Shown: one piece after another, positions 1-64,000 of the stretch
Layout of the letters: each line of letters starts with the position of its first letter
Numbering within the stretch: position 1 is the stretch's first letter
NCBI GenBank assembly: GCA_963833225.1
Contig: CAWHXD010000019.1
Coordinates: 374,075 to 438,074 of the forward strand
Source: an uncultured Chloroflexia bacterium
GTDB taxonomy: Bacteria > Chloroflexota > Limnocylindria > Limnocylindrales > CSP1-4
Direction of reading: 5' to 3'
DNA: 64,000 bases
Position numbers and translations under genes: made by a program
The notes under the pieces: generated by a model
What the model was told of the DNA's origin: nothing
The model's input: only the letters and a program-made list of their open reading frames with translations
Databases searched by the model: none

Positions 1-1
1 C

Positions 2-217
2 CTGACGGGGGAGAAGACGCCGCTCGACTGCACCGCGTACGGGACCCTGTGCAGCCCCCAGAAGCCGCTGGGCGCGCCGATGGTCAGCTCCGAGGGCACC
101 TGCGCGGCGTTCTTCGGCGCCGGCCGCGGTCTCGGGCCCGGCGGGACGTTCTCGCCCTCGCTGCCGCTCATCTCCGTCGCCCCCGGGGGCGGCATCGCGC
201 CGGAGGGCGCCCGATGA
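2..217 (+). CDS. hypD: Hydrogenase maturation factor HypD, C-terminal fragment; the gene starts upstream of the window
   Basis: Frame-2 translation reads ...TAYGTLCSPQKPLGAPMVSSEGTCAAFF..., matching the conserved HypD C-terminus (PLGAxMVSSEGxCAA). The TGA at 215-217 overlaps the hypE ATG at 214 (ATGA). Confidence 0.6.
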   Translation: MTGEKTPLDCTAYGTLCSPQKPLGAPMVSSEGTCAAFFGAGRGLGPGGTFSPSLPLISVAPGGGIAPEGAR

Positions 218-1293
218 CGACCGAGCCCCAGCCCATCACCACGATCGATGCCGACGGGGTTGCCTGCCCCGCTCCCATCCCGGAGGACCAGCGCGTCATC
301 CTGGGCCACGGCTCCGGCGGCCAGCTGTCGGCCGCCCTGATGCGCGAGGTCCTGGGCCCGGCGCTCGAGGCCGCCTCGCCGGGCGGGGTCCTCAACGACG
401 CCGCCGTGGTCGATGTCGCGGGCACGCGCGTCGCCTTCACCACGGACTCGTTCGTGGTCTCGCCGATCCGGTTTCCCGGCGGGGACATCGGCGAGCTCGC
501 GGTCAACGGCACCATCAACGACCTCGCGATGATGGGCGCGGCGCCCCTGGCCATCAGCCTCGCGTACGTGATCGAGGAAGGACTGCCGCTCGAGGACCTG
601 CGCCTGATCACCGCCTCCGCCGCCGCCGCAGCGGTGAAGGCGGGTGCGCACATCGTCACCGGCGACACCAAGGTCGTCGGCCGCGGCGCGGCGGACCAGC
701 TGTTCGTCAACACCGCGGGCATCGGGCTCGTCCCGGACGGGGTCGCCCCGTCGGCGGACCGGGCGACCCCCGGTGACGCGGTCATCCTGTCGGGCCCCAT
801 CGGGCTCCACGGCGTGGCGATCATGAGCGTCCGCGAGGGCCTCGAGTTCGAGGTCGAGATCGAGTCCGACACCCAGGCCCTCAACGGCCTCGTGGCGGCG
901 ATCACGGCGGTCGAGCCGGGCGTCCATGTCCTGCGCGATCCGACCCGCGGCGGCCTGTCCTCGGCGCTCAACGAGATCGCGACGGCGTCACGGGTCGGGA
1001 TGGTCCTCAACGAGCCGGCCCTGCCGATCCCCGGGCCCGTCCGTGCCGCGTGCGAGTTCCTGGGCCTGGACCCGCTGCACGTGGCCAACGAGGGCAAGCT
1101 GGTGGCCATCGTGCCGGCCGCCTCCGCCGACGCGGTCATCGCGGCGATGCGGGCGATGCCCGAGGGGGCGGAGGCCGCGGTCATCGGCAGCGTGGTGGCG
1201 GATCACCCGGGGATGGTCACCATCCGGACGATCGTGGGCTCGGAGCGGATCGTGGACATGCTGGTGGGGGAGCAACTGCCGCGGATCTGCTGA
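214..1293 (+). CDS. hypE: Hydrogenase maturation factor HypE (AIR-synthase-related)
   Basis: ORF 49..1293. The ATG at 214 is overlapped by the upstream stop. HypE motifs are present (ILGHGSGG, FTTDSFVVSPIRFPGGDIGELAVNGTINDLAMMGA, about 360 aa). Confidence 0.85.
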   Translation: MTTEPQPITTIDADGVACPAPIPEDQRVILGHGSGGQLSAALMREVLGPALEAASPGGVLNDAAVVDVAGTRVAFTTDSFVVSPIRFPGGDIGELAVNGTINDLAMMGAAPLAISLAYVIEEGLPLEDLRLITASAAAAAVKAGAHIVTGDTKVVGRGAADQLFVNTAGIGLVPDGVAPSADRATPGDAVILSGPIGLHGVAIMSVREGLEFEVEIESDTQALNGLVAAITAVEPGVHVLRDPTRGGLSSALNEIATASRVGMVLNEPALPIPGPVRAACEFLGLDPLHVANEGKLVAIVPAASADAVIAAMRAMPEGAEAAVIGSVVADHPGMVTIRTIVGSERIVDMLVGEQLPRIC

Positions 1294-1350
1294 CCCGACG
1301 CCATCCGCCGCCGGTCAGCCCCGTCGGGCGTGTCGGGGTCCTGCCCGGGG

Positions 1351-1746
1351 TCAGCCCTGTCGTGCGCGTCGACGCCGCTCCGCGATGCGGTTCGCGAGCC
1401 GGCTGAGCCCGTACCCGATGGCGATCGGGGCCCCGAACCACAACGTGGCCACGATCCCGGAGAACAGGTCGATGGGCACGGGCCGTCCGGACACGTAGGA
1501 CAGCGCGACGATCAGCACCTGGCCGGCGATCTGCCCCACGCCGACCACGAACAGGCCCGTCCAACCGCGCGTGATGACGCCCGCGAGCACGCCCGAGATC
1601 AGCAGCACCATCGGGGACAGGAACACGATCTGGGGCGCGCATCCCTGGGTCACCCCCTGGCCCACGCAGGATACGTTCGTGCCGCCGAACACCGACATCG
1701 GCACCGCGACGAGGATGATGAGCAACGCGACCCAGTCGCGAACAAC
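1351..1746 (-). CDS. Hypothetical small integral membrane protein; start uncertain
   Basis: The C-terminal 130 aa of ORF 1351..1917 are strongly hydrophobic (LLIILVAVPMSVFGG..., GIVATLWFGAPIAIGYGL). The N-terminal 57 aa are low-complexity and probably untranslated. The gene is convergent with hypE. Confidence 0.35.
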   Translation of the reverse strand, partial: VVRDWVALLIILVAVPMSVFGGTNVSCVGQGVTQGCAPQIVFLSPMVLLISGVLAGVITRGWTGLFVVGVGQIAGQVLIVALSYVSGRPVPIDLFSGIVATLWFGAPIAIGYGLSRLANRIAERRRRARQG

Positions 1747-1915
1747 GCTTTGCGGTTGTTCCTGCAACGCTGTCCTCCGCTGTTCGGTCGATGATGACGG
1801 GTGAGGGCCGGTCCCGCCAGTCCGATCGGCACGCGATCCACGGCCGGTATGCTTGGCTGGTGAACCTGACCTGCCGGCCACCGACGGCGCCCGCTGATCC
1901 GGCCCGAGCCAGGTC

Positions 1916-3187
1916 ATGACGATGGATGCCTGGATCGCCGCGGCGGTGTTCGTCGTTGCCTACGTCCTGATCGCCCTCGAGCGCTGGGACCGGACCCTGG
2001 TCGCGGTCATCGCCGGGCTGCTCGTGGTGATGCTGGGAATCATCGACCAGCACACGGCGTTCGCGGCCATCGACCTCAACGTCATCTTCCTGCTCGCGGG
2101 GATGATGGTGATCGCGTCCGTCCTGGCCCGGACGGGCTTCTTCGACTGGCTCGCGATCCGCTCGGTGCGCCTGTCCGATGGCCGCCCGATCCGCCTGCTG
2201 CTGATCCTCGCCGTCGTGACGGCCGTGCTGTCGGCATTCCTGGACAACGTGACCACGGTCGTGCTGATGACGCCGGTCACGCTCTCGGTCGCGCATCGCC
2301 TGGGCGTCTCGCCCGTGCCCTACCTGATCTCCGGGATCCTGGCCTCGAACATCGGCGGGACCGCGACCCTGATCGGGGATCCGCCCAACATCCTGATCGG
2401 GTCGGCCGCGGGCCTCGGGTTCGACCAGTTCCTGGTCAACCTGGCGCCCGTGACCATCGTCGTCTTCCTGGTCTATGTCGTGATCGCCTGGGGGCTGTTC
2501 CGCGGCCACCTCCAGGTCCCCGACGAGCGGCGGGAGGCGGCCCTCGAGCGGACCGAGGAGAGCACCATCAAGGATCGCGGGCTGCTGGTCCGGGCCCTGA
2601 TCGTGGCCGGGGCAACGATCCTCGGGTTCCTCGTCCACTCCGCGATCGGGGTGGAGCCGGCCACGATCGCGCTGCTCGGGGCCATGGTGCTGATGCTGAT
2701 CGGCGGGCTGGATCCGCACAAGACGCTGCGCGAGGTCGAGTGGTCCACGCTGTTCTTCTTCGTGGGCCTGTTCATCCTCGTCGAGGCCGTGGTCGAGGTG
2801 GGCATCGTGGGCGGGATCGCCGACGCCCTGTCCCAGGCGACCGAGGGACAGCCGCTGGTGGCGACGATCGGGCTGCTGTGGTTCTCCGCGATCGGCTCGG
2901 CGATCATCGACAACATCCCCTACACGGCGACCGCGATCCCCATCGTGGAGCGCCTGGCGCAGGGCGGGATCCCCGCGGAACCCCTGTGGTGGGCGCTGGC
3001 GTTGGGGGCATGCCTCGGGGGCAACCTCACGATCGTCGGGGCCTCGGCCAACGTCGTGGTGGCGAACGTGGCCCAGCGGGCGGGCCACCCGATCGGCTTC
3101 TTCCAGTTCCTGCGCTACGGCTCCGTCGTGGTCCTGGCGTCGCTGGTGGTCTCGACCGGGTATCTCTGGATCCGGTACCTCGCCTGA
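1916..3187 (+). CDS. ArsB/NhaD-superfamily permease (YbiR / P-protein-like anion transporter)
   Basis: 423-aa polytopic membrane protein with the family motifs SAFLDNVTTVVLMTPV and GGTATLIGDPPNILIGSAAGL. Confidence 0.8.
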   Translation: MTMDAWIAAAVFVVAYVLIALERWDRTLVAVIAGLLVVMLGIIDQHTAFAAIDLNVIFLLAGMMVIASVLARTGFFDWLAIRSVRLSDGRPIRLLLILAVVTAVLSAFLDNVTTVVLMTPVTLSVAHRLGVSPVPYLISGILASNIGGTATLIGDPPNILIGSAAGLGFDQFLVNLAPVTIVVFLVYVVIAWGLFRGHLQVPDERREAALERTEESTIKDRGLLVRALIVAGATILGFLVHSAIGVEPATIALLGAMVLMLIGGLDPHKTLREVEWSTLFFFVGLFILVEAVVEVGIVGGIADALSQATEGQPLVATIGLLWFSAIGSAIIDNIPYTATAIPIVERLAQGGIPAEPLWWALALGACLGGNLTIVGASANVVVANVAQRAGHPIGFFQFLRYGSVVVLASLVVSTGYLWIRYLA

Positions 3188-3202
3188 CCCGGCTGGCCCG
3201 GC

Positions 3203-4486
3203 TCAGCCCAGGTAGCGCACCCAGAGGTAGACCGTCGAGATCGCCATCGAGGCGCCGACGACGAGCACCCCGTACTTGAGGAACTCCACGAAGTGGATCG
3301 GGTGCTCCTCGCGGGCGGCGAGATTGGCGACCACGATGTTCGCCGACGCCCCGATGATCGTGAGGTTGCCGCCCAGGCAGGCACCAAGGGCGAGGCTCCA
3401 CCACATGGCCCCGGCGGGCAGGCCGTCCACGATGAGGCGCTGGACGATCGGGATCGCGGTGGCCGTGTAGGGGATGTTGTCGACGATTGCCGAGGCACCC
3501 GCCGAGAACCACAGGATCGCGAGCGACGCGACGGCAGGTCGACCATTCGCCGCCTGGGCGATCTCCTGCGCGATGGCGCCCACGATGCCGACCTTGACGA
3601 TGCCCTGGACCAGGATGAACAGGCCAAAGAAGAAGAACAGGGTTGGCCATTCGATCTCGCGCAGCGTGTCGCGGACCTCGAGCCGTCCGACGAGCATCAG
3701 CGCCGTCGCGCCCGCGAGGGCGATCGTCGCCACCTCGAGGCCGATCAGGCCGTGGACCAGGAAGCCGGCGAGCGTGATCGCGAGAACGACCAGCGAGCGG
3801 GCGAGCAGCGGGCGGTCGTGGATGGCGTCGACCGGGTCCTCGGGCATGAGCTCGAAGAAGCGCTCGGCCGGTGGCCTGAGCTGGCGTCCGAAGAACACCC
3901 ACAGGAGCCCGATGAGCGCCACCAGGATCACGAGGATGACCGGTCCCAGGTTCACCAGGAACGCGCTGAAGCTCAGGCCGGCTGCCGACCCGATCAGGAT
4001 GTTGGGCGGGTCCCCGATGAGCGTGGCGGTGCCGCCGATGTTCGACGCGAACACCTGCGCGACGAGGAATGGCACGGGGTTGGCGCCCAGGGTGCGGGCG
4101 ACCGAGATGGCGACCGGCGCCAGCAGGACCACCGTGGTCACGTTGTCCAGGAACGCCGACAGGACGGCCGTGATCAGGGCGAGGACCACCAGCAGCCAGA
4201 ACGGCTGATGACCGCCATGGCGCACCGCGAACAGCGCGATCGCCTCGAACAGGCCGGTCCGCGCCACCGTCTGGGCGAGCACCATCATCCCCGCGAGCAG
4301 GAAGATGACGTTGAAGTCGATGGCCGCGAACGCCTCGGCCTGGTCGAGGATGCCCAGGATCACCATCAACAGGCCGCCCGCGAGGGCGACCAGGGTGCGA
4401 TCGACCTTCTCGATCGCGATCAGGGCATAGGCGACCACGAAGATGCCGCCCGCGACCAGGACGTCGGCGCTCAGGCCGTTGCTCAA
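3203..4486 (-). CDS. ArsB/NhaD-superfamily permease, paralog of 1916..3187
   Basis: 427 aa, collinear at high identity with the plus-strand neighbour (same DNVTTVVL and GGTATLIGDPPNILIGSAAGL blocks). The two genes lie tail to tail with 15 bp between their stops. Confidence 0.8.
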   Translation of the reverse strand: MSNGLSADVLVAGGIFVVAYALIAIEKVDRTLVALAGGLLMVILGILDQAEAFAAIDFNVIFLLAGMMVLAQTVARTGLFEAIALFAVRHGGHQPFWLLVVLALITAVLSAFLDNVTTVVLLAPVAISVARTLGANPVPFLVAQVFASNIGGTATLIGDPPNILIGSAAGLSFSAFLVNLGPVILVILVALIGLLWVFFGRQLRPPAERFFELMPEDPVDAIHDRPLLARSLVVLAITLAGFLVHGLIGLEVATIALAGATALMLVGRLEVRDTLREIEWPTLFFFFGLFILVQGIVKVGIVGAIAQEIAQAANGRPAVASLAILWFSAGASAIVDNIPYTATAIPIVQRLIVDGLPAGAMWWSLALGACLGGNLTIIGASANIVVANLAAREEHPIHFVEFLKYGVLVVGASMAISTVYLWVRYLG

Positions 4487-4540
4487 GTGGGGTCCTCCAT
4501 GCCAGCCGATATCCGCGGCGGGGGCATCGCCTGAAGCGGC

Positions 4541-4569
4541 GGAGCCCCTTCGGTCATCGAAGGGGCTCC
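4541..4569 (-). terminator. Perfect 12-bp stem / 5-nt loop hairpin downstream of the NCS1 transporter gene; candidate intrinsic terminator
   Basis: GGAGCCCCTTCG-gtcat-CGAAGGGGCTCC. A second hairpin, GGGCCGGC-gtg-GCCGGCCC, lies at 4593..4611. Both fall between the NCS1 stop (4623) and the next gene's start (4486). Confidence 0.45.
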
Positions 4570-4622
4570 GAGCTGCCGCGCAAAGGGATCGTGGGCCGGC
4601 GTGGCCGGCCCACGGTTACAGC

Positions 4623-6173
4623 CTAATCCTCGCTGGTGGCCTCCTTGCTGCCGACAACCATCGTGAGCACTCCGTAGAGCACGAAGGCGACGACCAGGCC
4701 GGTGAGCCAGCTGAAGTCATAGAAGCTCTTGAGGAACGGGATGATCCCGTTCTCGGGGAACGGTGCGCCACCGGCGGAGTACGCCCCGCCGACCGCCATC
4801 ACGACGCCCACGAGGAGCGACACGACGGCAATCCAGTTCCAGCCGCTGGCGTAGCGGTACTTGCCGGTGCTGCGGTACAGGTCGGCAAGCTTGAGCTGGC
4901 GGCGGCGGACCCACCAGTAGTCGGCGATGAGCACGCCGGCAATGGGTCCGGTCGCGCCGCCGTAGGTGCCCAGCCAGGTGAAGATGTAGCTCTGGGAGTC
5001 AGCGAGCAGGTTCCAGGGCATGATCAGGACACCGATGATGCCCGTGATGATGCCGCCGGTCCGGAAGCTGATTCTCCTCGGCCAGAGGTTCGAGAAGTCG
5101 TAGGACGGGCTCACGACATTGGCGGCCACGTTGGTGGTCAGCGTGGCGAGCGCGAGCGCGAGGAGCATGACCACCAGCATGATCGGGTTGTCCATCTTGG
5201 CGGTGAGGGCAACCGGGTCCCAGATGGTCTCGCCGTAGACGAGGAACGTCGCGGACGTCGTGAGGACGCCGACGAGCGGGAACAGGGTCATAGTGACCGG
5301 CAGGCCGACCGCCTGTCCGATCATCTGCTCGCGCTGGCTCCGACCGAACCGGGTGAAGTCCGGCATGTTGAGCGAAAGCGTGGACCAGAACGCGATGTTG
5401 CCCATCAGGGCGAGCGGGACGATGGCCCAGAAGTCAGAGCCCCAGCCCAGGGTCCCCGGGTTGTCCATGACCGGGCCGAGGCCGCCGGCCTGGACGACCA
5501 TGACCACTGCCAGGCCCAGGAACACCACGATCAGGAACGGGGCGGCATAGCTCTCGAAGCGCTTGATCGCCTCCATGCCCCACAGGATGATGATGATGTT
5601 GAGCACCCAGAAGATCGCGAAGCTCAGCCACAGCGTCCACGGATGGGCTGCGCCGATGAGGATCGAGAAGCCGCCGGCGGTGGTCCACCAGGAGTCCTGT
5701 CCCAGCAGCGCGCCGACCACGGCGAACACCGCGGTCCCGCCGATCCACGTCTGGATGCCAAACCAGCCGCAGGCGACGAAGGCGCGCATCAGGGCCGGCA
5801 GGTTGGCTCCGAACACGCCGAACGCCGCCCGTGCGAACACGGGATACGGGATGCCGTACTTCGTGCCCGCGTGGCTGATGAGCAGCATCGGGACCAGGAC
5901 GATGATGTTGGCGGCCATGATGATCAGGATCGCCTGATACCACGCCATGCCCTGGTCGATCAGGCTCGAGGCCAGGAGCCACGTTGGGACGTTGATCGAC
6001 ATCCCGACCCACAGGGCCAGGTAGTTGTACGTCGACCATGTCCGCTTGCCGATCGGGACCGGGGCCAGGTCGTCGTTGTGGAGCCCGGACGTTCCGAGGC
6101 TCGCGTCGACGGCCGGGTCGAGCTCGACGCGACCGTCGGGCTGGACCACCTGCTCCATGGATGTGAGTGCCAT
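4623..6173 (-). CDS. NCS1-family nucleobase:cation symporter (cytosine/purine/uracil/allantoin/thiamine permease family)
   Basis: 516 aa and 12 TM segments. The N-terminal signature WSTYNYLALWVGMSINVPTWLLASSLI...GTKYGIPYPVFARAAFG is present. The ATG at 6173 follows GGAGGA at spacing 6. Confidence 0.85.
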   Translation of the reverse strand: MALTSMEQVVQPDGRVELDPAVDASLGTSGLHNDDLAPVPIGKRTWSTYNYLALWVGMSINVPTWLLASSLIDQGMAWYQAILIIMAANIIVLVPMLLISHAGTKYGIPYPVFARAAFGVFGANLPALMRAFVACGWFGIQTWIGGTAVFAVVGALLGQDSWWTTAGGFSILIGAAHPWTLWLSFAIFWVLNIIIILWGMEAIKRFESYAAPFLIVVFLGLAVVMVVQAGGLGPVMDNPGTLGWGSDFWAIVPLALMGNIAFWSTLSLNMPDFTRFGRSQREQMIGQAVGLPVTMTLFPLVGVLTTSATFLVYGETIWDPVALTAKMDNPIMLVVMLLALALATLTTNVAANVVSPSYDFSNLWPRRISFRTGGIITGIIGVLIMPWNLLADSQSYIFTWLGTYGGATGPIAGVLIADYWWVRRRQLKLADLYRSTGKYRYASGWNWIAVVSLLVGVVMAVGGAYSAGGAPFPENGIIPFLKSFYDFSWLTGLVVAFVLYGVLTMVVGSKEATSED

Positions 6174-6644
6174 AGAGATCCTCCACTCCCGGGGCCCGAC
6201 GCGGGCCCCTCCTCCTGCTTACGCGGCGCCCTCCGCTCCGTCACCCCGGGCGCATCCCTCCAGAACGCCGCGATGGGTCGCCCACTCCGGGGCCGGTTCC
6301 ACGAAATGGGGTCGTTGGGTCACGGGGACGGGACCCCGGTCAGCGCGAGTGTCCGTGCATTGCTGCCGGTGCGGGTGCACCATCCGGGCTCAGGCCTCCT
6401 GGAGCGACATGCGTCGCATGGTTGGCCAATTGGAGCATCGGAGACTGCAGGCCCCGAGGGCCCTAGGTCCCAAAATCCTGCCCCGTTCGGTCCTCGCCTC
6501 GGCTGGTTGCCACGGGCCTGGCCTCGCCCCCGGCGCCATCCTCGGCATATCCGCCATGGTAATCACCTGCGGAAGCCCTCGGGCGACGCACTCGCGCTAG
6601 GCTGGTAGCCCATCCAGGCGTCCCCCCTCGGAGGCCGAATTGAC

Positions 6645-7628
6645 ATGGAGTACCGCAGGCTCGGCAAGACAGGACGAGACGTCAGCGTGATCGGGTTTGG
6701 CGCCTGGGCGATCGGCGCCGACTGGGGCGCGGTGGACGACGCCGACAGCCTGCGTGCGCTCCACGCGGCCGCCGACGCCGGGGTGACGCTGATCGACACC
6801 GCCGACGTCTACGGCGACGGTCACAGCGAGCAGGTCATCCGCCGGTTCCTTGCAGAACGGCCGGGCGAGACGTTCTTCATCGCGACCAAGATGGGCCGGC
6901 GCGTGCCGCTGGAGCTCGCCAGCTACACGCCGGAGGCGTTCCGAGCATGGACGGACCGGAGTCGCGAGAACCTCGGCATGGAGACGCTGGACCTGGTCCA
7001 GCTCCACTGCCTGCACCCGTCCATCTACTACAGCCCCGAGCACTTCGCGGCGCTCGATGAGCTGGTGGCCGCGGGTGCGATCCGCAACTACGGCGTGAGC
7101 GTCGAGAAGGTCGAGGAGGCCCTCAAGGCGATCGAGTTCCCGGGCGTGGCGACGGTCCAGATCATCTTCAACATGTTCCGCCAGCGGCCGGCGGAGCGGT
7201 TCCTTGCCGAGGCCGCGCGCCGCGACGTCGGGGTGCTCGCCCGGGTTCCGCTGGCGTCGGGGATGCTGACCGGCAAGCTGACCGCCGCGACCACGTTCGA
7301 GCCGACCGACCACCGGCAGTTCAACCGGCACGGCGAGTCGTTCGACGTGGGCGAGACGTTCGCCGGCGTCGACTACGAGACCGGCCTCGAGGTGGTCGAG
7401 GCGCTCAAGTCGCTGGTGCCCGAGGGGGCGACGCTGGCGCAGCTGGCGCTGCGCTGGATCCTGATGCACGACGGGATCACGGCCACGATCCCGGGCGCCA
7501 AGACCCCCGGGCAGGCGGCTGCCAACGCCGCCGCCGCGGACCTGCCGCCGCTGCCCCCCGCCGTGATGGCGCGGGTCGCGGAGCTCTACGAGGCGCGGAT
7601 CAAGCCCCTCGTCCACCAGCGCTGGTAG
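6645..7628 (+). CDS. Aldo/keto reductase family oxidoreductase
   Basis: 327 aa with MEYRRLGKTG...VIGFGAWAIG...LIDTADVYGDGHSEQ, the canonical AKR N-terminus, and an IPGAKT C-terminal motif. Confidence 0.85.
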   Translation: MEYRRLGKTGRDVSVIGFGAWAIGADWGAVDDADSLRALHAAADAGVTLIDTADVYGDGHSEQVIRRFLAERPGETFFIATKMGRRVPLELASYTPEAFRAWTDRSRENLGMETLDLVQLHCLHPSIYYSPEHFAALDELVAAGAIRNYGVSVEKVEEALKAIEFPGVATVQIIFNMFRQRPAERFLAEAARRDVGVLARVPLASGMLTGKLTAATTFEPTDHRQFNRHGESFDVGETFAGVDYETGLEVVEALKSLVPEGATLAQLALRWILMHDGITATIPGAKTPGQAAANAAAADLPPLPPAVMARVAELYEARIKPLVHQRW

Positions 7629-7640
7629 CCGGAGATCGAC

Positions 7641-8876
7641 ATGGCCGTGACCGCCACCTTCCGGGTCCCGGGTGCGATCCTCACGGAGCGCGAGCACCGG
7701 GTTCCCCTGGACCACACTCGTCCCGACGGACGGTCCATCACCGTCTTCACCCGCGAGGTCGCCGACCCGGACGGGACCGACCGCCCGTACCTGGTGTTCC
7801 TCCAGGGCGGACCGGGCTTTGAGGCGGCGCGTCCCACCAGCCCGCCGTCAGGCTGGCTCAAGCGGGCCCTGGCGGAGTACCGCGTGCTCCTCCTCGACCA
7901 GCGCGGGACCGGGCGATCGACGCCGGTCGGCGAGCGCATCCCGGGCGAGACGGCGGAGGACCAGGCCGCCTACCTGGCCCTGTTCCGGGCCGATGCCATC
8001 GTGCGGGACTGCGAGTGGATCCGGCGCGAGCTCGACGTCGAACGCTGGACGACCCTTGGCCAGAGCTTCGGCGGGTTCACCTCGCTGACGTACCTCTCGT
8101 TCGCGCCCGAGGGACTCGCCGCGGCCCTGATCACCGGTGGCCTGTCGCCGATCGGGCGCCCGATCGATGATGTCTATGGGGCGACCTGGGCGCGTGTCCT
8201 GGAGGCCAACCGCCGGTACTTCGAGCGGTACCCCGATGACCGGGATCGGTTGAAGGACGTCAACGCGCGCCTCGACGGCGACGACGTGCGCCTGCCCTCT
8301 GGCGACCGGCTGACCGGCCGGCGTTTCCGCCAGATGGGCATGTGGCTCGGCGCCTCCGACGGGTTCGAGCGCCTGCACCATGTCCTCGAGCTGCCGTTCG
8401 GCTCACCGGCGTTCCTGCACGATGTCGACAACGCCGTTGGCTGGGTGCGCAACCCGATGTACGCGACGCTCCACGAATCCTCGTACGCGGACGGGGTGCC
8501 CACCCGCTGGTCCGCGCATCGCCTGGCGCCCGACGAGGCGCTTGCCGGCGAGGTGTTCACGGCCGAGCAGGTGTTCCCGTGGATGTGGGAGGAGTACGGC
8601 GGCCTGCGGCTCCACGCCGCCGCCGCCCAGCTCCTCGCGGAGCACCCGTGGCCTCGTCTGTACGACGCGGCAGCGCTGGCGAGCAACGAGGTCCCCGTCG
8701 CGGCGACGATCTACGTGGACGACATCTACGTGGAGCGCGCGTTCGCCGAGGAGACGGCGGCGCGGGTCCGCGGCCTGCGGCCGTGGATCACCAACGAGTA
8801 CGCCCACAACGGCCTGCGTGCGGACGGTGAGCGGGTCGTGGGTCGCCTGATCGACATGGTGAAGGGCCGCGCCTGA
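7641..8876 (+). CDS. Alpha/beta-hydrolase, proline iminopeptidase (S33) family
   Basis: 411 aa with LVFLQGGPGFE...LLLDQRGTGRSTP and a GQSFGG nucleophile elbow. GGAG sits 6 nt upstream of the ATG. Confidence 0.8.
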   Translation: MAVTATFRVPGAILTEREHRVPLDHTRPDGRSITVFTREVADPDGTDRPYLVFLQGGPGFEAARPTSPPSGWLKRALAEYRVLLLDQRGTGRSTPVGERIPGETAEDQAAYLALFRADAIVRDCEWIRRELDVERWTTLGQSFGGFTSLTYLSFAPEGLAAALITGGLSPIGRPIDDVYGATWARVLEANRRYFERYPDDRDRLKDVNARLDGDDVRLPSGDRLTGRRFRQMGMWLGASDGFERLHHVLELPFGSPAFLHDVDNAVGWVRNPMYATLHESSYADGVPTRWSAHRLAPDEALAGEVFTAEQVFPWMWEEYGGLRLHAAAAQLLAEHPWPRLYDAAALASNEVPVAATIYVDDIYVERAFAEETAARVRGLRPWITNEYAHNGLRADGERVVGRLIDMVKGRA

Positions 8877-8903
8877 CGGAAGGCCCGCGCCGCGGGGGCC
8901 GGA

Positions 8904-9518
8904 TCAGCCGCCGACCGGCGGGGCGCTCTGCTGCCGCTCGAAGAGGTAGACGAACTCCGGTCCGTTGTGGCAGATCCAGCAGTTGTCGCCGCGGTTGGCC
9001 ATCGACGCCGGCAGCGGCGCATGGTCGTCGACGCCATGACACGCCGAGCACGGTTGGGTGCCGCCCATGTGCTCCGGCCGCAGCTCGGGGACCGCGCTGG
9101 CCCCGGCCTCCAGCCGTGTCTGGTGGCAGATCAGACAGTCCTCCTTGTGGAGGCTGCTGTGGCCCTCGGCGGTCTTGACCAGGCTGGCCTCGGAGTGGCA
9201 CGCGGTGCAGTCGCGCCAGCCGGCCAGCGGATGACCCATCACCGGGATCGGCTTGGTCCCGACGCCGCCGCTGGCGGTGAGATGGCAGCCGTTGCAGTTG
9301 GCGTCCGGCGGCATCTCGATCCCCACCGGCGACAGGGCCATGGCAGACTTCGGGGTGGGGGTGGGCGCCGGCGTGGCCCGCGGTGTCGGCGCCTCGGCGA
9401 TCTCGCCCGCGACATCCGGCACGGCGACCAGGACGAGGAACGCGCCAACCACCAGGATCCCGAGCGTCAGCAGCAGGACCACGATGCGGAAGCCGTACAT
9501 CGAGACCGCGCGGATCAC
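8904..9518 (-). CDS. Membrane-anchored pentahaem c-type cytochrome (NrfB/ActA-like)
   Basis: 204 aa. It has an N-terminal TM helix followed by five CxxCH motifs (CNGCH, CTACH, CLICH, CSACH, CWICH). The GTG start at 9518 overlaps the stop of the upstream NrfD-like gene (GTGA). Confidence 0.8.
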   Translation of the reverse strand: MIRAVSMYGFRIVVLLLTLGILVVGAFLVLVAVPDVAGEIAEAPTPRATPAPTPTPKSAMALSPVGIEMPPDANCNGCHLTASGGVGTKPIPVMGHPLAGWRDCTACHSEASLVKTAEGHSSLHKEDCLICHQTRLEAGASAVPELRPEHMGGTQPCSACHGVDDHAPLPASMANRGDNCWICHNGPEFVYLFERQQSAPPVGG

Positions 9519-10883
9519 GACCCGGCTCCCTGGGCTGTCCGCTGCGCGGCGGCGACGGGTGTCGCGGCTCCCGGCTCAACCGCGGCTGCGTCACCGCTCT
9601 CGACGTGCTCCTCGTGGTCATGCTTGCGGAGCCACGGCCAGCTGAAGAACAGGTGCGTGTCGCCTTCGCCCATGTTGAGGTAGCGCTCCGCGAGGGTGTA
9701 GAAGAACGCCATGAACGCGCCCCGCACCCACCAGGATCGCGATCTCCACCATCGTCGGCGTGTAGGTCGCGTACGGGTAGACCACGGTGCCGGCGAGCGC
9801 GGTGACCGGGGCGATCTGCCCGGCGGCGACGAACAGGTACCGGTCGAGCAGGATCCCCGCGAGGATCAGCACGCTCGCGGCAACCATTGCCTCGGGGCGC
9901 CGGGCGATCGGCAGCGAGATGATCACGGCCGGGACCACCAGCCCGAGGATGACCCGCGCCCAGAACTGCGCGGCCAGCGGCCCCGTCAGGAGGGCGGTGG
10001 TCGCCTCGCGAAGGCCCCGCTCCTCGCCGTTCAGCCCGGCTGCGATCATGCGCACGGTCAGCGCGCCGACGAGCGCGATCCCGATGGCGAGCAGGAGCCG
10101 TGCCGACGGCAGCGCGACCGGTGCCGCCCGCTCGAAATCGGCGAGCCGCAGCCGGTGGACGAAGTAGAAGACGATGCCCAGCAGCGCGGTGCCGGCAAGG
10201 AACGCCGAGGCGACCATCGTGATCGGCGTGAAGATCCCGTTCCAGAACACCTTCGCACCCAGGACGCCGAACACCGCGCCCAGCGTCGCCGGCGCCAGGA
10301 TCGCGATGATCGAGGCGCAGGTGCAGGCGTACTGGTGGATCTTCGGATGGTCCGTGAACAGGCTCCAGACCTCGACGACCAGGACCACGAGATAGGCACC
10401 GTAGAACACGCCCATCCACCACATGGGCGACGAGGGGGAGGGGACCAGCACCGCCCCGAAGATCATCCGGACCGGGTAGTGCAGGTCGAGGGCGATGATC
10501 AGGAACGCCGTGGTGAGCGAGAGGAGCGCGAGGATCGCGTGGCGCTTCTCGAACGGCTGGAAACGCTCGATGCCGAACACCGTCCCCAGCGACGACGCGA
10601 GGCACAGCCCGCTGGTCATGATCGCGAAGAACGCGTAGCCGATGATCATCAGCCCCCACTCGAACGAGGGCGTGGTCCCGAACACCTCCCAGCCGGGTGG
10701 CAGGGCCACGATCGCCGCGACGGCCATGACGGCCATCAGGGCGAGCAACAGCCCCAGCCATGCCTGGAGCACGACGGGCATGCTCCTGACCTCGGTCACG
10801 AGCGAGCGGGCGAGCGGTCGCGGGGCCAGCGGGATCCGGTAGTCCAGCAGGTGGAGCTCGAGCGGCGTGACGGTCGCGCGCAC
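9515..10883 (-). CDS. NrfD/PsrC-family polytopic quinol-interacting membrane subunit, with an apparent -1 frameshift near 9715
   Basis: ORF 9618..10883 is an about-8-TM NrfD-like protein. Its GTG start at 10883 is preceded by AAGGAGGG. The last about 70 aa continue in ORF 9515..9727, which is a different frame, and that frame's stop forms GTGA with the downstream cytochrome start. The in-frame tail (RVHGVLLHPRGALPQHGRRR) looks like junk. Confidence 0.65.
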
Positions 10884-10886
10884 CCC

Positions 10887-11903
10887 CTATCCCTCCTTGT
10901 TCACCGGGCCGAGGTAGAGCACCCGGGGTTGGGTGCCGTACTCGGGCCACAGGGACTTCGGGTACTGCGTGCGCAGGACCGTGCTGATCTCGCTCTCCGG
11001 GTCCGCGGCGTCGCCAAACTTCCGGGCACCGACGGGACACACCTCCACGCACGCCGGCTGGAGGTTGCGGCTGATGCGGTGGTAGCACCAGGTGCACTTG
11101 TCGGCGACCCCGGGCGTGTCGTTGGGCGCCTGGTCGCCGGCAGGGACGATGTACCGCGCGCCGTAGGGGCAGGAGACGACGCAGTACCCGCAGCCGATGC
11201 AACGGCTGGCGTCGACGAGGACCACCCCGTCCACGGTCTTGTAGGTGGCGCCCACGGGGCACACCGAGGTGCACGGGGAGTTCGCGCACTGCATGCACAG
11301 CCGCGGCATGAAGTAGGCCTCGTCCACCATCTTGCCGGCGGCCGTGGGATCGGTCGAGTCGAACGGGAAGCCGTTGATGCCGCCGTCCGGGGAGTCGATG
11401 TGGATCTCGCCGTCCGTGGTGACCACGTGGCGCTCGATCCAGGTCCGCGTGTACTGGGGCTCCTCCGGGACGTGGTTCTCCTCCTTGCAGGCCGAGACGC
11501 ACAGGCCGCAACCGATGCACGCCGCCGTGTCCACCACGTACGTCCAGCGTCGCGCCTCGGGGTCGTAGGTCGGGATGATCGGCGCGACGTCGGAAGGCTC
11601 CTCCGCAAAGACCGGGGTGAACCTCGCCAGCGCCGCCGCTCCCACCAGGCCGCCGGCGAGCGCGAGACCGAACCCCAGGAAGGCGCGGCGGCTGGTGGAC
11701 GCAGCCGTGATCGCGGGCGCGAGCTCCTCGAGCGGGACGAGCGTCGCATCGGCTGGGGCGGCCTCGACCGGCCGCGGCTCCGCGGGGGCTTCACCAGCCT
11801 CGGCCGGCCGCGCCGCCGCGGGGACGCCGGCGGGCACGGGCGCATCACCGGGCGTGTCCGCGCCGGCGACCGGGGCCGTGGTGGGGGTGGAGTCGTCGGT
11901 CAC
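10887..11903 (-). CDS. Tat-exported 4Fe-4S ferredoxin-type subunit (NrfC/PsrB/DmsB-like)
   Basis: Twin-arginine motif SRRAFLGFGLALAGG. There are four Cys clusters (CIGCGLCVSAC, CMQCANSPC, CIGCGYCVVSC, CTWC...CVEVCP). The GTG at 11903 overlaps the stop of the hexahaem cytochrome (GTGA). A long low-complexity N-terminal leader precedes the Tat motif. Confidence 0.8.
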   Translation of the reverse strand: MTDDSTPTTAPVAGADTPGDAPVPAGVPAAARPAEAGEAPAEPRPVEAAPADATLVPLEELAPAITAASTSRRAFLGFGLALAGGLVGAAALARFTPVFAEEPSDVAPIIPTYDPEARRWTYVVDTAACIGCGLCVSACKEENHVPEEPQYTRTWIERHVVTTDGEIHIDSPDGGINGFPFDSTDPTAAGKMVDEAYFMPRLCMQCANSPCTSVCPVGATYKTVDGVVLVDASRCIGCGYCVVSCPYGARYIVPAGDQAPNDTPGVADKCTWCYHRISRNLQPACVEVCPVGARKFGDAADPESEISTVLRTQYPKSLWPEYGTQPRVLYLGPVNKEG

Positions 11904-12628
11904 GGTGACACCTGGGGGTTGGGGGAGGCGTCGCCCGCGAGGGCCGCGGCGCCGGCGTCCTCGGCGGGACCCCGTCCGGCGGCGTGGCACTCGAGGCAGC
12001 GGGCGTCATCGCTGGTGCCTGCGGGGTGGCGCTGGTTGCGGGCCTTGAAGCCGTCGGGTCCATGGCAGGTGAGGCAGGGCGGCAGGTCATTGAGCGGATG
12101 GAGGACGACCGGCGGCCGATTGGCCGTTCCAACGTGCGGATCGTGACATTCGAGGCACTGGGACACGTAGTGCTGGCCGGGCAGGACCTGGCGGAAGCCC
12201 ATCGGGCGGCCGGTCGCCGCGGTGTGACAGCGCAGGCAGACCTCGTCGGTGGGGACACGGACGGGGACCTGCTCCGAGGTGGCCCGGTCACCTGCCTCGG
12301 CATGCTCGAGCAGGGCGCCATGGCAGCTCTGGCAGCCGATGTCCTTGTGGGCGGCAAGGACCAGCGCCGTGTGCTCTCGCTCGTGGCAGGCCCCGCAGGT
12401 GCTCGACGCGGTGTACGAGAGCTGCAGACCCGCCCACTGCTTCGCGTTGACCGTGCTGTCGAGCGAGTACCGGAGGTACGGGCTCCATGCCATCGCCACG
12501 CCGACCACGAGCACGATCGAGAGGGCCGCGGCGCCGCCCAGGATGGCGGCAGCCGCAAGGAACCCGCCCCGGCGCGTGCGCGGCCGCACCGAGTCCCAGA
12601 AGCGGCGCAGCCGCTGCGACGGCTTCAC
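11900..12628 (-). CDS. Membrane-anchored hexahaem c-type cytochrome
   Basis: 242 aa. It has an N-terminal TM helix and six CxxCH motifs (CGACH, CQSCH, CLRCH, CLECH, CLTCH, CLECH). The GTG start at 12628 overlaps the response-regulator stop (GTGA). Confidence 0.8.
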   Translation of the reverse strand: MKPSQRLRRFWDSVRPRTRRGGFLAAAAILGGAAALSIVLVVGVAMAWSPYLRYSLDSTVNAKQWAGLQLSYTASSTCGACHEREHTALVLAAHKDIGCQSCHGALLEHAEAGDRATSEQVPVRVPTDEVCLRCHTAATGRPMGFRQVLPGQHYVSQCLECHDPHVGTANRPPVVLHPLNDLPPCLTCHGPDGFKARNQRHPAGTSDDARCLECHAAGRGPAEDAGAAALAGDASPNPQVSP

Positions 12629-13341
12629 AGGACGGAGGGGTTCAGGAGACCGCGGCGGACCGTGTAGCGCAGCAGCTCGACCCGGTCGTGCAGGCCCAGC
12701 TTCTCCATCACGTTGGCGCGGTTGTAGTGGACGGTCTGCTGCGAGAGGCGCAGCGACTTCGCGATCTCGCGGTTGGTGTGGCCCATGGCCGCCAGGAGCA
12801 GGATCTGACGCTCCCGTTCGGTCAGCGACTCGTACGGGTCATCGAGCGTGGCATCAGGGGTCCGGCGCACGTAGGTGTCGACCATCCGGGTGACGATGGC
12901 CGGGCTGACGTAGGTGTGGCCGGCGGCCACGCTGCGGACCGCGCCCGTGATGTCGCTGTCCTGTGCCTCCCGGGTCAGGAAGCCATTCGCTCCCGCCTTG
13001 AGGGCCACCGAGAACTGCTCCGTGGCGCAGCGGCAGTCGAGCGCGATGATCTTGGCGTCCGGGCAGGCTTCGCGGATCGCCTCGATCGAGTCGTAGGTGC
13101 CGCATCCGAACCCGCCGACGCTCTCGCACTCGAGGACGATCACCGCCGGTTGGACGACGCGGGCCTGGTCAACGACCGAGTCCCGGCCGTCGACCTCGCC
13201 AACGACGTGCATGTCCGGGGTGGCGTCGATGACCGACCGCAGGGCCGTCGAGAGCATCGGGAAGTCGACGATCGCGAGCAGCACGCCAAGCCGGTCCACG
13301 GCGGGCACGGCCCCGCCCCGGGCATCGGAAACGGAGGTCAT
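12625..13341 (-). CDS. NarL/LuxR-family two-component response regulator (REC + LuxR HTH); no cognate kinase in the window
   Basis: The real start is the internal ATG at 13341 in ORF 12625..13746; the upstream 135 aa are Arg/Pro junk. The REC domain (LLAIVDFPM...VVGEVDGRDS) and C-terminal LTERERQILLLAAMGHTNREIAKSLRLSQQTVHYNRANVMEKLG are present. Confidence 0.8.
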   Translation of the reverse strand: MTSVSDARGGAVPAVDRLGVLLAIVDFPMLSTALRSVIDATPDMHVVGEVDGRDSVVDQARVVQPAVIVLECESVGGFGCGTYDSIEAIREACPDAKIIALDCRCATEQFSVALKAGANGFLTREAQDSDITGAVRSVAAGHTYVSPAIVTRMVDTYVRRTPDATLDDPYESLTERERQILLLAAMGHTNREIAKSLRLSQQTVHYNRANVMEKLGLHDRVELLRYTVRRGLLNPSVL

Positions 13342-13352
13342 GACGGGCGTGA

Positions 13353-13691
13353 TCAGCGTGCCTGCGGCGTTCCCGTGTCGTCCCCGTGGCGGTTCCTGAC
13401 GACGTATGCCCAGAAGAAGGGCATCGCAACCATGAGCACGGTGACGAGCGCGGCGGCGAGCATGGTCGCCTGGGCGCCGAGGTTGAAGTAGACGAGCATC
13501 AGGGCCACGTAGGCCAGCGCGGAGCCGCACCACAGGGTGAGGGTCACGAGGCCCAGCCAGGCGGCGATCCGGGCGCCCCGCCCGCCCCGAGACCCGTACG
13601 CGAACCACGCGACGAGGGCCACGATGCCCTCGACCAGGAACAGCATCGGGACGACCAGCGCGACGGTTTCGGACAGTTCCGTGATCTGCAT
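13353..13691 (-). CDS. Hypothetical 112-aa membrane protein with three predicted TM segments
   Basis: A hydrophobic ORF that ends 11 nt upstream of the response-regulator start on the same strand. It is probably co-transcribed. Confidence 0.5.
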   Translation of the reverse strand: MQITELSETVALVVPMLFLVEGIVALVAWFAYGSRGGRGARIAAWLGLVTLTLWCGSALAYVALMLVYFNLGAQATMLAAALVTVLMVAMPFFWAYVVRNRHGDDTGTPQAR

Positions 13692-13813
13692 CCCCGAGGT
13701 CCCCAGTGCGTATCGCGGCCGCGACAGTGGTCGATAGGGGAATCATCGGTCACGGCCGTCGGTTGGAGCAGGGGCCAAGGGGGAAAAAGTGGCCCGTACC
13801 GGTCGATACATCC

Positions 13814-13848
13814 GGACGGCCGTTCGGACCCGGATCGAACGGCCGTCC
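13814..13848 (-). terminator. Perfect 13-bp stem / 9-nt loop hairpin downstream of mtnA; candidate terminator
   Basis: GGACGGCCGTTCG-gacccggat-CGAACGGCCGTCC. A second hairpin at 13772..13795 is followed on the minus strand by CTTTTTCCCCC. Confidence 0.5.
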
Positions 13849-13948
13849 GCATTCGGGCGATGTGCGTGGCCCCGGAGCCGACGCTCGTCGCCGGCCTGCC
13901 GCCAGGACCGCTCCGCCGGCGTGATCGGCGTCCCGCTCCTCGTGCCCC

Positions 13949-14956
13949 TCAGGCCCCGCCCGGCGTCTCCCCGCGGTCGGTCCGGATGACCCGCCGGTCG
14001 GTGACGATGGCGGTGATGAGCGACGCCGGCGTGACGTCGAACGCGGGGTTGAGCGCCCGGGTCCCGAGCGGAGCGGACGGGATATCGCGGAAGGACGTGA
14101 CCTCGCGGGCGTCCCGTTCCTCGATCACGATTCCGTCGCCGGTGGGCGTGCCGGCATCGATCGTGGACTCCGGGGCGACGACCAGGAACGGGATCCCCGC
14201 GTGGCGCGCGGCGAGGGCAAGCGCCAGGCTGCCGACCTTGTTCGCCGTGTCCCCGTTCGCGGTGATCCGGTCCGCTCCGATCAGCGCGATGTCGGCCAGC
14301 CCGCGGGCCAGCACCGACGCTGCCGCCCCGTCGACGAGCAGACGATGCGGGGCCCCCATCCTGGAGAGCTCCCACGCCGTCAGCCGCGCGCCCTGCAGCA
14401 GGGGCCGCGTCTCGAGCGGAAGCGCCTCCTCCAGCAGGCCGCGGGCATGAAGCTCGCCCACGACCCCGAGCGCCGTTCCCCGCTCCACGGCGGCCAGCGC
14501 GCCCGTGTTGCAGATGGTCATCGCCCGGACCCGGGGCCGAGCCACGAGCGTCCGGACCAGGTCCGCGCCACGGGTGGCCATCGCGGCACAGGCGGCAATG
14601 TCCTCGTCGCGGACGGCGAGCGCCTCGGCGAGGACCGAAGCCAGGCCGCCGGGCAGCTTCGCCAGGGCACGATCCGTTCCCCAGGCGAGGTTCACCGCCG
14701 TTGGGCGTGCGGCGCGGAGCCGTGTCGCGCCGGCCCGGACCGCTCGTGCATCACCGGGATGGAGGCGTGCCAGCAGCGCGACGCCCATGGCACCCGCGAC
14801 GCCCAGCGCCGGCGCACCCCGCACGGCGAGCCGCGAGATGGCATCCACGAGGGCATCAGGCGACGCCACTCGGAGGATGACGAGCTCGTCCGGGAGCCGC
14901 GTCTGGTCGATGAGGTGGATCTCGCCGTCAACCCAGTCGATCGTGCGTTCCGTCAT
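13949..14956 (-). CDS. mtnA: S-methyl-5-thioribose-1-phosphate isomerase (eIF-2B alpha/beta/delta family)
   Basis: 335 aa. The MtnA/eIF2B-like signature is present (AVRGAPALGVAGAMGVAL, GADRITANGDTANKVGSLALALAA, NPAFDVTP). Confidence 0.8.
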   Translation of the reverse strand: MTERTIDWVDGEIHLIDQTRLPDELVILRVASPDALVDAISRLAVRGAPALGVAGAMGVALLARLHPGDARAVRAGATRLRAARPTAVNLAWGTDRALAKLPGGLASVLAEALAVRDEDIAACAAMATRGADLVRTLVARPRVRAMTICNTGALAAVERGTALGVVGELHARGLLEEALPLETRPLLQGARLTAWELSRMGAPHRLLVDGAAASVLARGLADIALIGADRITANGDTANKVGSLALALAARHAGIPFLVVAPESTIDAGTPTGDGIVIEERDAREVTSFRDIPSAPLGTRALNPAFDVTPASLITAIVTDRRVIRTDRGETPGGA

Positions 14957-15090
14957 GGCGTGGCCACGCTAGCATGCGCCCATGTCGGATCTCATCGCCC
15001 TCGCGGCCTCCGTCCCCGCCACCACCGTTGATCGCCCGGCGGCCCTTGACCGAATCGACGCGGTCGCAGACCACGACGTGGAGGGCTGAC

Positions 15091-16974
15091 TTGGCCGTGC
15101 CTCGCGGCCCCGGGATCGGGGAGCGCCTCTCGTATCGCTTCGACCGGTTCATGGAGCGGGGCACCATCGCGCTGATCGCGGGCCTGGCCGTCGTCTCGGT
15201 GCTGATCATCGTGGTCATCGTGGCGCTGCTCGTGCTGTTCCGTGGCGACGACGGGCACGACATCCCGTCCTTGCTCTGGATGTCGATGATGCGCACGCTC
15301 GACCCGGGCACCGTGGGCGGGGACGAGGGCAGCGGCCGGTTCCTGGTCGGGATGTTCGCCGTCACCCTCGCGGGCATCTTCGTCATCAGCACCCTCATCG
15401 GGATCCTGAGCAACGGCCTCCAGGACAAGCTGGCGGCGCTGCGCAAGGGGCGATCCCGGGTGCTGGAGCGCGATCACGTCGTGATCCTCGGCTGGAGCCA
15501 GCAGATCTTCGACGTCGTGTCCCAGCTGCTCCAGGGCGGCGCCGGACGGCCGGGCAACGCGATCGTGATCCTGGCCGATCGCGACCGCGTCGAGATGGAG
15601 ACGGAGCTCCGAGATCGGGTGAAGATCCCTCGCCGAGCCAGCGTCGTCTGCCGGACGGGTCGCGGTTCCGACCTCTCCGACCTGCCCATCGCCAACCCGG
15701 ACGAGTCCCGGGCGATCATCGTCCTCCAGGGCAGCGGCGGCGACCCGGACGTCGAGGTCCTCAAGACCATCCTCGCGGTCACCGGTCGGCATGAGCGGCG
15801 CACGGAGCCGTACCGGATCATCGCCGAGGTTCGGGACAGCGCCAGCGAGGGCATCGCCCGTCTCGTCGCCGGCGACGAGGTCCACCTGCTGCTCGCGGAC
15901 GAGCTGGTCGCGCGGATCATCGCCCAGACCAGCCGCCAGTCCGGGCTGTCCACGGTCTATCTCGAGCTGCTCGACTTCGCCGGCCACGAGTTCCACGTGG
16001 CTGCGATGCCGGCGCTCGATGGCCGAACCTTCGGCGACGCGGTCGCCGCGGTCTCGGGCGGTGTCGCCGTGGGCATCGTGGGGGCCGGCGGCGCCCGACT
16101 GGCACCGTCGCCCGCCGACGTCCTGGGCGCCGGCGACCGGATCGTGATCCTGGCCGAAGACCAGGACTCGGCGCGGTTCGGCGCTCCCCTCGAGGTCGAC
16201 ATGGGGGCCATCCATGGCGCCGAGGCCCGCGAGCCCGAGCCCGAGCGGACGCTCATCCTCGGCTGGAACCGCCGGGGTCCGGCCATCATCCGCGAGCTGG
16301 ACCAGTACGTCGCGCCGGGCTCCGAGGTAGTGGCCGTATCGGCCCTGGACTCGGTGGTCGATGCCGGCGCGATCGAGGGGCTCGCGAACCTTCGCGCCTC
16401 CGGCCGGGTGCTGAGCTCCACCGCGCGGCCGGTGCTCGATTCGCTCGACGTTCCCTCCTACCCGCACGTGATCGTGCTGTGCGAGTCGGACGACAGCGAC
16501 GCGGACCTGGCCGATGCCCGGACGCTGCTGACCCTGCTCCACCTGCGCGACATCGCCTCGAGGAGCGAGCGACCGTTCACGATCGTGTCGGAGATGCTCG
16601 ACGAGGGTGACCGGGAGCTGGCCGAGATCTCGCAGGCCGACGACTTCATCGTCAGCTCGCGGCTGCTGTCCCTGCTCCTGGCCCAGATCGCGGAGACGCC
16701 GGAGCTCGCGGACGTCTTCCGGGAGCTGTTCCACGCGGAGGGCGCCGAGGTCTACCTGCGGGAGGTGCGCGACTACATCGTGCTCGGCAGGCCCGTGTCG
16801 TTCGCCACGCTCCAGGCGGCTGCCCAGGCCCGCGGGGAGGTGGCCCTCGGCTACCGGATCGCCGCCCGCGCAAAGGAGCCGGGTGCCCGATATGGGGTCG
16901 TGCTCAACCCGGACAAGGGCGCGGCGGTGACCTTCGTCGATGGTGACCGCGTGGTGGTGCTGGCCGAGCGCTAG
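15091..16974 (+). CDS. CASTOR/POLLUX-type ion channel with tandem RCK (TrkA-N) domains
   Basis: The TTG at 15091 follows GGAGGG at spacing 6. The N-terminal YRFDRFMERG box and TM region are followed by two RCK_N-like domains (HVVILGWSQQ..., RTLILGWNRRG...). Confidence 0.75.
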   Translation: MAVPRGPGIGERLSYRFDRFMERGTIALIAGLAVVSVLIIVVIVALLVLFRGDDGHDIPSLLWMSMMRTLDPGTVGGDEGSGRFLVGMFAVTLAGIFVISTLIGILSNGLQDKLAALRKGRSRVLERDHVVILGWSQQIFDVVSQLLQGGAGRPGNAIVILADRDRVEMETELRDRVKIPRRASVVCRTGRGSDLSDLPIANPDESRAIIVLQGSGGDPDVEVLKTILAVTGRHERRTEPYRIIAEVRDSASEGIARLVAGDEVHLLLADELVARIIAQTSRQSGLSTVYLELLDFAGHEFHVAAMPALDGRTFGDAVAAVSGGVAVGIVGAGGARLAPSPADVLGAGDRIVILAEDQDSARFGAPLEVDMGAIHGAEAREPEPERTLILGWNRRGPAIIRELDQYVAPGSEVVAVSALDSVVDAGAIEGLANLRASGRVLSSTARPVLDSLDVPSYPHVIVLCESDDSDADLADARTLLTLLHLRDIASRSERPFTIVSEMLDEGDRELAEISQADDFIVSSRLLSLLLAQIAETPELADVFRELFHAEGAEVYLREVRDYIVLGRPVSFATLQAAAQARGEVALGYRIAARAKEPGARYGVVLNPDKGAAVTFVDGDRVVVLAER

Positions 16975-17033
16975 CCCGGCTCGGGCGTCGCCCGGTCGGT
17001 CGCTATCGCCGGCGCAGGCGCTCGCGGGCGTTG

Positions 17034-18864
17034 TCAAGCAGGATGAACAGCCCAAGGCCCGCAAGGACCAGCAGCACGAGCTCGCGCAGATACGTCCACG
17101 CGAGCAGCAGCGCGGACACGGACGCCAGGATCACCGTCACTCGGAGCAGGAGCGTCTCGACGCGTCGCTGGCGCGAACGACTCGATCGCGAGGTATCCGA
17201 TCACGAGCAGCATGACGGTGGCGCCCACGGGCAGGATCTGGAACCACAGGATCACGGCGAGCGCGATGACCAGGACCCCGACGCTCAACGCCGCCCACGT
17301 CTCGGCAAACACGCGCCGCCGGGTGTGGTCGGGCGGCTCCGGGGTGGCGGTAGACGTGAGGTGTTCCCGAGGATCGCCGCGGTAGCCCGCGTCATAGCGG
17401 GCGAGATACGCCTCGGCCGCGGCCGCCGCGGCCCGCAGCTCCGCCGCGGCCGCCCGCTGCGACGCGAGGCGGGCCTCGCCGTCGGCCAGCTCGGTCGCCC
17501 GGCGAGCCCGGTACTCGCCAAGCCCGGAGGCCTCGGCCAGGGCACGGACCTCAACACCCAGCCCGGGAAGGGTCGAGGCAAGCTCGGATGCCTCGGCTTC
17601 GATCGCGCGCCGTTCCGCATCGAGGGTCGCAACGCGGCCCTCGAGCGTCGCACGCGTCTCGGCCGGCGTCGGGATCCCGGCCAGCCCGACGAAGCTCAGC
17701 GGGTCGTTCCAGGACTGGCGGACGGTCCCGGCGCGTGTGTACTTCGGCCCCGCGGGCGCTCGCTCGCCCGCCATCCGGTCCCCGGTGTCCAGGCCCCACA
17801 GGCCCCGGTACGCGTCCACCCACCCGTCGGCATCCGAGACCAGGACGGGGCTCCACGCGATCTCCTGGCCCGGGCCGACGGTGACGCCGTCGCCACGCGC
17901 ATAGTCCACGAACGGGATGCTCACGAGGCGCGCGATCATCTCGGCAAGGTCGCCGGGGTCGGGCTGGTTGAGCGTGTCGCGCCACGTCCGTCGGACCCAG
18001 TCGAGAATGCCGCGCTGCAGCGCGGACCCGGGCAGGGCAAGCCGCATGATGTACTCGCCAGGCTCGACGTACGTCGCATGCGGACCCGGCGCCGGGGTAG
18101 ACGACGACGTGCTCGCCCTCCTTGCGGAGCGTGGGGTCGTCCCAGCGGCGGCGCAGGTCCGCGCCACGCTCGTCGTGCGCCGCGGCCGCGAACCAGATCG
18201 GGATGACGTCCCCGTCGGGCAGCTGCTCGAGGATCACGAAGGCCTGCTCCCAGTCGGCCTCGTGGTCATTGGCGCCCTCGAACGTCGAGCGCCAGTCATT
18301 CATCGGGTAGAAGAACAGGTAGTGCAGGACGACCCAGCCATCCTGGCGGACGACGCGTCCGTGATAGCTGACCCGCGGGTCCCTCGAACGCAGGCGCTGG
18401 TACTTGATTGCGGCCGCGGCGGCCGTGCCGCCCGGGACCTTGCCGCGCACGAGGAGCGAGGCCACGACCCCGGCGTCCAGCATGCGGGCGAGGATGCCCA
18501 CGCGAGCCAGGCGCCCGGGCGCGCGGAACCGTGGCCGGTCTGGCCGGTTCATGAACCTCGCGAGCTCGAGCGGGTTGAGCGGCTCCTGCACGAAGCGCAG
18601 GAAATGGGCTTCCCCGGGCGGCGCGTCGCCAATCGCCGCCAGGCGCTCGGCGTCGAGCTCGCCGACCGGGACCACCACCCGTGCGGCTGACGGCGTGGGG
18701 CCAGAGAGCAGGTCGCATGCGGCCAGGTAGCTCGTCGCCGGGGTGGGGAAGAACTGCTCCCCGTGCGTGAACCGCAGGATCGGCTCGAAGCGGCGAAGCA
18801 GGGCCTCGTCCCCATCGCCCGGGCTCGCCGGGGCCGCGGGCGCCACGCCCACCGGGACGGTCAT
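17034..18864 (-). CDS. Large hypothetical protein (N-terminal domain with FFYPMNDW motif, coiled-coil Ala/Glu-rich middle, C-terminal TM helix), with an apparent frameshift near 18075
   Basis: ORF 17551..18864 (...VVVYPGAGS) continues seamlessly in ORF 17034..18167 (HATYVEPGEYIMRLALPG...). Deleting one nucleotide in the run tccgcatgcg would restore a single frame. Confidence 0.5.
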
Positions 18865-18898
18865 TCGCGTTGCCCGGCCGAGATGCGTGCGCGGTCGA

Positions 18899-19336
18899 GG
18901 AGGTCACACCCAGGACCTCGCGGACCTCGCGCTGGTTGAGGTAGAACACGGTGATGATGTTGAGCCCCATCCACAGGTGGTTGGCGCCGCCGTTCGCGAA
19001 GCCGTAGAGATCGAGCGCGATGGCCAGCCCGGTGACGACCATCGCCAGCAGCCAGCCCACCCGCCTGCGGCCCAGCATCCCCAGGGCCGAGACCACCAGC
19101 ACGACGCCGTAGATCGCGAGGATCGAGCCCGCCCACGGCACCTGTCGGACCAGCGCGATGAAGTCGGGCGTGGTCGAGAGCGCGACCGCGGGCTGGAGTG
19201 CGACGAAGCTGGTCCCGCCGACCAGGATGAACACCAGGATCGCCCTGAACAGCATCACGCCGGAGAGGATGTAGAGCGTCAGCGGCAGCCGCCGCCGGGG
19301 CGATCCCGAGGCGGGCAGGGGAGCAGGTTCCGACAT
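18899..19336 (-). CDS. Hypothetical membrane protein with about four TM segments; 3' end uncertain
   Basis: The hydrophobic core MSEPAPL...LYILSGVMLFRAILVFILVGG...IAIYGVVLVVSALG...GLNIITVFYL lies inside the junk ORF 18296..19993. The ATG is at 19336. There is no in-frame stop before the ATG of the next gene at 18864. Confidence 0.4.
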
Positions 19337-19370
19337 CGAGCCTATGGTGCCACGCACCCTCTCCCGGGTC

Positions 19371-20312
19371 TCACGGGTGCAGCAGCAGCAGGCCGCCCGG
19401 GTAGAGGCGTGCGTCGAGCGACGAGGGGGCGACGACGTCCCCGTCCACCTGCGTGGGGCCCGGCGGTGACACGGTGACCCTGACGTGGGTGCCGAGGAGC
19501 CGGATTCCGGCTCCCGAGTGGGATTCGCCGGCCGCGTCGGCGAGCATGAGCTCCAGCGCGCCACGGATCCCGCCGAGGAGCCCCCCTCGGGGCAGGACGA
19601 ACACGTGCAGCAGCCCGTCATCGGGGCGGATCGGCAGCCTTGGTCCCAGCCGTCCGGGGATCGGCTCGCCGCAGTTGGCCACGAGGACGACGACCGACTC
19701 CAGCTCCTTGCGGACGCCGTCGACCTCCACGATCGTCGGCCGCGGGGCGAGATCACCCAGCAGCCGGCTTGCCGCCAGGAAGTACGCGGCCACCCCGTAC
19801 CGGCGCTTGGCGTCATGGGACGTGGCCGCGATGAGCCGGGCGTCGAGGCCCGTGCCACAGGCCACGATGAACGGGGAGTCGACCGCGTCCGCCCCGTCGC
19901 GGGGGCCACCCGACGGCCGCATCCGGACAGACCCCACGTCGAACGGCACGGGCGAGCCTGCGCGGATGACGTCGATCGCCGCGCCCAGGTCACGGGGCAG
20001 TCCGACCGCCGTCGCGTACAGGTTGCCGGTGCCGCAGGGGACGATGGCGACAGGGGTCCCGCTGCGGGTGAGCGGCCCCGAGGCGTCCCGGACGGTCCCG
20101 TCTCCGCCGGCCACCACGACGAGCCCGGCGCCGGCGTCCACGGCGGAGGTCGCTGCCGCCCGAACCATCGCGGACTCGCCGGCCTCGATCACCTCGATCC
20201 GCGTGGCCCCGCGGGCGCGCGCCGCGGCGGTCACGGCCCGAATGACGCGGCGGCGCTCCCGGTCGTCGCGGATGCGCGACGCGAGCGGGCTGACGATGAG
20301 CGTGGCGAGCAT
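19371..20312 (-). CDS. Diacylglycerol-kinase catalytic-domain (DAGK_cat / YegS-like) lipid kinase
   Basis: 313 aa with LVVVAGGDGTVRDA...VAIVPCGTGNLYA, the conserved DAGK_cat motifs. It starts 10 nt after the E2 stop. Confidence 0.75.
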   Translation of the reverse strand: MLATLIVSPLASRIRDDRERRRVIRAVTAAARARGATRIEVIEAGESAMVRAAATSAVDAGAGLVVVAGGDGTVRDASGPLTRSGTPVAIVPCGTGNLYATAVGLPRDLGAAIDVIRAGSPVPFDVGSVRMRPSGGPRDGADAVDSPFIVACGTGLDARLIAATSHDAKRRYGVAAYFLAASRLLGDLAPRPTIVEVDGVRKELESVVVLVANCGEPIPGRLGPRLPIRPDDGLLHVFVLPRGGLLGGIRGALELMLADAAGESHSGAGIRLLGTHVRVTVSPPGPTQVDGDVVAPSSLDARLYPGGLLLLHP

Positions 20313-20322
20313 CAGCCCGGGC

Positions 20323-21664
20323 TCAAGCGTTCGCGATCTCGTCCCGGAACGCGCGGATGTCCTCCAGGCGGCGCCGGAGCGCGTTGAGGAAGCGGGCGCC
20401 TGTCTCGCCGTCCACGATCCGGTGGTCTGCCGAGAGCGTCAGCTTCATCACCTGCCGGATCCCGATGCCGCCGTCGACGGCCATCGGGGTGGCGATCGCC
20501 GAGGACACGGCCAGAATCGCGGCCTCGCCGGGGTTGATGATCGCGCTGAACTCCTCGACGCCGAACATCCCGAGGTTGCTCACGGTGAACGTGGAGCCGG
20601 CCAGGTCGTCGACCGGGATGGAGCCGTCCCTCGCCGCCGCCGCCAGCGCCGCGACACGATCGTGGAGCGCCGCGATGGTGAGACGGTCCGCGTCACGGAC
20701 GACGGGCACCACGAGCCCCGACGGGACCGAGACCGCCACCCCGAGGTGGACGCGCCGACGGGGATAGACGACCTCGCCGTCGGTGCGCGAGTTGACGTCC
20801 GGGAACTCGGCCAGCGTCTGGGCGGTGGCCGCGAGCACGAAGTCGGTCACGGTGAGGGTGTGGCCCTCTGCCTTGAGCTCCGCGCGGAGCGCGAGCACGC
20901 GGGTGACGTCCACCGCCACCGTCACGGTGAAGTGCGGCGTCGTCTGCCAGCTGTTCGTGAGCCGGGCGGCGATGGTCCGGCGCATCCGGCTCATCGGACG
21001 CGGTGCGTCCTCGCCCTCGACCGGGGGGATGACCGGCTGGGCGACGGGCACCGTCGCGGGGGCTGGCGCTGTGGCTGCGGGTGCCGCCGCGGGCGTGGGT
21101 GCCCCGGCCACGGGGACCGGTCGCGCGGTGGCCGCGGCCCGGACGTCGCGCTCGACGATCCGGCCCTCGGGGCCCGAGCCGGTGACCGAGAGCGGGTCAA
21201 CGCCCAGCTGCGCGGCAAGACGGCTCGCGCGCGGGCTGATCTTCACGCGGCCGGGGGCCGCGGGCGCGGGCGAAGGTGCGGCCTCCGGTGCCGCGGCGGC
21301 CGCTTCCACCGGGGCCTCTTGTGCCTGCGGCGAGGCGGGCGTCGCGACCGCGCGCAGCACCGCGTCCGCGACGGGCGCGGTCACGCGGCGTGACCGGCTC
21401 GGCCGGCGTCTCGGGGACGGCCTCGCCTGGCTGGCCGATCCAGCCGCAGACCGCGTTGACCGGTGCCGTCTCACCATCGGCGACGACCCGGGCGAGGAGC
21501 ACGCCCTCCTCGAATGTCTCGACCTCCATCGAGCTCTTGTCGGTCTCGATCTCGAACAGGACGTCGCCCTTGTGGACGGGGTCGCCCACCTCCTTGCGCC
21601 AGAGGGTGAGCACGCACTCCTCGGTCATCTGGCCGGGCTTGGGCATCAGGATCGGGGTGGCCAT
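20323..21664 (-). CDS. Dihydrolipoamide acyltransferase E2 (lipoyl domain + catalytic domain), with an apparent frameshift in the linker near 21400
   Basis: The lipoyl domain MATPILMPKPGQMTEECVLTL...EIETDKSSMEVE is the C-terminal part of ORF 21197..22372, with its ATG at 21664 preceded by AAGGAG. The catalytic domain with SADHRIVDGETGARFLNALRRRLEDIRAF is in ORF 20323..21477, a different frame. The switch lies next to the palindrome GTCACGCGGCGTGAC (21380..21394). Confidence 0.7.
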
Positions 21665-21696
21665 CGGTGGCTCCTTGCTCGCTCGGCGTCCGGCCG

Positions 21697-24000
21697 TCAG
21701 ACCAGCGCCACGACGGCGGTGACGATGTCGCCCGAGTTGGGCAGGAACGCCTTCTCGAGGCGTTCCGCCTGGGGGCTGATCCCCGGTGCGGCGCCGATCC
21801 GGCCCACCGGGGCGTCGAGATCGTCGAACGCCTCGGCCTGGATGCGGGCCACGATCTCGTTCACGAACGAGCCGGTGAGCACCGCCTGTGCGGCGACCAC
21901 GCAGCGTCCGGTCTTGCGCACGGACGCGAGGATCGTGTCCATGTCCAGCGGGACGAGGCTGCGGACGTCGATCACCTCGGCCTGGATCCCGCGCGATACC
22001 GCGAGCACGTCGGCAGCGGCCAGGGCGTCCGGGACCGCCGGCCCCCAGGCCACGATCGTGGCATCGCCGCCCTGCCGGACGACGTTCGCCTTGCCGATCG
22101 GCGTGGTGTAGTCGCCCTCGGGCACCACGCCCTTGGTGGAATACAGGCCCTGGCTCTCCACGAACACCACCGGGTTGTTGGTCTGGATCGCGCTCCGCAG
22201 CAGGCCCTTGGCGTCCGCGGCCGTGGCCGGGTAGACGACCCACAAGCCGGGGATGTGGGTGAACAGCGACTCCAGGCTCTGGCTGTGCTGGCCGCCGTAG
22301 CCCTTGCCGGCCCCCACCGAGCACCGGATCACGATCGGCACCTCGACCTGGCCGCCGGACATGTAGTGCCACTTCGCGGCCTGGTTGGCGATCTGGTCGG
22401 ACGACATCAGCGCGAAGTCCATGTACATCAGCTCGACCACCGGTCGCAGGCCCACGATGCCCGCCCCGACCGCGGTGCCGCAGATCGTCGCCTCGGAGAT
22501 CGGCGTGTTGAACACGCGGTCGCGCCCGAAGGTCTCGATCAGGCCCTTGGTCATCTTGAACGCTCCGCCATAGTCGGCCACGTCCTCGCCGTAGAAGATG
22601 ACCCGCCGGTCGCGGCGCATCTCCTCGACCAGCGCGTCGCGGATGGCATCGCGGTACAGGATCCGGCCCTCCGCATCGACCTTGCTCACCGGGGCGTCCG
22701 CGAGCAGCGCGGGCTTCGCATCTGCGGCCGGAACCTCCTCGGACGTGCCGTCGGTGTAGAGCAGGTCAAGCAGGCTGGACGGATCGGGGTCCGTGGCCGC
22801 CGCGGCGCGCTTCGCTGCCCGGGCGTTGCGCTCGGCCGCTCCCGCAAGCACAGCGGCCACCTCGTCGTCGGTGGCAAGCCCGGTTTCGACGAGTTGGCCC
22901 TTGAGCTGCTCGATCGGGTCGACGGCCTTCCACGCGGCCTCCTCGTCGCGCGTCCGGTACTCGTTGCGCGGGTCGGACAGCGAATGGCCGTAGTAGCGGT
23001 AGGTGGAGGCCTCGATGAGGACGGGCCCGTCTCCGGCGCGGCACAGCGCCGCGGCCCGCGTGACGGCGTCGCGGACGGCCAGCACGTCCATGCCGTTGAC
23101 CACCTCGGCGTGCATGTTGTCCGTCGCGAACCCGGCCGCGCGGCGCGCCAGGTGCTTGATGCCCATGACCTCGTCGTCGGTCCGGTGGGTCATGCCGTAG
23201 TGGTTGTTCTGGATGAAGAAGATGATCGGCAGCCCGTACGGCCGATCGCCCGCCAGGTGGTTCGTCCACTGGTGCTGGGCCGCCCAGTTGAGCAATTCCA
23301 GGACCACGCCGTTCGCGTACGCGCCGTCGCCGGCGAAGCAGCACACGACCCCGTCGGTCTGCTCGTAGCGGTGGGCCATCGCCGCGCCTGTCGCGATCGG
23401 CACCGAGCCACCGACGATCGCGTTGGCGCCCAGGTTGCCCGTGGAGAAGTCGCCGATGTGCATGCCGCCCCCGCGGCCGCGGGAGTAGCCCTCGTCCTTG
23501 CCGAACAGCTCGGCGATCACCTTGTAGACGTGCTCCTCGAGGGCCGCGTCCAGGAGCTCGTCGCGGGTGCCGTCCTCGCGGCCCATCCGCGCGCGCAGCT
23601 GCTCGAGCGTCATCTGGCGCAGCGCCGAGAAGCCCTTGGCGATCGCGTCGCCGTGCCCGCGGTGTGACGAGGTGACGTTGTCCGTGATCCGGAGCACGGA
23701 CGAGGCGCCCACCGCCGACGCCTCCTGCCCGATGGAGACGTGCGTGGGACCCCGGTAGTCGTAGCCGGGCAGGGGTTCGTAGCCGCCGCCGGAGCGGAGA
23801 CGGACGATCATCTCCTCCATCTCGCGGATCGCGAGCATGTCGTCCAGGATGCCCAGCGCCTTCGCCTTGTCCAGCGACCCAGCCTTCACCTCGGAGGCGA
23901 GATCGCCCGCGTACTGGAAGCCCGTGATGGACCCCAGCTCCTCCTCGAACGGCGCGAAGTCGGGGCGGGTGTCGCTGTGGTAGACGGTCTCGGTGCTCAT
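21697..24000 (-). CDS. Fused E1 alpha-beta thiamine-diphosphate-dependent 2-oxo-acid / acetoin dehydrogenase component
   Basis: The ATG at 24000 follows AGGAG at spacing 5. The N-terminal half carries a TPP-binding alpha subunit (GHGDAIAKG, GDGAYANG). The C-terminal half carries a transketolase-like beta subunit (NTPISEATICGTAVGAGIVGLRPVVELMYMDF). Confidence 0.85.
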   Translation of the reverse strand: MSTETVYHSDTRPDFAPFEEELGSITGFQYAGDLASEVKAGSLDKAKALGILDDMLAIREMEEMIVRLRSGGGYEPLPGYDYRGPTHVSIGQEASAVGASSVLRITDNVTSSHRGHGDAIAKGFSALRQMTLEQLRARMGREDGTRDELLDAALEEHVYKVIAELFGKDEGYSRGRGGGMHIGDFSTGNLGANAIVGGSVPIATGAAMAHRYEQTDGVVCCFAGDGAYANGVVLELLNWAAQHQWTNHLAGDRPYGLPIIFFIQNNHYGMTHRTDDEVMGIKHLARRAAGFATDNMHAEVVNGMDVLAVRDAVTRAAALCRAGDGPVLIEASTYRYYGHSLSDPRNEYRTRDEEAAWKAVDPIEQLKGQLVETGLATDDEVAAVLAGAAERNARAAKRAAAATDPDPSSLLDLLYTDGTSEEVPAADAKPALLADAPVSKVDAEGRILYRDAIRDALVEEMRRDRRVIFYGEDVADYGGAFKMTKGLIETFGRDRVFNTPISEATICGTAVGAGIVGLRPVVELMYMDFALMSSDQIANQAAKWHYMSGGQVEVPIVIRCSVGAGKGYGGQHSQSLESLFTHIPGLWVVYPATAADAKGLLRSAIQTNNPVVFVESQGLYSTKGVVPEGDYTTPIGKANVVRQGGDATIVAWGPAVPDALAAADVLAVSRGIQAEVIDVRSLVPLDMDTILASVRKTGRCVVAAQAVLTGSFVNEIVARIQAEAFDDLDAPVGRIGAAPGISPQAERLEKAFLPNSGDIVTAVVALV

Positions 24001-24028
24001 CGGGTCTCCTGGGTTTCGGCGGATCGGG

Positions 24029-25021
24029 TCAGGGTTGCGGGGTGGCGACCAGGAGGCGGGCCGCCTCCTCGTCGGTGACCAGGCGGTGGACGAGGCCGCT
24101 GCGGAGGGCGGCCCGGATGGCAGGCACCTTGTCGGCCCCGCCGGCGATGGCGATGACATCCGGCACCCGCCGGAACTGGTCCTCGCGGACGGCGATGCAC
24201 CGCTCCGGCAGGCCGGCGGCGCGGACCTCGCGGCCCTCCGCGTCGAGGACGATCGAAGCGATGTCGGCAACGCCACCCGCCTCGTCAACGGCACGCGCGT
24301 CGGTCTCGGTGAGCGCCGCGCGGATCGTGGATGCACCCGGGCCCCATGCGCCGATGCCGACGACCGCACGCGTCAGTCGATCGAACTGGCTCAGCGTCGC
24401 CGAGGCCATCGGGTCGCTCGCGAGGGCGTCCGCCATCTCGGCGCTGCCCACCAGGAGCGGCACGTGGAGCGGGAAGACCGGGCCTGTCGCGCGTTCGGCC
24501 AGACGGCGCACGAGCTCGAGCGAGTTCAGCTCAAGCTGCAGCGTGGGGACGCTGCCCACGAGCTGCACGACGGTGCAGGCGGGGAGCCGGGGGAGCTGCT
24601 CGACCAGGGCGTGCAGCGTCCTGCCCCACGAGATGCCGAGCACGTCGGCGGCCTCGAGGACATCGCCCAGGACGGCGGCGGCCGCCCGCCCGAGCCCCGC
24701 GAGGCGCATCGCCTCCGTCCCGGTCGAGGAGCGGACCACCACGGCCCCGCGGATCCGGTAGCGGTCCCGGAGCGCGTCGGCGAGCTCCAGATCCAGCTCC
24801 GGAAGCGGCGCGATGTCAATCCGGACGATGCCGTCCCGACGGGCCCGGTCCAGCATCCGGGCAACCCTGAAGCGCGACACGCCCAGCTCGGCGGCGATCT
24901 CGCTCTTGCTGGCGCCGTCGAGGTAGTAGCGGCGGCAGGCCAGCACCGTGCTCAGGAGGTGCAGCCGGGATGCGGACGCGTCGCGATCGAGGACCACGCG
25001 AGTAGCGTATGACCTGATCAT
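24029..25021 (-). CDS. SorC/DeoR-family transcriptional regulator (HTH + sugar-phosphate-binding CggR-like domain)
   Basis: 330 aa with an N-terminal HTH (KSEIAAELGVSRFRVARML) and a SorC C-terminal domain. It ends 29 nt before the E1 start. Confidence 0.8.
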   Translation of the reverse strand: MIRSYATRVVLDRDASASRLHLLSTVLACRRYYLDGASKSEIAAELGVSRFRVARMLDRARRDGIVRIDIAPLPELDLELADALRDRYRIRGAVVVRSSTGTEAMRLAGLGRAAAAVLGDVLEAADVLGISWGRTLHALVEQLPRLPACTVVQLVGSVPTLQLELNSLELVRRLAERATGPVFPLHVPLLVGSAEMADALASDPMASATLSQFDRLTRAVVGIGAWGPGASTIRAALTETDARAVDEAGGVADIASIVLDAEGREVRAAGLPERCIAVREDQFRRVPDVIAIAGGADKVPAIRAALRSGLVHRLVTDEEAARLLVATPQP

Positions 25022-25052
25022 TCGAGCGTCAACCGCTCAAATGATCAGGTCA
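25010..25052. promoter_or_regulatory. 43-bp near-perfect inverted repeat (19-bp arms, 5-nt loop) covering the SorC regulator start codon
   Basis: TGACCTGATCATTCGAGCG-tcaac-CGCTCAAATGATCAGGTCA, with an 18/19 match between the arms. The start codon of the regulator (ATGATCAGGTCA) is the left arm on the minus strand. Confidence 0.5.
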
Positions 25053-25443
25053 GGCAAGGAGCTGGCCGCCGATCAGCCGGCGGCAAGCGACTGGCCGCCC
25101 CCCCAAGCCTGCGGGCGGTTGAACGGTGCGGTCCCGGCACCGGTCGGCCGTCCGGCGCCCGGATCAGGCCCTGGCCCGTCGCCGCACCGCACAGATGGAC
25201 CGCCCGGCGGCAGGAGGCGAACGTGGCTGCACCGTAGGACCGCTGAGCTGCAGATGCGCGACGGTCATCCGATCCTGTCAGCACCGGATGGCATGGGGAC
25301 ACCCAGCGGCGCAGTCGTCGCAGGGTGCGACCGTCGGGTCACGGAGCGGCCGGGCACATCGTCGGCCACTCCCATCCGCGCGGCCGGACTCCAATCGCCG
25401 TGCCGTCGTTGGCCCCGCCACCTCGAGGCGGCAGGGCATCGGG

Positions 25444-26268
25444 TCAGACCAGGTCGGTTTCGATCCCGAAGGCGTCCTTGACCGAGCGGAGCTCATCGTC
25501 GGTCAGGCGCTGGCCGCGACCGCCGGCGACGAGGTCCAGGTACTCGTAGCGGGCCCCGGCCTCCGCGTACTCGATCCGGTCGACCGCGCGGGTGACGCTG
25601 ATGTCGCTGCGGGCCATGACCCCGTGCTTGGACCAGACGTCGATGCGGTGCGTCCTCAGGCTTCCCACGTTGGCGGCCATCATTGCGTCCGACCCGGGGA
25701 GCATGAACGGCAGGATGCCGATGCCCCGCGGGAGCTGGACGATGGTCTCCGGCTCCCAGCGCATGACCCTGGCGTTGAAGTAGGCCTCGTCGCTGTATTC
25801 GGGGATGTGCGACAGGTAGGTCAGGTGCGGCGGCTGGGCGTGGACGACCGCATGGAAGTTCGTGCCGGTGCGTGCGACGGTGTCGTCGTGGACGGCGAGG
25901 TGCGAGTTCCACTCCGAGGTGAGCTTCTCGAACAGCCGCCCCGGGGAAGTCCACAGCGTCGCTGTCACGCCGTCGGCTTCGATGACGACCGCTCCCACGC
26001 TGTTGACCGGCGTGACCGCCAGGTCCCGGAGGCGCCGGCCGGATCCCGTGACGATGACGGTGTGGCCGGCCAGGCGCGCGGCCGGGAGCGGCAGTGCGAT
26101 GGACTCGCGGTTCGGGAAGCGCCGCCGGACCTCGATCGGCCAGCCGATGCAGATCGAGATGTTGCCGGCGGCCCCTTCGCCCGCGTCGATCGCGGCCACG
26201 CGGCGGCCGCCCTCGCCCATCGAGGCCAGGAGCTCGTCGAGCTCGGGGAACGGCTCGTTCAGCGCCAT
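25444..26268 (-). CDS. rhaD: Rhamnulose-1-phosphate aldolase (class II aldolase/adducin family)
   Basis: The internal ATG at 26268 follows GGGAGGA. The 274-aa product has VTGSGRRLRDL and GIGILPFMLPGSD...WSKHGV, paralleling E. coli RhaD's VTGSGKFFRNV and GVGILPWMVPGTD...WPFHGV. Confidence 0.8.
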   Translation of the reverse strand: MALNEPFPELDELLASMGEGGRRVAAIDAGEGAAGNISICIGWPIEVRRRFPNRESIALPLPAARLAGHTVIVTGSGRRLRDLAVTPVNSVGAVVIEADGVTATLWTSPGRLFEKLTSEWNSHLAVHDDTVARTGTNFHAVVHAQPPHLTYLSHIPEYSDEAYFNARVMRWEPETIVQLPRGIGILPFMLPGSDAMMAANVGSLRTHRIDVWSKHGVMARSDISVTRAVDRIEYAEAGARYEYLDLVAGGRGQRLTDDELRSVKDAFGIETDLV

Positions 26269-26278
26269 CGAGTCCTCC

Positions 26279-27496
26279 CTACCAACTCGCGGCCGTGCCG
26301 CCCACCCGCGCCGCGTACTTCGCCTCCTCCTCACCCGACGCGAGGTAGGCGCGGTAGGGGTCGGGCGCGAGCCCGCGCGCGACCCGCAGCTCGGCGAGGA
26401 GCGGCCGGACGTCGGTGTTGAACGCATCCCACAGGCAGCCGTTCGCCTCCAGCACGTCGCCCGCCGCCTGCGCCGCCACCAGCCGCTCGCGGTCCACCAG
26501 CAGCACCTTGGCGATCGTCTCCTGGAGGTTCATGACGCTCCGGATCATGGCCGGCACCTTGGGCTCGATGTTGTGGCACTGGTCGAGCATGTAGGTGGTC
26601 TGGTTGGCGGTCTCCTGAGCGATCGGATCGGCGTCGTCGCGCATCGCGTTGACCAGCTCGTGGGCGATCCGGAAGAGCTGGTATGGGTCGATGGAGCCGA
26701 CCATGAGATCGTCGTCGCCGTACTTCTTGTCGTTGAGGTCGAAGGCGGCCAGCTTCCCCTCGGCGAGGAGCAGGGCCACGATCTGCTCGATGTTGACGCC
26801 CATCGCGTGGTGTCCGGTGTCGACGCACACGCCGGCGCGATCGCCCAGCTGGCGCACGACGTTGAGGCTCTGTCCCCAGTCCTGGACGTCGGTGCTGTAC
26901 AGCGCGGGCTCGTAGAGCTTGTACTCGAGGTACAGGCGGGCGTTCGCGGGCAGCGCGGCGTAGACCTCCCGCAGCCCGGCGACCAGCCGTCGGTGCCGTC
27001 CGCGCAGGTCGTCCTGGCCCGGGTAGTTGGTGCCGTCGCCCAGCCAGACCTTGACCGCCTGGGCATCGGTCGCGGCGGCGATCTCGCAGCAGCCCACGAT
27101 GGCCGCGACGGCCTTGGCGCGGACACGGGCGTCGGGATGACAGATCGACCCGAGCTTGTAGTCCTCGTCTTGGAAGGTGTTGCTGTTGATGCCGCCGAGG
27201 ACGAGCCCGCGCCCCTTCGTGTAGGCCGCGAGCCCCGCCCAGTCATCGACCATGTCCCAGGGGATGTGGAGGCTCACGCTGCCCGCGATCCCCGTGTAGC
27301 GGTTGACGGTCGCCGCGTCGTCGATCTTCTCGAACACCGTGCGCGGCACCCCCTGCTGGGGGAACACGCGGAACCGGGTCCCGGTATTGACGAAGCCCCA
27401 CGACGGAATCTCGATGTTGACGCCGTTCATGGCCCAGTCGATGCGCTCGATGGCCGGGGCGGACGCGGGCTTGGCGATGGCGGCGATGGTGGCCAT
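26279..27496 (-). CDS. rhaI: L-rhamnose isomerase (xylose-isomerase-like TIM-barrel, actinobacterial/Pseudomonas-stutzeri type)
   Basis: 405 aa. It sits in a rha operon between the kinase and aldolase genes, and the sugar-phosphate-isomerase TIM-barrel motifs are present. Confidence 0.8.
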   Translation of the reverse strand: MATIAAIAKPASAPAIERIDWAMNGVNIEIPSWGFVNTGTRFRVFPQQGVPRTVFEKIDDAATVNRYTGIAGSVSLHIPWDMVDDWAGLAAYTKGRGLVLGGINSNTFQDEDYKLGSICHPDARVRAKAVAAIVGCCEIAAATDAQAVKVWLGDGTNYPGQDDLRGRHRRLVAGLREVYAALPANARLYLEYKLYEPALYSTDVQDWGQSLNVVRQLGDRAGVCVDTGHHAMGVNIEQIVALLLAEGKLAAFDLNDKKYGDDDLMVGSIDPYQLFRIAHELVNAMRDDADPIAQETANQTTYMLDQCHNIEPKVPAMIRSVMNLQETIAKVLLVDRERLVAAQAAGDVLEANGCLWDAFNTDVRPLLAELRVARGLAPDPYRAYLASGEEEAKYAARVGGTAASW

Positions 27497-27513
27497 GGCG
27501 GTCTCCTTGGGGC

Positions 27514-29007
27514 TCAGGCGGAGGTGGCGGGCCGGCGGGCGCAGATCGCGGCGAACCGCGCGCGCGCCTCGGTCCAGTCACCGGACGGTTCATAGGTGGT
27601 GATCGGGAAGGAGCGGGCCGCCAGCTCGCGTGCCTCGGCGACCGAGGCGAGCTCGCCCGACGCGATGGCCTGGACGGCGAGGTTGCCAATGGCCGTTGCC
27701 TCGACGGGGCCGGCTCGCACCGGGAGCCCGGTGGCGCCGGCGGTCAGGCGGTTGAGGAGGCGGTTCCTGCAGCCACCGCCCACGATGTGCACGGCATCGA
27801 TCGGCTGGTCTGACGCGGCGGCAAGCTGGTCGATCGCCGCGGCATAGCGCAGCGCCAGGCTCTCCAGCAGGACGCGCATCAGCGTGCCGGTGTCGCGCGG
27901 CACGGGCTGATCGGTCTCGGCGCAGAACTCGCGGACGCGAGCCGGGAGGTCGCCCGGGCGCAGGAAGCGCTCGTCGTCGGGATCGATGAACGCGGTGAAC
28001 GCCGGCGCGGCCTCGGCGAGGCCGGCCAGCTTCTCGTAGGTCGGTGCCTCGCGATCCGGCCACAGGGCGCGCCGGCTCTCCTGGACCAGCCACAGGCCAA
28101 CCACGTTGCGCAGCAGCCGGATCGTGCCGACCACGCCACCCTCGTTGGTCAGGTTCGCGGCGAGGGACACGTCGGAGATCACCGGCTCCGGCATCTCCAA
28201 CCCGATCAGCGACCAGGTGCCCGAGGAGAGGAAGGCGGTGGATCGGGATCCGATCGGGGTGCCGACAACGGCCGAGGCCGTGTCGTGCGAACCGGGGAGC
28301 ACCACCCGCGTGAGGGCGAGCCCGGACGCGCTCGCGAGCCCGTCCATCAGGCCGCCCACGTCCGTGCCGGGCGGAACGATCTCCGGCAACAGCCGGGTCG
28401 GGATGCCAAGGCGCTCCAGCATGGGTCGAGCCCAGTCGCGGGCCCGGGCGTCGAGCGCCTGGCTGGTGGATGCGAGCGTGTACTCGGACACGCTGGCGCC
28501 CGACAGGAAGTGGGCGAACAGGTCGGCCATCATCAGCAGCCGGTCCGCGTGCCGCAGGAGCGGGTCGTCCGCGCTCGCCATGGACAGCAGCTGGTACACG
28601 GTGTTGATGGCCATGAACTGGATGCCCGTGACGGCGTAGATCTCGTCCCGCGGGACCAGCCCGAACGCCCGCTCAAGCATGCCGTCGGTCCGTGCGTCAC
28701 GGTAGTGGACGGGGTTCGCGAGCAGTCGCCCCCGCTCGTCGAGGAGCGCGAAGTCCACGCCCCAGGTGTCGACGGCGACGGAGGCCACATCGCCTGCCGC
28801 GCCGGCCTTGCGCAGGCCGGTCCCGATGTCGCCGAACAGGCGCAGGGCGTCCCAGTGGAGCGTCCCCGCCACGGCCACGGGCACGTTCGGGAACCGGTGG
28901 ATGTCCTCGATCGCAAGCCGCTCGCCGTCGAAGGTGCCGACGAGGACTCGACCGCTTTCGGCACCCAGGTCGACGGCCGCGAGCCGGACGTTGGCGCGCT
29001 CAGTCAA
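27514..29007 (-). CDS. rhaB: Rhamnulokinase (FGGY carbohydrate kinase family)
   Basis: 497 aa with the FGGY N-terminus (AVDLGAESGRV...DTWGVDFALLD) and the C-terminal GGG...N motif. Confidence 0.85.
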   Translation of the reverse strand: MTERANVRLAAVDLGAESGRVLVGTFDGERLAIEDIHRFPNVPVAVAGTLHWDALRLFGDIGTGLRKAGAAGDVASVAVDTWGVDFALLDERGRLLANPVHYRDARTDGMLERAFGLVPRDEIYAVTGIQFMAINTVYQLLSMASADDPLLRHADRLLMMADLFAHFLSGASVSEYTLASTSQALDARARDWARPMLERLGIPTRLLPEIVPPGTDVGGLMDGLASASGLALTRVVLPGSHDTASAVVGTPIGSRSTAFLSSGTWSLIGLEMPEPVISDVSLAANLTNEGGVVGTIRLLRNVVGLWLVQESRRALWPDREAPTYEKLAGLAEAAPAFTAFIDPDDERFLRPGDLPARVREFCAETDQPVPRDTGTLMRVLLESLALRYAAAIDQLAAASDQPIDAVHIVGGGCRNRLLNRLTAGATGLPVRAGPVEATAIGNLAVQAIASGELASVAEARELAARSFPITTYEPSGDWTEARARFAAICARRPATSA

Positions 29008-29314
29008 GGCGGAACACCTCCTCCAGGCGCCGGTGGAACCCCGTGGCCGGGTCGGTGCACGGGTCGATGAGGCGGGCCATGTCCGCCTGCCAGAGGTCGT
29101 TGACCGGCTGCTCGGCCATGAACGCCCGGAACCGGTCGAAGTCCTCGACGTCGAACACGCCGATCAGTGTCCCGTCGAGCAGGTAGATGGAGTAGTTGCT
29201 GACCCCGCCGTCCCGGAGGGCCCCGAGCATCTCGGGCCAGACGTCGGCGTGGCGCCGGCGGTACTCGTCCTCGGCGCCGGGCAGCAGGCGCATGGTGAAG
29301 GCGATGCGTTCCAT
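29000..29314 (-). CDS. rhaM: L-rhamnose mutarotase
   Basis: 104 aa, MERIAFTMRLLPGAEDEYRRRH...VSNYSIYLLDGTLIGVFDVED, matching the RhaM family. It overlaps the rhaB start by 8 nt. Confidence 0.85.
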   Translation of the reverse strand: MERIAFTMRLLPGAEDEYRRRHADVWPEMLGALRDGGVSNYSIYLLDGTLIGVFDVEDFDRFRAFMAEQPVNDLWQADMARLIDPCTDPATGFHRRLEEVFRLD

Positions 29315-29380
29315 CGATGGTGGCTCCCGGGATGGGAAACGGGCCCCGGCGGAGGATCCGCCGGGGCCCGGCTGGAGGAG

Positions 29381-30531
29381 CTAGAAGTCGAACTGGTCGA
29401 CGTTCGTCGCGTCGAACCGGAAAGCCGGCCCGAGGATGACGACGCTGTCCGCACCGATCGTGTACGGCTGGCCGTTGTTGAGACTCGGCACGGTGAAGGT
29501 CTCGCCCTCAGCGCCCGTGATCTCGCCCTTGACCAGCTTGTCGGCGATGACGTAGGAGAGGTAGCCGAGGTCCGGGAACACTCCACAGGCCGAAGACCGG
29601 GGAGGTGCCGTCCTTGACGAACGGCCTTCATGTCGTTGGGGAAGCCGAGGCCGGTGACCTTGACGGAGTCCGACTTGCCGGCCTGCGAGACGACCTGTGC
29701 CGCCGCGAGGATGCCGACCGTGGTCGGGGCGACGATGACCTTGAGGTTCGGGTACTTGGTCAGCAGAGTCTGCGCCTGCTGGGTGCTCTTGGTCGCGTCG
29801 TCATCGCCGTAGACGGTGTCGACGAGCTTGAGCCCCGCGTACTTGGTCGTCCTTGAGGGTCGTCTTCATGAGGTCGATCCAGGCGTTCTGGTTGGTGGCC
29901 GTGGCGGCCGCCGACAGGATCGCGATCTCGCCGGTGCAATTCGGCGCGAGCTCGCACGCCCAGTCGGCGAGGTTGACGCCGACGCCGCTGAAGTCAACCT
30001 GGTTGACGAACACGTTGTAGGCGCCGACCGCGGGGCTGGAGTCAAAGCCGACAACCTTGATGCCCGCTGCCATGGCCTCCTTGAGCGCCGGGGCGACCTC
30101 GTCCTTGCCGTCAGCGGAGATGATGATCGCGCTGACGTTCTGGGTGGTGAGGTCCGTGATGAACGGGATCTGGAGGTCGGCCTTCGCCTCGTTGGGCCCG
30201 ACCTGGATGACGGTCCCGCCGAGCTCGCCGGCAGCCTTGTCGACGCCCGTCTTCGCGGCGGCGAAGTACTGGTTGACGATGTCCTTGGGCAGGTAGCCGA
30301 CGGTCATGGACCGGGCGCCATGGACGCGGGCGCCATGGACCGGGCGCCATGGACTCGGGCGCCATGGACTCGGGCGCCTGGGCTGGCGGGGGCGGCGGAC
30401 GGGCTGGCGGCGCCGTTGCCGCAGGCCGACAGCACGATGACGGCCGTGCCTGCGATGGCGAGCCACCGTCCGGCTGAATGGAGCTTCAAGGGAGTTCCTC
30501 CTCTATGTCGATTACTGGCGCGCGTTCTCAC
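29381..30531 (-). pseudogene. rhaS: Rhamnose ABC transporter substrate-binding lipoprotein, disrupted by at least three frameshifts and a tandem repeat
   Basis: The N-terminus carries a lipobox (VIVLSACGNG) in one frame. The periplasmic-binding-protein core (IQVGPNEAKADLQIPFITDL...) is in a second frame. Segment KYAGLKLVDTVYGDDDATKSTQQAQTLL...GLGF is in a third frame. The C-terminus (FGLWSVPDLGYLSYVIADKLVKGE...QFDF) is in the second frame again. Single-nucleotide indels near 29845 and 29610 (aaggccg where aagccg is expected) and the 14/15-nt repeat at 30305..30377 account for the shifts. Confidence 0.7.
30305..30377. repeat. Five-copy tandem repeat CATGGAC(N)CGGGCGC with 14/15-nt units inside the binding-protein linker
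   Basis: Unit lengths are 14, 15, 14, 15 and 15 nt, for 73 nt total, which is not a multiple of 3. On the coding strand it encodes (ARVHG)n / (RPSPW)n depending on frame. Confidence 0.8.
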
Positions 30532-31463
30532 CCGGGAATCGCGTCGGCCGGCTGGTGCCGGCGCCTCTGGACGCGTTCATGGCCGTTCTGGCCTTGGTGA
30601 GCGAAGGTTGGGATGAGGACGGACAGGATCAGCAGCAACCCCAGGGCGATGCTCTGGACCTCGACCGACACGCTGGCGAGCCGGAGGGCGTTCTGCATCA
30701 CGGCGATCGTGAGCACGGCCAGGACCGTGCCCGGGATCGTGCCCGAACCTCCGAAGATATTGGCGCCGCCCGAGCAGCACGACCGTCGACGGCCGTGATC
30801 GTCATCCCCTCGCCGGCATCGGCGCGGGCGCTCGAGAGACGGGATGTCAGCACGACGCCCGCGAAGGCGGCGATGGTGCCCGTGAGGACGAACAGGCTGG
30901 TGCGGAGACGGGTCACCCGGACGCCCGAGTAGCGAGCCGTCCCCGCGTTCCGGCCAATGGCGTAGATCTGGCGCCCGATCCACGTCCGGTGGAGCACGAT
31001 GCCGAGCGCCAGCGCGAGGCCGAGGAAGATGACGAACGACCATGGGATCACCGTGCCGGGAACGTCGCCGAACCCGAGCTGGGTGAAGGCCTCCGGGAAG
31101 TTGCTGACACCGCGCGGCCCAAGGACGATGAGCGCCATCCCGCGGAACAGGGCCAGCGTGCCGAGCGTGACCACGAGCGACGGCAGGCCGCCGCGGCCGA
31201 CGAGGACGCCGTTGAGGAAGCCGCCGGCGGCGCCGATGAGCGAGCACGAGCGGGATGGCGATCTCGAGGGGCACGCCGGCCGCCCACAGGAAGCCAAGGG
31301 TTGCGCTGGCGAGCCCGGCCATCGACTCCACCGACAGGTCGATCTCGCCGAGGATGATGACCAGGGTCAGCGGCAGGGCCATGATCGCCACCTCCATGAG
31401 GGCGGCGACCAGGTTCGAGAAGTTCTTGGCGGTCAGGAAGTACGGGGAGAGGGCGTTGCCCAT
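30528..31463 (-). pseudogene. Rhamnose/ribose-type ABC transporter permease with two compensating frameshifts (near 31250 and 30790)
   Basis: The N-terminus is MGNALSPYFLTAKNFSNLVAALMEVAIMALPLTLVIILGEIDLSV... (ATG 31463). The central 150 aa are only readable in ORF 30698..31297 (GVLVGRGGLPSLVVTLGTLALFRGMALIV...). The C-terminus returns to the first frame (GGANIFGGSGTIPGTVLAVLTIAV...). Confidence 0.65.
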
Positions 31464-31560
31464 CACACCAGCCCCAGCAGGGCGACCAGGAGCAGCGTCT
31501 CCCATCGGGCCAGCCCCCGAAGCACGGAGCCGATCACCGGCCGGGACCGCGCCGGCGCCG

Positions 31561-32580
31561 TCATCGGGCGCCACTCCGGGTGTTCGCGCGCTGGACGCCA
31601 CGACGGATGAGCTGGTCGCTGCTGATCGCCAGCAGGATGACAACGCCGTAGATCGCCTGGAGCCAGAACTGCGACAGGCCGACGAGGATCAGCGCATTCG
31701 CGATGAACCCGAGGAACAGGGCGCCGATCGCCGCGCCGGCGAGCGTGCCCGAGCCGCCGAGGATGTTCACCCCGCCGACCACGACCGCGGCGATGACCGC
31801 GAGGACCACGCCCGTTGCCGCTGTGCCGTTGATGGTGCCGAACTCGATCACCCACATCACGCCCGCCAGGCCCGCGAGGATGCCGCACACGGCATAGGCG
31901 ACGAAGATGACCCGGCGGGACGGGATGCCCAGGATCGCGGCCGCATCAGGGTTGCTGCCGACGGCGTAGACCTGGCGGCCGAAGCGGGTCGAGCGCAGGA
32001 GCACGGAGCCCACGACGACCACCCCGATCGTGACGCAGGACGAACACGGGGATGCCGAGGAAGTCGGTGCGGGCGATGTGGGCGAACCCCTCGGGAAGGC
32101 AGGCGAGCGGGACCTGGTCGGGACCGGCGATCACGTAGTCGATCCCGCGGAAGATGCTGAGCGTTCCCAGGGTGGCCACGATCGCGCGGCACCTTGAGCA
32201 TCGCGATGATGAACCCGTTGACCATCCCGAGCACAAGGCCGATGGCGAGCCCCAGCACGAGCGCACCGAGCCGGGTCGACGGTCTCCAGCTCGAGCGAGC
32301 GGGCGACGGCGTAGGCAACCAGCCCGATGATCGCCTCGACCGACAGGTCGATGCCCCGGGTGATGATGACGAGCGCCTCGCCGACAGCGGCGATCGCCGT
32401 GATCGACGCGAGGACCGCGACCTGGCTGAAGTTGTCGACGGACAGGAACTGCGGGGCCATGGTCGTGACCAGGCCGCCGAGCACGAACATGAGCGCGACC
32501 AGGGTCAGCTCGCGCTGGCGTCCGATCACCAGCAGCCAGTGGCCGCGGCCCCGCCGCACCGGGAGCGTCGCTTCAGCCAT
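31561..32580 (-). pseudogene. Second ABC transporter permease of the rha operon with at least three frameshifts
   Basis: The readable segments are in three different frames. ORF 32131..32580 holds the N-terminus (VLASITAIAAVGEALVIITRGIDLSVEA). ORF 31857..32318 holds LGALVLGLAIGLVLGMVNGFIIAMLKVP. ORF 31946..32266 holds IVATLGTLSIFRGIDYVIAGPDQ. ORF 31561..32022 holds the C-terminus (VNILGGSGTLAGAAIGALFLGFIANALIL). Confidence 0.65.
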
Positions 32581-34070
32581 GGGATCGCCTGGGTGCCGGT
32601 GGCCGCGAACATCACGCGCTCCTGGGTGGCCTCATCCCTCGAGATCTCGGCCGTGACCCGGCCCTCGTGGAGGACGATGATCCGGTCGGACATCGCCAGC
32701 ACCTCGGGCAGATCGCTCGAGATCAGGATGATCGCCAGGCCCTTCGCGGCCAGCTCGGCGATCAACCGGTGCACCTCGACCTTGGCTCCGATGTCGATGC
32801 CCCGCGTCGGCTCGTCGAGGATCAGGACCCGCGGGCCGGACGCCAGCCACTTGGCCAGCACGACCTTCTGCTGGTTGCCGCCCGACAGGGCGCCCACCTG
32901 TTGGTCGACGCCGGTCATCCGTACGTCGAACTGCTCGGTGTGCTCGGCTGCCACGGCTCGCTCCTTCGCCTCGTGCACCAGGAGCCTGGGGAACAGGCGG
33001 GGCAGGATGGGCAGCGTGACGTTGTGGGCAATGGAGAAGTCGAGGATCAGGCCCTGCTGGTGGCGGTCCTCGGGCAGATAGGCGATGCCCGCGCTCATCG
33101 CCCCGGACGGCGCGCCGAAGTCCACGGGTGTTCCGTCCAGCCGCACGTCTCCGCTGTCCCGCCGGTCGATCCCGAACAGCACCCGAGCGATCTCGGACCG
33201 GCCGGCCCCGACGAGGCCCGCGAGCCCGACGATCTCCCCGGCCCGCACCGAGAACGAGACATCGCGGAACACACCGACCCGCGTCAGGTTGGAGACCTCG
33301 AGCAGCACATCGCCGATCGGGTTCTCGACCTTTGGAAACAGGGACACGGTCCGGCCGACCATGTGGCGGATGAGGTCGGCGGTCGTGAGCTCCGATGTCG
33401 GCGCGGTGACGACATGACGGCCATCACGGAAGACCGTCGCCCGGTCACTCAGGTCGAACACCTCGTCCAGGCGGTGGCTCACGAACAGGATGGCCACGCC
33501 CCGGTCCCGCAGCCGGCGGACGATGGTGAACAGCCGCTCGACTTCGTGGGCCGAGAGCGAGGCCGTGGGTTCATCAAGGATGAGCACGTTGGCCTCGACC
33601 GACAGGGCCTTGGCGATCTCGATCAGCTGCTGGTCGGCCATCGACAGGCCACGAACCGGTGCGCCGACGTTGACCTGCACGTCCAGCTCTTCAAACAGCG
33701 TCTCCGCCGACCGCCGCATGCCGCGCCAGTCGATCAACCCGAGGTGGCCAGACGGCGCGTGACCGATGAACACGTTCTCGGCGACCGTGAGGTCCGGGAA
33801 CAGGCGTGGCTCCTGGTGGACGACCGCGATCCCCAGCGCGCGCGACCGGGATGGCCCGGCGATCTGGGTTGGCACGCCGTCCAGCAGGATCGTGCCGCTG
33901 TCCGGCTGGTGGACCCCGGCCAGGATCTTGACAAGGGTGCTCTTGCCGGCACCGTTCTCGCCGACGAGCGCGTGCACCTCGCCCGCCAGGATGTCGAGCG
34001 AGACATCGCTCAGCGCCGCGGTCGCCCCAAAGCGCTTGGAGATCCCGGACAGGGCGACGCGCGGCGTCAT
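32526..34070 (-). CDS. Sugar ABC transporter ATP-binding protein (tandem ABC domains, RbsA/RhaT type)
   Basis: The internal ATG at 34070 overlaps the regulator stop (ATGA). There are two Walker A motifs (GENGAGKST, GLVGAGRSE) and two LSGGNQQK signatures. The last about 17 aa may be spurious: a TGA in the +1 frame lies 2 nt after the permease ATG. Confidence 0.85.
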   Translation of the reverse strand: MTPRVALSGISKRFGATAALSDVSLDILAGEVHALVGENGAGKSTLVKILAGVHQPDSGTILLDGVPTQIAGPSRSRALGIAVVHQEPRLFPDLTVAENVFIGHAPSGHLGLIDWRGMRRSAETLFEELDVQVNVGAPVRGLSMADQQLIEIAKALSVEANVLILDEPTASLSAHEVERLFTIVRRLRDRGVAILFVSHRLDEVFDLSDRATVFRDGRHVVTAPTSELTTADLIRHMVGRTVSLFPKVENPIGDVLLEVSNLTRVGVFRDVSFSVRAGEIVGLAGLVGAGRSEIARVLFGIDRRDSGDVRLDGTPVDFGAPSGAMSAGIAYLPEDRHQQGLILDFSIAHNVTLPILPRLFPRLLVHEAKERAVAAEHTEQFDVRMTGVDQQVGALSGGNQQKVVLAKWLASGPRVLILDEPTRGIDIGAKVEVHRLIAELAAKGLAIILISSDLPEVLAMSDRIIVLHEGRVTAEISRDEATQERVMFAATGTQAIPWLKRRSRCGGAAATGCW

Positions 34071-34891
34071 CCGGCGGCCCCGGCGTCGACGCGCATGACG
34101 GTCACGCCAAGCCTCTCGAGGGCGGTGACCATGTCGGCGGGCGCCTGCTGGTCCGTGATGATGCCGGTCAGCCGGTCCGCGCGGCAGAACGTCGCCGACG
34201 CCGTGCGCCCGAACTTGGTGTGGTCCACGACCGCATAGACCTCGCGCGCCGCCGCGACCATCGAGCGCTTGATCTGGGCCTCCTCCTCCATCGCGTCGGT
34301 GAGGCCGGCCTCCATCGTGAGGCCCACGGCCCCCACGAATGCCTTCTGGACGTTGACCCGGCGGAAGACGCCATCGCCCAGCGGCCCAACGACCGAGAGC
34401 GCCTCGGAGCGGACGCGGCCGCCCAGCATCAGGACCGTGATCCCGGGGTGGCCCGCGAGCTCCAGCGCGATCCGGATGCTGTTGGTCACCACCGTGAGCT
34501 GATGCCAGGTCGTGCGCTCCTTGAGGTGGCGGGCGACGTAGAGCGCCGTGGTGCTCGCGTCGAACACGATGCTCTCGCCGTCCGCGATGAGGGCGGCGGC
34601 GGCCGAGCCGATCTGCCACTTCTCGTCGCGCTGGCGTCGTTCGCGGACCTCGAACGCGGGCTCCGGACGGTCGGAGGCACGGGGGGCGATCGCGCCACCG
34701 TGGGTCCGCATGACGCGCGCCTCGCCCTCGAGCACGAGGAGGTCCTTGCGGATCGTGACCGGCGACACGCCGAACTGGACGGCCAGCTCCGCGACCCGCA
34801 CACGGCCGGCGTTGGCGACCATCTCCGCGATCTGCTCCTGGCGCTCCGGGGCGAACACGGCCTCGGGCGTGGTACCGGGCTTCACAGCCAC
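34067..34891 (-). CDS. DeoR-family transcriptional regulator of the rha operon
   Basis: The GTG is at 34891. It has an N-terminal HTH (RQEQIAEMVANAGRVRVAELAVQFGVSPVTIRKDL) and a DeoR C-terminal sugar-phosphate-binding domain. It is first in the minus-strand operon. Confidence 0.8.
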   Translation of the reverse strand: MAVKPGTTPEAVFAPERQEQIAEMVANAGRVRVAELAVQFGVSPVTIRKDLLVLEGEARVMRTHGGAIAPRASDRPEPAFEVRERRQRDEKWQIGSAAAALIADGESIVFDASTTALYVARHLKERTTWHQLTVVTNSIRIALELAGHPGITVLMLGGRVRSEALSVVGPLGDGVFRRVNVQKAFVGAVGLTMEAGLTDAMEEEAQIKRSMVAAAREVYAVVDHTKFGRTASATFCRADRLTGIITDQQAPADMVTALERLGVTVMRVDAGAAG

Positions 34892-35104
34892 AAGGTTCGA
34901 CTCCAAGCGAAACGGGGAAGGTCGATTTCGAAACTTCGGTTGGTTGCGAATAGGAGCACTTTGCGACGGCGAGCGGGCTCTGTCAAGCGCAATCGCGCCA
35001 GAGATGCCTGGCCTGGGTTGAGTTGGCGCCGTCGGTCGCGTACGATGCGGTATCACAACCAATCGGAATGAGTCGTAACTACTCGGAGAGCAGGCGAACC
35101 GCAG

Positions 35105-36331
35105 ATGCAGACGGCTCGCAGCATGGAGGACCCGGTGCACGCGGGACTGCCCATCGTCAACACCCACGTGCACCTGGCGCCCAACTTCTCGGCGTTCGAG
35201 ACGCCCGAGGACGCTGTCGCGGCGGCGCAGGCAGAGGGCGTCCGGGTATTCGGCGCGTCGAACTTCCACGACCACCGGGTCTATGCGCGCTTCGCGCAGG
35301 CGGCCGAGGGAGCCGGAATCCTGCCGCTGTTCGGGGTCGAGTTCATCACGGTGGTCGAGGACCTGCGCGCCGCGGACATCCGGGTGAACGACCCCGCGAA
35401 CCCAGGGCGCATGTACCTCTGCGGCAAGGGCGTCGACCCGTTCCGGGACCCCGGGCCGGAGGCCGGCCGGATCGCGGACGCGGCTCGCGTCGCGAACGAG
35501 TCGCGCGCGCGAGCGATGGCACGCCTCCTGCGCGATCACTTCGCGGCGGCCGGGCTGGCCACGTCGCTCGACGATCGGGCGATCGTCGCGGACATCGCGG
35601 AACGGGCCCGCGTCCCCGAGGCCTGGGTGGTGCTCCAGGAGCGCCATCTCGCCATGGCGTTCCAGGAGGCCCTGTTCCTGCAGGTCCCTCCGGCCCGTCG
35701 GGCCGACCTGCTGGCCCGCGCGTACGGCCGGGTGCCCGCTGCCCCCGTCGAGGACAATGTCGCGGTGCAGGGTGAGATCCGGTCCCGGTTGCTGAAGGCT
35801 GGCTGCCCGGCATTCGTGCCCGAGACGGCGCTCGGATTCGATGACGCCGTGCGACTGGTCCTGGCCCTCGACGGCATCCCCGCCTACCCGACGCTCGCCG
35901 ACGGCGCGCAACCGGTCTGCCCGTTCGAGGCGTCACCGGACGAGCTGGCGACCGAGCTGAAGGCGCGCGGCCTGCACCTGGCCGAGCTCATCCCCGGGCG
36001 CAACGAGCCAGGGACCGTCGACGCCTACGTGACGGCCTTTCGCGCCGCCGGGATCGCGGTCACCGCGGGAACCGAGCACAACACCCCGGAGCGAATCCCG
36101 TTCGCGCCGGCCGGCAAGGGCGGGCGGCCCCTGTCGCCGGTGGCCCGATCCGCGTTCTTCGAGGGCGCGTGCGTGGTCGTGGCCCATCAGCAGCGGCGCC
36201 AAACGGGGCTCGGCGGGTTCGTCGGCGCCGACGGCATCCCGGCGCCCGGTTTCGCGGACGACGACGCGCGCATCCGCTGGTTCGCGGCACTCGGTGCCCA
36301 GGTGATCGCGGGCGAAGGGGGCGTCGCATGA
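35105..36331 (+). CDS. Hypothetical PHP-like metal-dependent hydrolase; function unknown
   Basis: 408 aa with an N-terminal IVNTHVHLAP...FGASNFHD histidine cluster. Its TGA overlaps the RhaEW ATG (ATGA). Confidence 0.5.
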   Translation: MQTARSMEDPVHAGLPIVNTHVHLAPNFSAFETPEDAVAAAQAEGVRVFGASNFHDHRVYARFAQAAEGAGILPLFGVEFITVVEDLRAADIRVNDPANPGRMYLCGKGVDPFRDPGPEAGRIADAARVANESRARAMARLLRDHFAAAGLATSLDDRAIVADIAERARVPEAWVVLQERHLAMAFQEALFLQVPPARRADLLARAYGRVPAAPVEDNVAVQGEIRSRLLKAGCPAFVPETALGFDDAVRLVLALDGIPAYPTLADGAQPVCPFEASPDELATELKARGLHLAELIPGRNEPGTVDAYVTAFRAAGIAVTAGTEHNTPERIPFAPAGKGGRPLSPVARSAFFEGACVVVAHQQRRQTGLGGFVGADGIPAPGFADDDARIRWFAALGAQVIAGEGGVA

Positions 36332-38364
36332 CCACCACGATCGACCCGCCGGCGGCCGACGACCCCGTCATCGGGGAGTTGATCGCGCTCGCCCACCGGT
36401 TCGGGCTGGACCCGGAGTTCTCGCGCGGCGGTGGCGGGAACGCCTCGGCAAAGGCGGATGGCGTGCTGTGGATCAAGCCAAGCGGGGTTCCGCTCGCCAC
36501 GCTCGAGACGGCCGATCTCGTGCCGCTCGATCGTGCGAGCCTGCTCGCGACGCTGGACGCCCCGGTGGCGCCGCGGGCCGACGTCGGCGATCCGGTGATG
36601 CGCGCGGCCGAGCAGGCCCGACTGGGCCCCGCCGGCGGGCGCCGGCCCTCGGTGGAGCTCCTGTTCCACGCGCTGATGCCCGAGCGGTTCGTCCTGCATA
36701 CCCACCCGATCGTGATCAACGCGGTCACCTGCAACGAGGATGGCGAGGCGATCGCCCGCCGCCTGTTCGGCGACGACGTCCTGTGGGTGCCGTACAGGGA
36801 TCCGGGGCTGCCGCTGGCGCACGCCATCCGGGACGCCCGGGACGCCCACGTCCTGCGGACCGGCGGGCCTGTCCCCCGGATCACGCTGATGCAGAATCAC
36901 GGGCTGATCGTCGCGGCCGACTCAGTTGCGGACATCGACGCGGCATCGCGGCGGCTGGTCGAGGTCATCGCGGGTGCCGTCGATCACGCCATCGAGAGGA
37001 CGGCCGCCCCCGCCTTCACGCCGCCACTGCCGGCACCCGCCGACGCGCTGGTCCAGGCGCTTGCGCCAACGCTGCGGGCCCTGCTGTCGCCGGCCTCGCG
37101 GCGGGTCGTGATCTTCGACGGGATCCCGTCCGCCGCGGCGTTCACCGCGACGGCGGCCGGGCGTGCGTTCGTGCAGGGTGGCCCGCTCACGCCCGACCAG
37201 ATCGTGTACGCCGGGGCCCAGCCGCTGTTGCTCGACCTCGACGACGTGCCGCCGGACTCGGCGGCGGACATCGGGGCCGGCGCCCTTGCGCGCCATGCGG
37301 CGGACGGGCTCGACGCCCCGCTCGTCGTGGTGGTGCCCGGCGTCGGGCTGTTCGCGGTCGGTGACACCTGGGCCGCCGCGGACACCGCGCGCCACATCTA
37401 CCTCGATGCCCTGCGGGTGGGCGAGGCCGCCAACCGGATCGGGCGAGTGCGCCACCTGGCACCGGCGGAACGCCAGTTCATCGAGGACTGGGAGGCCGAG
37501 GCATACCGCAAGCAGGTCGCCGCCGGCGACGCGGGCCCAGGTCGCGCGGCCGGCCGGATCGCCCTCGTCACCGGGGCCGCGCAGGGCTTTGGCCTCGCGA
37601 TCGCCGAGGATCTCGTCGCCAACGGCGCCCACGTCGTCCTCGCCGATCTCAACGTCCCGCTCGCGGAGGCCAACGCGGCGGCCCTCGTGGACCGCTTCGG
37701 CCCCGGGCGGGCGATGGCGATCGCGATGGACGTCACCGACGAGGCGAGCGTCGCCGCCGGCATCGCGGCCACGGTGCGAGCGTATGGCGGCCTTGACCTC
37801 CTCGTGTCCAACGCGGGCGTGCTGCGGGCCAGCGGGGTCACGGCCCAGCCGCTGGCCGACTTTGACCTCGTGACCCGGGTCAACTACCGCGGCTACTTCC
37901 TCGCGGTCAAGCACGCCGCCCCGGTCATGGCCGCGCAGCACCGCGCCAACCCCGACTGGTGGGGCGACATCATCGAGATCAACTCCAAGTCCGGCCTCGT
38001 GGGCTCGTCGCGCAACAGCGCCTACGCGGGCTCCAAGTTCGGCGGCATCGGTCTCACCCAGTCGTTCGCCCTCGAGCTGGTCAGCGACGGGATCAAGGTC
38101 AACGCCATCTGCCCTGGCAACTTCCTCGATGGACCGCTGTGGTCGGACCCGGACAACGGCCTGTTCGTGCAGTACCTGCGCGAGGGCAAGGTGCCGGGCG
38201 CGACGACGATCGACGACGTGCGCCGCGCCTACGAGGCCAAGGTCCCGATGGGCCGCGGCTGTACCCCGGCCGACGTGATGGAGGCCCTCTACTATCTCGT
38301 GGCCCAGGAATACGAGACGGGCCAGGCGCTGCCGGTGACCGGTGGCCAGGTGATGCTGAGCTGA
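36328..38364 (+). CDS. rhaEW: Bifunctional rhamnulose-1-phosphate aldolase / short-chain dehydrogenase (RhaEW / YuxG type)
   Basis: The ATG at 36328 follows GAAGGGGG. The N-terminal class II aldolase domain (LLFHALMPERFVLHTHP) is followed by a C-terminal SDR domain (VTGAAQGFG...NAG...YAGSK). The product is 678 aa. Confidence 0.8.
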   Translation: MTTTIDPPAADDPVIGELIALAHRFGLDPEFSRGGGGNASAKADGVLWIKPSGVPLATLETADLVPLDRASLLATLDAPVAPRADVGDPVMRAAEQARLGPAGGRRPSVELLFHALMPERFVLHTHPIVINAVTCNEDGEAIARRLFGDDVLWVPYRDPGLPLAHAIRDARDAHVLRTGGPVPRITLMQNHGLIVAADSVADIDAASRRLVEVIAGAVDHAIERTAAPAFTPPLPAPADALVQALAPTLRALLSPASRRVVIFDGIPSAAAFTATAAGRAFVQGGPLTPDQIVYAGAQPLLLDLDDVPPDSAADIGAGALARHAADGLDAPLVVVVPGVGLFAVGDTWAAADTARHIYLDALRVGEAANRIGRVRHLAPAERQFIEDWEAEAYRKQVAAGDAGPGRAAGRIALVTGAAQGFGLAIAEDLVANGAHVVLADLNVPLAEANAAALVDRFGPGRAMAIAMDVTDEASVAAGIAATVRAYGGLDLLVSNAGVLRASGVTAQPLADFDLVTRVNYRGYFLAVKHAAPVMAAQHRANPDWWGDIIEINSKSGLVGSSRNSAYAGSKFGGIGLTQSFALELVSDGIKVNAICPGNFLDGPLWSDPDNGLFVQYLREGKVPGATTIDDVRRAYEAKVPMGRGCTPADVMEALYYLVAQEYETGQALPVTGGQVMLS

Positions 38365-38387
38365 CCGTGACCCACAGGAGCGCCCAC

Positions 38388-40082
38388 GTGACCGATCTCC
38401 CTCTCACCGAGCACGCCATCCAGTTCACCGGCCCGGGCGAGGTGGTGCACAACGTGGCCAAGCCCGTGCACCGTCCAGGTCCCCACCAGCTCGTGGTGCA
38501 GGTGGAGGCGGTCGGCATCTGCTTCTCCGACACGAAGCTGCTCAAGGCGTTCACCGCGCACCCGCGCAAGAGCGAGGTCCTGAACGGCCTGGCGCCAGAG
38601 ATCCTGGCCCAGATCCCGAGCTACACGCCCGGCGACCTCCCGCTTGTTCCAGGCCACGAGTGTGCCGGGCGGATCGTCGCGATCGGGGATGCGGTGACGT
38701 ACCACCGGGTGGGGGAGCGGGTCCTGGTCCAGACCGACTACCGGCACCTGCCCACGGCCGGCGCGAACGCCGCGTTTGGCTACAACTTCGAGGGCGGGCT
38801 CCAGGAGTACGCGCTCCTCGACGAGCGGATGATCCTCGACCCGGACACTGGCGAGCGGTTCCTCATCCCGGTCGGAGATGATCCCTCCGGATCGGCCGTC
38901 GCCCTGCTCGAGCCCTGGGCCTGCGTGGAGCGGTCCTACGCCTCGGAGGAGCGCGGCACCCTCACCCCGGGCGGTCGCCTGCTGGTCGTGGCCGAGCCGG
39001 GCCGGGTGATCCGGGGCCTGGACACCCTCGTGGCGGCTTCGCGACCGGGCACGGTGTCCGCCATCCTCGCGGATACCGGACAGGCGGGCGCGCTGGAGGC
39101 CGCGCTTGGTGGCGAGCTCCGCGTCCGCCGGGTCGTCGATCTCGCCGCGCTCGCCGGCGAGCGCTTCGACGACATCATCTGCTTCGGTGCCGATGCCGGC
39201 CGGATCGAGACCCTGCAGGACCTGATGGCACCCCGGGCCACCATCGACGTCGTCCTGGATGGCGCGGTGCCGGACCGGCCGGTCGCGGTCGACGTTGGGC
39301 GCATCCACTACGACCTGCTGCGCTGGGTGGGCACGACCGGCGACAGCGCCGCCGATGGGTATGCGTGGGTCCCGGCCACGGGCGAGCTGCGAGCGGGCGA
39401 TCGGGTTGCGATCATCGGCGCGGCGGGGCCGATGGGCTTCATGCACGTGATCCGCGCCCTGACGATCGGGCAGCCCGACGTGTCGGTCGATGCCATCGAC
39501 ATCGATGACGCCAGGCTCGCCCATCTCGCCGAGGTCGCCGCGCCGCTGGCCGCGGCCAGCGGGTTGAAGGCCGCGTTCCTCAACAGCCGCACCAGCCCGC
39601 CGGCCGCGGGCGGGTACGACTACGTGGGCGTGATGGTCCCCGCGCCCGCGCTCGTCCTCGAGGCCCTCGCGGCGGCGGCGCCCGGGGCGATCGTCAACCT
39701 GTTCGCGGGATTTGCCGTGGGGACGCTGGCGAGCGTCGATCTCGGGGATCTCCTCGGCCGGAAGATCTTCGTGTTCGGCACCAGCGGGTCCGTGATCCGC
39801 GACATGGAGGCGGTTCTTGCCCGCCTCGAAGCCGGCCGCCTGGACACCAACGTGTCGGTTGACGCCGTGTCCGGGATGGAGGGTGTCCGCGACGCGCTCG
39901 CTGCCGTCGAGGCGAGGTCGTCGGGCGGCAAGATCGTGGTCTACCCCCAGCTCCATGACCTGGGCATGGTCCGGCTGGGCCAGCTTTCGGACCGGCTGCC
40001 CCAGGTCGCCGCGAAGCTCCGGGACGGCCGCTGGACACGCGAGGCCGAGGAGGCGCTGCTCGCCTCGGCGCCCCGGTCATGA
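38388..40082 (+). CDS. Zinc-type medium-chain alcohol dehydrogenase with an extra C-terminal Rossmann-like domain (564 aa)
   Basis: The GTG at 38388 follows AGGAG. GHECAG is the zinc-ligand motif and a GAAGPMG nucleotide-binding motif is present. It overlaps the next gene by ATGA. Confidence 0.7.
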   Translation: MTDLPLTEHAIQFTGPGEVVHNVAKPVHRPGPHQLVVQVEAVGICFSDTKLLKAFTAHPRKSEVLNGLAPEILAQIPSYTPGDLPLVPGHECAGRIVAIGDAVTYHRVGERVLVQTDYRHLPTAGANAAFGYNFEGGLQEYALLDERMILDPDTGERFLIPVGDDPSGSAVALLEPWACVERSYASEERGTLTPGGRLLVVAEPGRVIRGLDTLVAASRPGTVSAILADTGQAGALEAALGGELRVRRVVDLAALAGERFDDIICFGADAGRIETLQDLMAPRATIDVVLDGAVPDRPVAVDVGRIHYDLLRWVGTTGDSAADGYAWVPATGELRAGDRVAIIGAAGPMGFMHVIRALTIGQPDVSVDAIDIDDARLAHLAEVAAPLAAASGLKAAFLNSRTSPPAAGGYDYVGVMVPAPALVLEALAAAAPGAIVNLFAGFAVGTLASVDLGDLLGRKIFVFGTSGSVIRDMEAVLARLEAGRLDTNVSVDAVSGMEGVRDALAAVEARSSGGKIVVYPQLHDLGMVRLGQLSDRLPQVAAKLRDGRWTREAEEALLASAPRS

Positions 40083-41089
40083 AGGTTGCGAGGCTGCACG
40101 GGCCGGGTGACATCCGTCTCGCGTCCGAGCCGGAGCCGCAGCCCGGGCCCGGCGAGGCCCTCGTCCGGGTGACGGCCGTCGGAATCTGCGGCTCGGACCT
40201 GCACTGGTATACCGAGAGCAGCATCGGCGGAGCCGAGCTCACTCGCCCCCTGGTCCTGGGTCACGAGGCGGCCGGCGTCATCGCGTCCGGGCCGAGGGCC
40301 GGCACCCGCGTCGCGATCGATCCCAGCCTGCCGTGCGGGGCGTGCGAAACCTGTGCCCGGGGGCTGGGCCACCTCTGCCCCCACGTCCGGTTCCTGGGCC
40401 ACAGCGACACCGACGGCGCGCTGCGCGAGCAGATCGCCTGGCCCGAGGCGCACCTGGTCCCCATCCCCGACGCGATCGACGACGTTGCCGCGGCCGTCCT
40501 CGAGCCGCTCGGGGTCGCCATCCACGCCATGCGGCTCGCCGGCCTGCGCCCGGGAGGCACCATCGCCATCACCGGTGCCGGACCCATCGGCCAGCTCCTG
40601 ATCCAGCTGGCGTTCGCCGCGGGCGCGTCCGCGGTCGCGGCTACCGACATCCTTGCCCATCGTGTCGAGGCGGCCCGCGCCGCCGGGGCGGTGGCAGAGG
40701 TCGTGGACGGCGGTGCCGAGCGGGAGCGCCTCCTGGCAGCCCTTGGTGGCCGGCCCGTGGACACGGCGATCGAGATCGCGGGCGTGGATGACGCGATCGC
40801 CACTGCTGCTGCCCTCGTGCGCCCCGGCGGCACGGTGGTCATTGCCGGCATCCCCACGGGCAACGAGAGCGTCGTCCCGGCCTCGGTGCTGCGTCGCAAG
40901 GGCATCGACCTCCGGTTCTCTCGCCGGATGAACCGGGTCTACCCGGAAGCGATCGCGCTGGTGACCTCAGGACGCGTTCGCCCCGGCGACGTGGTCACCG
41001 CGACCTACTCGCTCGACGATGCCGACGCCGCGTTCCGGACCGCCGCGCGCCGCGAGGGCGGCAAGGTCGTGGTGCTGCCCAACGCGTAG
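40079..41089 (+). CDS. Zinc-dependent alcohol / polyol dehydrogenase (sorbitol-dehydrogenase / threonine-dehydrogenase-like MDR)
   Basis: 336 aa with GICGSDLHWY, GHEAAG, the structural-zinc cysteines C..C..C..C, and GAGPIGQ. Confidence 0.8.
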   Translation: MKVARLHGPGDIRLASEPEPQPGPGEALVRVTAVGICGSDLHWYTESSIGGAELTRPLVLGHEAAGVIASGPRAGTRVAIDPSLPCGACETCARGLGHLCPHVRFLGHSDTDGALREQIAWPEAHLVPIPDAIDDVAAAVLEPLGVAIHAMRLAGLRPGGTIAITGAGPIGQLLIQLAFAAGASAVAATDILAHRVEAARAAGAVAEVVDGGAERERLLAALGGRPVDTAIEIAGVDDAIATAAALVRPGGTVVIAGIPTGNESVVPASVLRRKGIDLRFSRRMNRVYPEAIALVTSGRVRPGDVVTATYSLDDADAAFRTAARREGGKVVVLPNA

Positions 41090-41629
41090 CGCGGGCGGTC
41101 AACGCGGGTGCCGCGAGAGGGCGCACGCGGGGTCGCGAGACGGGCGCCCGCCGGCGGGGTGGCCACGACCACCGCGATCCCGGCGCCCACCGCCCAGGTG
41201 GCCAACACCGCCGCGGCATCCGGTCGACGCGGATCACCACCAGCGCCCTGACCGCTCCGCGCCTCCTCCGCCGACCAGTCGCGGTCGTGGCGGGTCCGCG
41301 GTCGTGGCGGTCGTCAAGGCAGTGCTCGCGTTGCACCTTGATCAGCAGCCCTGATCAGCGGCGGGTTTCTCCGGACACTGTTGGCCGGACAGGCCGGGAT
41401 CCCTGCCCGGAGATCAGGGTTCCTGATTCTCTTGGCGACTTCCGCGTGTGCTCGGACATCGGCGCCCCGCCGGAACGTCGGGAAGCCGCCGTTGATCATG
41501 GGTCGTGATCAAGCGGCGCGGAGCAGTGCCGTAGGCAACCCCACCGCGAGGCGAGGGACGGCCCAGGGGCAGGCCTGCCTCCTCGGGCACGAGGGGGCTG
41601 AGCAGGACGTCGTGGTGCCGGCCGCACCA

Positions 41630-41703
41630 CGGACACCGTCCCCTCCTGGGACTCGGACCCCCGTCCCCTCCAGGGACTCGGACGCCCGTCCCTCCCGTGT
41701 CCG
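41630..41703. repeat. Three tandem 24-25-bp repeats CGGAC-NCC-GTCCCCTCC-NGGGACT in a long non-coding region
   Basis: CGGACACCGTCCCCTCCTGGGACT / CGGACCCCCGTCCCCTCCAGGGACT / CGGACGCCCGTCCCTCCCGTGTCCG. The first and last copies together form CGGACAC...GTGTCCG. Confidence 0.6.
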
Positions 41704-41770
41704 GGCCGGCTGCGTGACGGGCGCAGAATCGTCGTGCACAGACCTTGAGGGGTGCGGTACCGTTCGGTGG

Positions 41771-41784
41771 TGTTACCGGTAACC
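41771..41784. promoter_or_regulatory. 14-bp palindrome TGTTACC/GGTAACC, candidate LacI-family operator about 75 nt upstream of the LacI regulator gene
   Basis: 13 of 14 positions are self-complementary, with a central CG like many LacI/GalR operators. Confidence 0.4.
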
Positions 41785-41858
41785 GACGCCGCTGGCCCGC
41801 TTCCCCTGCCCTCGATCTCCCTGCGGCCCTCCCGATCCGAACCCAGACCTCAGATCCC

Positions 41859-42905
41859 ATGAGCACCATCAGCGACGTTGCCAGGCGAGCCGGCGTGTCC
41901 GCGATGACCGTCTCGCGGGTCGTCAACGGCACCGGCTACACCAGCACGGAGACGCGCGCCCGCGTGGAGGCGGCCATCAAGGAGCTGGGCTACGTGCCCA
42001 ACGCCCTTGCCCGCCAACTGCGGTCGAAGCGCACCAAGACCCTCGCTCTCGTGGTCTCGGACATCTCCAACCCGTTCTTCACCACGATCGCTCGCGGCGT
42101 CGAGGACGTCGCGATGGCCCACGGCTTCTCGGTCATGTACGGCAACACCGACGAGTCCGAGGCCGAGGAGGAGCAGTACCTCCTGATGCTGGTCGAACGC
42201 CAGATCGACGGCATCCTCCTGGTGCCCACCCGGAGCTCCGGCGAGTCGTTCCGGCTCCTGCGCACCCACCACGTGCCGGTCGTCGTCCTGGACCGCCGGA
42301 TCGACGCCGGCGCCGTCGATACCGTGCGCTGCGATTCCGAGGCCGGTGCCCACGCGCTCACGAGGCACCTGCTCGAGCTCGGCCACCGCGACATCGCCGT
42401 GCTGACCGGCCGCGAGACCATCTCGACCTCCGTCGACCGCGTGGCGGGCTGCCGGCGAGCCATGGAGGAGGCCGGGCTCGACCTGCCCGGCGAGCGCGTG
42501 CAGTATGGCGGCTACATGTTCGGGAAGAGCCACCAGGCCGATGGCCACCGGATGGCGCAACGGGTCCTCGACGGCCTGGGCCTGCTGCCCACGGCCATGT
42601 TCTGTGCCAACAACTTCATCGCCTTCGGGGCGATCCGGGCGCTGCGCGAGCGAGGCCTGCGGGTGCCCGACGACATGAGCATCGTCGCCTTCGACGATCT
42701 GCCGGCGGAATGGGTCAGCGAGCCCTTCCTCACCTGTGCGGCCCAGCCCGCCTACGACATCGGGCACTGCGCCGCCGCGCGCCTCCTCGGCCACATCTCC
42801 GGCGAGCAGGTGCCCAGGGGCGAGTCCGTCGTGCTCCCGTACGAGCTGATCATCCGGCGGTCCAGCGGACCGCCGCGAACCATCGACCTGGTCGCCACGG
42901 GCTGA
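41859..42905 (+). CDS. LacI-family transcriptional regulator
   Basis: The ATG is at 41859. The N-terminal HTH is MSTISDVARRAGVSAMTVSRVVNG and a periplasmic-binding-protein-like effector domain follows. Confidence 0.85.
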   Translation: MSTISDVARRAGVSAMTVSRVVNGTGYTSTETRARVEAAIKELGYVPNALARQLRSKRTKTLALVVSDISNPFFTTIARGVEDVAMAHGFSVMYGNTDESEAEEEQYLLMLVERQIDGILLVPTRSSGESFRLLRTHHVPVVVLDRRIDAGAVDTVRCDSEAGAHALTRHLLELGHRDIAVLTGRETISTSVDRVAGCRRAMEEAGLDLPGERVQYGGYMFGKSHQADGHRMAQRVLDGLGLLPTAMFCANNFIAFGAIRALRERGLRVPDDMSIVAFDDLPAEWVSEPFLTCAAQPAYDIGHCAAARLLGHISGEQVPRGESVVLPYELIIRRSSGPPRTIDLVATG

Positions 42906-42938
42906 CCGTGCTCGAACCCATGACGTAAAGGAGGCCCG

Positions 42939-43358
42939 ATGCTCAAGACCCGCCTGCTTCACCCGGAGATCCTCGCCGCGCTCGGCGAGGCCGGCCACGG
43001 CGCCCAGGTGCTGATCGCGGACGGCAACTACCCGCTGGCCACGCGCTCCAACCCCGACGCCTACCGGGTGTTCCTCAATCTCGCGCCCGGCCAGCTCACC
43101 GTCACCGACGTCCTCGACGTCATCGCCGACGCGATCCCCATCGAGGCCGCCTGCGTGATGGGCCCCGACGATGACACGGAGCCGTCGATCTACGCGGACT
43201 TCCGACGGATCCTGCCGGACACGGAGCTCCAGCGGCTGGGCCGCTTCGAGTTCTACGACATGGCCAGGGGCCCGGACACGGCGCTCGCGATCGCCACCGG
43301 CGAGCAGCGCATCTACGCCAACATCCTGCTCACCATCGGGGTGGTGATGCCCGAGTAG
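42939..43358 (+). CDS. fucU: RbsD/FucU-family sugar mutarotase (L-fucose mutarotase / D-ribose pyranase)
   Basis: 139 aa, [32 protein letters not shown]..., matching the family. It lies directly upstream of fucI. Confidence 0.8.
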
Positions 43359-43410
43359 GGCAGGGCAGGTTTCGTTCACACCGCGTCCCAGGAACAAGAG
43401 GACCACGACC

Positions 43411-45216
43411 ATGACCACCGTCAACACGTCCGGCCGCTTCGTCGGGGACTGGCCCAGGATCGGTATCCGCCCCGCGGTCGACGGCCGCCAGCACGGCGTC
43501 CGTGAGTCGCTCGAGGAGCAGACCCGGAACATGGCGCTCCGGACGGCGGAGCTCATCCGCGCCAACCTGCGCTACCCGGACGGCACGCCCGTGGAGGTCG
43601 TGGTCCCCGACCACAACATCGGCGGCGTGTACGAGGCGGCCAAGGTTGCCGAGCTGTTCCGCAAGGAGGGCGTTGGCGTCTCGCTGACGATCACGCCCTG
43701 CTGGTGCTACGGCTCCGAGACGATGGACATGGATCCCCTGACCCCCAAGGCCGTATGGGGCTTCAACGGCACCGAGCGCCCGGGCGCTGTGTACCTCGCG
43801 GCGGTCCTCGCCGCCCACACCCAGAAGGGGCTGCCGGCGTTCGGCATCTACGGCCGAGACGTCCAGGACGCCGGCGACGGCACGATCCCTGACGACGTGC
43901 AGGCGAAGATCCTGCGCTTTGCGCGGGCCGGCATGGCCGCCGCGATCCTGCGCGGCAAGTCGTACCTGAGCCTCGGTGGCGTGTCCATGGGCATCGCCGG
44001 CTCGATCGTGGACCAGCCGTTCTTCGAGAAGTACCTGGGCATGCGTGTCGAGGCCGTCGACATGTCCGAGATCTACCGCCGGCTCGAGGAGGGGATCTAC
44101 GACCCGGTCGAGTTCGAGAAGGGTCTCGCCTGGGCCAGGGCCAACTGCCGCGAGGGTGTGGATCGCAACCCGGCCGACAAGGCCAAGACCCGCGAGGAGC
44201 TCGACCGCGACTGGGAGGTCGTGGTCAAGATGACCCTCATCGCGCGCGATCTCCTGGTGGGCAACCCGAGACTCGCCGAGCTCGGCTTCGGCGAGGAGGC
44301 GCTGGGCCGCAACGCGATCCTGGGCGGGTTCCAGGGTCAGCGGGCATGGACCGACCACAGCCCCAACGGCGACTTCATGGAGGCGATCCTCAACTCCAGC
44401 TTCGACTGGAACGGGATCCGCGCCCCGCACATGTTCGCGACCGAGAACGACTCGCTCAACGGCGCGACGATGCTGCTCTCCTACCTGCTGACCAACCGGG
44501 CCCAGATCTTCGCGGACGTCCGCACATACTGGAGCGCGGAGGCCGTGGAGCGGGTGACCGGGCACAGGCTCGAGGGTCTCGCCGCGGGCGGCTTCATCCA
44601 CCTCATCAACTCCGGCGCGGCGACGCTCGACGCCACCGGCGCGATGACGGACGCCGACGGCAAGCCGGCCATGAAGCCGTTCTGGGACATCACCGACGGC
44701 GACGTGAAGGCCGCGCTCGCGGCCACGACCTGGTACCCGGCCAACCGCGGCTACTTCCGCGGCGGCGGCTTCTCCAGCCAGTTCGTGTCCAAGGGCGGGA
44801 TGCCCGTCACCATGGCCCGCCTCAACCTCGTGAGCGGGACCGGACCCGTGCTCCAGATCGCCGAGGGCTGGACCGTGGACCTGCCCACGGATGTCCACGA
44901 CATCCTGGACCAGCGGACGGATCCCACCTGGCCCACCCACTGGTTCGTGCCGCGGACCACGGGCGAGGGCGTCTTCCGCGATGTCTACACCGTGATGGCC
45001 AACTGGGCCGCGAACCACGGTGCGATCAGCTACGGCCACATCGGTGCCGACCTGATCAGCCTGGCCTCGGTGCTCCGGATCCCGGTCCACATGCACAACG
45101 TGGCCGAGGAGGATCTCTTCCGACCCAGCGCGTGGGCCAACCTGGGCACGGCCGATCCGGAGGGCGCCGACTTCCGGGCCTGCGCCAGCTTCGGCCCGCT
45201 CTACGGTCGCAAGTAG
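43411..45216 (+). CDS. fucI: L-fucose isomerase
   Basis: 601 aa, collinear with the FucI family (MTTVN...RIGIRP...[19 protein letters not shown]...). Confidence 0.9.
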
Positions 45217-45306
45217 CCGCCCGCTCGCGTCAGCCTTGCCGGCCGTCCCGCTCTCGGGCGGGGCGGCCGATGCCTGTCCGGGACGGTGCCCGCCGGCCTC
45301 GGTGCC

Positions 45307-45630
45307 TCAGTCCTGGTGGAACAGCTCGTCCATCGACGCCCACCATTCGCCCTCGGCGCGGTCGGCGAGCGGCTCCTGGAGCGGCTTGTTGACCGCCCAC
45401 CACTCCTGGGTCGTGGGATCCTCGCCCATCCGGGCCATGTCTGCCTCGTAGTCCTCGCCGACGTACTCGAAGTAGCTGAACAGCCAGCCGCCGCGGTGGT
45501 AGATCGAGTAGTTGCGGATGTTGCACTCGGTGATCTTGGCGAGCACCGCCGGCCACACCGCGGCGTGGAGCTCGCCGTACCGGGCAAGGTTCTCGGGGGG
45601 CATGCGCAGCACGCTGGCGTACCTGGTCAT
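45307..45630 (-). CDS. rhaM: L-rhamnose mutarotase, second copy
   Basis: The ATG at 45630 follows GGAGG. MTRYASVLRMPPENLARYGELHAAVWP...NYSIYHRGGWLFSYFEYVGED is the RhaM fold. It lies 60 nt downstream of the methyltransferase gene on the same strand. Confidence 0.8.
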   Translation of the reverse strand: MTRYASVLRMPPENLARYGELHAAVWPAVLAKITECNIRNYSIYHRGGWLFSYFEYVGEDYEADMARMGEDPTTQEWWAVNKPLQEPLADRAEGEWWASMDELFHQD

Positions 45631-45711
45631 CCTGGTGCCTCCACGATGCATGGGTGGGGGATTGGCGCCCGGCGGGGAGGAGGTCCGCCGGGCGCCGTGA
45701 TCGACGGAGAG

Positions 45712-46902
45712 CTATTCCGCCGGCAGATGAAGCGGGTACGTCCCGTACTCGCGGACGAGCTTGACGATCTGGTCGTAGGTGTGACCCGACACGTCGCTCG
45801 CGACCGAGTGGTCGCTCATGAATACGTAGCCGCCGCCCTCGGCGGCGCGCAGCCGGTGGAGCACCTCGCGACGTACCTCGTCCGGATCGCCGCGCTCCCA
45901 GACGCGGATGTCGCTGTTGCCGCAGAACGTGAGCCGATGGCCCAGCCGCTCGCGGAGCGTGACGACGTCGAGGTCCGCCTTGGCCTCGAGCGGGTTGTAG
46001 CCGTCGAGCCCGATCTCGATCATGTCCTCGAAGATCGCGTTGGCGTTGCCGCACCCGTGGTACATGACCAGCAGGCCGTGCTGGTGGGCCAGCTCGATGA
46101 TCCGGGCGACCGTCGGCTTGTAGTACTTGCGCCAGTAGGTGGGGCCCATGAACAGGCTCTTGCCGTAGGCGACGTCGCCCCAGATGACGAGCCCGTCCAG
46201 GAGGCCGTCCGCCGCCTCGATCTGGGCCTTGGCGATCTCGTAGCTGAACTCGCCGATGCGAAGCAGCTGCTCGCCGAACCGCTCCGGGAACTCGCCGGTC
46301 CACATCAGGGTGTTGAGCTGGCCCAGGAGGCGCGTGCAGATCTCGGACGCCTCCGTGACGCTGCCGAACACCGGGAAGTCCGGGTACAGCCCCTTGACGG
46401 TCTCCACCCACGGCGGGCTGTTGCGCTCGAAGCCATCGCCCACGCCGGCGATCTGGTTGTCGCCGGCCTCGAAGTAGCGGCGCCGGTCGGTCGGGTCGTC
46501 GAACTCGAACGCCTCCAGCTTCTCGATCGTGTCCGTCTCCCAGCTCACCTGCTCGGGCATCGGCAGGTCGAAGCGCTTGCGGATCGTGGTCTCGAAGCCG
46601 GTCTTGACCACCACCTCCTCGTCGTCCTCGCGGATCGTCTCGAAGGCCCGGATGTGGGGATCCATGTTGGGGACGGTGGTGATGAAGTCGAGGTCGTAGT
46701 GGTAGTACGGATCGGCGTCGGCCGGCAGCCCCAGCTCCGTGCGCCACCGGTCACGGAACTGGCCCCAGAAGAAGTCCGTGATCGGGACGCGGTCCGCCTC
46801 CTGGTGCCCGAAGGTCTTCCGGATCCGGTCCAGCTTGGCCAGCGTCGAGGGCTTGCGGTCCGTGCCTCCGCCCCGTCCGTAGGTCTCGAACATGCCGGGC
46901 AT
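45712..46902 (-). CDS. Uroporphyrinogen-decarboxylase-family (MtaA/CmuA-like) corrinoid methyltransferase
   Basis: The ATG at 46902 follows GGGAG. The 396-aa product has the URO-D N-terminal RVPITDFFW motif and a TIM-barrel C-terminal part with LVMYHGCGNANAIFEDMIEIGLDGYNPLE. Confidence 0.75.
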   Translation of the reverse strand: MPGMFETYGRGGGTDRKPSTLAKLDRIRKTFGHQEADRVPITDFFWGQFRDRWRTELGLPADADPYYHYDLDFITTVPNMDPHIRAFETIREDDEEVVVKTGFETTIRKRFDLPMPEQVSWETDTIEKLEAFEFDDPTDRRRYFEAGDNQIAGVGDGFERNSPPWVETVKGLYPDFPVFGSVTEASEICTRLLGQLNTLMWTGEFPERFGEQLLRIGEFSYEIAKAQIEAADGLLDGLVIWGDVAYGKSLFMGPTYWRKYYKPTVARIIELAHQHGLLVMYHGCGNANAIFEDMIEIGLDGYNPLEAKADLDVVTLRERLGHRLTFCGNSDIRVWERGDPDEVRREVLHRLRAAEGGGYVFMSDHSVASDVSGHTYDQIVKLVREYGTYPLHLPAE

Positions 46903-46906
46903 CGGA

Positions 46907-47536
46907 TCAGCTCCCCGCCAACAGCTGCTTGGCCAGGTCCACCGCCGCACCCGCATCGGGAGCGAAGCCGTCGGCGCCGATCTGCTCGGCGAACTCGGGC
47001 GTGGTGGGCGCGCCACCGATCATCACCTTGGCACCGACGTCGGCGGCCTTGATGGCCTCCACCACGGCCCGCATGTTGGGCATCGTGGTGGTCAGCAGGG
47101 CGCTGAGGCCGATCAGGCGGGCGTCGTGCTCGCGGGCGGCCTCGACGAACTTGGCGGCGGACACGTTCACCCCGAGGTCGATGACCTCGATCGCCGCTCC
47201 CTTGAGCATCATGCCGACCAGGTTCTTGCCGATGTCGTGGAGGTCGCCCTCGACGGTCCCGATCACCGCCGTGTGCTCGGGCCGGATCCCGGCCTCCACC
47301 AGGCTCGGCTCGAGGATGGCCGTGGCTTCCTTCATCGCCCTCGCGGCGATGAGCATCTCGGGGACGAAGATCTCGCCCTCCTGGAACTTGCGGCCGATGA
47401 CCCCCATCGCCTCGGTCATCGCATCCAGGATCTCCTGGGCCGATACGCCCGCCGCCAGGGCCTCGGTTGTCAGCCGGGCCGCCGATGCCCGGTCGCCTGC
47501 CTCGATCGCCCTGCCCAGCTCGCCCAGGTCAGCCAT
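46907..47536 (-). CDS. Cobalamin-binding corrinoid protein (MtaC/MtbC-like: B12-binding-2 helical domain + B12-binding Rossmann domain)
   Basis: The ATG at 47536 follows GAGGAG at spacing 7. The 209-aa product has the His-on B12 motif GDLHDIGKN and the GGAP glycine-rich motif. Confidence 0.8.
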   Translation of the reverse strand: MADLGELGRAIEAGDRASAARLTTEALAAGVSAQEILDAMTEAMGVIGRKFQEGEIFVPEMLIAARAMKEATAILEPSLVEAGIRPEHTAVIGTVEGDLHDIGKNLVGMMLKGAAIEVIDLGVNVSAAKFVEAAREHDARLIGLSALLTTTMPNMRAVVEAIKAADVGAKVMIGGAPTTPEFAEQIGADGFAPDAGAAVDLAKQLLAGS

Positions 47537-47598
47537 GTCTGTGACTCCTCTCGATACCAGGGTCGCGGTGGCCGCTCGTGGCCCCGCTCGCCCCGGGG

Positions 47599-48921
47599 TT
47601 ATGCCTTGGCCAGCCGCATGGCGACGTCGACCCACTCCCAGAGCCGTCGTGCGTCGTAGCGGATCGTGCTGACGTCCTTGAGGATCAGCTCCACCGGTGT
47701 CCCGGTGCGCCGGCACGCGTCGATCGTTGCCTGGAGCTCCTTCTCGACTGCCTCGGGCTCCCAGCTGTCCATCGCGAGGAGCGCCGGGTTGGGCTTGCGC
47801 GAGAACACGAAGTCGGGACCCATGCTCTCCGCGCCACGGTCCACGTTGACCCACGGGCACATCGAGATCTTCCGGACGTTGGGGATCTCCCGGATGATGT
47901 CGATCCGCCGGTCGAGCACGTCGCAGCAGCCGTAGTAGCCGAGCCCGAACCGCTCGTACCAGCGGACGGTGTACGGGATCTCGTACTCCTTGAACATCGC
48001 CGGCGAGGCGGAGGTGAAGACCTGCGCCATGCCCATCGTCCACAGGTCCTCGGCCCGCGGTCGCTCCGGGTCGAAGCCCTCGTGCGGCAGATCGTCGGTC
48101 CAGGCCGGCGTGCAGTGGACCGTGGACATCGAGTGCCCGAGCAGGCCCTGCGCCTCCATCTGGTCGAGCATGCCGAGATACGCGGTCACCAGGCGGTCGA
48201 TGATCCGGCGCGTATGGTCCGGGCGATCCGCCATGTCGATCAGGATGGCCTCCGCGCCTCGCCAGAACTCGATGGTGTCCCAGAAGTTCGCCCCGCCCGC
48301 CAGCAGCTCCGTCGGCCAGTCGTGCACCAGGGCCCGCGTCTCGGGCTGGGACTCGAGGCCGGGCCACTGGTTGGTGCTCGGCACCCAGCCCTGGAGACGG
48401 ACGGGCAGCACGCCGTCGAAGATGTCGTGCGCCTGGGCCTCGATCCGGGCGGTCTCCTCGGCATCGAGCCAGACCTTCGGGGTCCGGATCTTGTCGGCGT
48501 CCGACTCGTTCGCGAGCTGGTCGATGAAGTGGTGGGAGACGATGTCGTTGCGGGCGTCGACGGCCTCGGTCTCCTCGACCATCTCGATCCCGAAGCCATC
48601 CAGGCGGAGGACCTTCGGGATGAGCAGCACCGGCTCGACCACCATGTCCGCGCGTATGTGCTCCCAGCGATACAGGGTGCGGCGAAGATCGATCTCGAGC
48701 CCGCGATTGAATGGGTCCGTGCACTGGTTGACCAGCATCGGATCATCGGCCAGCTCGTGCCAGGGCAGCTGGTCCAGCGCCACCATCGGGCGCTGCGGAT
48801 GCAGGTCGTTGACCGCCTTCCAGAGCGAGATGGTCTCCTGCTGGACGGGCAGCGCCGCGATCTCGGCGACGCGGCTTCCGAGCTCCCGCAGGATCTCGCG
48901 GTCCCGGGCTACCCCGGCCAT
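47599..48921 (-). CDS. URO-D-family methyltransferase, substrate:corrinoid (MT-I) type candidate (440 aa)
   Basis: The ATG at 48921 follows GGAGGAG. The C-terminal YGCCDVLDRRIDIIREIPNVRKISMCPW is an MtaA/URO-D-like block. It is first in the operon. Confidence 0.7.
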   Translation of the reverse strand: MAGVARDREILRELGSRVAEIAALPVQQETISLWKAVNDLHPQRPMVALDQLPWHELADDPMLVNQCTDPFNRGLEIDLRRTLYRWEHIRADMVVEPVLLIPKVLRLDGFGIEMVEETEAVDARNDIVSHHFIDQLANESDADKIRTPKVWLDAEETARIEAQAHDIFDGVLPVRLQGWVPSTNQWPGLESQPETRALVHDWPTELLAGGANFWDTIEFWRGAEAILIDMADRPDHTRRIIDRLVTAYLGMLDQMEAQGLLGHSMSTVHCTPAWTDDLPHEGFDPERPRAEDLWTMGMAQVFTSASPAMFKEYEIPYTVRWYERFGLGYYGCCDVLDRRIDIIREIPNVRKISMCPWVNVDRGAESMGPDFVFSRKPNPALLAMDSWEPEAVEKELQATIDACRRTGTPVELILKDVSTIRYDARRLWEWVDVAMRLAKA

Positions 48922-49218
48922 ATGCCACTCCTCCAGGACGCCTGTATCGTCAACCCTGGGCCGCCGCGGGCCCGTCCGCGACACCTCAAGGGTGCAAGAC
49001 TACCATAATCGGCCGTTGGTATATCGATTTTTCGCGCCATTCGTGGCACCATTCAGGCACCGCGACGTGCGTGACCCGGGCGATCTCCGCACGAATGGGG
49101 AGGACATGAGCCAGACGCTGACAAGGCACCCGGATACGGTGAATGGAGGACCGATGGTTCGTCATGGGCCAGAAGTCACGCGTGATAGCGATCCCAGCCA
49201 CTGCTCGCTGGCCGATCC

Positions 49219-50508
49219 ATGCCCGGCCACGAGGCCCGGGCTGTGACCCCGGCCACGGTCCGCCTCGCCTTTGGTCGAGATGGCCTCGAGATCGACGTGC
49301 CGGCCGGCGTGGACGTGCTCCTGCCACGGGCCCGGGTACCGCTCGCCGACCCTGGGGCGGCGCTCCGGGCGGCGCTGGCCGCGCCGGCGACGGCCCATCC
49401 GCTGCCGGAGCTGGCGCCGATCGGCAGCACCGTGGCGGTGAGCGTCTGTGACGTCACGCGTCCGTTTCCATCGCGGGTGGTCCTCCCGGTGCTCCTCGAT
49501 CAGCTCCCGGGCCGGCACGTGCGGCTGGTGATCGCCACCGGAAGTCATCGCGCGTGCACGGACCGGGAGCTCGAGGCGATGCTCGGACCCCGGGTTCTCG
49601 CCAGGTGCGAGGTGGTCCAGCATGATGCGGATGACCCTGCCGCCCATGTCACGCTGGGAACGGTGCCCGGCTCGGATGTGCCGGCCCGCGTCGATCGCCG
49701 GTTCATCGAGGCGGATGTCCGGGTCACGCTGGGATTCGTGGAGCCCCACTTCTTCGCGGGGTTCTCCGGCGGACCCAAGATGGTGGTTCCCGGCCTGGCC
49801 GGCATCGACACCATCCGCGAGCTGCATTCGGTGGCCCGGATCGCCAGCCCCCACGCGACGTGGGGCGTGCTCGACGGCAACCCGGTCCATGATCCGATCC
49901 GGGCGATTGCCGCCCGCGCCGGCGTGGACTTCGCGCTCGACGTCGCGCTCGACGAGGGGAACCGGATCTCCGCCGTCTTCTCGGGGTCGCTGGAGGCCGA
50001 GCACCGCGAGGCATGCGCCGACGTCCGCCAGACGGCAATGGTCGGCGTCGCGGAGCCGTACGACGTCGTCGTCACGACCAACAGCGGGTATCCGCTGGAC
50101 CAGAACCTCTACCAGTGCGTGAAGGGCCTCAAGGCCGCGGCGGGGATCGTGCGCGACGGTGGCACGATCATCCTGGCTGCGGCCTGCGAGGACGGGCTGC
50201 CAGCCCACGGCCGCTACGCGCACCTGCTGGCGAGCGCGCCCGGACCGGCCGAGTTCCTCGCGGCCCTCTCCCGAGGGGAGATCTCGGAGCGGGACCAGTG
50301 GCAGGTGCAGGTGCAGGCGGGGATCCAGGCGCGCGCTCGCGTCCTCGCCCACACGCCCGGCCTGGGCGCCGAGGATCTGCGGAGGGCGTGGCTTCAGGCG
50401 GCGGATGACGTGGCGGTCGCCCTGCGGGACGCCCTCGCGGTGGCCGGTCCGGGGGCGCGTGCGGCGATCCTGCCAGTCGGTCCCCAGACGATCGCGTATG
50501 TGACCTGA
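49219..50508 (+). CDS. LarA-family protein (nickel-pincer-nucleotide-dependent lactate racemase / 2-hydroxy-acid epimerase family, DUF2088)
   Basis: 429 aa. The family N-terminus (VRLAFGRDGLEIDVP...VAVSVCDVTRP...LVIATGSHRACT) is present. The start may be an internal GTG about 25 nt downstream. Confidence 0.75.
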   Translation: MPGHEARAVTPATVRLAFGRDGLEIDVPAGVDVLLPRARVPLADPGAALRAALAAPATAHPLPELAPIGSTVAVSVCDVTRPFPSRVVLPVLLDQLPGRHVRLVIATGSHRACTDRELEAMLGPRVLARCEVVQHDADDPAAHVTLGTVPGSDVPARVDRRFIEADVRVTLGFVEPHFFAGFSGGPKMVVPGLAGIDTIRELHSVARIASPHATWGVLDGNPVHDPIRAIAARAGVDFALDVALDEGNRISAVFSGSLEAEHREACADVRQTAMVGVAEPYDVVVTTNSGYPLDQNLYQCVKGLKAAAGIVRDGGTIILAAACEDGLPAHGRYAHLLASAPGPAEFLAALSRGEISERDQWQVQVQAGIQARARVLAHTPGLGAEDLRRAWLQAADDVAVALRDALAVAGPGARAAILPVGPQTIAYVT

Positions 50509-50576
50509 GCCCGTTCGTTTGACATGCCAACGTCCGCTGTCTACCGTGGACAAACGTTGTTTCAGAGGAGCCGACC

Positions 50577-51446
50577 TTGACCGTCATCGACGCCCACCAG
50601 CACTTCTGGAACCCGAGCCGCGTCGCCTATGACTGGCTGGGACCGGATCTGGGCCCGATCAACCGGGCCATCGAGTTTGCGGACCTGGAGCCGCTGCTTG
50701 CGGCCACGGGCGTGGAACGCACGGTCCTCGTCCAGTCGGCGGACAACGCAGCCGACACCGACTTCATGTTCGAGATCGCGGCCGCGCACCCCGAGATCGC
50801 GGCCGTGGTCGGCTGGGTCCCACTCGATGATCCGGTTGCCACGGCGGAGCGCCTCCCGGTGTTGCTCGCGAACCCGGTGTTCGCCGGGATCCGCAACCTG
50901 ATCCATACGCAGCCCGATCCCGACTGGCTGCTGAGGCCCGACGTGGATGAGTCCCTGGGCCTCCTCGCTGCCCGGGACGTGCCGTTCGACGTCGTATCGG
51001 TCCTGCCCCGGCACCTGGAGCACGTCCCGACCCTGTCCGAGCGACACCCCGAGCTCCGGATGGTCATCGACCATCTCTCCAAGCCGCCCATCAAGGCCGC
51101 GAGCGACGAGCCCTGGCGGTCCCTCATCGCTCGCGCGGCCGAGAACCCGCTCGTGTTCGCCAAGGTCTCGGGTCTGTACCCGTCCGTCGGCGACATGGCC
51201 GCCTGGACAGCGGACGACGTGCGGCCCTATCTGCACACGGCCCTCGAGCTGTTCGGCGCCAAGCGCCTCATGTTCGGTGGCGACTGGCCGATCTCGGTGC
51301 TGGCCGGTGGGTACGTGCGGGTGTGGGAGAACCTGAGCAGCCTGTTCGACGAGCTGTCGGCCGAAGACCGGGAAGCCATCCTGGGTGGGACCGCGGCGCA
51401 GTTCTATGGAATCCCGGCGGGCCGGCTCCCGGGAGGCGGCGCGTGA
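50577..51446 (+). CDS. Amidohydrolase-2-family sugar lactonase (L-fucono / L-rhamnono-lactonase-like)
   Basis: 289 aa. MTVIDAHQHFW...DWL is the Amidohydro_2 metal-site N-terminus and a conserved ...HL..P motif follows. Its TGA overlaps the next gene (GTGA). Confidence 0.75.
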   Translation: MTVIDAHQHFWNPSRVAYDWLGPDLGPINRAIEFADLEPLLAATGVERTVLVQSADNAADTDFMFEIAAAHPEIAAVVGWVPLDDPVATAERLPVLLANPVFAGIRNLIHTQPDPDWLLRPDVDESLGLLAARDVPFDVVSVLPRHLEHVPTLSERHPELRMVIDHLSKPPIKAASDEPWRSLIARAAENPLVFAKVSGLYPSVGDMAAWTADDVRPYLHTALELFGAKRLMFGGDWPISVLAGGYVRVWENLSSLFDELSAEDREAILGGTAAQFYGIPAGRLPGGGA

Positions 51447-52525
51447 TCACGCGGTTTGATCCCGTCGCCGAGGCCTGCCGGATCGAGGTCCCCGACGCCC
51501 ATCGACGGCCGATCGCCATCGTCGGCGCCGGCGCCATCGTGGACTTCGCGCACCTGCCGGCCTATCGCGCCGCCGGCCTCGAGGTTGCCGGGATCCACAA
51601 CCACCATCCCGCGCGGGCCGTCGACGTGGCCGGCCGTCACGGTGTGCCGCGGGTCTACGAGACGCTCGAGGACCTGCTTGGCGACGACCGGGTCGAGGTG
51701 GTGGACGTCGCCGTGTCCGCGGCCGCCCAGCCCGAGATCGTGCGCCGGGCGCTCGAATCGGGGCGCCACGTGCTAGCCCAGAAGCCGTTCGCACCGGATC
51801 CGGCCACCGGCCAGGCGCTGGTGGACCTCGCCGAGTCGCGCGGGCTGGTCCTGGTCGTGAACCAGCAGCTCCGCTTCGACGAGGGGATGGCCGCGGCCCA
51901 CCGGATGGTCGAGCTGGGCTGGATCGGCGACGTCACCGCGATGTCGATCACGGTCAACATCTGGACGGACTGGCATTCCTGGCCATGGATGCTCGAGACA
52001 CCCCGGCTGGAGGTGATGGTCCATTCGATCCACTATCACGACGTGATCCGCTGGTTCCTGGGCGAGCCGTCGCTCGTGTTCAGCGTCGGAGGCCGCACGC
52101 CGGGCCAGGCGCCCGTCGGGGAGACGCGGACCGTGACCACGTCCACCTATCCGTCCGGCGCGATCTCCGTGGTCCACGCCAACCACGAGAACGGCACCGG
52201 TGACAACCTCGCGACGTTCCGCATCGATGGCTCGCGGGGTGCGATCCGGGGCACCCTGGGCCTGCTCTACGACTACCCCAGCGGGCGGCCGGACACCCTG
52301 GAGATCAGCAGCGAGGTGCTGCCGACTGACGGCTGGGTCCCCTATCCGGTGGGCTCACGCTGGCTGCCCGACGCGTTCCTGGGGCCTATGGCGTCGCTGC
52401 TGCGGGCGGTCGCCACCGGGTCCACGCCCCGTTCCAGCGGCCGCGACAACGTGGGCACGCTGCGGCAGATCCAGCGGATCTACGAATCGATGGAGCGGGG
52501 AGCGGCGGTCCGGGTCGAGGGCTGA
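51443..52525 (+). CDS. Gfo/Idh/MocA-family NAD(P)-dependent oxidoreductase
   Basis: The GTG at 51443 follows GGGAGG. The 360-aa product has an N-terminal Rossmann domain (IAIVGAGAI...HVLAQKP). Confidence 0.8.
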   Translation: MITRFDPVAEACRIEVPDAHRRPIAIVGAGAIVDFAHLPAYRAAGLEVAGIHNHHPARAVDVAGRHGVPRVYETLEDLLGDDRVEVVDVAVSAAAQPEIVRRALESGRHVLAQKPFAPDPATGQALVDLAESRGLVLVVNQQLRFDEGMAAAHRMVELGWIGDVTAMSITVNIWTDWHSWPWMLETPRLEVMVHSIHYHDVIRWFLGEPSLVFSVGGRTPGQAPVGETRTVTTSTYPSGAISVVHANHENGTGDNLATFRIDGSRGAIRGTLGLLYDYPSGRPDTLEISSEVLPTDGWVPYPVGSRWLPDAFLGPMASLLRAVATGSTPRSSGRDNVGTLRQIQRIYESMERGAAVRVEG

Positions 52526-52536
52526 GCCGGCGCCGA

Positions 52537-52998
52537 TCAGGCGGGTGCCGACCCGCGCTTCTCGACGACGTACAGGTGGACGAGGACGAGCACCACCTCG
52601 CCGGCCTGGTTGGTCACGGTCACCGTCTCCTCGACCATGCCCAGCGCCTCGGGTCGCCGGCGGTGGTCGGCCAGGCCCGTGATCTCGGCTCGCACCGTGA
52701 TCGTGTCACCGATGAACACGGGCCGCACGAACCGGACCCGATCGTAGCCGTAGCTCATCGCCCGGGGGTTGATGTCGCCCGCCGTCATGCCCACGGCCAT
52801 CGACATCACGAGCGTGCCATGTGCCATCCGGCGCTCGAAGGCCTGCGTGGCGCACCACTCGGCGTCCATGTGGTGGGGGAAGAAGTCGCCGGTCTGCCCG
52901 GCGTGCAGGACGATGTCGGCCTCGGTCACGGTCCGGCCCGTGGTCGTCCGGCTGGTGCCGGTGACGTAGTCCTCGAAGAACGCCTCAACCGTGTTCAT
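52537..52998 (-). CDS. MaoC-like (hotdog-fold) dehydratase
   Basis: 153 aa with an N-terminal hotdog block ([28 protein letters not shown]). Confidence 0.75.
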
Positions 52999-54143
52999 GT
53001 CGCGGTCTCCTCCTCCCGTGCCCGGGCGACCACCCGGTCGGCCGCCTCCAGGCAGGCCGCGTCGGTCAGCTCACCGCGCAGGGCCCGGTTGACCAGCCCG
53101 CCCACCTCGTCCTGGACCTGCAGCCAGCCATCGAACCGGGGCCGCACCCAGGCGCCGTCCAGCGTCCGCCGCGTGCCGCGGAAGAACCCCAGGCTGTCGG
53201 CGTCGACCGCCTCGTCGTCCCAGGCGTCGATGTTGGCCGGCTGGCCGCCGCTGGCGTAGTAGACGCCGCGCTGGACCTCGCCGCTCGCGAGCCAGAAGGC
53301 ATGGTCGACGGCAATCTCCGGCTGCGGCGAGAAGGCCGACACCGCGATCCCGGCGCCACCCAGGCAGGAGCCGGCGACGCCCCGGGGACCGGCGGGCATG
53401 TCCACGTAGGCGAGGCGGTGGGCACGGAACCCGGCACGGCTGTAGTTCGTATAGCCGAAGGCGAGCGGCGCGTAGCACCAGCGATCATCAGTGGCGAGGC
53501 GTTCCGCAGCCTGGATCGGGTTCTCGTCGAGGCATGCCGGATCGACCAGCTCCGCGAGGTGGTGCAGGTCCTCGAGGATGCCCTCGCCGTCCCCGCGGGC
53601 GATGAACCCGTCCCCGGCGATCGCGGCGCCGCGGTTTGCCGCGAGCGTCAGGAAGCTCGAGATGGCGTCCACCGGCTTGGCCGGCCAGACGACCCTGCCC
53701 GTGCGTGCGAGCTCGAGCACCTCGTCCCACGTCTTCGGCGGCACGGGCAGCAGATCGGGGCGATGGATGGCCACCTGGGCCGCGGCATCGATCGCGAGGC
53801 CGTACTGGTGACCGGCGTGCGCATAGGTCGCGTGTGACGGGCCGACGGCCTGCGTCGCGAGGGCCGCAAGCTCCACGTCACGACCGCACGTGTCGAGCGC
53901 GGCGAGGAGCCCGGCTGTCGCCGCGTGCGGGATGTGCGGATGGTCGATCACCATCAGGTCGTACGTCCGGGCGAGGGTCTCGAGCGGCTGGTCGGCGAAC
54001 CCCTGGAGCGATCGGGCCTCCCACTCCACCCGCACGCCGGGGTGGAGCGAGCTGTAGGCCTCCGCCGCCCCCCGCACGCTGTCCAGGCCGCGCGGATGGT
54101 CCCACGTCATGCCTCGGAGAACCGCCGGCAGCGGATCGCTCAT
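52995..54143 (-). CDS. Solute-binding-protein-like protein without a signal peptide (cytoplasmic SBP_bac_8-like); function unknown
   Basis: The internal ATG at 54143 overlaps the CoA-transferase stop. There is no hydrophobic N-terminus. Confidence 0.5.
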
Positions 54144-55360
54144 GCGCCCGCCGCGTCGTCGATGGGACGGAGGTCCAGCTCCGCGTCGATGGACGCCGTG
54201 TGCTCGCCCAGCCGCGGGGCGCCCCGGTCGCCGCCCAGCGTGCCGTGGTCGATCCGCAGCGGGCTCCGGGTCGTGTGCAGGGTCACCTCGCCGTCGCCCG
54301 TAGCCGAGGGCCGTCGCACCACCCGGTCCATCGCCAGGGCATGGAACCCCTCGTGGCCGACGAGATCGGGCAGCGTGAGCACGGGAGCGCACCACACGTC
54401 CGCCGGCTCCAGGATGTCGAGCCAGTCGCGGGTCGGGCGCGTGGACAGGTGGGCCGCCAGCAGGTCCTCGATCCGCTCCCGCTCCGTCCACCACGTCTCG
54501 GGGTCGCCGAATGCCGACAGGGCATCGAGCCCGATGAGCTCGCCGAGCCGCGGCACCGAGTTCATCGCGAGCGCGAGGTACCCGTCCGCGGTGGGGTAGA
54601 CGCCGTACGGGGCGGCGAGGAAGGCGTTGGCCCCGTGCGGTCCACCGCGGTCAACGAGCACCGACGGATCGTTCAGGTGGGCGCTGAGGAGCTCGAACTG
54701 GAGGTCGAGCATTCCCTCCATCAGGCTGGTCTCCACCAGGCCACCCTTGCCGGTGCGCTCACGGCGCAGGAGCAGCGCCGTGATGCCCTGCGCCAGGTGG
54801 ACCGAGGCGAGCAGGTCCGCGATCGACAGCCCGACCGGCACCGGCCCGTGGTCCCGGCTCCCGCTGAGCCACGGCAGGCCCGACATCGACTGCGCGAGCA
54901 GGTCCTGGCCGGGCAGGTCGCGCCACGGCCCATCGGGCCCGTAGCCGCTCACGCTCCCGTAGACCAGGCGCGGGTTGAGCGCCCGCGCGGATTCGAAGTC
55001 CAGCCCGATGCGCTCCATGACCCCCGGCCGGAAGTTCTGGATGAGCACGTCGGCGCGGGCCACGAGCCGGCGGATGGCCGCCAGGTCGGACGCGTTCTTG
55101 AGGTCGGCGGCGTAGCTCTCCTTGCCGCGGTTCATGATCTGGAACGAGAGGGTGTCGCCGTCGAGGAACTTGCCGGCGAAGGCGAGCGTGCGCCCGATGT
55201 CGCCGACCCCGGGACGCTCGATCTTGATCACCCGGGCCCCGAGATCGGACAGCCGCATCGCGGCGACGGGCCCGGCGAGGAACTGGCTGAAGTCGAGGAC
55301 CAGGATGCCGTCCAACGGCGGGATCGGCACCTTCCGGGCTCCCTCGCGTGCGGCACCCAT
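54140..55360 (-). CDS. Family III CoA-transferase (CaiB/BaiF family)
   Basis: The ATG at 55360 follows GGGAGGAG at spacing 5. LDGILVLDFSQFLAGPVAAMRLSDLGARVIKIE is the family signature. Confidence 0.8.
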   Translation of the reverse strand: MGAAREGARKVPIPPLDGILVLDFSQFLAGPVAAMRLSDLGARVIKIERPGVGDIGRTLAFAGKFLDGDTLSFQIMNRGKESYAADLKNASDLAAIRRLVARADVLIQNFRPGVMERIGLDFESARALNPRLVYGSVSGYGPDGPWRDLPGQDLLAQSMSGLPWLSGSRDHGPVPVGLSIADLLASVHLAQGITALLLRRERTGKGGLVETSLMEGMLDLQFELLSAHLNDPSVLVDRGGPHGANAFLAAPYGVYPTADGYLALAMNSVPRLGELIGLDALSAFGDPETWWTERERIEDLLAAHLSTRPTRDWLDILEPADVWCAPVLTLPDLVGHEGFHALAMDRVVRRPSATGDGEVTLHTTRSPLRIDHGTLGGDRGAPRLGEHTASIDAELDLRPIDDAAGA

Positions 55361-55400
55361 CCGTGCTCCTCCCTCGTCGGCTCGGTTCATCACGTCCTCG

Positions 55401-56615
55401 TCAGCTCGCCGATGCCCGCTCGGCGACCGTGACCAGCGGCTGGCAGGCCGGCCCGATGGGCTCGAAGCTCTTGTAGCCGAGGACGAACTCCTGGTGGCCC
55501 ATCTGCTCGCTCGCGGTCTGGCGGCCATCGGCCACGTCACGGACCAGCTGCACGATCTCGGCACCGACCTCCGCCAGGGTTCCCCGGCCCTCGATCACGC
55601 GCCCGGCGTTGACGTCCATGTCGTCGGCCATCCGGGCGTACGTCTCGGGGTTGGCGCAGACCTTGACGATCGGCGAGATCGCGGACCCCACGACCGAGCC
55701 GCGGCCGGTCGTGAACAGGATCATGTGGGCGCCACAGGCCATGAGCTCGGCCGCCTCGGCGTTGTCGTTGATGTTGGGGAAGCCCCACCGCACCTCGCCG
55801 TCCGGGATCACGTCGAGCAGGTAGAGGCCTGGGTGGGCCGGGATGTCGCCGGGCTTGATGATCCCGCTGATGGCTGCCCGGCCGCTCTTGGCATAGGCGC
55901 CCAGGGACTTCTCCTCGATGGTCGTGAGCCCGCCCTCGGCGTTGCCGGCGGCGAAGCTCCCGTGCCCGAGCACGTTGTAGTAGGCCTCCGCCTTGTGCAC
56001 GGCGCCCACGAGGGCCTGGCCCAGGTCCGGGGTGATCGCGCGCTCCGCCATCCGGTACTCGCAGCCGATGAGCTCGCCGGTCTCCTCGAAGATCGCGACC
56101 GCGCCGGCCGCCACCAGCTGGTCGAACGCGAGGCCGACCGCCGGGTTGGCCGTGATGCCGCTGGTGCTGTCGGAGCCCCCGCAGATGGTGCCGATGACCA
56201 GGTCGGAGAGGTCCATCGGCACCCGCGGGACGCTGGCGATCTCGTTGATGGCCTGCCGGACCCAGGCCCGTCCGGCCTCGATCGTGGCTCGCGTGCCACC
56301 CGCGTGCTGGACGACCAGCGTGTGCACCGGGCGGCCGCTCGCCGCGACGGTCCGCGCGAGCTCGGCCCGGTCGAACCCCTCGCAGCCCAGCGAGACGATC
56401 AGCACCGCACCGACGTTGGGATGGGTCGCGAGCCGGTGGAGCATCAGCGCCCCGTAGTCGTTGGGATAGCAGCCGCCGAACCCGATCACGTGGACGTCGT
56501 CCTCGAGCCCGCTCGCGATGCGGGTGGCGACGTGGTGGGAGCACTCGACCGTGTAGATCACCGCGACGACGTTGCGGATGCCCTTGCGGCCGTCGGACCG
56601 GAGGAACCCCTGCAT
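55401..56615 (-). CDS. UxaA-family sugar-acid dehydratase, large catalytic subunit (altronate/galactarate dehydratase-like)
   Basis: 404 aa, collinear with the UxaA C-terminal domain. Confidence 0.8.
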   Translation of the reverse strand: MQGFLRSDGRKGIRNVVAVIYTVECSHHVATRIASGLEDDVHVIGFGGCYPNDYGALMLHRLATHPNVGAVLIVSLGCEGFDRAELARTVAASGRPVHTLVVQHAGGTRATIEAGRAWVRQAINEIASVPRVPMDLSDLVIGTICGGSDSTSGITANPAVGLAFDQLVAAGAVAIFEETGELIGCEYRMAERAITPDLGQALVGAVHKAEAYYNVLGHGSFAAGNAEGGLTTIEEKSLGAYAKSGRAAISGIIKPGDIPAHPGLYLLDVIPDGEVRWGFPNINDNAEAAELMACGAHMILFTTGRGSVVGSAISPIVKVCANPETYARMADDMDVNAGRVIEGRGTLAEVGAEIVQLVRDVADGRQTASEQMGHQEFVLGYKSFEPIGPACQPLVTVAERASAS

Positions 56616-56619
56616 GCGG

Positions 56620-56937
56620 TCAGGCCTCCCCTCGCGCGTGCGTGCGCATGTAGATGCTGGTGAGGTTGTGGGTGTGGATCAGCTCGCCGCGGGTGACCGG
56701 CTGCGTCGTCCGTCCGATGGGCATCCCGTACCGGATCGCGTCGGTTCCCTGGGCGAGGTCCAGGGCAGCGACCTTGAACCCCAGTGGCAGCGGGACCTGC
56801 GTCTCGACGCTGACCCCGTCGACCATCATCCGCTCGCCGGCGGCGATGGCGGCGATCACGATCAGCACGTTGTCCCCGTCCGCGAGCCGGAGCAGCCGGG
56901 GATCGGATCCGCCCGCGTCGCTCACAGGACGTGCCAC
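56620..56937 (-). CDS. SAF-domain small subunit of the UxaA-type dehydratase
   Basis: 105 aa. It lies 4 nt upstream of the large subunit. The split UxaA organisation is a known one. Confidence 0.7.
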   Translation of the reverse strand: MARPVSDAGGSDPRLLRLADGDNVLIVIAAIAAGERMMVDGVSVETQVPLPLGFKVAALDLAQGTDAIRYGMPIGRTTQPVTRGELIHTHNLTSIYMRTHARGEA

Positions 56938-57611
56938 CGTTCCCAGACCTCGCGCAGGCTCGCACCCCCGAGGAGCTCCCCGAGGACCGACCGCTCGGCG
57001 GTTGCCCGGGCGGTGGCTCGCGCCAGGACCTCGGCCTCGACGGCGGCCGGCACCACGACCACGCCGTCATCGTCGGCAAGCACGAGGTCGCCGGGCGCGA
57101 CGAGCACACCGCCGCAGCGGACGGGTTCGCCGGTCGAGACCACGCGCATCCGCCCCCGGAAGTCGACCGGCCGTGAGCCGGGCGCGAAGACGTCAAACCC
57201 GACGGACCGGATCTTGGCCACGTCGCGGACCGGGCCGTCGCAGACCGCGCCAGCAGCCCCGTGGCCCTTGGCGGCCGCCGAGAACAGCTCGCCCCAGTAG
57301 GCCGTCCGCAGATCACCCCCGGTGGCGATCACGGCGAGCGAGCCGTTGTCGAGCCCGTCGATGAAGTCCATCACGGCATCGTACGGGTTGTCGGGGTTCG
57401 TCTCAGTCGGGGCGAACTGGACCGTCCGGGCGCGCCCAACGGCTCGAGCGCCCGTCACCAGGGGCGCGATGGCCGGGATCATGACCTGCGCCCGGACCCC
57501 GAGCGTGTCGAGCGAATCGGACACGATCGCCGACGTGAGCGCGGCCGCAAGCTGGGTGGGCAGATCCTCGAAGCGAGCCGCACGACCCTGGACATTCGTT
57601 TGCTCAGCCAT
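56922..57611 (-). CDS. RraA/DlpA-family protein (class II 4-hydroxy-2-oxo-acid aldolase-like)
   Basis: The ATG is at 57611. It is first in the minus-strand operon. Confidence 0.75.
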   Translation of the reverse strand: MAEQTNVQGRAARFEDLPTQLAAALTSAIVSDSLDTLGVRAQVMIPAIAPLVTGARAVGRARTVQFAPTETNPDNPYDAVMDFIDGLDNGSLAVIATGGDLRTAYWGELFSAAAKGHGAAGAVCDGPVRDVAKIRSVGFDVFAPGSRPVDFRGRMRVVSTGEPVRCGGVLVAPGDLVLADDDGVVVVPAAVEAEVLARATARATAERSVLGELLGGASLREVWERWHVL

Positions 57612-57821
57612 GCGGGGCAGTATAGCCACCCCGCTTCCGAGCGTACAGGGGGCAACTTCCGGCTGAAATGTATCGTTCGATATAGGAGCGTCGAGGGTGC
57701 TGTTTATCGTTACCAGATTGACATTTGCGGCCGCGAATGGTTACCCTGCCTTCGTTCCGGCGCTGTCCGTTCAGGTCGGTCGCCGGCGGTGGCAGGGACC
57801 ACACCTTTGGAGGAGCTATCT

Positions 57822-59216
57822 ATGCGCTCACTGTCCAGGCATTCCGGCCTGGCCCGTCTGGTCGCCGGCGGCACCGTCGCGGTGCTCCTGGTGTCCGCAT
57901 GCTCGGGCTCGTCGAGCACACCGGCGCCCGCATCGCAGGCGCCCGGCGCGTCCACGGCTCCCGCGACCCAGGCGCCCGCCGATGACAACGCCACTGACTC
58001 GGGCGGCCCCATCATGGTCTGGGTGGACGCCCCGCGCGTCCCCGCCGCCGAGGCGTTCCAGAAGGCCTACCCGGACATCCAGATCGAGATCAACGCGATC
58101 CCGGGCAACGTCGGCAGCACCGACCTGCAGCAGAAGTTCGCCCTGTTCAACCAGGCCGGCAGCGGCTGGCCGGACGCGATCTTCTTCCCGTCCAACGACG
58201 ACATCGCCTGGGCGACCAGCGCCAAGATCAACTACGCCCGCGACCTGAGCGGCCTGCTCGGGGACTACCTCACGGGCTACACCGAAGCCAACAACGCCCC
58301 GTGCAACATCGACGGCCAGGTCCGCTGCGCCCGCAACGACTCGGCACCCGACGTGTTCTGGTACAACAAGACGCTGTTCGACGAGTGGGGCTACACCCCG
58401 CCGACGACGTGGGAGGCGTACCAGGACCTCGGCATCAAGATCGCCACCGAGCATCCGGGCTACATCAGCGGCTTCCTCGGTGACGCCTACGCGCCGGACC
58501 GCTACCTGTGGGCCAGCGGCTGCCCGACCAACGACCGCCTGTCCGAGACCAAGGTCCACATCAACACCAGCGATCCGATGTGCACGCGGGTCGTGGACCT
58601 CGTCGACAAGATGGTCGCGGCCGGGGCCCTCAGCGCCGTCGGCATCTTCGACCCCAACGCCGCCGAGATCGGCCCCAAGCTCGCCATGAGCCCGGGCGCC
58701 GTGTGGTGGGGCAACTACCTGTTCCGCGACACCTGGAAGATCCCGGCCGGCCAGATGACCGCCACCAACCCGATCAACTGGACCGGCGAGACCCCCGGCT
58801 TCACCGGTGACGAGGGGGGCGGCCTGTGGGGCGTCTCCAGCCACATCAAGGGCAAGCAGCTCGATAACACGCTGACCTTCATCAAGTTCGTCACCAGCGA
58901 CCCGCGCTGGCAGGTCGATCTCTCGACCGGCCTTCCCGCCTACACGGCTCCCCAGCAGGCGTGGCTCGACAAGGGCGCGAAGGACGGCTACTTCGCCGAC
59001 TACCCGACGACTGCGGCGGCCATGGTCGAAGCCGGCAACCGCGTTCGCGGCAACCACTACTACATGCTCTACAACACCGGCGGCATCTGGAGCAAGACCG
59101 TGACGCCGGTCCTCACCGCGGGCCAGGACCTCAGCGCGGCCTGGGATGCCTTCGGCACCCAGCTCGTCAACGAGGCCAAGACCTTCGGGTACGAGGTCGT
59201 CGACACCGGGAACTGA
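57822..59216 (+). CDS. Carbohydrate ABC transporter substrate-binding lipoprotein (family 1)
   Basis: The ATG at 57822 follows GGAGGAG at spacing 6. The signal peptide and lipobox (VLLVSACSGS) are followed by a Thr/Pro/Ala linker and a binding-protein fold. Confidence 0.85.
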   Translation: MRSLSRHSGLARLVAGGTVAVLLVSACSGSSSTPAPASQAPGASTAPATQAPADDNATDSGGPIMVWVDAPRVPAAEAFQKAYPDIQIEINAIPGNVGSTDLQQKFALFNQAGSGWPDAIFFPSNDDIAWATSAKINYARDLSGLLGDYLTGYTEANNAPCNIDGQVRCARNDSAPDVFWYNKTLFDEWGYTPPTTWEAYQDLGIKIATEHPGYISGFLGDAYAPDRYLWASGCPTNDRLSETKVHINTSDPMCTRVVDLVDKMVAAGALSAVGIFDPNAAEIGPKLAMSPGAVWWGNYLFRDTWKIPAGQMTATNPINWTGETPGFTGDEGGGLWGVSSHIKGKQLDNTLTFIKFVTSDPRWQVDLSTGLPAYTAPQQAWLDKGAKDGYFADYPTTAAAMVEAGNRVRGNHYYMLYNTGGIWSKTVTPVLTAGQDLSAAWDAFGTQLVNEAKTFGYEVVDTGN

Positions 59217-59352
59217 TCCCTGCGCAGGCAGCCTCCCGGCCCCCGGGAGGCTGACTAGACTGATGGGGAAGGGCCTGTGTCCTTCCCCATCACGAGTTCC
59301 AGCGCCAATCGCCCCATCCTCGTCACAGCCCGTGAGGTGACCGCAGGCCCGC

Positions 59353-60285
59353 ATGAGCAGTTCGTCCCCGGTCGGAGTGGCGGCCGCCCGTCGTCGATCC
59401 GGAATGCCTCGCCTGTCCCTGCCCGGCGCCGAGTCGCGTGGCGCCGCCATCCTGGTGCTCCCGTTCGTGGTGCTGCTGACGGTCGCGGGCATCGTCCCGA
59501 CCGTCTACGCGCTGCTCAAGAGCCTCGGCGACAGCAACGGCGAAGGCATTGGGTTCAGCAGCTTCGCGAAGATCATCGGGGACTTCCGGTTCGTCGACAC
59601 CTTCCTCAACATCGGGATCACGCTGATCGTCTGGCTGCCCCTGATGATGGTCGGTGTCGTGGCCCTCGCCCTGCTCGTGCACGCCAGCCCGGGCCGCTTC
59701 GGCTCCGTGATGCGGTTCGTGTACTACGTGCCGGGCGCGCTTGCCGGGATCGCGAACTTCATGCTCTGGCTGTTCATCCTGAATCCGGGCCAGAGCCCCG
59801 TCGACTTCCTGTGGAACGGGTTCGGGTACACGACCCTCAACCAGGTCGCCCAGCCCACCTACCTGCCAGTCATCCTGGCGGCGATGCTGTTCTTCCAGGG
59901 CGCCGGCACGTGGCTGGTGATCGTCAACGGCGGCCTCAACGGGATCCCCGACGAGGTCATCGAGGCGGCCGTCGTGGACGGGGCCGGATCGTGGGCGATG
60001 ACATGGCACATCATGCTGCCGATCATCCGGCCGTGGATCGGCTACATGCTCCTGCTCAACGTCGCGTACGGGTTCCAGCTGTTCATCGAGCCGCAGGTGC
60101 TGAGCCAGGTCACGCATGGGCAGATCTCGCCCCAATGGAGCCCGAACCAGCTCAGCTACACCTACGCGTACCAGATCCTCGACACGGGCGCGGCTGCCGC
60201 GATGTCGGTGATCCTGCTCGCCATCTCCCTCGGACTCGGCCTGGTGATCGTCTTCCGCACCGGCCTGTTCTCCGATGATCACTGA
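59353..60285 (+). CDS. Carbohydrate ABC transporter permease (MalF-like)
   Basis: 6 TM segments and the EAA-type loop (EAAVVDGAGSWAMTWHIMLP). Confidence 0.8.
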   Translation: MSSSSPVGVAAARRRSGMPRLSLPGAESRGAAILVLPFVVLLTVAGIVPTVYALLKSLGDSNGEGIGFSSFAKIIGDFRFVDTFLNIGITLIVWLPLMMVGVVALALLVHASPGRFGSVMRFVYYVPGALAGIANFMLWLFILNPGQSPVDFLWNGFGYTTLNQVAQPTYLPVILAAMLFFQGAGTWLVIVNGGLNGIPDEVIEAAVVDGAGSWAMTWHIMLPIIRPWIGYMLLLNVAYGFQLFIEPQVLSQVTHGQISPQWSPNQLSYTYAYQILDTGAAAAMSVILLAISLGLGLVIVFRTGLFSDDH

Positions 60286-60296
60286 GGAGGCGGAGC

Positions 60297-61223
60297 GTGA
60301 GCAGTAGAACGTCCGACACCCATCGCCGCCACGCTGGCGCCCACTGGACCCTCAGCCGGGCCGGCCGCGTCGGCGCGCTGGCGGTCGCGGCCCTGATCTT
60401 CGGCATCCCGATCCTGACCTTCGTGCTGATGGGCTTCCGCCAGCAGGACCCCGTCGGCCAGGTGCCCGGCGGCATCTTCTCGCTGGGCGGGCTGTCCCTC
60501 GAGAACGCCGCCAACAGCCTGCGCGTCGTGATGGACTTCAACCACGGCATCTTCGCCAAGTGGATGGCGAACTCGCTGATCGTGGGCATCGGCGGCACCG
60601 CCCTGGCCGTGCTCACCGCCATGCCGGCCGGCTATGCCCTGGCCATGCTCCGGTTCCGAGGCCGGCGCCAGCTGCGCTTCATCACCCTGCTGACCATGGT
60701 GATGCCCAACACCGTGCTCGTGATCCCGTTGTTCCTCGAGGTCAGCGCCGTCGGCGCCATCGGCCAGCTGTGGCCCGTCATCGTGATCATGGGCTTCTAC
60801 CCGTTCGGCGTGTACCTCGCCTACATCCACTACCTCACGACGCTGCCACGCGAGCTGGTGGAGGCCGCCCGGCTCGATGGCCTCAACGAGGTCATGGTTT
60901 TCCTGCGGATCGCGGTGCCCATCTCGAAGCAGGCCGTCGCCCTGGTGATCTTCTTCAGCTTCGTGGCCAACTGGACCAACTACTTCCTGCCCCTGGTGCT
61001 GCTGCCGCTGTCGGAGCAGGGGACGGTCTCGCTCGGCCTGCAGCAGCTGGTCGGGTCGAGTCCGCTGTTCGACCCGACGATGTCCGCGGGCCTGAGCGTC
61101 AAGCTCTACATGCCGCAGCTGGCTCTCGCCACGACCATTACCATCGTGCCCGTCCTGGCCGTGTTCATCATGGCCCAGCGGTTCCTGTCGCGGGGAGCCG
61201 TCGTCGGGGCCGTCAAGGGCTGA
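60297..61223 (+). CDS. Carbohydrate ABC transporter permease (MalG-like)
   Basis: The GTG at 60297 follows GAGGAGG. The EAA loop (EAARLDGLNEVMVFLRIAVP) is present. Confidence 0.8.
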   Translation: MSSRTSDTHRRHAGAHWTLSRAGRVGALAVAALIFGIPILTFVLMGFRQQDPVGQVPGGIFSLGGLSLENAANSLRVVMDFNHGIFAKWMANSLIVGIGGTALAVLTAMPAGYALAMLRFRGRRQLRFITLLTMVMPNTVLVIPLFLEVSAVGAIGQLWPVIVIMGFYPFGVYLAYIHYLTTLPRELVEAARLDGLNEVMVFLRIAVPISKQAVALVIFFSFVANWTNYFLPLVLLPLSEQGTVSLGLQQLVGSSPLFDPTMSAGLSVKLYMPQLALATTITIVPVLAVFIMAQRFLSRGAVVGAVKG

Positions 61224-61287
61224 GCGCGTCGCACCGGGGAGCCACCGTCGCCAGATGACAACGACGCCGCGCCGACCTGCCTCGAGG

Positions 61288-62355
61288 ATGAGGCCACGGA
61301 TCACGCTGGCCGACGTGGCCCGCAGGGCCGGCGTGTCCGTCTCGGTCGTCTCGCGGGAGCTCAACGGGGATCCGGCGCTGCGGGCCCGCAGCGAGACGCG
61401 ACGGCGGATCCACGGGGCCGCCAAGGCGCTGGGCTACACCCCCAGCCATGCGGCGCGCGCCCTCCGCCTGTCAAAGGCGTTCGCGATCGCGCTCGTCGTT
61501 CCGGACCTCACGAACCCCGTCTACAGCCAGCTGATCCGGGGGATCGAGGATGCCGCGGACGAGCTTGGCTACCAGGTGCTCATGGGCCGCACCGAGCGGA
61601 TCGAGCCCGGCACGGACTTCATCCGGCGGCTGGTAGGTGAGGGCCGCGTCGACGGCTTCCTCGTCCAGCGCCGCGACGAGACCGACCCCCAGGAGTTCGC
61701 GCACCTGATCGACGGCACGGCGCCCGTGGTGCTGATCAACTCCCGCGGCTCGCGGCGCGGCTCGGTGGTGCTCGACGATGCCGCCGGGGCGCGAAGGGCG
61801 ACCCAGCACCTGCTGGACCTTGGTCACCGGGATATCGCCCTGATCGGTGGGGACATCCACAGCCACACCGGGCGAGCACGCGAGCGGGGCTACGTCCAGG
61901 CGATCAACGCTGCGCGCATGCGCCGCCGGTCGGCCTGGGTGCTGCACTCCGGCTATACGCCCGAAGCCGGCCGCCTCGCCATCCGTGAGCTGTGCGTGAC
62001 CAATGGCCGGCGGCCGACCGGCGTCGTGGTGTCCAACGTGAACGCCGCCATGGGTGTCCTGCTCGGGGCGCGGGAGGTCGGGCTCAAGGTCCCGGAGCAG
62101 CTGTCGGTCGTGGCGATCCACGATTCCTGGTTCACCGAGTACGCGTCGCCGTCGCTGACCACCGTCCGGATGCCGATGTACGAGATGGGGCGCGAGGCGG
62201 TCACGCTGCTCCACCTTCGCCTCGAGGGCGAACGACCGGTCGACGTGATGATCGAGGCCCCGGCGCCCGAGCTCGTCCACCGCCAGTCCACGGCACCGCC
62301 CCCGAAGCGGCTGGCCCGGGCGCGCGAGCCCATCCCCGGACCCGAGCGTGGCTGA
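61288..62355 (+). CDS. LacI-family transcriptional regulator
   Basis: The probable ATG is at 61288 (MRPRITLADVARRAGVSVSVVSREL). A periplasmic-binding-protein-like effector domain follows. Confidence 0.8.
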   Translation: MRPRITLADVARRAGVSVSVVSRELNGDPALRARSETRRRIHGAAKALGYTPSHAARALRLSKAFAIALVVPDLTNPVYSQLIRGIEDAADELGYQVLMGRTERIEPGTDFIRRLVGEGRVDGFLVQRRDETDPQEFAHLIDGTAPVVLINSRGSRRGSVVLDDAAGARRATQHLLDLGHRDIALIGGDIHSHTGRARERGYVQAINAARMRRRSAWVLHSGYTPEAGRLAIRELCVTNGRRPTGVVVSNVNAAMGVLLGAREVGLKVPEQLSVVAIHDSWFTEYASPSLTTVRMPMYEMGREAVTLLHLRLEGERPVDVMIEAPAPELVHRQSTAPPPKRLARAREPIPGPERG

Positions 62356-62361
62356 CCGCGC

Positions 62362-63387
62362 CTAGGCCTCGAGGCCCTGCTCCTCCGGCACCAGCCGGCC
62401 CTCGTCCCGCATCCGCGTGAACAGCTCGATCGTCTCCGCGATCCCGTCGCCGATGGGCGTGACGGGGACGGGGCCGATCGCGGCCAGCGCATCGTCGGCG
62501 ATCTCCTCAGGGAACGGGAGTGGCGCCCCCTCGACGGTGATCCTGGCGCCGGCTCCGGGGATCCGGGCGTCGATCTCGCTGACGAAGTCCCGCAGGTCCA
62601 CCAGGCTGCCGCCCAGGTTGAACGCGTGCGCTCCGCGCAGCGGGCTCCGGCTCGCGATGATCAGCGTCCGCGCGACGTCGTGCGCGTACTGGAACAGGGT
62701 CCGCCCGGAGAAGCCGATGGTGGCTGGCCTCCCCAGCACGGCGGCGACGATCGCCTTGGTCGGCGAGCTGGTCAGCCCCTGGTCGCGGCCGGGGCCGTAG
62801 ACCGTCATCGGCCGAAGCCCGATGCTCGAGACCCCGTTTTCCAGCCAGTACACGCGCGCGGTGCCCTCGTTGGCCTGCTTGTACACGCCGTAGTGGTTGA
62901 CGGGGTGGGCGGTCGCGTCGTTCTCGAGGCGCATCGTCCCGGGATCCGCATCGGCCGCATCGAACATGCCGACCGAGCCCGTGTAGACGACCTGTCCGAT
63001 CCGGTCCGCGCGTCGGCTGGCCGCGTCGAAGATGTTCACCGTCCCCAGCACGTTGACCCGGGCACCGAGCGGCGGATCCGCCCGGCAGAACGGGACCTGC
63101 AGGGCGGCGAGGTGGATGATGTTGGTGATGCCGTGGTCGTCGAGCCCCTGCTCGACGGACGCGAGATCGGTGATGTCGCCCCGCACCATGGTCAGCCGGG
63201 CGAGCTCCTCCTCGGTGCAGATCTGGCGGATCCGGCGCGGGTTCGCGGCGAGGTCGAAGGCGACGACCTCGGTCCCCTCGCGGAGGAGGTTCCGGACGGT
63301 CCACGCGCCGATGCAGCCCATGGCGCCGGTGACCAGGAACCGCTCCGCCGGGCGCCGTGGCGTGGTGGGGCGAGGGTCGTCGTGCAT
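62362..63387 (-). CDS. NAD-dependent epimerase/dehydratase (extended SDR)
   Basis: FLVTGAMGCIGAWTVRNL is a Rossmann motif. YGVYK is the catalytic Y-x3-K. Confidence 0.75.
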   Translation of the reverse strand: MHDDPRPTTPRRPAERFLVTGAMGCIGAWTVRNLLREGTEVVAFDLAANPRRIRQICTEEELARLTMVRGDITDLASVEQGLDDHGITNIIHLAALQVPFCRADPPLGARVNVLGTVNIFDAASRRADRIGQVVYTGSVGMFDAADADPGTMRLENDATAHPVNHYGVYKQANEGTARVYWLENGVSSIGLRPMTVYGPGRDQGLTSSPTKAIVAAVLGRPATIGFSGRTLFQYAHDVARTLIIASRSPLRGAHAFNLGGSLVDLRDFVSEIDARIPGAGARITVEGAPLPFPEEIADDALAAIGPVPVTPIGDGIAETIELFTRMRDEGRLVPEEQGLEA

Positions 63388-63391
63388 CGCG

Positions 63392-64000
63392 TCAGGCCTC
63401 CCTGGCCGGACCGGTCCGGCACGTGTTGGTGAGCGTTCCGATCCCCTCGACGACGACCTCGACGACATCGCCGTCGCCCAGCAGCCGGGGCGGCCGCCGG
63501 AAGATGCCGACGCCCCCGGGGGTACCGGTGGCGATCACGTCGCCGGACTCAAGGGTGAAGGCGCGCGAGCAGTGGCTGATGAGCTCCCGCACCCCGAAGA
63601 ACATGGACGACGTGCGGTCGTGCTGGAGTCGCTCGCCGTTGACCAGGCAGGCGATCTCCAGGTCCCCGGGATCGGGAAGCTCGTCCGCGGTGACCAGCAC
63701 GGGGCCCATCGGGCAGAACGTGTCGAGCGACTTGCCGCGCACCCACTGCCCGTCACCAAACTGGATGTCCCGGGCCGAGACGTCGTTGAGGCAGGTGTAG
63801 CCGAGGACGTGGTCGAGCGCATCGTCCGGGCTGACGGACCGGGCCCGGCGGCCGATCACGACCGCCAGCTCCGCCTCGTAGTCAACCTGGCTGGTCAGCT
63901 CCGGATCCCAGCGGATCTCGTCACCGGGACCGATCACCGAGCTCGGGAACTTGGCGAACACCAGCGGGGACGGCGGGGGAACGGCCCCATCCTCCGCCGC
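63392..64000 (-). CDS. Fumarylacetoacetate-hydrolase (FAH)-family protein, C-terminal part; the gene continues beyond the window end
   Basis: ORF 63392..63961 has DYEAELAVVIG, GYTCLNDVSARD and GTPGGVG, which are FAH-fold motifs. Confidence 0.7.
   Translation of the reverse strand, partial: AAEDGAVPPPSPLVFAKFPSSVIGPGDEIRWDPELTSQVDYEAELAVVIGRRARSVSPDDALDHVLGYTCLNDVSARDIQFGDGQWVRGKSLDTFCPMGPVLVTADELPDPGDLEIACLVNGERLQHDRTSSMFFGVRELISHCSRAFTLESGDVIATGTPGGVGIFRRPPRLLGDGDVVEVVVEGIGTLTNTCRTGPAREA

Follow-up and report, generated by a model that had tools for sequence, protein, structure and literature searches.

A conserved Limnocylindria operon encoding an NrfCD-type pair and two membrane-anchored multihaem cytochromes

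Six genes located on the minus strand of a 64-kb stretch of DNA (referred to as the window) form an operon which is conserved in soil and freshwater Chloroflexota of the class Limnocylindria. On balance, the operon probably encodes a self-contained membrane module that would exchange electrons between the (mena)quinone pool and eleven haems of the c type at the outer surface (P side) of the cytoplasmic membrane, and that comprises no substrate-converting subunit.

Gene content, layout and neighbourhood

An earlier note had described these genes from the sequence. All genes and motifs that it claimed on the minus strand were found by ORF and profile searches (Pfam, NCBIfam, PDB; TM helices from hydropathy; Table 1), and profile families, CxxCH motifs and TM helices agree with an NrfCD-type pair accompanied by two membrane-anchored multihaem cytochromes. 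The number of consecutive genes, given as five, has to be corrected to six (mem112, regulator, c6, FeS, NrfD and c5).

Table 1. Positions of the operon genes and of the upstream palindromes in the window
Feature	Position	Strand	Properties
Candidate operator array	13750..13890	.	four 12-bp palindromes CRACG-NN-CGTYG, 5' of the operon
Palindrome, 12 bp	13750-13761		CRACG-NN-CGTYG, upstream of the operon
Palindrome, 12 bp	13814-13825		as above
Palindrome, 12 bp	13837-13848		as above
Palindrome, 12 bp	13879-13890		as above
mem112	13353-13691	minus	112 aa, 3 predicted TM helices; first operon gene
LuxR/NarL-fold regulator	12625-13341	minus	238 aa, GerE HTH and weak receiver match
Hexahaem cytochrome c6	11900-12628	minus	242 aa, six CxxCH, TM helix residues 24-42
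Tat Fe-S subunit (FeS)	10887-11903	minus	338 aa, SRRAFL, 16 Cys, Fer4_11 E 5.8e-20 (Pfam)
NrfD subunit	9515..10883 (frame-corrected)	minus	PF03916, 90.7 bits (Pfam), ~10 TM helices (hydropathy)
Pentahaem cytochrome c5	8904-9518	minus	204 aa, five CxxCH, TM helix residues 12-30

A base-by-base check of the junctions revealed GTGA stop-start overlaps at 12628-12625 and 11903-11900, a gap of 3 nt between the FeS and NrfD genes and a gap of 11 nt between mem112 and the regulator gene. These overlaps and short gaps, together with a layout that is kept in relatives, support the single compact operon proposed before. The third GTGA overlap claimed, at 9515-9518, closes another frame than the uncorrected NrfD ORF, whose stop at 9618 leaves 100 nt up to the first codon of the pentahaem gene. 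Alignment with four relatives showed an extra G in the run 9720-9723 of this gene (+1 frameshift). The corrected gene ends at 9515 and overlaps the pentahaem start, as it does in the relatives, and its product of 455 aa shows 88-90% identity over 100% of the length to homologues of 451-457 aa.

Should the extra base be genuine, this genome may lack an active complex. The NrfD ORF is broken by it 34 codons ahead of the point at which the corrected C-terminal helix would go on, which would fit a decaying pseudogene cluster with a genuine frameshift. However, it sits in a G-run, related MAGs stem from indel-prone assemblies (L002/L005 contains many split genes), the other five operon genes are all intact, and the displaced frame has a coding-type GC3 and aligns completely (100%) to the homologues. 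Decay of the module in this genome is therefore unlikely.

Among 80 related loci at the species level, all that are long enough keep the order c6-FeS-NrfD-c5. The loci were drawn from 174 species-level matches and belong nearly all to Limnocylindria MAGs; the clustering of these genes is thus far beyond chance. As claimed previously, no catalytic subunit is encoded alongside: none was found within the window, and in the 80 related loci neither molybdopterin, NrfA, hydrogenase nor oxidase genes are conserved neighbours. Conserved neighbours are only abhydrolase, MtnA, permeases and similar genes. Outside the operon, the window encodes sugar and 2-oxoacid metabolism, and no other haem protein was detected in it, with no further CxxCH motif in its real-frame ORFs. 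Hydrogenase maturation (Hyp) genes occur at and beyond the left window edge; in the closest relatives they are located about 8 kb from the module, and this synteny is found in only about 9 loci.

Redox subunits and their relatives

The 16 Cys residues of the FeS protein are arranged in four ferredoxin motifs, all of which are kept in 56 sequences; four [4Fe-4S] clusters are therefore predicted. Together with the Tat motif, which follows about 65 Pro/Ala-rich residues of low conservation, this characterizes the protein as a predicted Tat-exported subunit of the NrfC/PsrB/DsrO type. In NCBIfam, it scored with DsrO (185 bits, cut-off 200), TtrB (166 bits) and NrfC (134 bits). Matches in the PDB were PsrB (2vpw_B, E 7.8e-42, 147 bits), ArrB (6cz7_B, E 7.7e-33) and ActB (6f0k_B, E 5.7e-20, 75 bits).

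The NrfD subunit presumably contains the quinone site. No NCBIfam equivalog fits this protein (DsrP 33 bits, QrcD 29 bits), and no PDB match was obtained at the sequence level, profile search included. An AF2 model of low confidence (pLDDT 58.5) matched best the ActC chains of four structures of alternative complex III (ACIII; TM about 0.60, E 9e-8 to 7e-6), followed by ActF. The nearest NrfD relatives outside the module occur in molybdopterin-FeS-NrfD (Psr/Phs-like) operons with rhodanese, Sulf_transp or NarJ. This context was confirmed in three of four sampled outgroups; the contig of the remaining one stops within the upstream gene. Over 376 columns, the profiles of the module NrfD and the outgroup NrfD align with 35% identity. 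In origin, the FeS-NrfD pair seems to go back to a Psr/Phs-type molybdoenzyme: it would be the former BC pair, with cytochromes in place of the A subunit.

A rearranged or reduced ACIII, with the remaining act genes located elsewhere, is considered very improbable. ACIII is common in Chloroflexota and, like this operon, includes a TM-anchored pentahaem cytochrome (ActA); the matches to ActC, ActF and ActB2 point in the same direction. However, the B1 domain, a second NrfD, the monohaem ActE and ActD are absent from the window and from all loci examined, and the similarity of both cytochromes to ActA is not significant. ActB2 has the same cluster set as QrcC, and the 16 Cys predict four [4Fe-4S] clusters instead. 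For QrcC, a related subunit, the set comprises one [3Fe-4S] and three [4Fe-4S] clusters (PMC8076601). In addition, PsrB scored well above ActB with the FeS subunit, and by sequence the NrfD subunit has its closest relatives among Psr-type proteins. Any NrfD protein with ten TM helices is expected to match ActC, since such chains are the principal solved templates (PMC8076601), and here the match was obtained with a low-confidence model.

The hexahaem cytochrome shows six invariant CxxCH motifs and six further invariant His residues (alignment A3), so that all six haems are predicted to be bis-His ligated. Its best PDB profile matches were a 333-aa chain (6r2q_A, E 5.4e-8), which we take to be MtrA despite another label on the PDB entry, and octahaem nitrite reductase in its N-terminal part (E 2.5e-6); ActA was matched with E 0.08-0.7 only. 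In NCBIfam, the DmsE decahaem family was best (36 bits, cut-off 192). In the pentahaem cytochrome, a Pro/Thr-rich linker comes after the N-terminal TM anchor. Its five CxxCH motifs are invariant, as are H96, H120, H124 and M173; a further His is found at either 149 or 150 (alignment A2). One of its haems is possibly His/Met-ligated, as the conservation of M173 suggests. As judged by alignment, both cytochromes are paralogues: A2 and A3 matched in hhalign with a probability of 95% (E 1.8e-8), and haems 1-4 of c5 align with haems 3-6 of c6. Furthermore, NrfD::cytochrome fusions were found in four representatives (P0048/L019, P0245/L088, P0244 and P0266). In these, the pentahaem is joined to the C-terminus of NrfD, which is topologically consistent and argues for a physical association of both proteins.

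It is rather doubtful that the module anchors a real enzyme in the membrane and supplies it with electrons, its catalytic subunit being encoded elsewhere or being one of the cytochromes. NrfD relatives normally serve molybdoenzymes, and the search for a partner covered the window and the related loci. Moreover, c5 has only three strictly invariant non-motif His, one shifting His and one Met, so that one of its haems may be five-coordinate and could act as reductase or peroxidase. A profile search yielded no significant PDB relative of c5 (c554 E 1.3e-3, ActA E 0.011); the best, weak match, cytochrome c554, has a five-coordinate haem. On the other hand, neither cytochrome contains a CxxCK or another catalytic haem motif, no partner is a conserved neighbour in the 80 loci, in which the six-gene unit is rigidly conserved, and eleven haems with recurrent NrfD-cytochrome fusions resemble a wire and not a docking platform.

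Regulator, upstream palindromes and mem112

The regulator had been described as an orphan NarL-type response regulator. The NarL fold is supported: besides GerE (E 3e-18) and Response_reg (24.2 bits, below the cut-off of 30.2) in Pfam, full-length matches below threshold to MctR, UvrY and NarL were obtained in NCBIfam. An AF2 model (pLDDT 79.5) showed a canonical (beta-alpha)5 fold with HTH, with VraR, LiaR, NarL and DesR as top Foldseek matches. The phospho-acceptor Asp, however, is missing. It is replaced by E71, the second Asp of the acidic pocket by F27 and the conserved Lys by R124, and a quartet of conserved Cys (Cys72, Cys80, Cys103 and Cys105) lies in two loops that surround the former active site, beta3-alpha3 and beta4-alpha4. 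These substitutions are kept in 50 orthologues and 26 database homologues, and the same receiver substitutions occur in the upstream and downstream regulator paralogues of divergent loci. By its residues, the protein is of the phosphorylation-independent pseudo-receiver type. It is always linked to the operon in the related loci, and no histidine kinase was found in +/-10 kb around the relatives.

The palindromes upstream of the operon are spaced by 64, 23 and 42 bp, which comes close to multiples of 21, and form the sole phased array in the window; three of the eight ACGGCCGT sites of the window fall here within a span of 95 bp. In the 330 bp 5' of the first gene, the density of ACG-NN-CGT across 67 related loci is 5.6/kb, ten times the background of 0.56/kb. 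Adjacent spacings in related loci (n=65) were 19-24 bp (47/65), 42-45 bp (10/65) and 64 bp (4/65), and the upstream regions, when aligned, show no variation in the ACG...T columns. The palindromes are probably operators of the operon's own regulator, which would bind them as dimers and control transcription independently of phosphorylation. Its four conserved Cys may serve to sense the redox state, a metal or the Fe-S status.

No family was assigned to mem112 in Pfam or NCBIfam. In about 46 loci its gene is kept 5' of those of the cytochromes, and its position is unchanged even where the best regulator match in tblastn falls downstream. By analogy to the small membrane components NhcD (Nhc) and TMH1 (cable bacteria), it is a candidate for a fifth subunit or an assembly factor.

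Proposed function and direction of electron flow

The gene order is unlike those of act, nrf and qrc, as noted before. The view that a catalytic partner accompanies all known systems was not upheld. Both ActB1 and QrcB are relics devoid of cofactors. A multihaem cytochrome, an FeS protein, an NrfD protein and a small subunit in the membrane make up NhcABCD, which is described as a TpIc3:quinone oxidoreductase (PMC8076601) and has no such partner; the same applies to clusters of NrfD, 4Fe-4S protein and MHC in Methanoperedenaceae, designated 'MK:cytochrome c oxidoreductase' (PMC7327174), and to the TMH1-DsrOh-DsrPh-tetrahaem locus of cable bacteria (PMC13047784).

From the Tat motif, the TM anchors and the ten TM helices of NrfD, all redox cofactors are predicted on the P side. 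The Tat-exported four-cluster ferredoxin would dock on NrfD, which would hold the quinol/quinone site, to form an NrfCD redox dimer. The two TM-anchored cytochromes, with six bis-His haems and five haems of which one is possibly His/Met-ligated, would carry the wire to an external partner, and the 3-TM protein might be a small accessory subunit. Electrons would most likely flow from menaquinol via the FeS protein and the haems to an acceptor; candidates are cytochromes, soluble or in the membrane, a terminal reductase or oxidase, and acceptors outside the cell. In this direction, the module would be a quinol:cytochrome c oxidoreductase with a role similar to that of ACIII or Cbc. Of the suggestion that the operon encodes a quinol:cytochrome c or extracellular conduit, the quinol:cytochrome or electron-export role thus stands as the best remaining reading, and a TM anchor is predicted for both cytochromes.

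Less probable, yet the most serious competitor, is the opposite direction, in which a Qrc/Nhc-type cytochrome c:menaquinone reductase would pass electrons to the quinone pool, possibly in an electrogenic manner. The donors, on the P side or outside the cell, could be reduced humics, Fe(II), or a hydrogenase or formate dehydrogenase linked to cytochromes. The subunit composition is closest to that of NhcABCD (PMC8076601), DsrO is the top score of the FeS protein, NrfD scores only with DsrP and QrcD, the six predicted bis-His haems of c6 suggest a low potential, and Hyp genes lie near the module in the closest relatives. However, that synteny is confined to few loci, and genes for a soluble periplasmic hydrogenase, a formate dehydrogenase or cytochrome c3 are not linked to the operon in any locus examined. 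Except for DsrO, the Qrc, Dsr and Hmc scores are far under the cut-offs, and the invariant Met of c5, a possible ligand of a higher-potential haem, fits an exit site better.

Modules of NrfCD and multihaem cytochromes that are free of a catalytic subunit have thus already been described, and to these the Limnocylindria operon adds an unusual cysteine-rich regulator.

Organisation of the operon

The operon consists of six genes, arranged in tandem on the minus strand between positions 8904 and 13691 of a window with a G+C content of approximately 71%. The profile searches agree with the subunit families that an earlier note had proposed (PF03916, Fer4_11, GerE and cytochromes of the c7/c3 type).

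Genes of the operon and features of the encoded proteins
Gene product	Position	Strand	Features
Small membrane protein (mem112)	13353-13691	minus	112 aa, three hydrophobic helices, matches no known family
LuxR-type regulator	12625-13341	minus	238 aa; GerE E 3e-18
Hexahaem cytochrome	11900-12628	minus	six CxxCH, one TM helix; cytochrome c7/c3-type profile matches
FeS protein	10887-11903	minus	SRRAFL twin-arginine motif, four Cys motifs; Fer4_11 E 5.8e-20
NrfD-family membrane protein	9515-10883 (start 10883)	minus	PF03916 90.7 bits; frame broken
Pentahaem cytochrome	8904-9518	minus	five CxxCH, one TM helix, Pro/Thr-rich linker; cytochrome c7/c3-type profile matches

The same note had described all junctions as stop-start overlaps or short gaps. 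This holds for the GTGA overlaps at 12628-12625 and 11903-11900, for the gap of 11 nt between the genes of mem112 and the regulator, and for the gap of 3 nt between the FeS and NrfD genes, where AAGGAGG precedes the NrfD gene. At the junction of the NrfD and pentahaem genes, the GTGA at 9518-9515 closes another frame, and the uncorrected NrfD ORF stops at 9618 and not at 9515. The G-run at 9720-9723 contains one base more than in four relatives (GCGGGGCGCG vs. GC-CGGCGCG). If the extra G is omitted, the NrfD subunit comprises 455 amino acids, shows 88-90% identity over 100% of the length to homologues of 451-457 amino acids, and its gene ends in the same 4-nt overlap with the pentahaem gene as in the relatives. 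The additional base could be a real pseudogene mutation or a homopolymer assembly error.

In the contig of one related MAG (L002/L005, contig_86388 of MFD09964.bin.2.200), many genes are fragmented that are whole in the contig of a sister MAG (L001/L004); the split genes include those for E1_dh, the cytosine/purine permease and CitMHS. This assembly is rich in indels, and frameshifts in this MAG series can therefore not safely be read as biology. Scans of the region 8800-14000 for consensus promoters and terminators gave no hits, nor did scans of the window for Rfam families and tRNAs.

Redox subunits and their relatives

All 16 cysteine residues of the FeS protein are conserved and occur in the motifs CxxCxxCxxxC, CxxCxxxxCxxxCP, CxxCxxCxxxCP and CxxCx11CxxxCP, from which four [4Fe-4S] clusters are predicted. 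The NrfD subunit scored above the PF03916 cut-off of 25.8 bits and possesses approximately ten predicted hydrophobic helices (8-10 TM helices in the NrfD family). Together with the adjacent FeS protein, which combines SRRAFL with these four motifs as in an NrfCD module, these sequence features place the operon in the broad family of NrfCD redox modules.

Ahead of its twin-arginine motif, the FeS protein carries a Pro/Ala-rich stretch of approximately 65 amino acids (window 11700-11903), which is poorly conserved and variable in length and represents an unusually long n-region for a Tat signal. This stretch may remain cytoplasmic, the signal anchor being uncleaved, or translation may in fact begin further downstream; the only in-frame alternative start seen is a GTG at codon 23.

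In comparisons with the PDB, the FeS protein matched best PsrB (2vpw_B, 7.8e-42) and ArrB, and the match to ActB of alternative complex III (ACIII) was weaker (5.7e-20). Among the NCBIfam models, DsrO ranked first (185 bits, cut-off 200), followed by TtrB (166 bits) and NrfC, all of them below threshold. For the NrfD subunit, none of the NCBIfam equivalogs fits (DsrP 33 bits, QrcD 29 bits), and sequence and profile searches of the PDB gave nothing meaningful. The best superposition of its AF2 model, which is of low confidence (pLDDT 58.5), was on the ActC chains of four ACIII structures (TM approximately 0.60), followed by ActF. NrfD-like subunits with ten transmembrane helices (TMH) in general model on ActC (Calisto & Pereira, PMC8076601), and the fit is therefore indicative of the 10-TMH NrfD class and not of ACIII.

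An exhaustive HMM search with NrfD through 1.84 billion representatives yielded only 1141 proteins with E ≤ 1e-3, of which 140 had E ≤ 1e-30. Those that scored highest (≥ 347 bits) are encoded in the same cytochrome and regulator context. The next tier (approximately 120-250 bits) is found in molybdopterin-FeS-NrfD operons with genes for rhodanese, Sulf_transp or NarJ-like proteins; the molybdopterin context was confirmed in three of four sampled cases, and in the fourth the upstream gene was cut by the contig end. The profiles of the window-type and next-tier NrfD proteins share 35% identity over 376 columns, and for the next tier no NCBIfam equivalog scored above threshold. The simplest history would be that a BC pair of the Psr/Phs type exchanged its catalytic A subunit for cytochromes. 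On one outgroup contig (L084:5077-10243), the molybdopterin-FeS-NrfD operon is directly followed by genes for a Rieske protein and cytochrome b, an unusual placement of bc-type subunits beside a Psr-like enzyme.

The alignment of the hexahaem cytochrome contains six invariant CxxCH motifs and exactly six other invariant histidine residues, so that all haems are predicted to be bis-His ligated. Its best profile matches in the PDB were the decahaem chain of 6r2q (333 amino acids, 5.4e-8), which we take to be MtrA although the entry is labelled otherwise, and the N-terminal part of octahaem nitrite reductases. A quinol dehydrogenase of the NapC/NrfH type was also considered and rejected because of low scores (TIGR03153 13.2 bits, cut-off 134; NrfH PDB profile E 0.014). 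In the pentahaem cytochrome, five CxxCH motifs as well as H96, H120, H124 and M173 are invariant, and either residue 149 or residue 150 is a histidine. From this pattern, four haems would be bis-His ligated, and the fifth would have His/Met ligands or else be five-coordinate. Profile searches of the PDB revealed no significant solved relative of this protein, and neither cytochrome was significantly similar to ActA (6btm_A, E 0.011 for the pentahaem and 0.69 for the hexahaem protein; 8k9e_A, E 0.079). The two cytochromes are distantly paralogous to each other (hhalign probability 95%, E 1.8e-8), with haems 1-4 of the pentahaem protein corresponding to haems 3-6 of the hexahaem protein.

At least four database representatives are fusions of NrfD with a C-terminal multihaem domain (P0048, 686 aa, L019:10001-12061; P0245, 679 aa, L088:8001-10040; P0244, 846 aa; P0266, 693 aa). 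The fusions with the downstream cytochrome are in frame and include one divergent lineage (GCA_040960765.1). Their topology is sensible, with the cytoplasmic C-terminus of NrfD leading into the TM anchor of the cytochrome. The recurrence of such fusions argues for a fixed position of the pentahaem protein next to NrfD in the complex.

Conservation, gene neighbourhood and regulator

A scan with the NrfD alignment over one genome per GTDB species revealed 174 relatives, of which the best 80 loci were retrieved. ORFs in these loci were called from stop to stop, filtered by codon-position GC and complemented by tblastn with the window proteins. The hosts are nearly all Chloroflexota MAGs, assigned to Candidatus Limnocylindrales/Limnocylindria or labelled as 'uncultured Chloroflexia' (MFD series); only three carry different labels (one Sulfomarinibacteraceae, two Anaerolineaceae). 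According to tblastn, the order hexahaem-FeS-NrfD-pentahaem is present in each of the best 80 loci whose length permits a judgement, with identities as low as 34-60%. The mem112 gene is located ahead of the cytochrome genes in approximately 46 loci. A gene of the regulator family lies directly 5' of the hexahaem gene in close relatives as well as in eight of the ten divergent loci profiled, and the same eight carry a second regulator paralogue 3' of the pentahaem gene. In the divergent exceptions, the gene upstream of the hexahaem gene codes for a PCYCGC-motif protein (PF13798, L069:7549-8154) or for a PKD-domain protein (L063:7559-8170). In L079, a stretch of 300 nt of the regulator gene occurs on both flanks of the operon (7398-7697 and 11998-12297, 4600 nt apart) with 98-100% identity, which points to a recent duplication, to gene conversion between the paralogues or to an assembly artefact.

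Clustering of the ORFs from the 80 loci identified as recurrent neighbours an abhydrolase, MtnA, a cytosine/purine permease, a DHO-dehydrogenase-like protein, MFS and CitMHS transporters, a helicase and similar genes. Genes for molybdopterin proteins, NrfA/Hao, hydrogenases, oxidases or further cytochromes were not recurrent among these clustered neighbours. The profiled part of the window (17-50.5 kb) encodes 2-oxoacid dehydrogenase E1/E2, sugar catabolism of the fucose/rhamnose type, LarA and transporters, and CxxCH motifs in real-frame ORFs across the window were confined to the two cytochromes. With no catalytic subunit in the profiled part of the window and none recurrent in the 80 loci, the earlier statement that no such subunit is linked is borne out. 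A URO-D-like gene (window 45715-47019, minus strand) and a gene for a LarA-type lactate racemase (49189-50505, plus strand) are located among the sugar-catabolism genes and seem to have no connection with the cytochrome operon.

At the left end of the window, HypE is encoded (214-1293, plus strand; ending in ...PRIC), and by synteny with L001 and L003 HypD follows next outside; a [NiFe]-hydrogenase locus may be located beyond this edge. Due to HypE/HypD and a JGI label 'HybB-like', a hydrogenase was considered as the missing partner. It was rejected because five unrelated genes lie in between, because HypE is found within 10 kb of the module in only approximately nine loci, and because the match to HybA is weak (107, cut-off 263). 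Among the NCBIfam matches listed, HybA was the only one to a hydrogenase FeS subunit, and none of the NrfD subunit to HybB was present. Since no catalytic neighbour recurs and the linkage of HypE is limited to these few loci, the module is self-contained as far as gene linkage is concerned.

The AF2 model of the regulator (pLDDT 79.5) shows a canonical (beta-alpha)5 receiver and a four-helix HTH in the NarL/FixJ architecture. VraR, LiaR, ChrA, NarL and DesR were the top matches in Foldseek (DesR receiver: TMt 0.84, rmsd 2.4 Å), and the receiver fold together with the GerE-type HTH is that of the NarL/FixJ family. The residues required for phosphorylation are replaced, namely the Asp-Asp after beta1 by D26-F27, the phospho-Asp that ends beta3 by E71 and the Lys after beta5 by R124. 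These substitutions are invariant in 50 operon-linked orthologues, in 26 database homologues and in both paralogue sets of the divergent loci; a 100%-identical regulator (P0121) is present in public databases. The Response_reg score (24.2 bits) is below the Pfam cut-off of 30.2, and HisKA/HATPase genes were found neither within ±10 kb of L001 and L003 nor among the recurrent neighbours. Judging from its residues, the phosphorylation machinery of this regulator is gone. C72, C80, C103 and C105 are conserved, with C103 being invariant. They are located in the loops beta3-alpha3 and beta4-alpha4, which border the active site in receiver domains, and the quartet might form a metal, Fe-S or thiol redox site. 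The literature searched contained no match for Cys-rich or Fe-S pseudo-receiver regulators of the LuxR type.

Upstream of mem112, four palindromes of the type CRACG-NN-CGTYG are located between 13750 and 13890. Three of the eight ACGGCCGT sites of the window are clustered here in a stretch of 95 bp, and no other phased array occurs in the window. Upstream of the first operon gene, the core motif is ten times as frequent as in the background (5.6/kb vs. 0.56/kb; 67 loci). Adjacent boxes are spaced by 19-24 bp in 47 of 65 cases and by 42-45 or 64 bp in most others; a spacing of 19-24 bp corresponds to two helical turns and is expected if HTH dimers bind cooperatively to one face of the DNA. From linkage only, we infer that the regulator may bind these candidate palindromes.

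Atypical response regulators of the NarL/FixJ family which act independently of phosphorylation include VpsT and RitR. BldM and WhiI are further members of this group (PMC4125116). The regulator described here resembles this group in its receiver fold and GerE HTH, in its degenerate phosphorylation pocket and in that no cognate kinase was found nearby. It differs in the signature D-F / E-C / G-C / (D/E)-C-R-C / L-T-R-E, for which the literature searched holds no description, with four conserved cysteines around the former active site, and in being genetically fixed to one respiratory operon with phased palindromes.

Comparison with known complexes and proposed role

The central surprise of the earlier note, an NrfCD pair with cytochromes that lacks a catalytic subunit, is not new in kind, because such modules are already recognised in other phyla, namely as NhcABCD (PMC8076601), in Methanoperedenaceae (PMC7327174) and in cable bacteria (PMC13047784). 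Complexes of the NhcABCD/Hmc type link cytochromes c to the quinone pool and possess no substrate-converting subunit (PMC8076601). Like those of Desulfovibrio, the operon encodes P-side multihaem cytochromes, a four-cluster FeS protein, a 10-TMH NrfD-like subunit and a small membrane protein. However, no orthology was detectable (HmcB 82 bits, cut-off 420; no match of HmcC to a window protein), and one soluble-type protein with 9 or 16 haems in Nhc/Hmc contrasts with two TM-anchored cytochromes of six and five haems here, encoded in a Chloroflexota operon with a dedicated regulator.

Cbc-type clusters of metal reducers are further predicted quinol-oxidising modules of NrfCD and multihaem cytochromes (MHC) without a catalytic subunit. 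In Methanoperedenaceae, 'menaquinone:cytochrome c oxidoreductase' clusters of NrfD, 4Fe-4S protein and MHC, likewise without catalytic subunit, were proposed as an electron exit from the membrane, and their NrfD proteins were reported to be related to sequences of Chloroflexota (Dehalococcoidales) (PMC7327174). By description, not by sequence, the operon is like both in combining a predicted quinol-oxidising NrfCD pair with adjacent cytochromes and no catalytic subunit. Both are genomic predictions from archaea and anaerobes with many large MHCs, whereas only two small membrane-anchored cytochromes are encoded here and no further MHC gene is linked. Conduits for extracellular electron transfer in monoderm bacteria, a role that the earlier note had suggested, are defined by multihaem cytochromes which span the cell wall or lie at the surface and which demonstrably reduce insoluble acceptors. 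The TMH1-DsrOh-DsrPh-tetrahaem locus of cable bacteria and Desulfobulbales also lacks a catalytic subunit and was discussed as an ACIII-like candidate (PMC13047784). Compared by description, it shares with the operon a small TM protein, a DsrO-like FeS protein (185 bits here), a DsrP-like NrfD and a multihaem cytochrome. It encodes one tetrahaem protein instead of a hexahaem and a pentahaem protein; the NrfD described here is only weakly similar to DsrP (33 bits), and phylum and regulation differ.

The earlier note had also allowed for a rearranged ACIII. The operon shares with ACIII an FeS-NrfD pair derived from the CISM family of molybdoenzymes, a TM-anchored pentahaem cytochrome and a predicted quinol-oxidising wire on the P-side, and an analogous function as quinol:cytochrome c oxidoreductase is likely. 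In contrast to ACIII, it lacks the ActB1 domain, ActD, ActE and ActF, possesses an additional hexahaem protein and four predicted [4Fe-4S] clusters, and has its sequence relatives among Psr-type proteins. The FeS protein (338 aa) contains Fer4-type domains only, and no gene with a molybdopterin domain occurs among the conserved neighbours in the 80 loci. A second NrfD (as in ActC plus ActF), ActD and a monohaem ActE were not found, each locus having a single NrfD. A rearranged ACIII was therefore rejected, since the B1 domain, the second NrfD and the monohaem protein are missing, the similarity to ActA is not significant and the relatives are of the Psr type.

Similar results were obtained for other named systems. 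Regarding NrfABCD, neither CxxCK nor NrfA was found, NrfC scored 134 bits (cut-off 377.6) and the NrfD equivalog gave no match. Regarding QrcABCD, no QrcB-like gene was present, and the scores of QrcC (106.5 vs. 400) and QrcD (29.3 vs. 570) were far below the cut-offs. Genes of the DsrM, DsrK and DsrJ types were absent from all loci; DsrO was just under its cut-off (185 vs. 200) and DsrP reached 32.9 of the 350 bits required. Enzymes of the Psr/Phs/Ttr type include the closest sequence relatives of the FeS protein (PsrB 7.8e-42; TtrB 166 bits) and of NrfD (outgroup at 120-250 bits). Unlike in these enzymes, two cytochromes stand in the place of the catalytic Mo-bisPGD subunit, which is absent from the window and the 80 loci and is present beside the nearest outgroup NrfD proteins. 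The FeS protein is also approximately 140 amino acids longer; it is extended at the N-terminus and carries an insert between the first and second cluster motifs. As judged by gene content and profile scores, the operon lacks the defining features of ACIII, Nrf, Qrc, Dsr and Psr-type enzymes.

With regard to general architecture and role, we consider a membrane-bound conduit from quinone to haem rather likely. Every part that carries cofactors is predicted to lie on the P-side, as the FeS protein would be exported by Tat and the cytochromes signal-anchored, and the NrfD subunit would provide the quinone site. Electrons would pass from menaquinol through four [4Fe-4S] clusters and eleven haems to an acceptor on the P-side or outside the cell. 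The exit would be the pentahaem cytochrome, which has a flexible linker and possibly a His/Met haem of higher potential. The main rival explanation is that electrons flow in the reverse direction, similar to Qrc or Nhc. Movement of protons by NrfD has been discussed for ACIII and Qrc (PMC8076601, PMC13059093). More doubtful is the far-reaching combination in which the conduit serves throughout the Limnocylindria as a substitute quinol:cytochrome c oxidoreductase or electron-export route, arose independently of ACIII from a Psr-type BC pair, and is switched via the phased palindromes by an undescribed LuxR-type pseudo-response regulator with a four-Cys Fe-S, metal or thiol redox site.

To judge from the literature searched, the six-gene architecture and its near-restriction to Limnocylindria, the apparent Psr-type ancestry, the recurrent NrfD-cytochrome fusions and the Cys-quartet pseudo-receiver regulator with a phased candidate operator are new. 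No paradigm is changed, since comparable modules without catalytic subunit were noted before in other phyla. Besides ACIII, the operon would be a second independent case in which the BC pair of a molybdoenzyme was apparently recruited as a cytochrome-linked quinol oxidoreductase. Regulator and candidate operator offer a compact system (one protein, one palindrome, four cysteines) for the repurposing of receivers into phosphorylation-independent sensors. The Limnocylindria (CSP1-4/Ellin6529) are abundant, uncultured Chloroflexota of soil, sediment and freshwater, whose respiratory chains are known from annotation only. A rigidly conserved quinone-linked module with eleven haems in at least 174 species-level genomes is likely to be core to their disposal or acquisition of electrons, possibly when they grow under low oxygen or use humics or metals.

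Follow-up and report, generated by a model that had tools for sequence, protein, structure and literature searches.

A palindrome ahead of a SorC-type regulator gene in an uncultured Chloroflexota bacterium is most likely a conserved two-box operator overlapping the promoter of the regulator's operon

Introduction

What is the role of a long palindrome that lies directly ahead of a regulator gene and includes the annotated start codon of that gene? The question is raised by a 64,000-nucleotide stretch of DNA from an uncultured bacterium (the window, hereafter), in which such a palindrome separates a set of rhamnose catabolism genes from a gene for a regulator of the SorC family. A sequence-only reading of the window had described the palindrome as a perfect 43-bp hairpin, located 390 nt downstream of a rha operon, which as RNA would sequester the start codon of the regulator and might double as the terminator of the rha operon, and which as DNA would be an operator of the dimeric type for the SorC/DeoR regulator. 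These proposals place the function of the same sequence in different molecules, and we weighed them by comparing the regions ahead of the orthologous genes in metagenome-assembled genomes and metagenome contigs of Chloroflexota (20 unique sequences from 24 loci). The features discussed below are summarized in Table 1.

Table 1. Positions of the palindrome, the predicted regulatory elements and the genes of the operon in the window
Feature	Position	Strand	Remarks
Near-perfect palindrome	25010..25052	.	43 bp; 19-nt arms (25010-25028 and 25034-25052) and 5-nt loop; at about -55 to -13, counted from the predicted transcription start site (TSS)
Four-substitution cluster relative to the closest relative (L029)	25044..25049	.	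at 25044, 25045, 25047 and 25049; inferred template-switch tract
Box 1 of the predicted operator	25034..25047	-	here TGATCAttTGAGCG; ortholog consensus [C/T]GCTCAnnTGAGCG, a 14-bp palindrome
Predicted -35 hexamer	25027..25032	-	TTGACG; hairpin 'loop' and first bases of the proximal arm (Box 2)
Box 2 of the predicted operator	25015..25028	-	CGCTCGaaTGATCA; fills the promoter spacer and holds the annotated-start ATG
Predicted -10 hexamer	25004..25009	-	TACGCT (TAnnnT); adjoins the palindrome
Probable true start codon	24995..24997	-	GTG; 6 nt past the -10 box; predicted to begin a leaderless mRNA
SorC/DeoR-subfamily regulator gene	24029..24997	-	322 aa from GTG; 330 aa in the annotation, with ATG 25021 as start
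Fused alpha-beta E1 of a 2-oxoacid/pyruvate-dehydrogenase-like complex	21697..24000	-	second operon gene
E2 acyltransferase	20323..21664	-	third operon gene

Results

The palindrome and the spacer in which it lies

The coordinates, arms and loop given in the sequence-only reading were reproduced. The palindrome is, however, not perfect, since the arms are complementary at 18 of the 19 positions, and the odd pair is C.A on the plus strand and G.U in the RNA of the minus (sense) strand. When folded as minus-strand RNA, the 43-mer reached -33.5 kcal/mol, against -9.1 +/- 2.3 kcal/mol for its shuffled versions (z = -10.5; 0 of 200 shuffles), and the description of a very stable 19-bp stem with a 5-nt loop was thus borne out (18/19 paired, including the G.U).

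The spacer between the stop codon of the aldolase gene (25444) and the palindrome measures 391 nt, practically the distance claimed. The name rha operon is reasonable for the upstream genes, one of which matches the RhaI_grampos model above its cutoff, and for which rhamnulokinase and rhamnulose-1-P aldolase are the best matches. The spacer itself was rightly described as free of any convincing open reading frame (ORF); its ORFs have no Pfam matches, and its indels relative to the locus L014 are not multiples of three. The palindrome is its most exceptional structure by z-score, but the claim that no other strong structure separates the aldolase gene from the regulator gene did not hold, because the spacer also contains an 11-bp G+C-rich hairpin about 6 nt past the aldolase stop (near 25412-25437), a structured stretch at 25100-25215 and a further hairpin at 25053-25096. 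Neither the 13-nt half-site nor the spacer (searched with blastn) has a further copy in the 64-kb window, which argues against a repeat of the REP or MITE type. A permissive Rfam scan of 24000-26000 gave best matches with E values of 0.84-8, far under the gathering thresholds.

Two conserved boxes and a predicted promoter

All 20 unique upstream regions align in one register without gaps and share the pattern cGCTCattTGAGCG-cTTGa-CGCTCgaaTGatcg-N5-TAgGaT. The conserved core consists of two tandem 14-bp boxes (CGCTCAnnTGAGCG, 5 nt, CGCTCRnnTGAnnn) followed by promoter elements, while the flanks and the 5 nt ahead of the -10 box are unconserved. Box 1 is nearly invariant in its bases, with 94% of the cells in the alignment palindromic. 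Box 2 does not vary in its inner half, CGCTC, but is degenerate in its outer half, which is weakly conserved (71% palindromic); the locus L022 has the perfect form CGCTCATGTGAGCG. The boxes stand 19 bp apart from centre to centre and cover 33 bp in total, at about -50 to -18, where they overlap the predicted -35 hexamer and the promoter spacer; they are conserved in the 20 unique sequences. With regard to the palindrome of the window, the orthologs have no more than the inner 11 bp of each arm in common with it, and the outer 8 bp of the stem are unique to the window among the orthologous sequences compared.

The promoter was recognised through the comparative alignment only. A simple sigma-70 promoter scan returned no site, and did not call this promoter because TACGCT matches TATAAT poorly. 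In the alignment, the TTG of the -35 hexamer (T21, T22 and G23) is invariant in all orthologs, the first T, the A and the final T of the -10 box are kept in all unique sequences, and the spacing from TTGnCG to TAnnnT is 17 nt in every sequence. The positions of the promoter and of the TSS are predictions from comparison, and they would place the whole palindrome upstream of the TSS.

If the stem acted as RNA, its pairs would be expected to be maintained. Among the 19 unique sequences counted, a covariation test of the RNA stem gave nothing beyond shuffled alignments, and the outer five stem pairs are unpaired in 9-12 of the 19; the central 'nn' positions of the boxes also showed no covariation. 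What is conserved is the bases, as would be expected of a site bound by a protein.

These comparisons suggest that the palindrome is most likely a conserved two-box DNA-binding site of a SorC-type sugar repressor, placed over the promoter of the repressor's own operon. The best explanation in our view, to which we give a probability of about 0.75, is that it serves the adjacent SorC/DeoR-subfamily repressor as a bipartite operator, overlying a sigma-70-type promoter for sorC-E1-E2. The earlier proposal of an operator for this regulator thus fits the conserved boxes as a prediction, whereas the single dimer site assumed in it gives way to two tandem 14-bp boxes.

The regulator, its operon and the distribution of the boxes

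A SorC sugar-binding effector domain (PF04198, IPR007324; E = 1.2e-57) occupies residues 77-325 of the regulator's 330-aa ORF. Matches to HTH_28 and HTH_23 at residues 31-65 are slightly under the cutoffs, and the DeoR and LsrR models also match below cutoff. The best solved structures are those of DeoR (8r7y), SorC (2w48) and LsrR (4l5i). The alignment with full-length DeoR starts at residue 17, and those with SorC and LsrR also cover the DNA-binding domain, whereas CggR aligns only over the effector-binding domain (residues 72-317). The N-terminus is accordingly short and homeodomain-like (about 50-60 aa), as in DeoR, and is not the winged helix of about 100 aa found in CggR.

The E1 gene begins 28 nt past the sorC stop codon. 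Its upstream region (24001-24028), for which a search for the same half-site had been proposed, holds an AGGAG Shine-Dalgarno sequence ahead of the ATG and no box. In the E2 gene of the window, the lipoyl domain (from ATG 21664) and the catalytic part are in different frames. The synteny of sorC and E1 was seen in every locus with the downstream flank at hand.

The genes on the other side of the element are variable. The element accompanies sorC-E1-E2 when the upstream genes are rhaB-I-D on the same strand, divergent rhaI/rhaEW, isocitrate lyase, a GntR regulator or a histidine kinase; the upstream gene is divergent or unrelated at L002, L004, L005, L015-L017, L019, L020 and L022-L028. One to three copies of the 14-bp box are also present in the 200 nt ahead of genes for SorC homologs (42-47% identity) of Pseudonocardiales-type Actinobacteria. 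All four of these actinobacterial loci (L006-L008 and L011) have a divergent gene for an ABC solute-binding protein, and L007 and L008 have a downstream FGGY kinase gene. The DNA-binding helix SRF[R/K]VAR is common to the actinobacterial homologs and the Chloroflexota proteins, so that the same box is found together with a conserved recognition helix beside different neighbour genes.

The same observations bear on the possibility that the boxes are a real operator for another transcription factor, for instance a global carbon regulator, and not for the adjacent SorC protein. The presence of a single site per locus in the Chloroflexota loci would agree with such a factor. Searches of the 64-kb window with the 13-nt half-site, the core TGAGCG-N5-CGCTC, the Box 1 consensus and a position weight matrix of the box gave extra matches at chance level only, and the best of the extra matches (47195) falls where long ORFs overlap on both strands. 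As no second site in the window exceeds chance, the regulon-level support comes from orthologs and not from multiple sites in the genome. Nevertheless, the box and SorC homologs co-occur across two phyla despite differing target genes, the recognition helix of the homologs is conserved, and regulators of the SorC family normally have an autoregulatory operator at their own promoter (PMC11229326); we therefore regard binding by another factor as unlikely.

A possible role in read-through RNA from the rhamnose genes

The rhaB-I-D genes are on the same strand as the regulator gene, and read-through RNA from them would therefore contain the full hairpin. The extended hairpin could act on this RNA as a terminator lacking a U-tract, as a stabiliser of 3' ends or as an insulator ahead of sorC-E1-E2, and the sequence-only reading had likewise suggested that it may double as the rha terminator. 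Such a role would agree with the exceptional stability of the palindrome within the spacer, and with the loci L018 and L021, in which the operator begins a few nt past the aldolase stop. However, a terminator scan of 24000-26000 returned 0 terminator-like sites. The stem is followed by the tail UACGCUACUCGC, which has no U-tract, and across the relatives the element is not associated with the 3' end of an upstream gene, but is fully conserved where that gene is divergent or unrelated; a Rho-independent terminator was rejected on these grounds. In addition, the G+C-rich hairpin that follows the aldolase stop is better placed for termination, other structures are present in the spacer, and the long stem is unique to the window. 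A function in rha read-through RNA is improbable on this evidence, and the suggested terminator finds no support as a role kept across the relatives.

Origin of the long stem

If the conserved unit is the pair of boxes, the 19-bp arms of the window require a separate explanation. The closest relative, L029, differs from the window at 15 positions in 749 nt, and four of these differences fall within 6 nt (Table 1), against a background divergence of 1.5%. Each of the four substitutions creates complementarity with 25013-25018; together they raise the complementarity of the arms from 14/19 in L029 to 18/19 in the window, and the fold changes from -19.3 to -33.5 kcal/mol. The estimate for such a cluster arising by chance is about 6e-6. 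Four changes in 6 nt, all toward complementarity and in an imperfect repeat that was already present, as in L029, point to a quasipalindrome template-switch, a mechanism that has been described (PMC7202029, PMC3820800). As in the template-switches of E. coli and yeast reporters (PMC7202029, PMC3820800), contiguous substitutions templated by the other arm perfect the repeat; the putative event in the window differs from these in being read from a comparison of natural sequences, at a regulatory site and in an uncultured bacterium.

In our reading, the 19-bp symmetry is not the functional unit. We infer that the element was ancestrally a quasipalindrome, complementary at 11-14 of the 19 positions, and that one short template-switch during replication copied the outer part of an arm from the other arm, changing the outer half-site of Box 1 from CGC[T/C]CA to TGATCA. 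A comparison of one assembly with one very close relative indicates that this is most likely the origin of the long stem.

Alternatively, the extension of the arms may have been selected, for a more symmetrical operator or for a cruciform that modulates the promoter, or it may be an error of the long-read consensus at an inverted repeat. Box 1 does become an exact mirror of Box 2 by the change, and the extension is carried by one assembly only. On the other hand, Box 1 is one mismatch off the consensus [C/T]GCTCA both before and after the change, so that there is no obvious gain in operator quality, and an artefact would need four specific substitutions without indels. Furthermore, four simultaneous complementary changes together with the inner mismatch left uncorrected in the window are the classic signature of a template-switch (PMC3820800), and neither selection nor artefact seems probable to us. 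There is also a slim chance that the palindrome, once made by the template-switch, gained an added function, either by extruding a cruciform that covers the -35 hexamer and the spacer and modulates the promoter, or as a terminator lacking a U-tract, or an insulator, in rha read-through RNA. In either case a single sequence would combine the roles of DNA operator, promoter core and RNA structure, and in the terminator or insulator case rhamnose catabolism would be uncoupled from the pyruvate-dehydrogenase-like operon.

The start codon of the regulator

The predicted operator and promoter also affect the reading of the gene start. The ATG at 25021-25019 (minus strand) does lie in the proximal arm, as had been stated, and the deposited annotation starts there, but the comparative evidence speaks against its use as the start codon. 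In seven orthologs (L001, L003, L012, L015, L017, L018 and L030), an in-frame TAG, contributed by their own -10 box, follows 12 nt after the ATG, and the ATG is therefore not conserved as a start. No Shine-Dalgarno sequence precedes it, and the 8-residue extension that it would add is not conserved. Conservation of the protein begins at GTG 24997, the product from this GTG aligns from residue 1, and the orthologs are mostly called at 318-321 aa. A GTG or ATG start lies 6-8 nt past the TAnnnT -10 box in 14 of the 20 unique sequences; in the remaining ones, the promoter and boxes stay fixed and a leader of roughly 65-85 nt is present, with a GAGGA-type Shine-Dalgarno sequence in most. Leaderless genes are marked by a TANNNT motif whose first T precedes the start codon by about 12 nt (PMC3160421), and the window has TACGCT, 6 nt and then GTG, which leaves no room for a Shine-Dalgarno sequence. 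The close spacing in the 14 sequences indicates a leaderless mRNA, and thus the true start is most likely GTG 24997 and not ATG 25021.

With this arrangement, RNA that starts at the predicted promoter of the operon would lack the hairpin. The sequence-only reading had itself named a TSS mapped downstream of the hairpin as contrary to its view, and a TSS in that place is what the comparison predicts. The proposal that the palindrome belongs to the 5' RNA of the regulator and hides ATG 25021 in its 19-bp hairpin, so that initiation of translation is blocked, draws on the great stability of the hairpin in the sense RNA and on the annotated start inside the 3' arm; it is highly improbable, as that start codon falls in the promoter spacer within Box 2, is not conserved and has no Shine-Dalgarno sequence, the conserved -35/-10 pair sets the predicted TSS downstream of the stem, and the outer stem is missing from all other orthologs, with no covariation.

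Discussion

The arrangement favoured here, a bipartite operator over the operon's own promoter, suggests a simple model of control. Box 1 would lie just upstream of the -35 hexamer and Box 2 in the spacer, with the -10 hexamer TACGCT next to it, and transcription would start at or beside GTG 24997, giving a leaderless mRNA. By analogy with DeoR of Bacillus subtilis, access of RNA polymerase would be blocked by a repressor tetramer, a dimer of dimers in which each dimer sits on one box, and a phosphosugar effector would release the repressor. The outcome would be negative autoregulation of the regulator together with inducible E1 and E2 genes of the pyruvate-dehydrogenase-like complex. Both the binding protein and the effector logic are predictions.

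SorC-family repressors bind two half-operators as tetramers (PMC11229326), and the nearest counterpart is DeoR at the B. subtilis dra-nupC-pdp promoter (PDB 8r7y; PMC11229326), which has the same domain organisation as the regulator of the window and is its best-matching solved structure. The DeoR operator has a length of 39 bp (PMC11229326). Like the predicted operator of the window, it is bipartite and overlaps the -35 hexamer; the half-operators together span 33-39 bp, at -60 to -21 in DeoR and about -50 to -18 here. A tetramer as the binding unit and a phosphosugar as the inducer are predicted here as in DeoR. The two differ in the sites, which are a TTCAA-based palindrome plus a direct repeat in DeoR, whereas both boxes of the window element are palindromes of the form CGCTCA-N2-TGAGCG. 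They also differ in gene order, deoR being located upstream of its target operon while the regulator of the window is the first gene of its operon with a predicted leaderless promoter, and in the targets, which are genes of nucleoside catabolism in one case and the pyruvate-dehydrogenase-like E1 and E2 genes in the other.

In the gapA system of B. subtilis, CggR is likewise a SorC-family repressor encoded by the first gene of the operon that it represses, and it binds two palindromic half-sites as a tetramer, with sugar phosphates (FBP, DHAP) as effectors (PMC11229326). However, CggR is a member of the other subfamily and binds DNA through a winged helix, and its operator, at +32 to +77, follows the TSS and acts as a roadblock, whereas the site in the window covers the -35 hexamer and the spacer. 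E. coli LsrR is an autoregulated, tetrameric repressor of the SorC/DeoR subfamily with an FGGY kinase gene in its locus, and it matches the regulator over nearly the full length. The regulator of the window scores 112 bits against the LsrR equivalog cutoff of 486 bits, however, and its locus has no lsrACDBFG genes. The JGI label 'LsrR' on the orthologs is therefore a family-level name and not a statement of orthology.

When all of the above is considered, the element would be an ordinary DeoR-like bipartite operator with its promoter, and nothing in the overall picture should surprise a specialist. Nothing relevant came from a search of the literature for the motif in combination with SorC. 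The annotated start of the regulator would be corrected from ATG 25021 to GTG 24997, and a tempting story of riboregulation thereby loses support. The mutation cluster in the outer arm may be regarded as a clean natural case of quasipalindrome correction at a regulatory site. For the SorC subfamily of uncultured Limnocylindria-type Chloroflexota, the comparison provides a motif, CGCTCA-N2-TGAGCG in tandem 19 bp apart, together with a promoter model, and it would tie a dehydrogenase operon with a fused E1 and an E2 to sugar sensing, often beside rhamnose genes. The operator motif is common also to Pseudonocardiales-type Actinobacteria, and it makes the prediction of regulons possible.

The palindrome lies within a conserved, predicted promoter

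The inverted repeat at 25010-25052 (TGACCTGATCATTCGAGCG-tcaac-CGCTCAAATGATCAGGTCA) has 19-nt arms which, according to the repeat finder, are 5 nt apart and 95% complementary. The only non-Watson-Crick position is C.A on the plus strand and G.U on the minus strand; the "43-bp perfect hairpin" of the sequence-only reading was thus right in position, loop and stem, and slightly overstated in "perfect". The minus-strand RNA of the 43-mer folded into an unbroken 19-bp stem of -33.5 kcal/mol (shuffled sequences, -9.1 +/- 2.3 kcal/mol; z -10.5), as stable as had been claimed, and the 13-nt half-site occurs once in the 64-kb window. The palindrome is real and non-random.

Every gene discussed is on the minus strand, downstream being the direction of falling coordinates (see the table); the measured spacer agrees with the earlier estimate of about 390 nt between the rha genes and the palindrome. 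The E1 ATG at 24000 is 28 nt past the SorC stop and has an AGGAG Shine-Dalgarno sequence, so that SorC-E1-E2 reads as one putative operon.

Features of the window and of fetched loci with regulator relatives (L numbers)
Feature	Position or loci	Strand	Remark
FGGY kinase	27514-29007	minus	best model rhamnulokinase
Isomerase	26279-27496	minus	RhaI_grampos, score over its cutoff
Class II aldolase	25444-26268	minus	best model rhamnulose-1-P aldolase
Aldolase-palindrome spacer	25053-25443	minus-strand gene order	391 nt
Box 1	25047-25034	minus	predicted operator box
Predicted -35 hexamer	25032-25027	minus	TTGACG
Box 2	25028-25015	minus	predicted operator box
Predicted -10 hexamer	25009-25004	minus	TAnnnT
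SorC-family regulator	24029-24997 (from GTG)	minus	PF04198; downstream of palindrome
Fused alpha-beta E1	21697-24000	minus	after SorC regulator
E2, then YegS-like lipid kinase		minus	downstream of E1
Upstream neighbour rhaB-I-D	window, L001, L003, L014, L018, L021	same strand	
Upstream neighbour rhaI/rhaEW-like genes	L015, L017, L019, L023-25	divergent	
Upstream neighbour isocitrate lyase	L020		
Upstream neighbour GntR regulator	L022		
Upstream neighbour histidine kinase	L026-28		
Actinobacterial CGCTCAnnTGAGCR boxes	L006 3808-3921, L007 3972-3985, L008 3814-3928, L011 2829-2932		upstream of SorC homolog

We fetched loci encoding regulator relatives from public genomes and metagenomes. Those aligned came from Chloroflexota MAGs labelled "Chloroflexia" or "Candidatus Limnocylindrales", and the 24 loci gave 20 unique upstream sequences, all of which aligned gaplessly to the window (consensus cGCTCattTGAGCG - cTTGa - CGCTCgaaTGatcg - N5 - TAgGaT). 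The conserved bases fall in four blocks: Box 1 (a 14-bp palindrome, 94% palindromic over the sequences), an invariant TTG between the boxes, Box 2 (CGCTC invariant, TG conserved, outer half degenerate) and a TAnnnT hexamer (T, A and T conserved), always 17 nt past TTGnCG. In this alignment, information is absent from the 5 nt preceding TAnnnT and from the 15 nt on the upstream side of Box 1. The pattern is that of a predicted sigma-70-type promoter (-35 TTGACG, 17-nt spacer, -10 TAnnnT) under two protein-binding boxes, whose centres are 19 bp apart and which span about -50 to -18. The hairpin "loop" would be a mere inter-box gap carrying the TTG of the predicted -35 hexamer.

Pairs of the 19-bp stem were counted over 19 unique sequences, and the inner five (GAGCG/CGCTC) alone were essentially constant; the central "nn" box positions were unpaired in 7 of the 19 and the outer five pairs in 9-12. 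No measure of covariation in these sequences was convincingly above shuffles, and the palindrome region had no match in Rfam. As judged from the alignment, the bases are conserved, not the pairing.

Start codon of the regulator gene

The -10 hexamer is followed at 6-8 nt by a GTG or ATG in 14 unique sequences, of which the window is one, and protein similarity starts at this codon (GTG 24997 in the window). In high-GC bacteria, leaderless genes are marked by TANNNT some 12 nt ahead of the start codon, and they have been detected in some Chloroflexi (PMC3160421); the operon promoter is probably leaderless. The remaining orthologs have the same promoter and boxes with a leader of roughly 65-85 nt, which in most of them ends in a GAGGA-type Shine-Dalgarno sequence. 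ATG 25021, taken as the start by the sequence-only reading and the deposited annotation, is part of Box 2 (AATGATCA). An in-frame TAG follows four codons past the Box 2 ATG in seven loci (L001, L003, L012, L015, L017, L018 and L030), where it is the beginning of the -10 box TAGGCT. With GTG 24997 as +1, the palindrome lies at about -55 to -13 and would be absent from own-promoter transcripts. Sequestration of the start codon by the hairpin would then fail on both counts, ATG 25021 most likely not being the start and the palindrome lying upstream of the predicted transcription start.

The deposited NCBI/ENA call (24029-25021) is a 330-aa product from ATG 25021, and ortholog calls are mostly 318-321 aa. 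The lengths called for close relatives from its 90% cluster are 309, 320, 341 and 346 aa; the start site is thus annotated inconsistently within this family.

The boxes follow the SorC-family regulator

The operator element accompanies sorC-E1-E2 irrespective of the upstream gene. A Box 1 weight matrix detected no extra site above chance in the 64-kb window. It did detect the same 14-bp palindrome, 1-3 times and within 200 nt, upstream of SorC homologs only 42-47% identical, in Longimycelium (L006), Actinophytocola (L007), a Pseudonocardiaceae MAG (L008) and L011 (one copy in L007, two to three in the others). In all four actinobacterial loci the boxes sit in the spacer common to the SorC homolog and a divergent ABC solute-binding protein gene, and E1/E2 are absent; an FGGY kinase is downstream of the homolog in L007 and L008. 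A second common motif, TGCAAnAATGAGC, was seen about 15-20 nt upstream of the gene-nearest box. The HTH region (RRYYLDGASK.EIA.E.G.SRFKVARLL) hardly varies across the two phyla. Since the box is kept with SorC homologs of differing neighbours, the motif goes with the DNA-binding domain of the regulator. This is an argument for the neighbouring SorC protein as the predicted binder and autoregulator, and it points to one regulator-operator pair that may serve different regulons in the two phyla.

The best-matching solved structures were full-length Bacillus subtilis DeoR (8r7y), Klebsiella pneumoniae SorC (2w48) and Escherichia coli LsrR (4l5i), the CggR match being confined to the effector domain. 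SorC-family repressors are tetramers (dimers of dimers) on two half-operators, their assembly is disrupted by phosphosugar effectors, and the 39-bp DeoR operator (-60 to -21) overlaps the -35 hexamer (PMC11229326). The site predicted here has the same architecture as the DeoR operator, although its recognition sequence is unlike that of DeoR. The earlier suggestion of a dimeric operator is supported once refined to a predicted bipartite two-box site.

Origin of the long stem

What the arms have in common with the orthologs is confined to their inner 11 bp. The distal arm is 11/19 complementary in L014 (TTGTTCGCTCATTTGAGCG; protein 96% identical), 14/19 in L029 (TGATCCGCCCATTTGAGCG), the closest relative with 15 differences over 749 nt (25648 to 24900), and 18/19 in the window (TGACCTGATCATTTGAGCG); the proximal arm of L029 is the same as the window's. 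Four substitutions between the window and L029 fall within 6 nt (25044, 25045, 25047 and 25049), and all four yield the base complementary to the opposite arm, increasing hairpin stability from -19.3 to -33.5 kcal/mol; the inner T.G mismatch, common to the window, L029 and L014, is unaltered. The chance of such a cluster is about 6e-6 at 1.5% background divergence. As far as two sequences can indicate, this is the signature of quasipalindrome-associated template-switch mutation, a known mechanism (PMC7202029, PMC3820800): the nascent plus strand would copy 25010-25043, fold back, and copy 25044-25052 using itself as template. An assembly error or selection could also have produced the cluster. 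The Box 1 outer half-site changed from CGCCCA (L029) to TGATCA, each one mismatch off the [C/T]GCTCA consensus. Many orthologs have TGATCA as the outer half-site of Box 2, and the change probably left the operator undamaged.

Divergence from L029 is mosaic: the stretch made up of the aldolase 3' end, spacer, promoter and first ~30 sorC codons (24900-25648) differs by about 2%, the rest of sorC (effector-binding domain; 24050-24900) by about 10-15%, and E1 again by less. This suggests that the regulator body has recombined or evolved fast.

The aldolase-palindrome spacer

The palindrome had also been proposed to double as the rha terminator, being the "only strong secondary structure" between aldolase and regulator. 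Neither point was supported: no U-tract follows the stem, the terminator scan called none, and an 11-bp G+C-rich hairpin (GCCCUGCCGCC-UCGA-GGUGGCGGGGC) lies at ~25412-25437 on the minus strand, ~6 nt past the aldolase stop. This hairpin, conserved in L014 and L029 and also without a U-tract, is the better candidate for the rha transcript 3' end; with it and further structures in the spacer, the palindrome is neither the sole candidate nor the best placed. A lineage-specific effect of the palindrome on read-through RNA is improbable, and termination as a conserved function is ruled out by conservation of the element beside divergent or unrelated upstream genes.

Spacer length is highly variable, being 5 nt in L018 (2946-2951) and ~600 nt in L001, where it is filled with arrays of 21-23-nt tandem repeats (at 3535-3866). 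The window spacer had no Rfam or Pfam match, and where it differs from L014 by indels, their lengths are not divisible by 3. Folded as RNA, the region 24990-25450, palindrome included, has strong structure (z -5). Immediately upstream of Box 1 (25053-25099), the window and L029 have an insertion of ~27-35 nt relative to L014, which holds a near-duplicate of neighbouring sequence (GGCAAGGAGCTGGCCGCC / GGCAAGCGACTGGCCGCC) and folds as a second hairpin. The operator-flanking region appears prone to local rearrangement.

Biological meaning

The order sorC, fused E1 (767 aa), E2 is kept across Chloroflexota loci (window 19371-24997; L001-L028), often adjoining rhamnose catabolic genes (rhaB, rhaI, rhaD or rhaEW), which suggests a sugar-responsive PDH-like complex for C3 products of rhamnose breakdown. 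E2 orthologs are one protein of 424-471 aa. In the window, E2 is split over two frames (21380-21664, minus strand), the lipoyl domain starting from ATG 21664 and the E3-binding and catalytic part being ORF 20323-21477 in the other frame; the shift, in an Ala/Pro-rich linker near 21380-21400, is either a true frameshift or an assembly indel error.

The conserved functional unit is, on predicted binding, a DeoR-like bipartite operator over the probably leaderless promoter from which sorC-E1-E2 would be autoregulated. The site is ordinary regulatory biology, its near-perfect symmetry is most likely a lineage-specific by-product, and the putative template-switch cluster is a minor evolutionary footnote; placing the regulator start at GTG 24997 in place of ATG 25021 is a useful annotation correction.

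Follow-up and report, generated by a model that had tools for sequence, protein, structure and literature searches.

Single-base indels across the rhamnose importer genes of a Chloroflexota-like metagenome contig probably form a local patch of consensus error

Background

Rhamnose ABC importers of the RhaSTPQ type (CUT2 family) have been described in Rhizobium leguminosarum. The operon studied here is like that system in encoding a Peripla_BP_4 protein, a fused double-ABC ATPase and two BPD_transp_2 permeases together with rhaM, a rhamnulokinase, an L-rhamnose isomerase, an aldolase and a DeoR regulator. It differs in gene order (ATPase, permease, permease, binding protein), in having a lipoprotein binding protein with a linker encoded by a 15-nt repeat, (APESM)n, and in its Chloroflexota-like host.

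As the importer genes are interrupted by frameshifts, two further phenomena serve for comparison. The first is reductive pseudogene decay, known from Mycobacterium leprae and from host-restricted bacteria, in which several frameshifts likewise lie in recognisable genes beside intact ones. Unlike such decay, the window (the whole 64-kb stretch of DNA analysed) shows no relaxed selection, nonsense codons or deletions longer than 1 nt in these genes, its lesions are biased towards insertion, and lesions are also found in unrelated housekeeping genes and, elsewhere, in sibling assemblies. The second is the consensus error of long-read assemblies, Nanopore-only ones for example, which is measured by the IDEEL test. 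Here the likeness lies in single-base indels private to one assembly, in adjacent gene fragments that jointly match a full-length homologue and in a severity that differs among related assemblies. The literature stresses homopolymer indels, however, whereas 74% of the insertions described below are isolated G/C outside homopolymers, insertions greatly exceed deletions, and the changes occur in kb-scale patches and are not evenly spread. Nanopore-only assemblies below ~40x coverage keep frameshifting consensus indels (PMC9262707).

Results

The importer operon and its surroundings

The host DNA has a GC content of ~70% and the importer lies within a rhamnose catabolic cluster. Judging by the source names of homologues, the uncultured host may belong to Limnocylindria (Chloroflexota). 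Pfam searches of the repaired translations identified the Peripla_BP_4 protein, the two BPD_transp_2 permeases and the double-ABC ATPase in one operon on the minus strand. The RhaT-like double-ABC sugar ATPase gene (32526..34070) is continuous with a shifted 3' end that contains one indel. The gene for permease 1 (RhaP-like, BPD_transp_2; 31561..32580, ATG at 32580, TGA at 31561-31563) carries three insertions and encodes 338 aa once repaired, that for permease 2 (RhaQ-like, BPD_transp_2; 30512..31564, ATG at 31564, TAA at 30512-30514) has seven indels and a repaired length of 349 aa, and the substrate-binding lipoprotein gene (RhaS-like, Peripla_BP_4; 29381..30489, TTG start at 30489, TAG stop at 29381-29383) has six, with a repaired product of 368 aa. 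The region holds a rhamnose ABC importer of CUT2 type that looks normal and functional, made up of ATPase, two permeases and lipoprotein binding protein. Relatives of the binding protein bear the annotation 'rhamnose transport system substrate-binding protein', and it is this homologue annotation from which binding and transport of rhamnose are predicted.

An earlier note on this DNA had described the flanking genes as continuous. This holds on the minus strand for the DeoR-family regulator (34067..34885; intact here, fragmented in the related contig L081), rhaM (29000-29314), the rhamnulokinase gene rhaB (27514-29007), the L-rhamnose isomerase gene rhaI (26279-27496; RhaI above the NCBIfam cut-off) and the class II aldolase (25444-26427), as well as for the rhaD-like gene, and alignment with relatives revealed no window-private frame-breaking indels in the catabolic genes at 25444..29314 (minus strand). 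The ATPase gene, though continuous, is not fully intact: an insertion at 32585, 11 nt before the ancestral stop, removes its TGA, which shares bases with the permease ATG, and a spurious 19-aa tail replaces the ending TQAS(D/L)G and its stop. A second rhaM (45307-45651) and a second ABC importer (57822-61223) are present in the window, as previously noted. Neither the Rfam scan nor the tRNA scan, each run on all 64 kb of the window, gave a match.

Seventeen one-base indels within 3 kb

A GC3 frame plot with Viterbi segmentation showed ~10 switches of the minus-strand coding frame between 29.5 and 32.6 kb, and in tblastn searches intact orthologues from Cellulomonas (L007) and from an Actinomycetota MAG (L001) aligned colinearly through the successive frames of this patch. 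Distant reference relatives, taken from an ATPase scan of genome contigs, had at most 57% identity. Look-ups of identical proteins for the ATPase, rhaM and rhaI gave no match. Close relatives were four Limnocylindria-like contigs (L081, L082, L084 and L085; 78-93% nucleotide identity), and 4- and 5-way MAFFT alignments with these, together with a pairwise indel list against L081, resolved 17 one-base indels at 29573-32585 of the minus strand, all private to the window. Thirteen are insertions (32585, 32270, 32185, 32034, 31241, 30788, 30768, 30593, 30533, 30385, 29849, 29622 and 29573) and four are deletions (31467, 30580, 30341 and 30312). Comparison with orthologous loci of related genomes, which the earlier note had asked for, was uniform in its outcome: at 17 of 17 sites all four relatives lack the change, at positions that are otherwise conserved, as would be the case for an artefact private to one assembly.

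The indels are spaced at a mean of ~190 nt and the patch has sharp edges. Among window-private indels of non-3n length in 24000-40400, 17 of 22 fall within these 3.0 kb (binomial P = 3e-9), which bears out the local enrichment previously reported. The earlier count of about eight ±1 frameshifts in the three importer genes was right as to the frame switches but too low in number, because closely spaced indels partly cancel. Compared with the functional orthologues of the four relatives the reading frame is thus disrupted by 17 frame-breaking indels, a feature that a pseudogene would also display.

In permease 1 the insertions total +3, so that the N- and C-terminal parts are in one frame, and every gene is fully recognisable across its shifts. 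Both observations would suit expression of the genes in spite of their changes of frame, through programmed ribosomal frameshifting or transcriptional slippage, but no slippery motif or homopolymer is common to the 17 sites in 3 kb and the orthologues are single-frame in four relatives, so that this explanation is effectively refuted.

In the binding-protein gene a 15-nt tandem repeat at 30305..30378 (minus strand) codes for the (APESM)n linker that follows the lipobox Cys. Its presence inside the stretch, as a 14/15-nt repeat, had been recorded before, but the part then suggested for it in promoting errors found no support, as the linker repeat is normal and in-frame in the relatives, with 15-nt units, and explains just 2-3 of the 17 patch indels. 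Measured against the relatives, each of the two 14-nt units of the window has lost one base. A 29-nt tandem duplication as the lesion in the linker was likewise rejected, since the number of in-frame 15-nt units is the same in the relatives, two of the units in the window being simply one base short.

Repair of the indels and tests of selection

Reverting the 17 indels gave ORFs of 338, 349 and 368 aa, the same lengths as the L081 proteins, with identities to these of 94.7, 94.0 and 95.7% respectively. The repaired proteins have Pfam matches from end to end and there are zero in-frame stops in ~1055 codons; reversion therefore restores full-length conserved proteins without any other defect, as it should if the indels are artefacts. 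Substitution identity within the patch is 93.6-96.8%, not below that outside, and since it is uniform a recombinant or foreign origin of the patch was rejected.

A very recent and genuine pseudogenisation of the rhamnose importer, with the catabolic enzymes kept and the substrate perhaps supplied by another transporter, would be consistent with frameshifts that are present in the sequence and strongly clustered on importer genes, and with the second sugar ABC importer and second rhaM in the window. It would also fit a slight excess of private nonsynonymous changes in the transporter, although this is non-significant (odds ratio 1.4-1.9). Purifying selection on the patch genes nevertheless shows no sign of relaxation. 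Values of dN/dS against L081 were 0.158, 0.241 and 0.112 for the three repaired genes and 0.135-0.240 for intact neighbours, the ratio of window-private synonymous to nonsynonymous changes was 28:18 in the patch genes and 129:58 in the flanks (Fisher P = 0.30), and neutrality (~72% nonsynonymous sites) was rejected for the patch genes with P = 4e-6. The lesion spectrum is equally difficult to reconcile with gene decay. In bacterial pseudogenes substitutions are about tenfold commoner than indels and deletions of varied size predominate, and from that ratio 17 neutral indels would imply more than 100 neutral substitutions, whereas only 46 private codon changes accompany them here, most of them synonymous, and the lesions, far from being mixed, are all of 1 nt, with no stops after repair. 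The involvement of the ATPase stop, and the reappearance of the same insertion bias and G/C non-homopolymer signature in other assemblies and genes, also count against pseudogenisation, which we regard as very unlikely. The "selective decay" proposed in the earlier note is thus not borne out by the repaired genes, in which relaxed selection, stops and larger lesions are all absent.

Selection and a dip in coverage could each account for the sharp confinement of the patch to 3 kb of importer genes. The patch disregards gene boundaries and function and, as its first indel falls among the final ATPase codons, it is not selective for membrane and binding components.

Frameshifts elsewhere in the window and in related assemblies

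Outside the patch we found at least four frameshifts, with 40-64 kb covered by GC3 segmentation and Pfam only, where three had been counted before. All four are one-base insertions in minus-strand genes. One, at 21384 (within 21300..21400), affects the gene for the E2 acyltransferase of a 2-oxoacid dehydrogenase; it lies in the linker and leaves the lipoyl domain in one frame and the remainder in the next. Two, at 18083 and 17171, are in a conserved hypothetical gene of 619 aa (17003..18863), whose conceptual merge has 91% identity to P0121 over 100% of the P0121 length and whose protein has no Pfam match. The fourth, at 9723, is in the gene for an NrfD-family membrane subunit (9618..10886), where the C-terminal part (~9515-9728) is shifted and the NrfD Pfam domain stops short of the junction. 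A search with the LarA homologue for relatives of the 40-64 kb region led to a non-syntenic contig (L087).

The nearest relative, L081 (ERZ25039500 contig_37247), has intact transporter genes and yet shows private changes of its own, 29 one-base insertions together with 8 deletions. Most of these lie in the adjoining 5.4 kb, which is intact in the window, and the gene calls for DeoR, the rhaD-like gene, rhaB and the aldolase are fragmented. In L085 (ERZ25039543) the ATPase and permease genes contain nine private insertions of one base, and many further genes are split. Neither L082 (NCBI GCA_038250545.1) nor L084 has private insertions inside genes. Insertions far exceed deletions in each of the three affected assemblies, and when the private insertions of the window, L081 and L085 are pooled, G or C accounts for 45 of 50, and 37 of 50 have no identical adjacent base. 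The signature is independent of gene function, as it is found in the E2, 619-aa and NrfD genes and in the patches of L081 and L085. As a cause of the patch, cross-mapping of reads where conservation is highest was considered and rejected, for although the transporter is the segment most conserved against L082, the L081 patch falls in a poorly conserved stretch.

The kilobase-scale tracts of single G/C insertions, private to each of three related assemblies and alike in their context signature, might also reflect a local process in vivo that makes +1 insertions in kb tracts of these Limnocylindria-like genomes, for example error-prone patch repair or the action of a mobile-element-associated polymerase. 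In two related assemblies, however, there are none, conserved and selected genes (E2, ABC ATPase, regulators) would be inactivated with no relaxation of selection, and platform or assembler is the simpler common cause. We know of no process of tract-wise +1 insertion, and consider this one extremely unlikely. That the insertions are real, with +1 tracts formed in vivo, the rhamnose importer of this population very recently knocked out by one of them, its catabolic enzymes spared, and other parts of the cluster struck by independent tracts in two related populations, is very improbable; were it true it would be the sign of an unknown tract-wise insertion mutagenesis, which nothing here favours.

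Discussion

Taken as observations, the indels are private to the window, their removal restores full-length orthologues, and sibling assemblies carry like patches elsewhere. We therefore favour, with a probability of roughly 0.89, the reading that the patch is a local consensus-error patch of a metagenome assembly and no biological feature or evolutionary loss of a transporter. The other possibility raised in the earlier note, a locally error-prone assembly, agrees well with indels that are one-base, mostly isolated G/C insertions and with like patches in two related public assemblies.

If this is correct the deposited sequence would contain a 3-kb error patch, with 13 spurious insertions and 4 deletions, which splits three genes and the ATPase stop. 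In a long-read metagenome assembly the read support may have been too low or too mixed for polishing across the stretch, and where a stretch is left unpolished a noisy read-level consensus would persist over a tract on the scale of read length. Long-read MFD MAGs made with Flye and Medaka have been described, and names of the form 'contig_NNNNN' would fit such records (PMC12313526).

As biology the locus would then be an ordinary rhamnose importer operon, and calls of gene loss or "selective decay" drawn from such assemblies would here be false. As isolated G/C insertion patches of kb scale occur in three or more public contigs that are related, metabolic reconstructions for this lineage can be distorted by them, and so can its pseudogene counts and its completeness and coding-density statistics.

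Gene content of the rhamnose cluster and other loci in the window

The GC content of the window is ~70% and the rhamnose cluster lies on its minus strand at 25.4-34.9 kb. It comprises genes for a DeoR-family regulator (34067-34885), a double-ABC sugar ATPase (32526-34070), permease 1 (31561-32580), permease 2 (30512-31564), the binding protein (29381-30489), rhaM (29000-29314), rhamnulokinase (27514-29007), an L-rhamnose isomerase scoring above the NCBIfam cut-off (26279-27496) and a class II aldolase (25444-26427), all read from that strand. The conceptual translation of the binding protein has many homologues at 80-93% identity, several of which carry the name 'rhamnose transport system substrate-binding protein' and several of which are from Candidatus Limnocylindrales or Chloroflexi MAGs. 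Judged from its gene content, the locus most likely represents an ordinary CUT2 rhamnose importer operon.

The second sugar importer and second rhaM previously noted in the window are both present. The importer is of CUT1 type, with an SBP_bac_1 binding protein, two BPD_transp_1 permeases and no adjacent ATPase, and is followed by a LacI-family regulator (57822-62355 in all, plus strand); by ORF and Pfam analysis all of these genes are intact. The second rhaM (45307-45651) belongs to a fucose-type cluster at 41745-47572 that also contains a LacI regulator, a FucU/RbsD mutarotase and an L-fucose isomerase. Adjoining it are genes for a URO-D-like protein and for one with a B12-binding domain, which together recall, by analogy, corrinoid methyltransferase systems; the genes of the cluster and of this pair all appear intact.

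A LarA-type nickel-dependent lactate racemase homologue (49219-50508, plus strand) shares 91% identity with a protein from a different ENA contig, and the surroundings of that protein are non-syntenic with the window. At 14974-16974 (plus strand) a gene of ~1.9 kb encodes a Castor/Pollux-type channel of 666 aa with TrkA domains; it is missing from the otherwise syntenic contig L086, where a DinB_2 gene takes its place. GC3 segmentation labelled two long stretches as non-coding. The first (41099-41890, 792 nt) carries 23- and 25-nt tandem repeats (41102-41151, 41636-41692) and overlaps at its end with the LacI ORF (41745-42905) that belongs to the fucose-type cluster, and within the second (24999-25446) segments of 21, 32 and 24 nt are missing in L081. 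No Rfam or tRNA matches were found in the whole window.

Frameshifts in the transporter genes

A GC3 frame plot and Viterbi segmentation revealed ~10 coding-frame jumps at 29.5-32.6 kb, with a single frame kept by each flanking gene. Protein-like segments continue one another across the three minus-strand frames, and in tblastn searches intact orthologues from distant Cellulomonas (L007) and Actinomycetota MAG (L001) loci align colinearly through successive window frames. Taken together these observations show that the frameshifts are real features of the deposited sequence.

In order to polarise the indels we used multi-way alignments with related syntenic contigs, namely the nearest relative L081/L086 (ENA ERZ25039500 contig_37247, 92.9% nucleotide identity over 19 kb), L082 (NCBI GCA_038250545.1, 82%), L084 (ERZ25039601, 78%) and L085 (ERZ25039543, contig_31780, 79%). 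At 29573-32585 the window alone carries 17 one-base indels, 13 insertions and 4 deletions, distributed over permease 1 (3 insertions), permease 2 (5 insertions, 2 deletions) and the binding-protein gene (4 insertions, 2 deletions), with a further insertion at 32585. The latter lies 11 nt ahead of the ancestral ATPase stop, abolishes the ATGGCTGA stop/start overlap and gives the ATPase a 19-aa tail. The other 13.4 kb of the aligned stretch holds at most 5 private indels of length not divisible by three, none ORF-breaking (binomial P = 3e-9 for clustering in the patch). The frameshifts described in the earlier note were thus understated, at about eight against 17, and its view of the flanking genes as intact holds for their single frames, though not for the 3' end of the ATPase. 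The comparison with orthologous loci that it had suggested finds all 17 indels private to the window and the L081 transporter genes intact.

The tandem repeat at 30305-30378 is in relatives a normal in-frame 15-nt repeat encoding an (APESM)n linker C-terminal to the lipobox cysteine, and the two 14-nt units in the window each lack one base. This linker is low-complexity and variable in the N-termini of the homologous proteins P0001, P0002, P0004 and P0032; repeat number and sequence vary among relatives, with (APESM)5 in the closest and AP(E/Q)(T/S)T-type units in another. Programmed frameshifting was ruled out, no motif being present and the orthologues being single-frame.

Selection on the repaired genes

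Removal of the 13 private bases, with the 4 gaps filled, yields uninterrupted ORFs of 338, 349 and 368 aa, exactly the L081 protein lengths, whose products are 94.7, 94.0 and 95.7% identical to those of L081 and each match their Pfam model end to end; none of the three contains an in-frame stop. Their dN/dS values against L081 (0.158, 0.241 and 0.112, Nei-Gojobori) resemble those of intact neighbours (0.135-0.240). When L082 and L084 serve as outgroups, the codon changes private to the window are 28 synonymous and 18 nonsynonymous for the transporter, against 129 and 58 for the flanks (Fisher P = 0.30), the transporter being far from the neutral expectation of ~72% nonsynonymous (P = 4e-6). 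Substitution identity to L081 within the patch (93.6-96.8%) is no lower than outside it, and against L082 no stretch is better conserved than the transporter. By dN/dS, private codon changes and substitution identity there is no relaxed selection in the repaired genes.

Bacterial pseudogenes have characteristic substitution:indel ratios and a deletion bias, both of which differ from the patch. Against this background, neither 17 indels with just 46 private, mostly synonymous codon changes nor exclusively 1-nt, insertion-biased lesions fit known pseudogene spectra. The selective decay proposed earlier is not borne out, and a recent pseudogenisation of the importer, to which the broken frames might otherwise point, is very improbable given the clean repaired ORFs and the recurrence of the same insertion signature in other assemblies and in unrelated window genes.

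Recurrence of the signature and origin of the patch

Although its transporter genes are intact, L081 has fragmented gene calls for DeoR, rhaD-like, rhaB, aldolase and ADH. It carries 29 insertions and 8 deletions, all private and one-base, and 33 of these map to the counterpart of 34142-39564, a part of the window that is itself unbroken. In L085 the ATPase and the two permease genes together contain 9 private one-base insertions, and many further genes are split (e.g. arginase, DUF1810); no frame-breaking indels were found inside genes of L082 or L084. The patches in L081 (locus 900-6360) and L085 (locus about 6400-9500) are kilobase-scale and carry private single G/C insertions. In a pool of 50 private insertions from the window, L081 and L085, the added base is G or C in 45 and has no identical neighbour in 37; in each of the three sequences insertions outnumber deletions.

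Comparison with L086 also places frame-breaking one-base insertions in the unrelated window genes for a 2-oxoacid dehydrogenase E2 acyltransferase (~21384, within 21300-21400), a conserved 619-aa hypothetical protein (18083 and 17171) and an NrfD-family subunit (9723). Conceptual merging of the 619-aa gene gives 91% identity over 100% of the length of its homologue P0121; possibly two more insertions (18887/18894) lie at the end of a small membrane-protein gene upstream of it. Since these genes and the L081 and L085 patches are affected alike, the lesions track neither gene function nor gene boundaries.

A real mutagenesis inserting bases tract by tract would account for the signature common to the affected assemblies; it is less economical than a common technology, shows no sign in two relatives and is in our view more improbable still than pseudogenisation. 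With indels that are private, a reversion that fully restores the genes and a signature that recurs, we infer that the deposited sequence most likely holds a read-length-scale patch of consensus errors, which would have been left unpolished over one such stretch. This agrees with the locally error-prone assembly that had been offered as the other explanation. The 'contig_NNNNN' names of the relatives match those of Microflora Danica long-read catalogue MAGs, which are Nanopore-derived, Flye-assembled and Medaka-polished (PMC12313526), and Nanopore-only assemblies retain frameshifting indels below ~40x coverage (PMC9262707). Some caution on a Nanopore origin is warranted as the window errors mostly avoid homopolymers, unlike classic Nanopore error. 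On the strength of these sequence comparisons the frameshift cluster is almost certainly not a real biological feature, and the patch serves as a warning on patchy insertion errors in related MAG assemblies.
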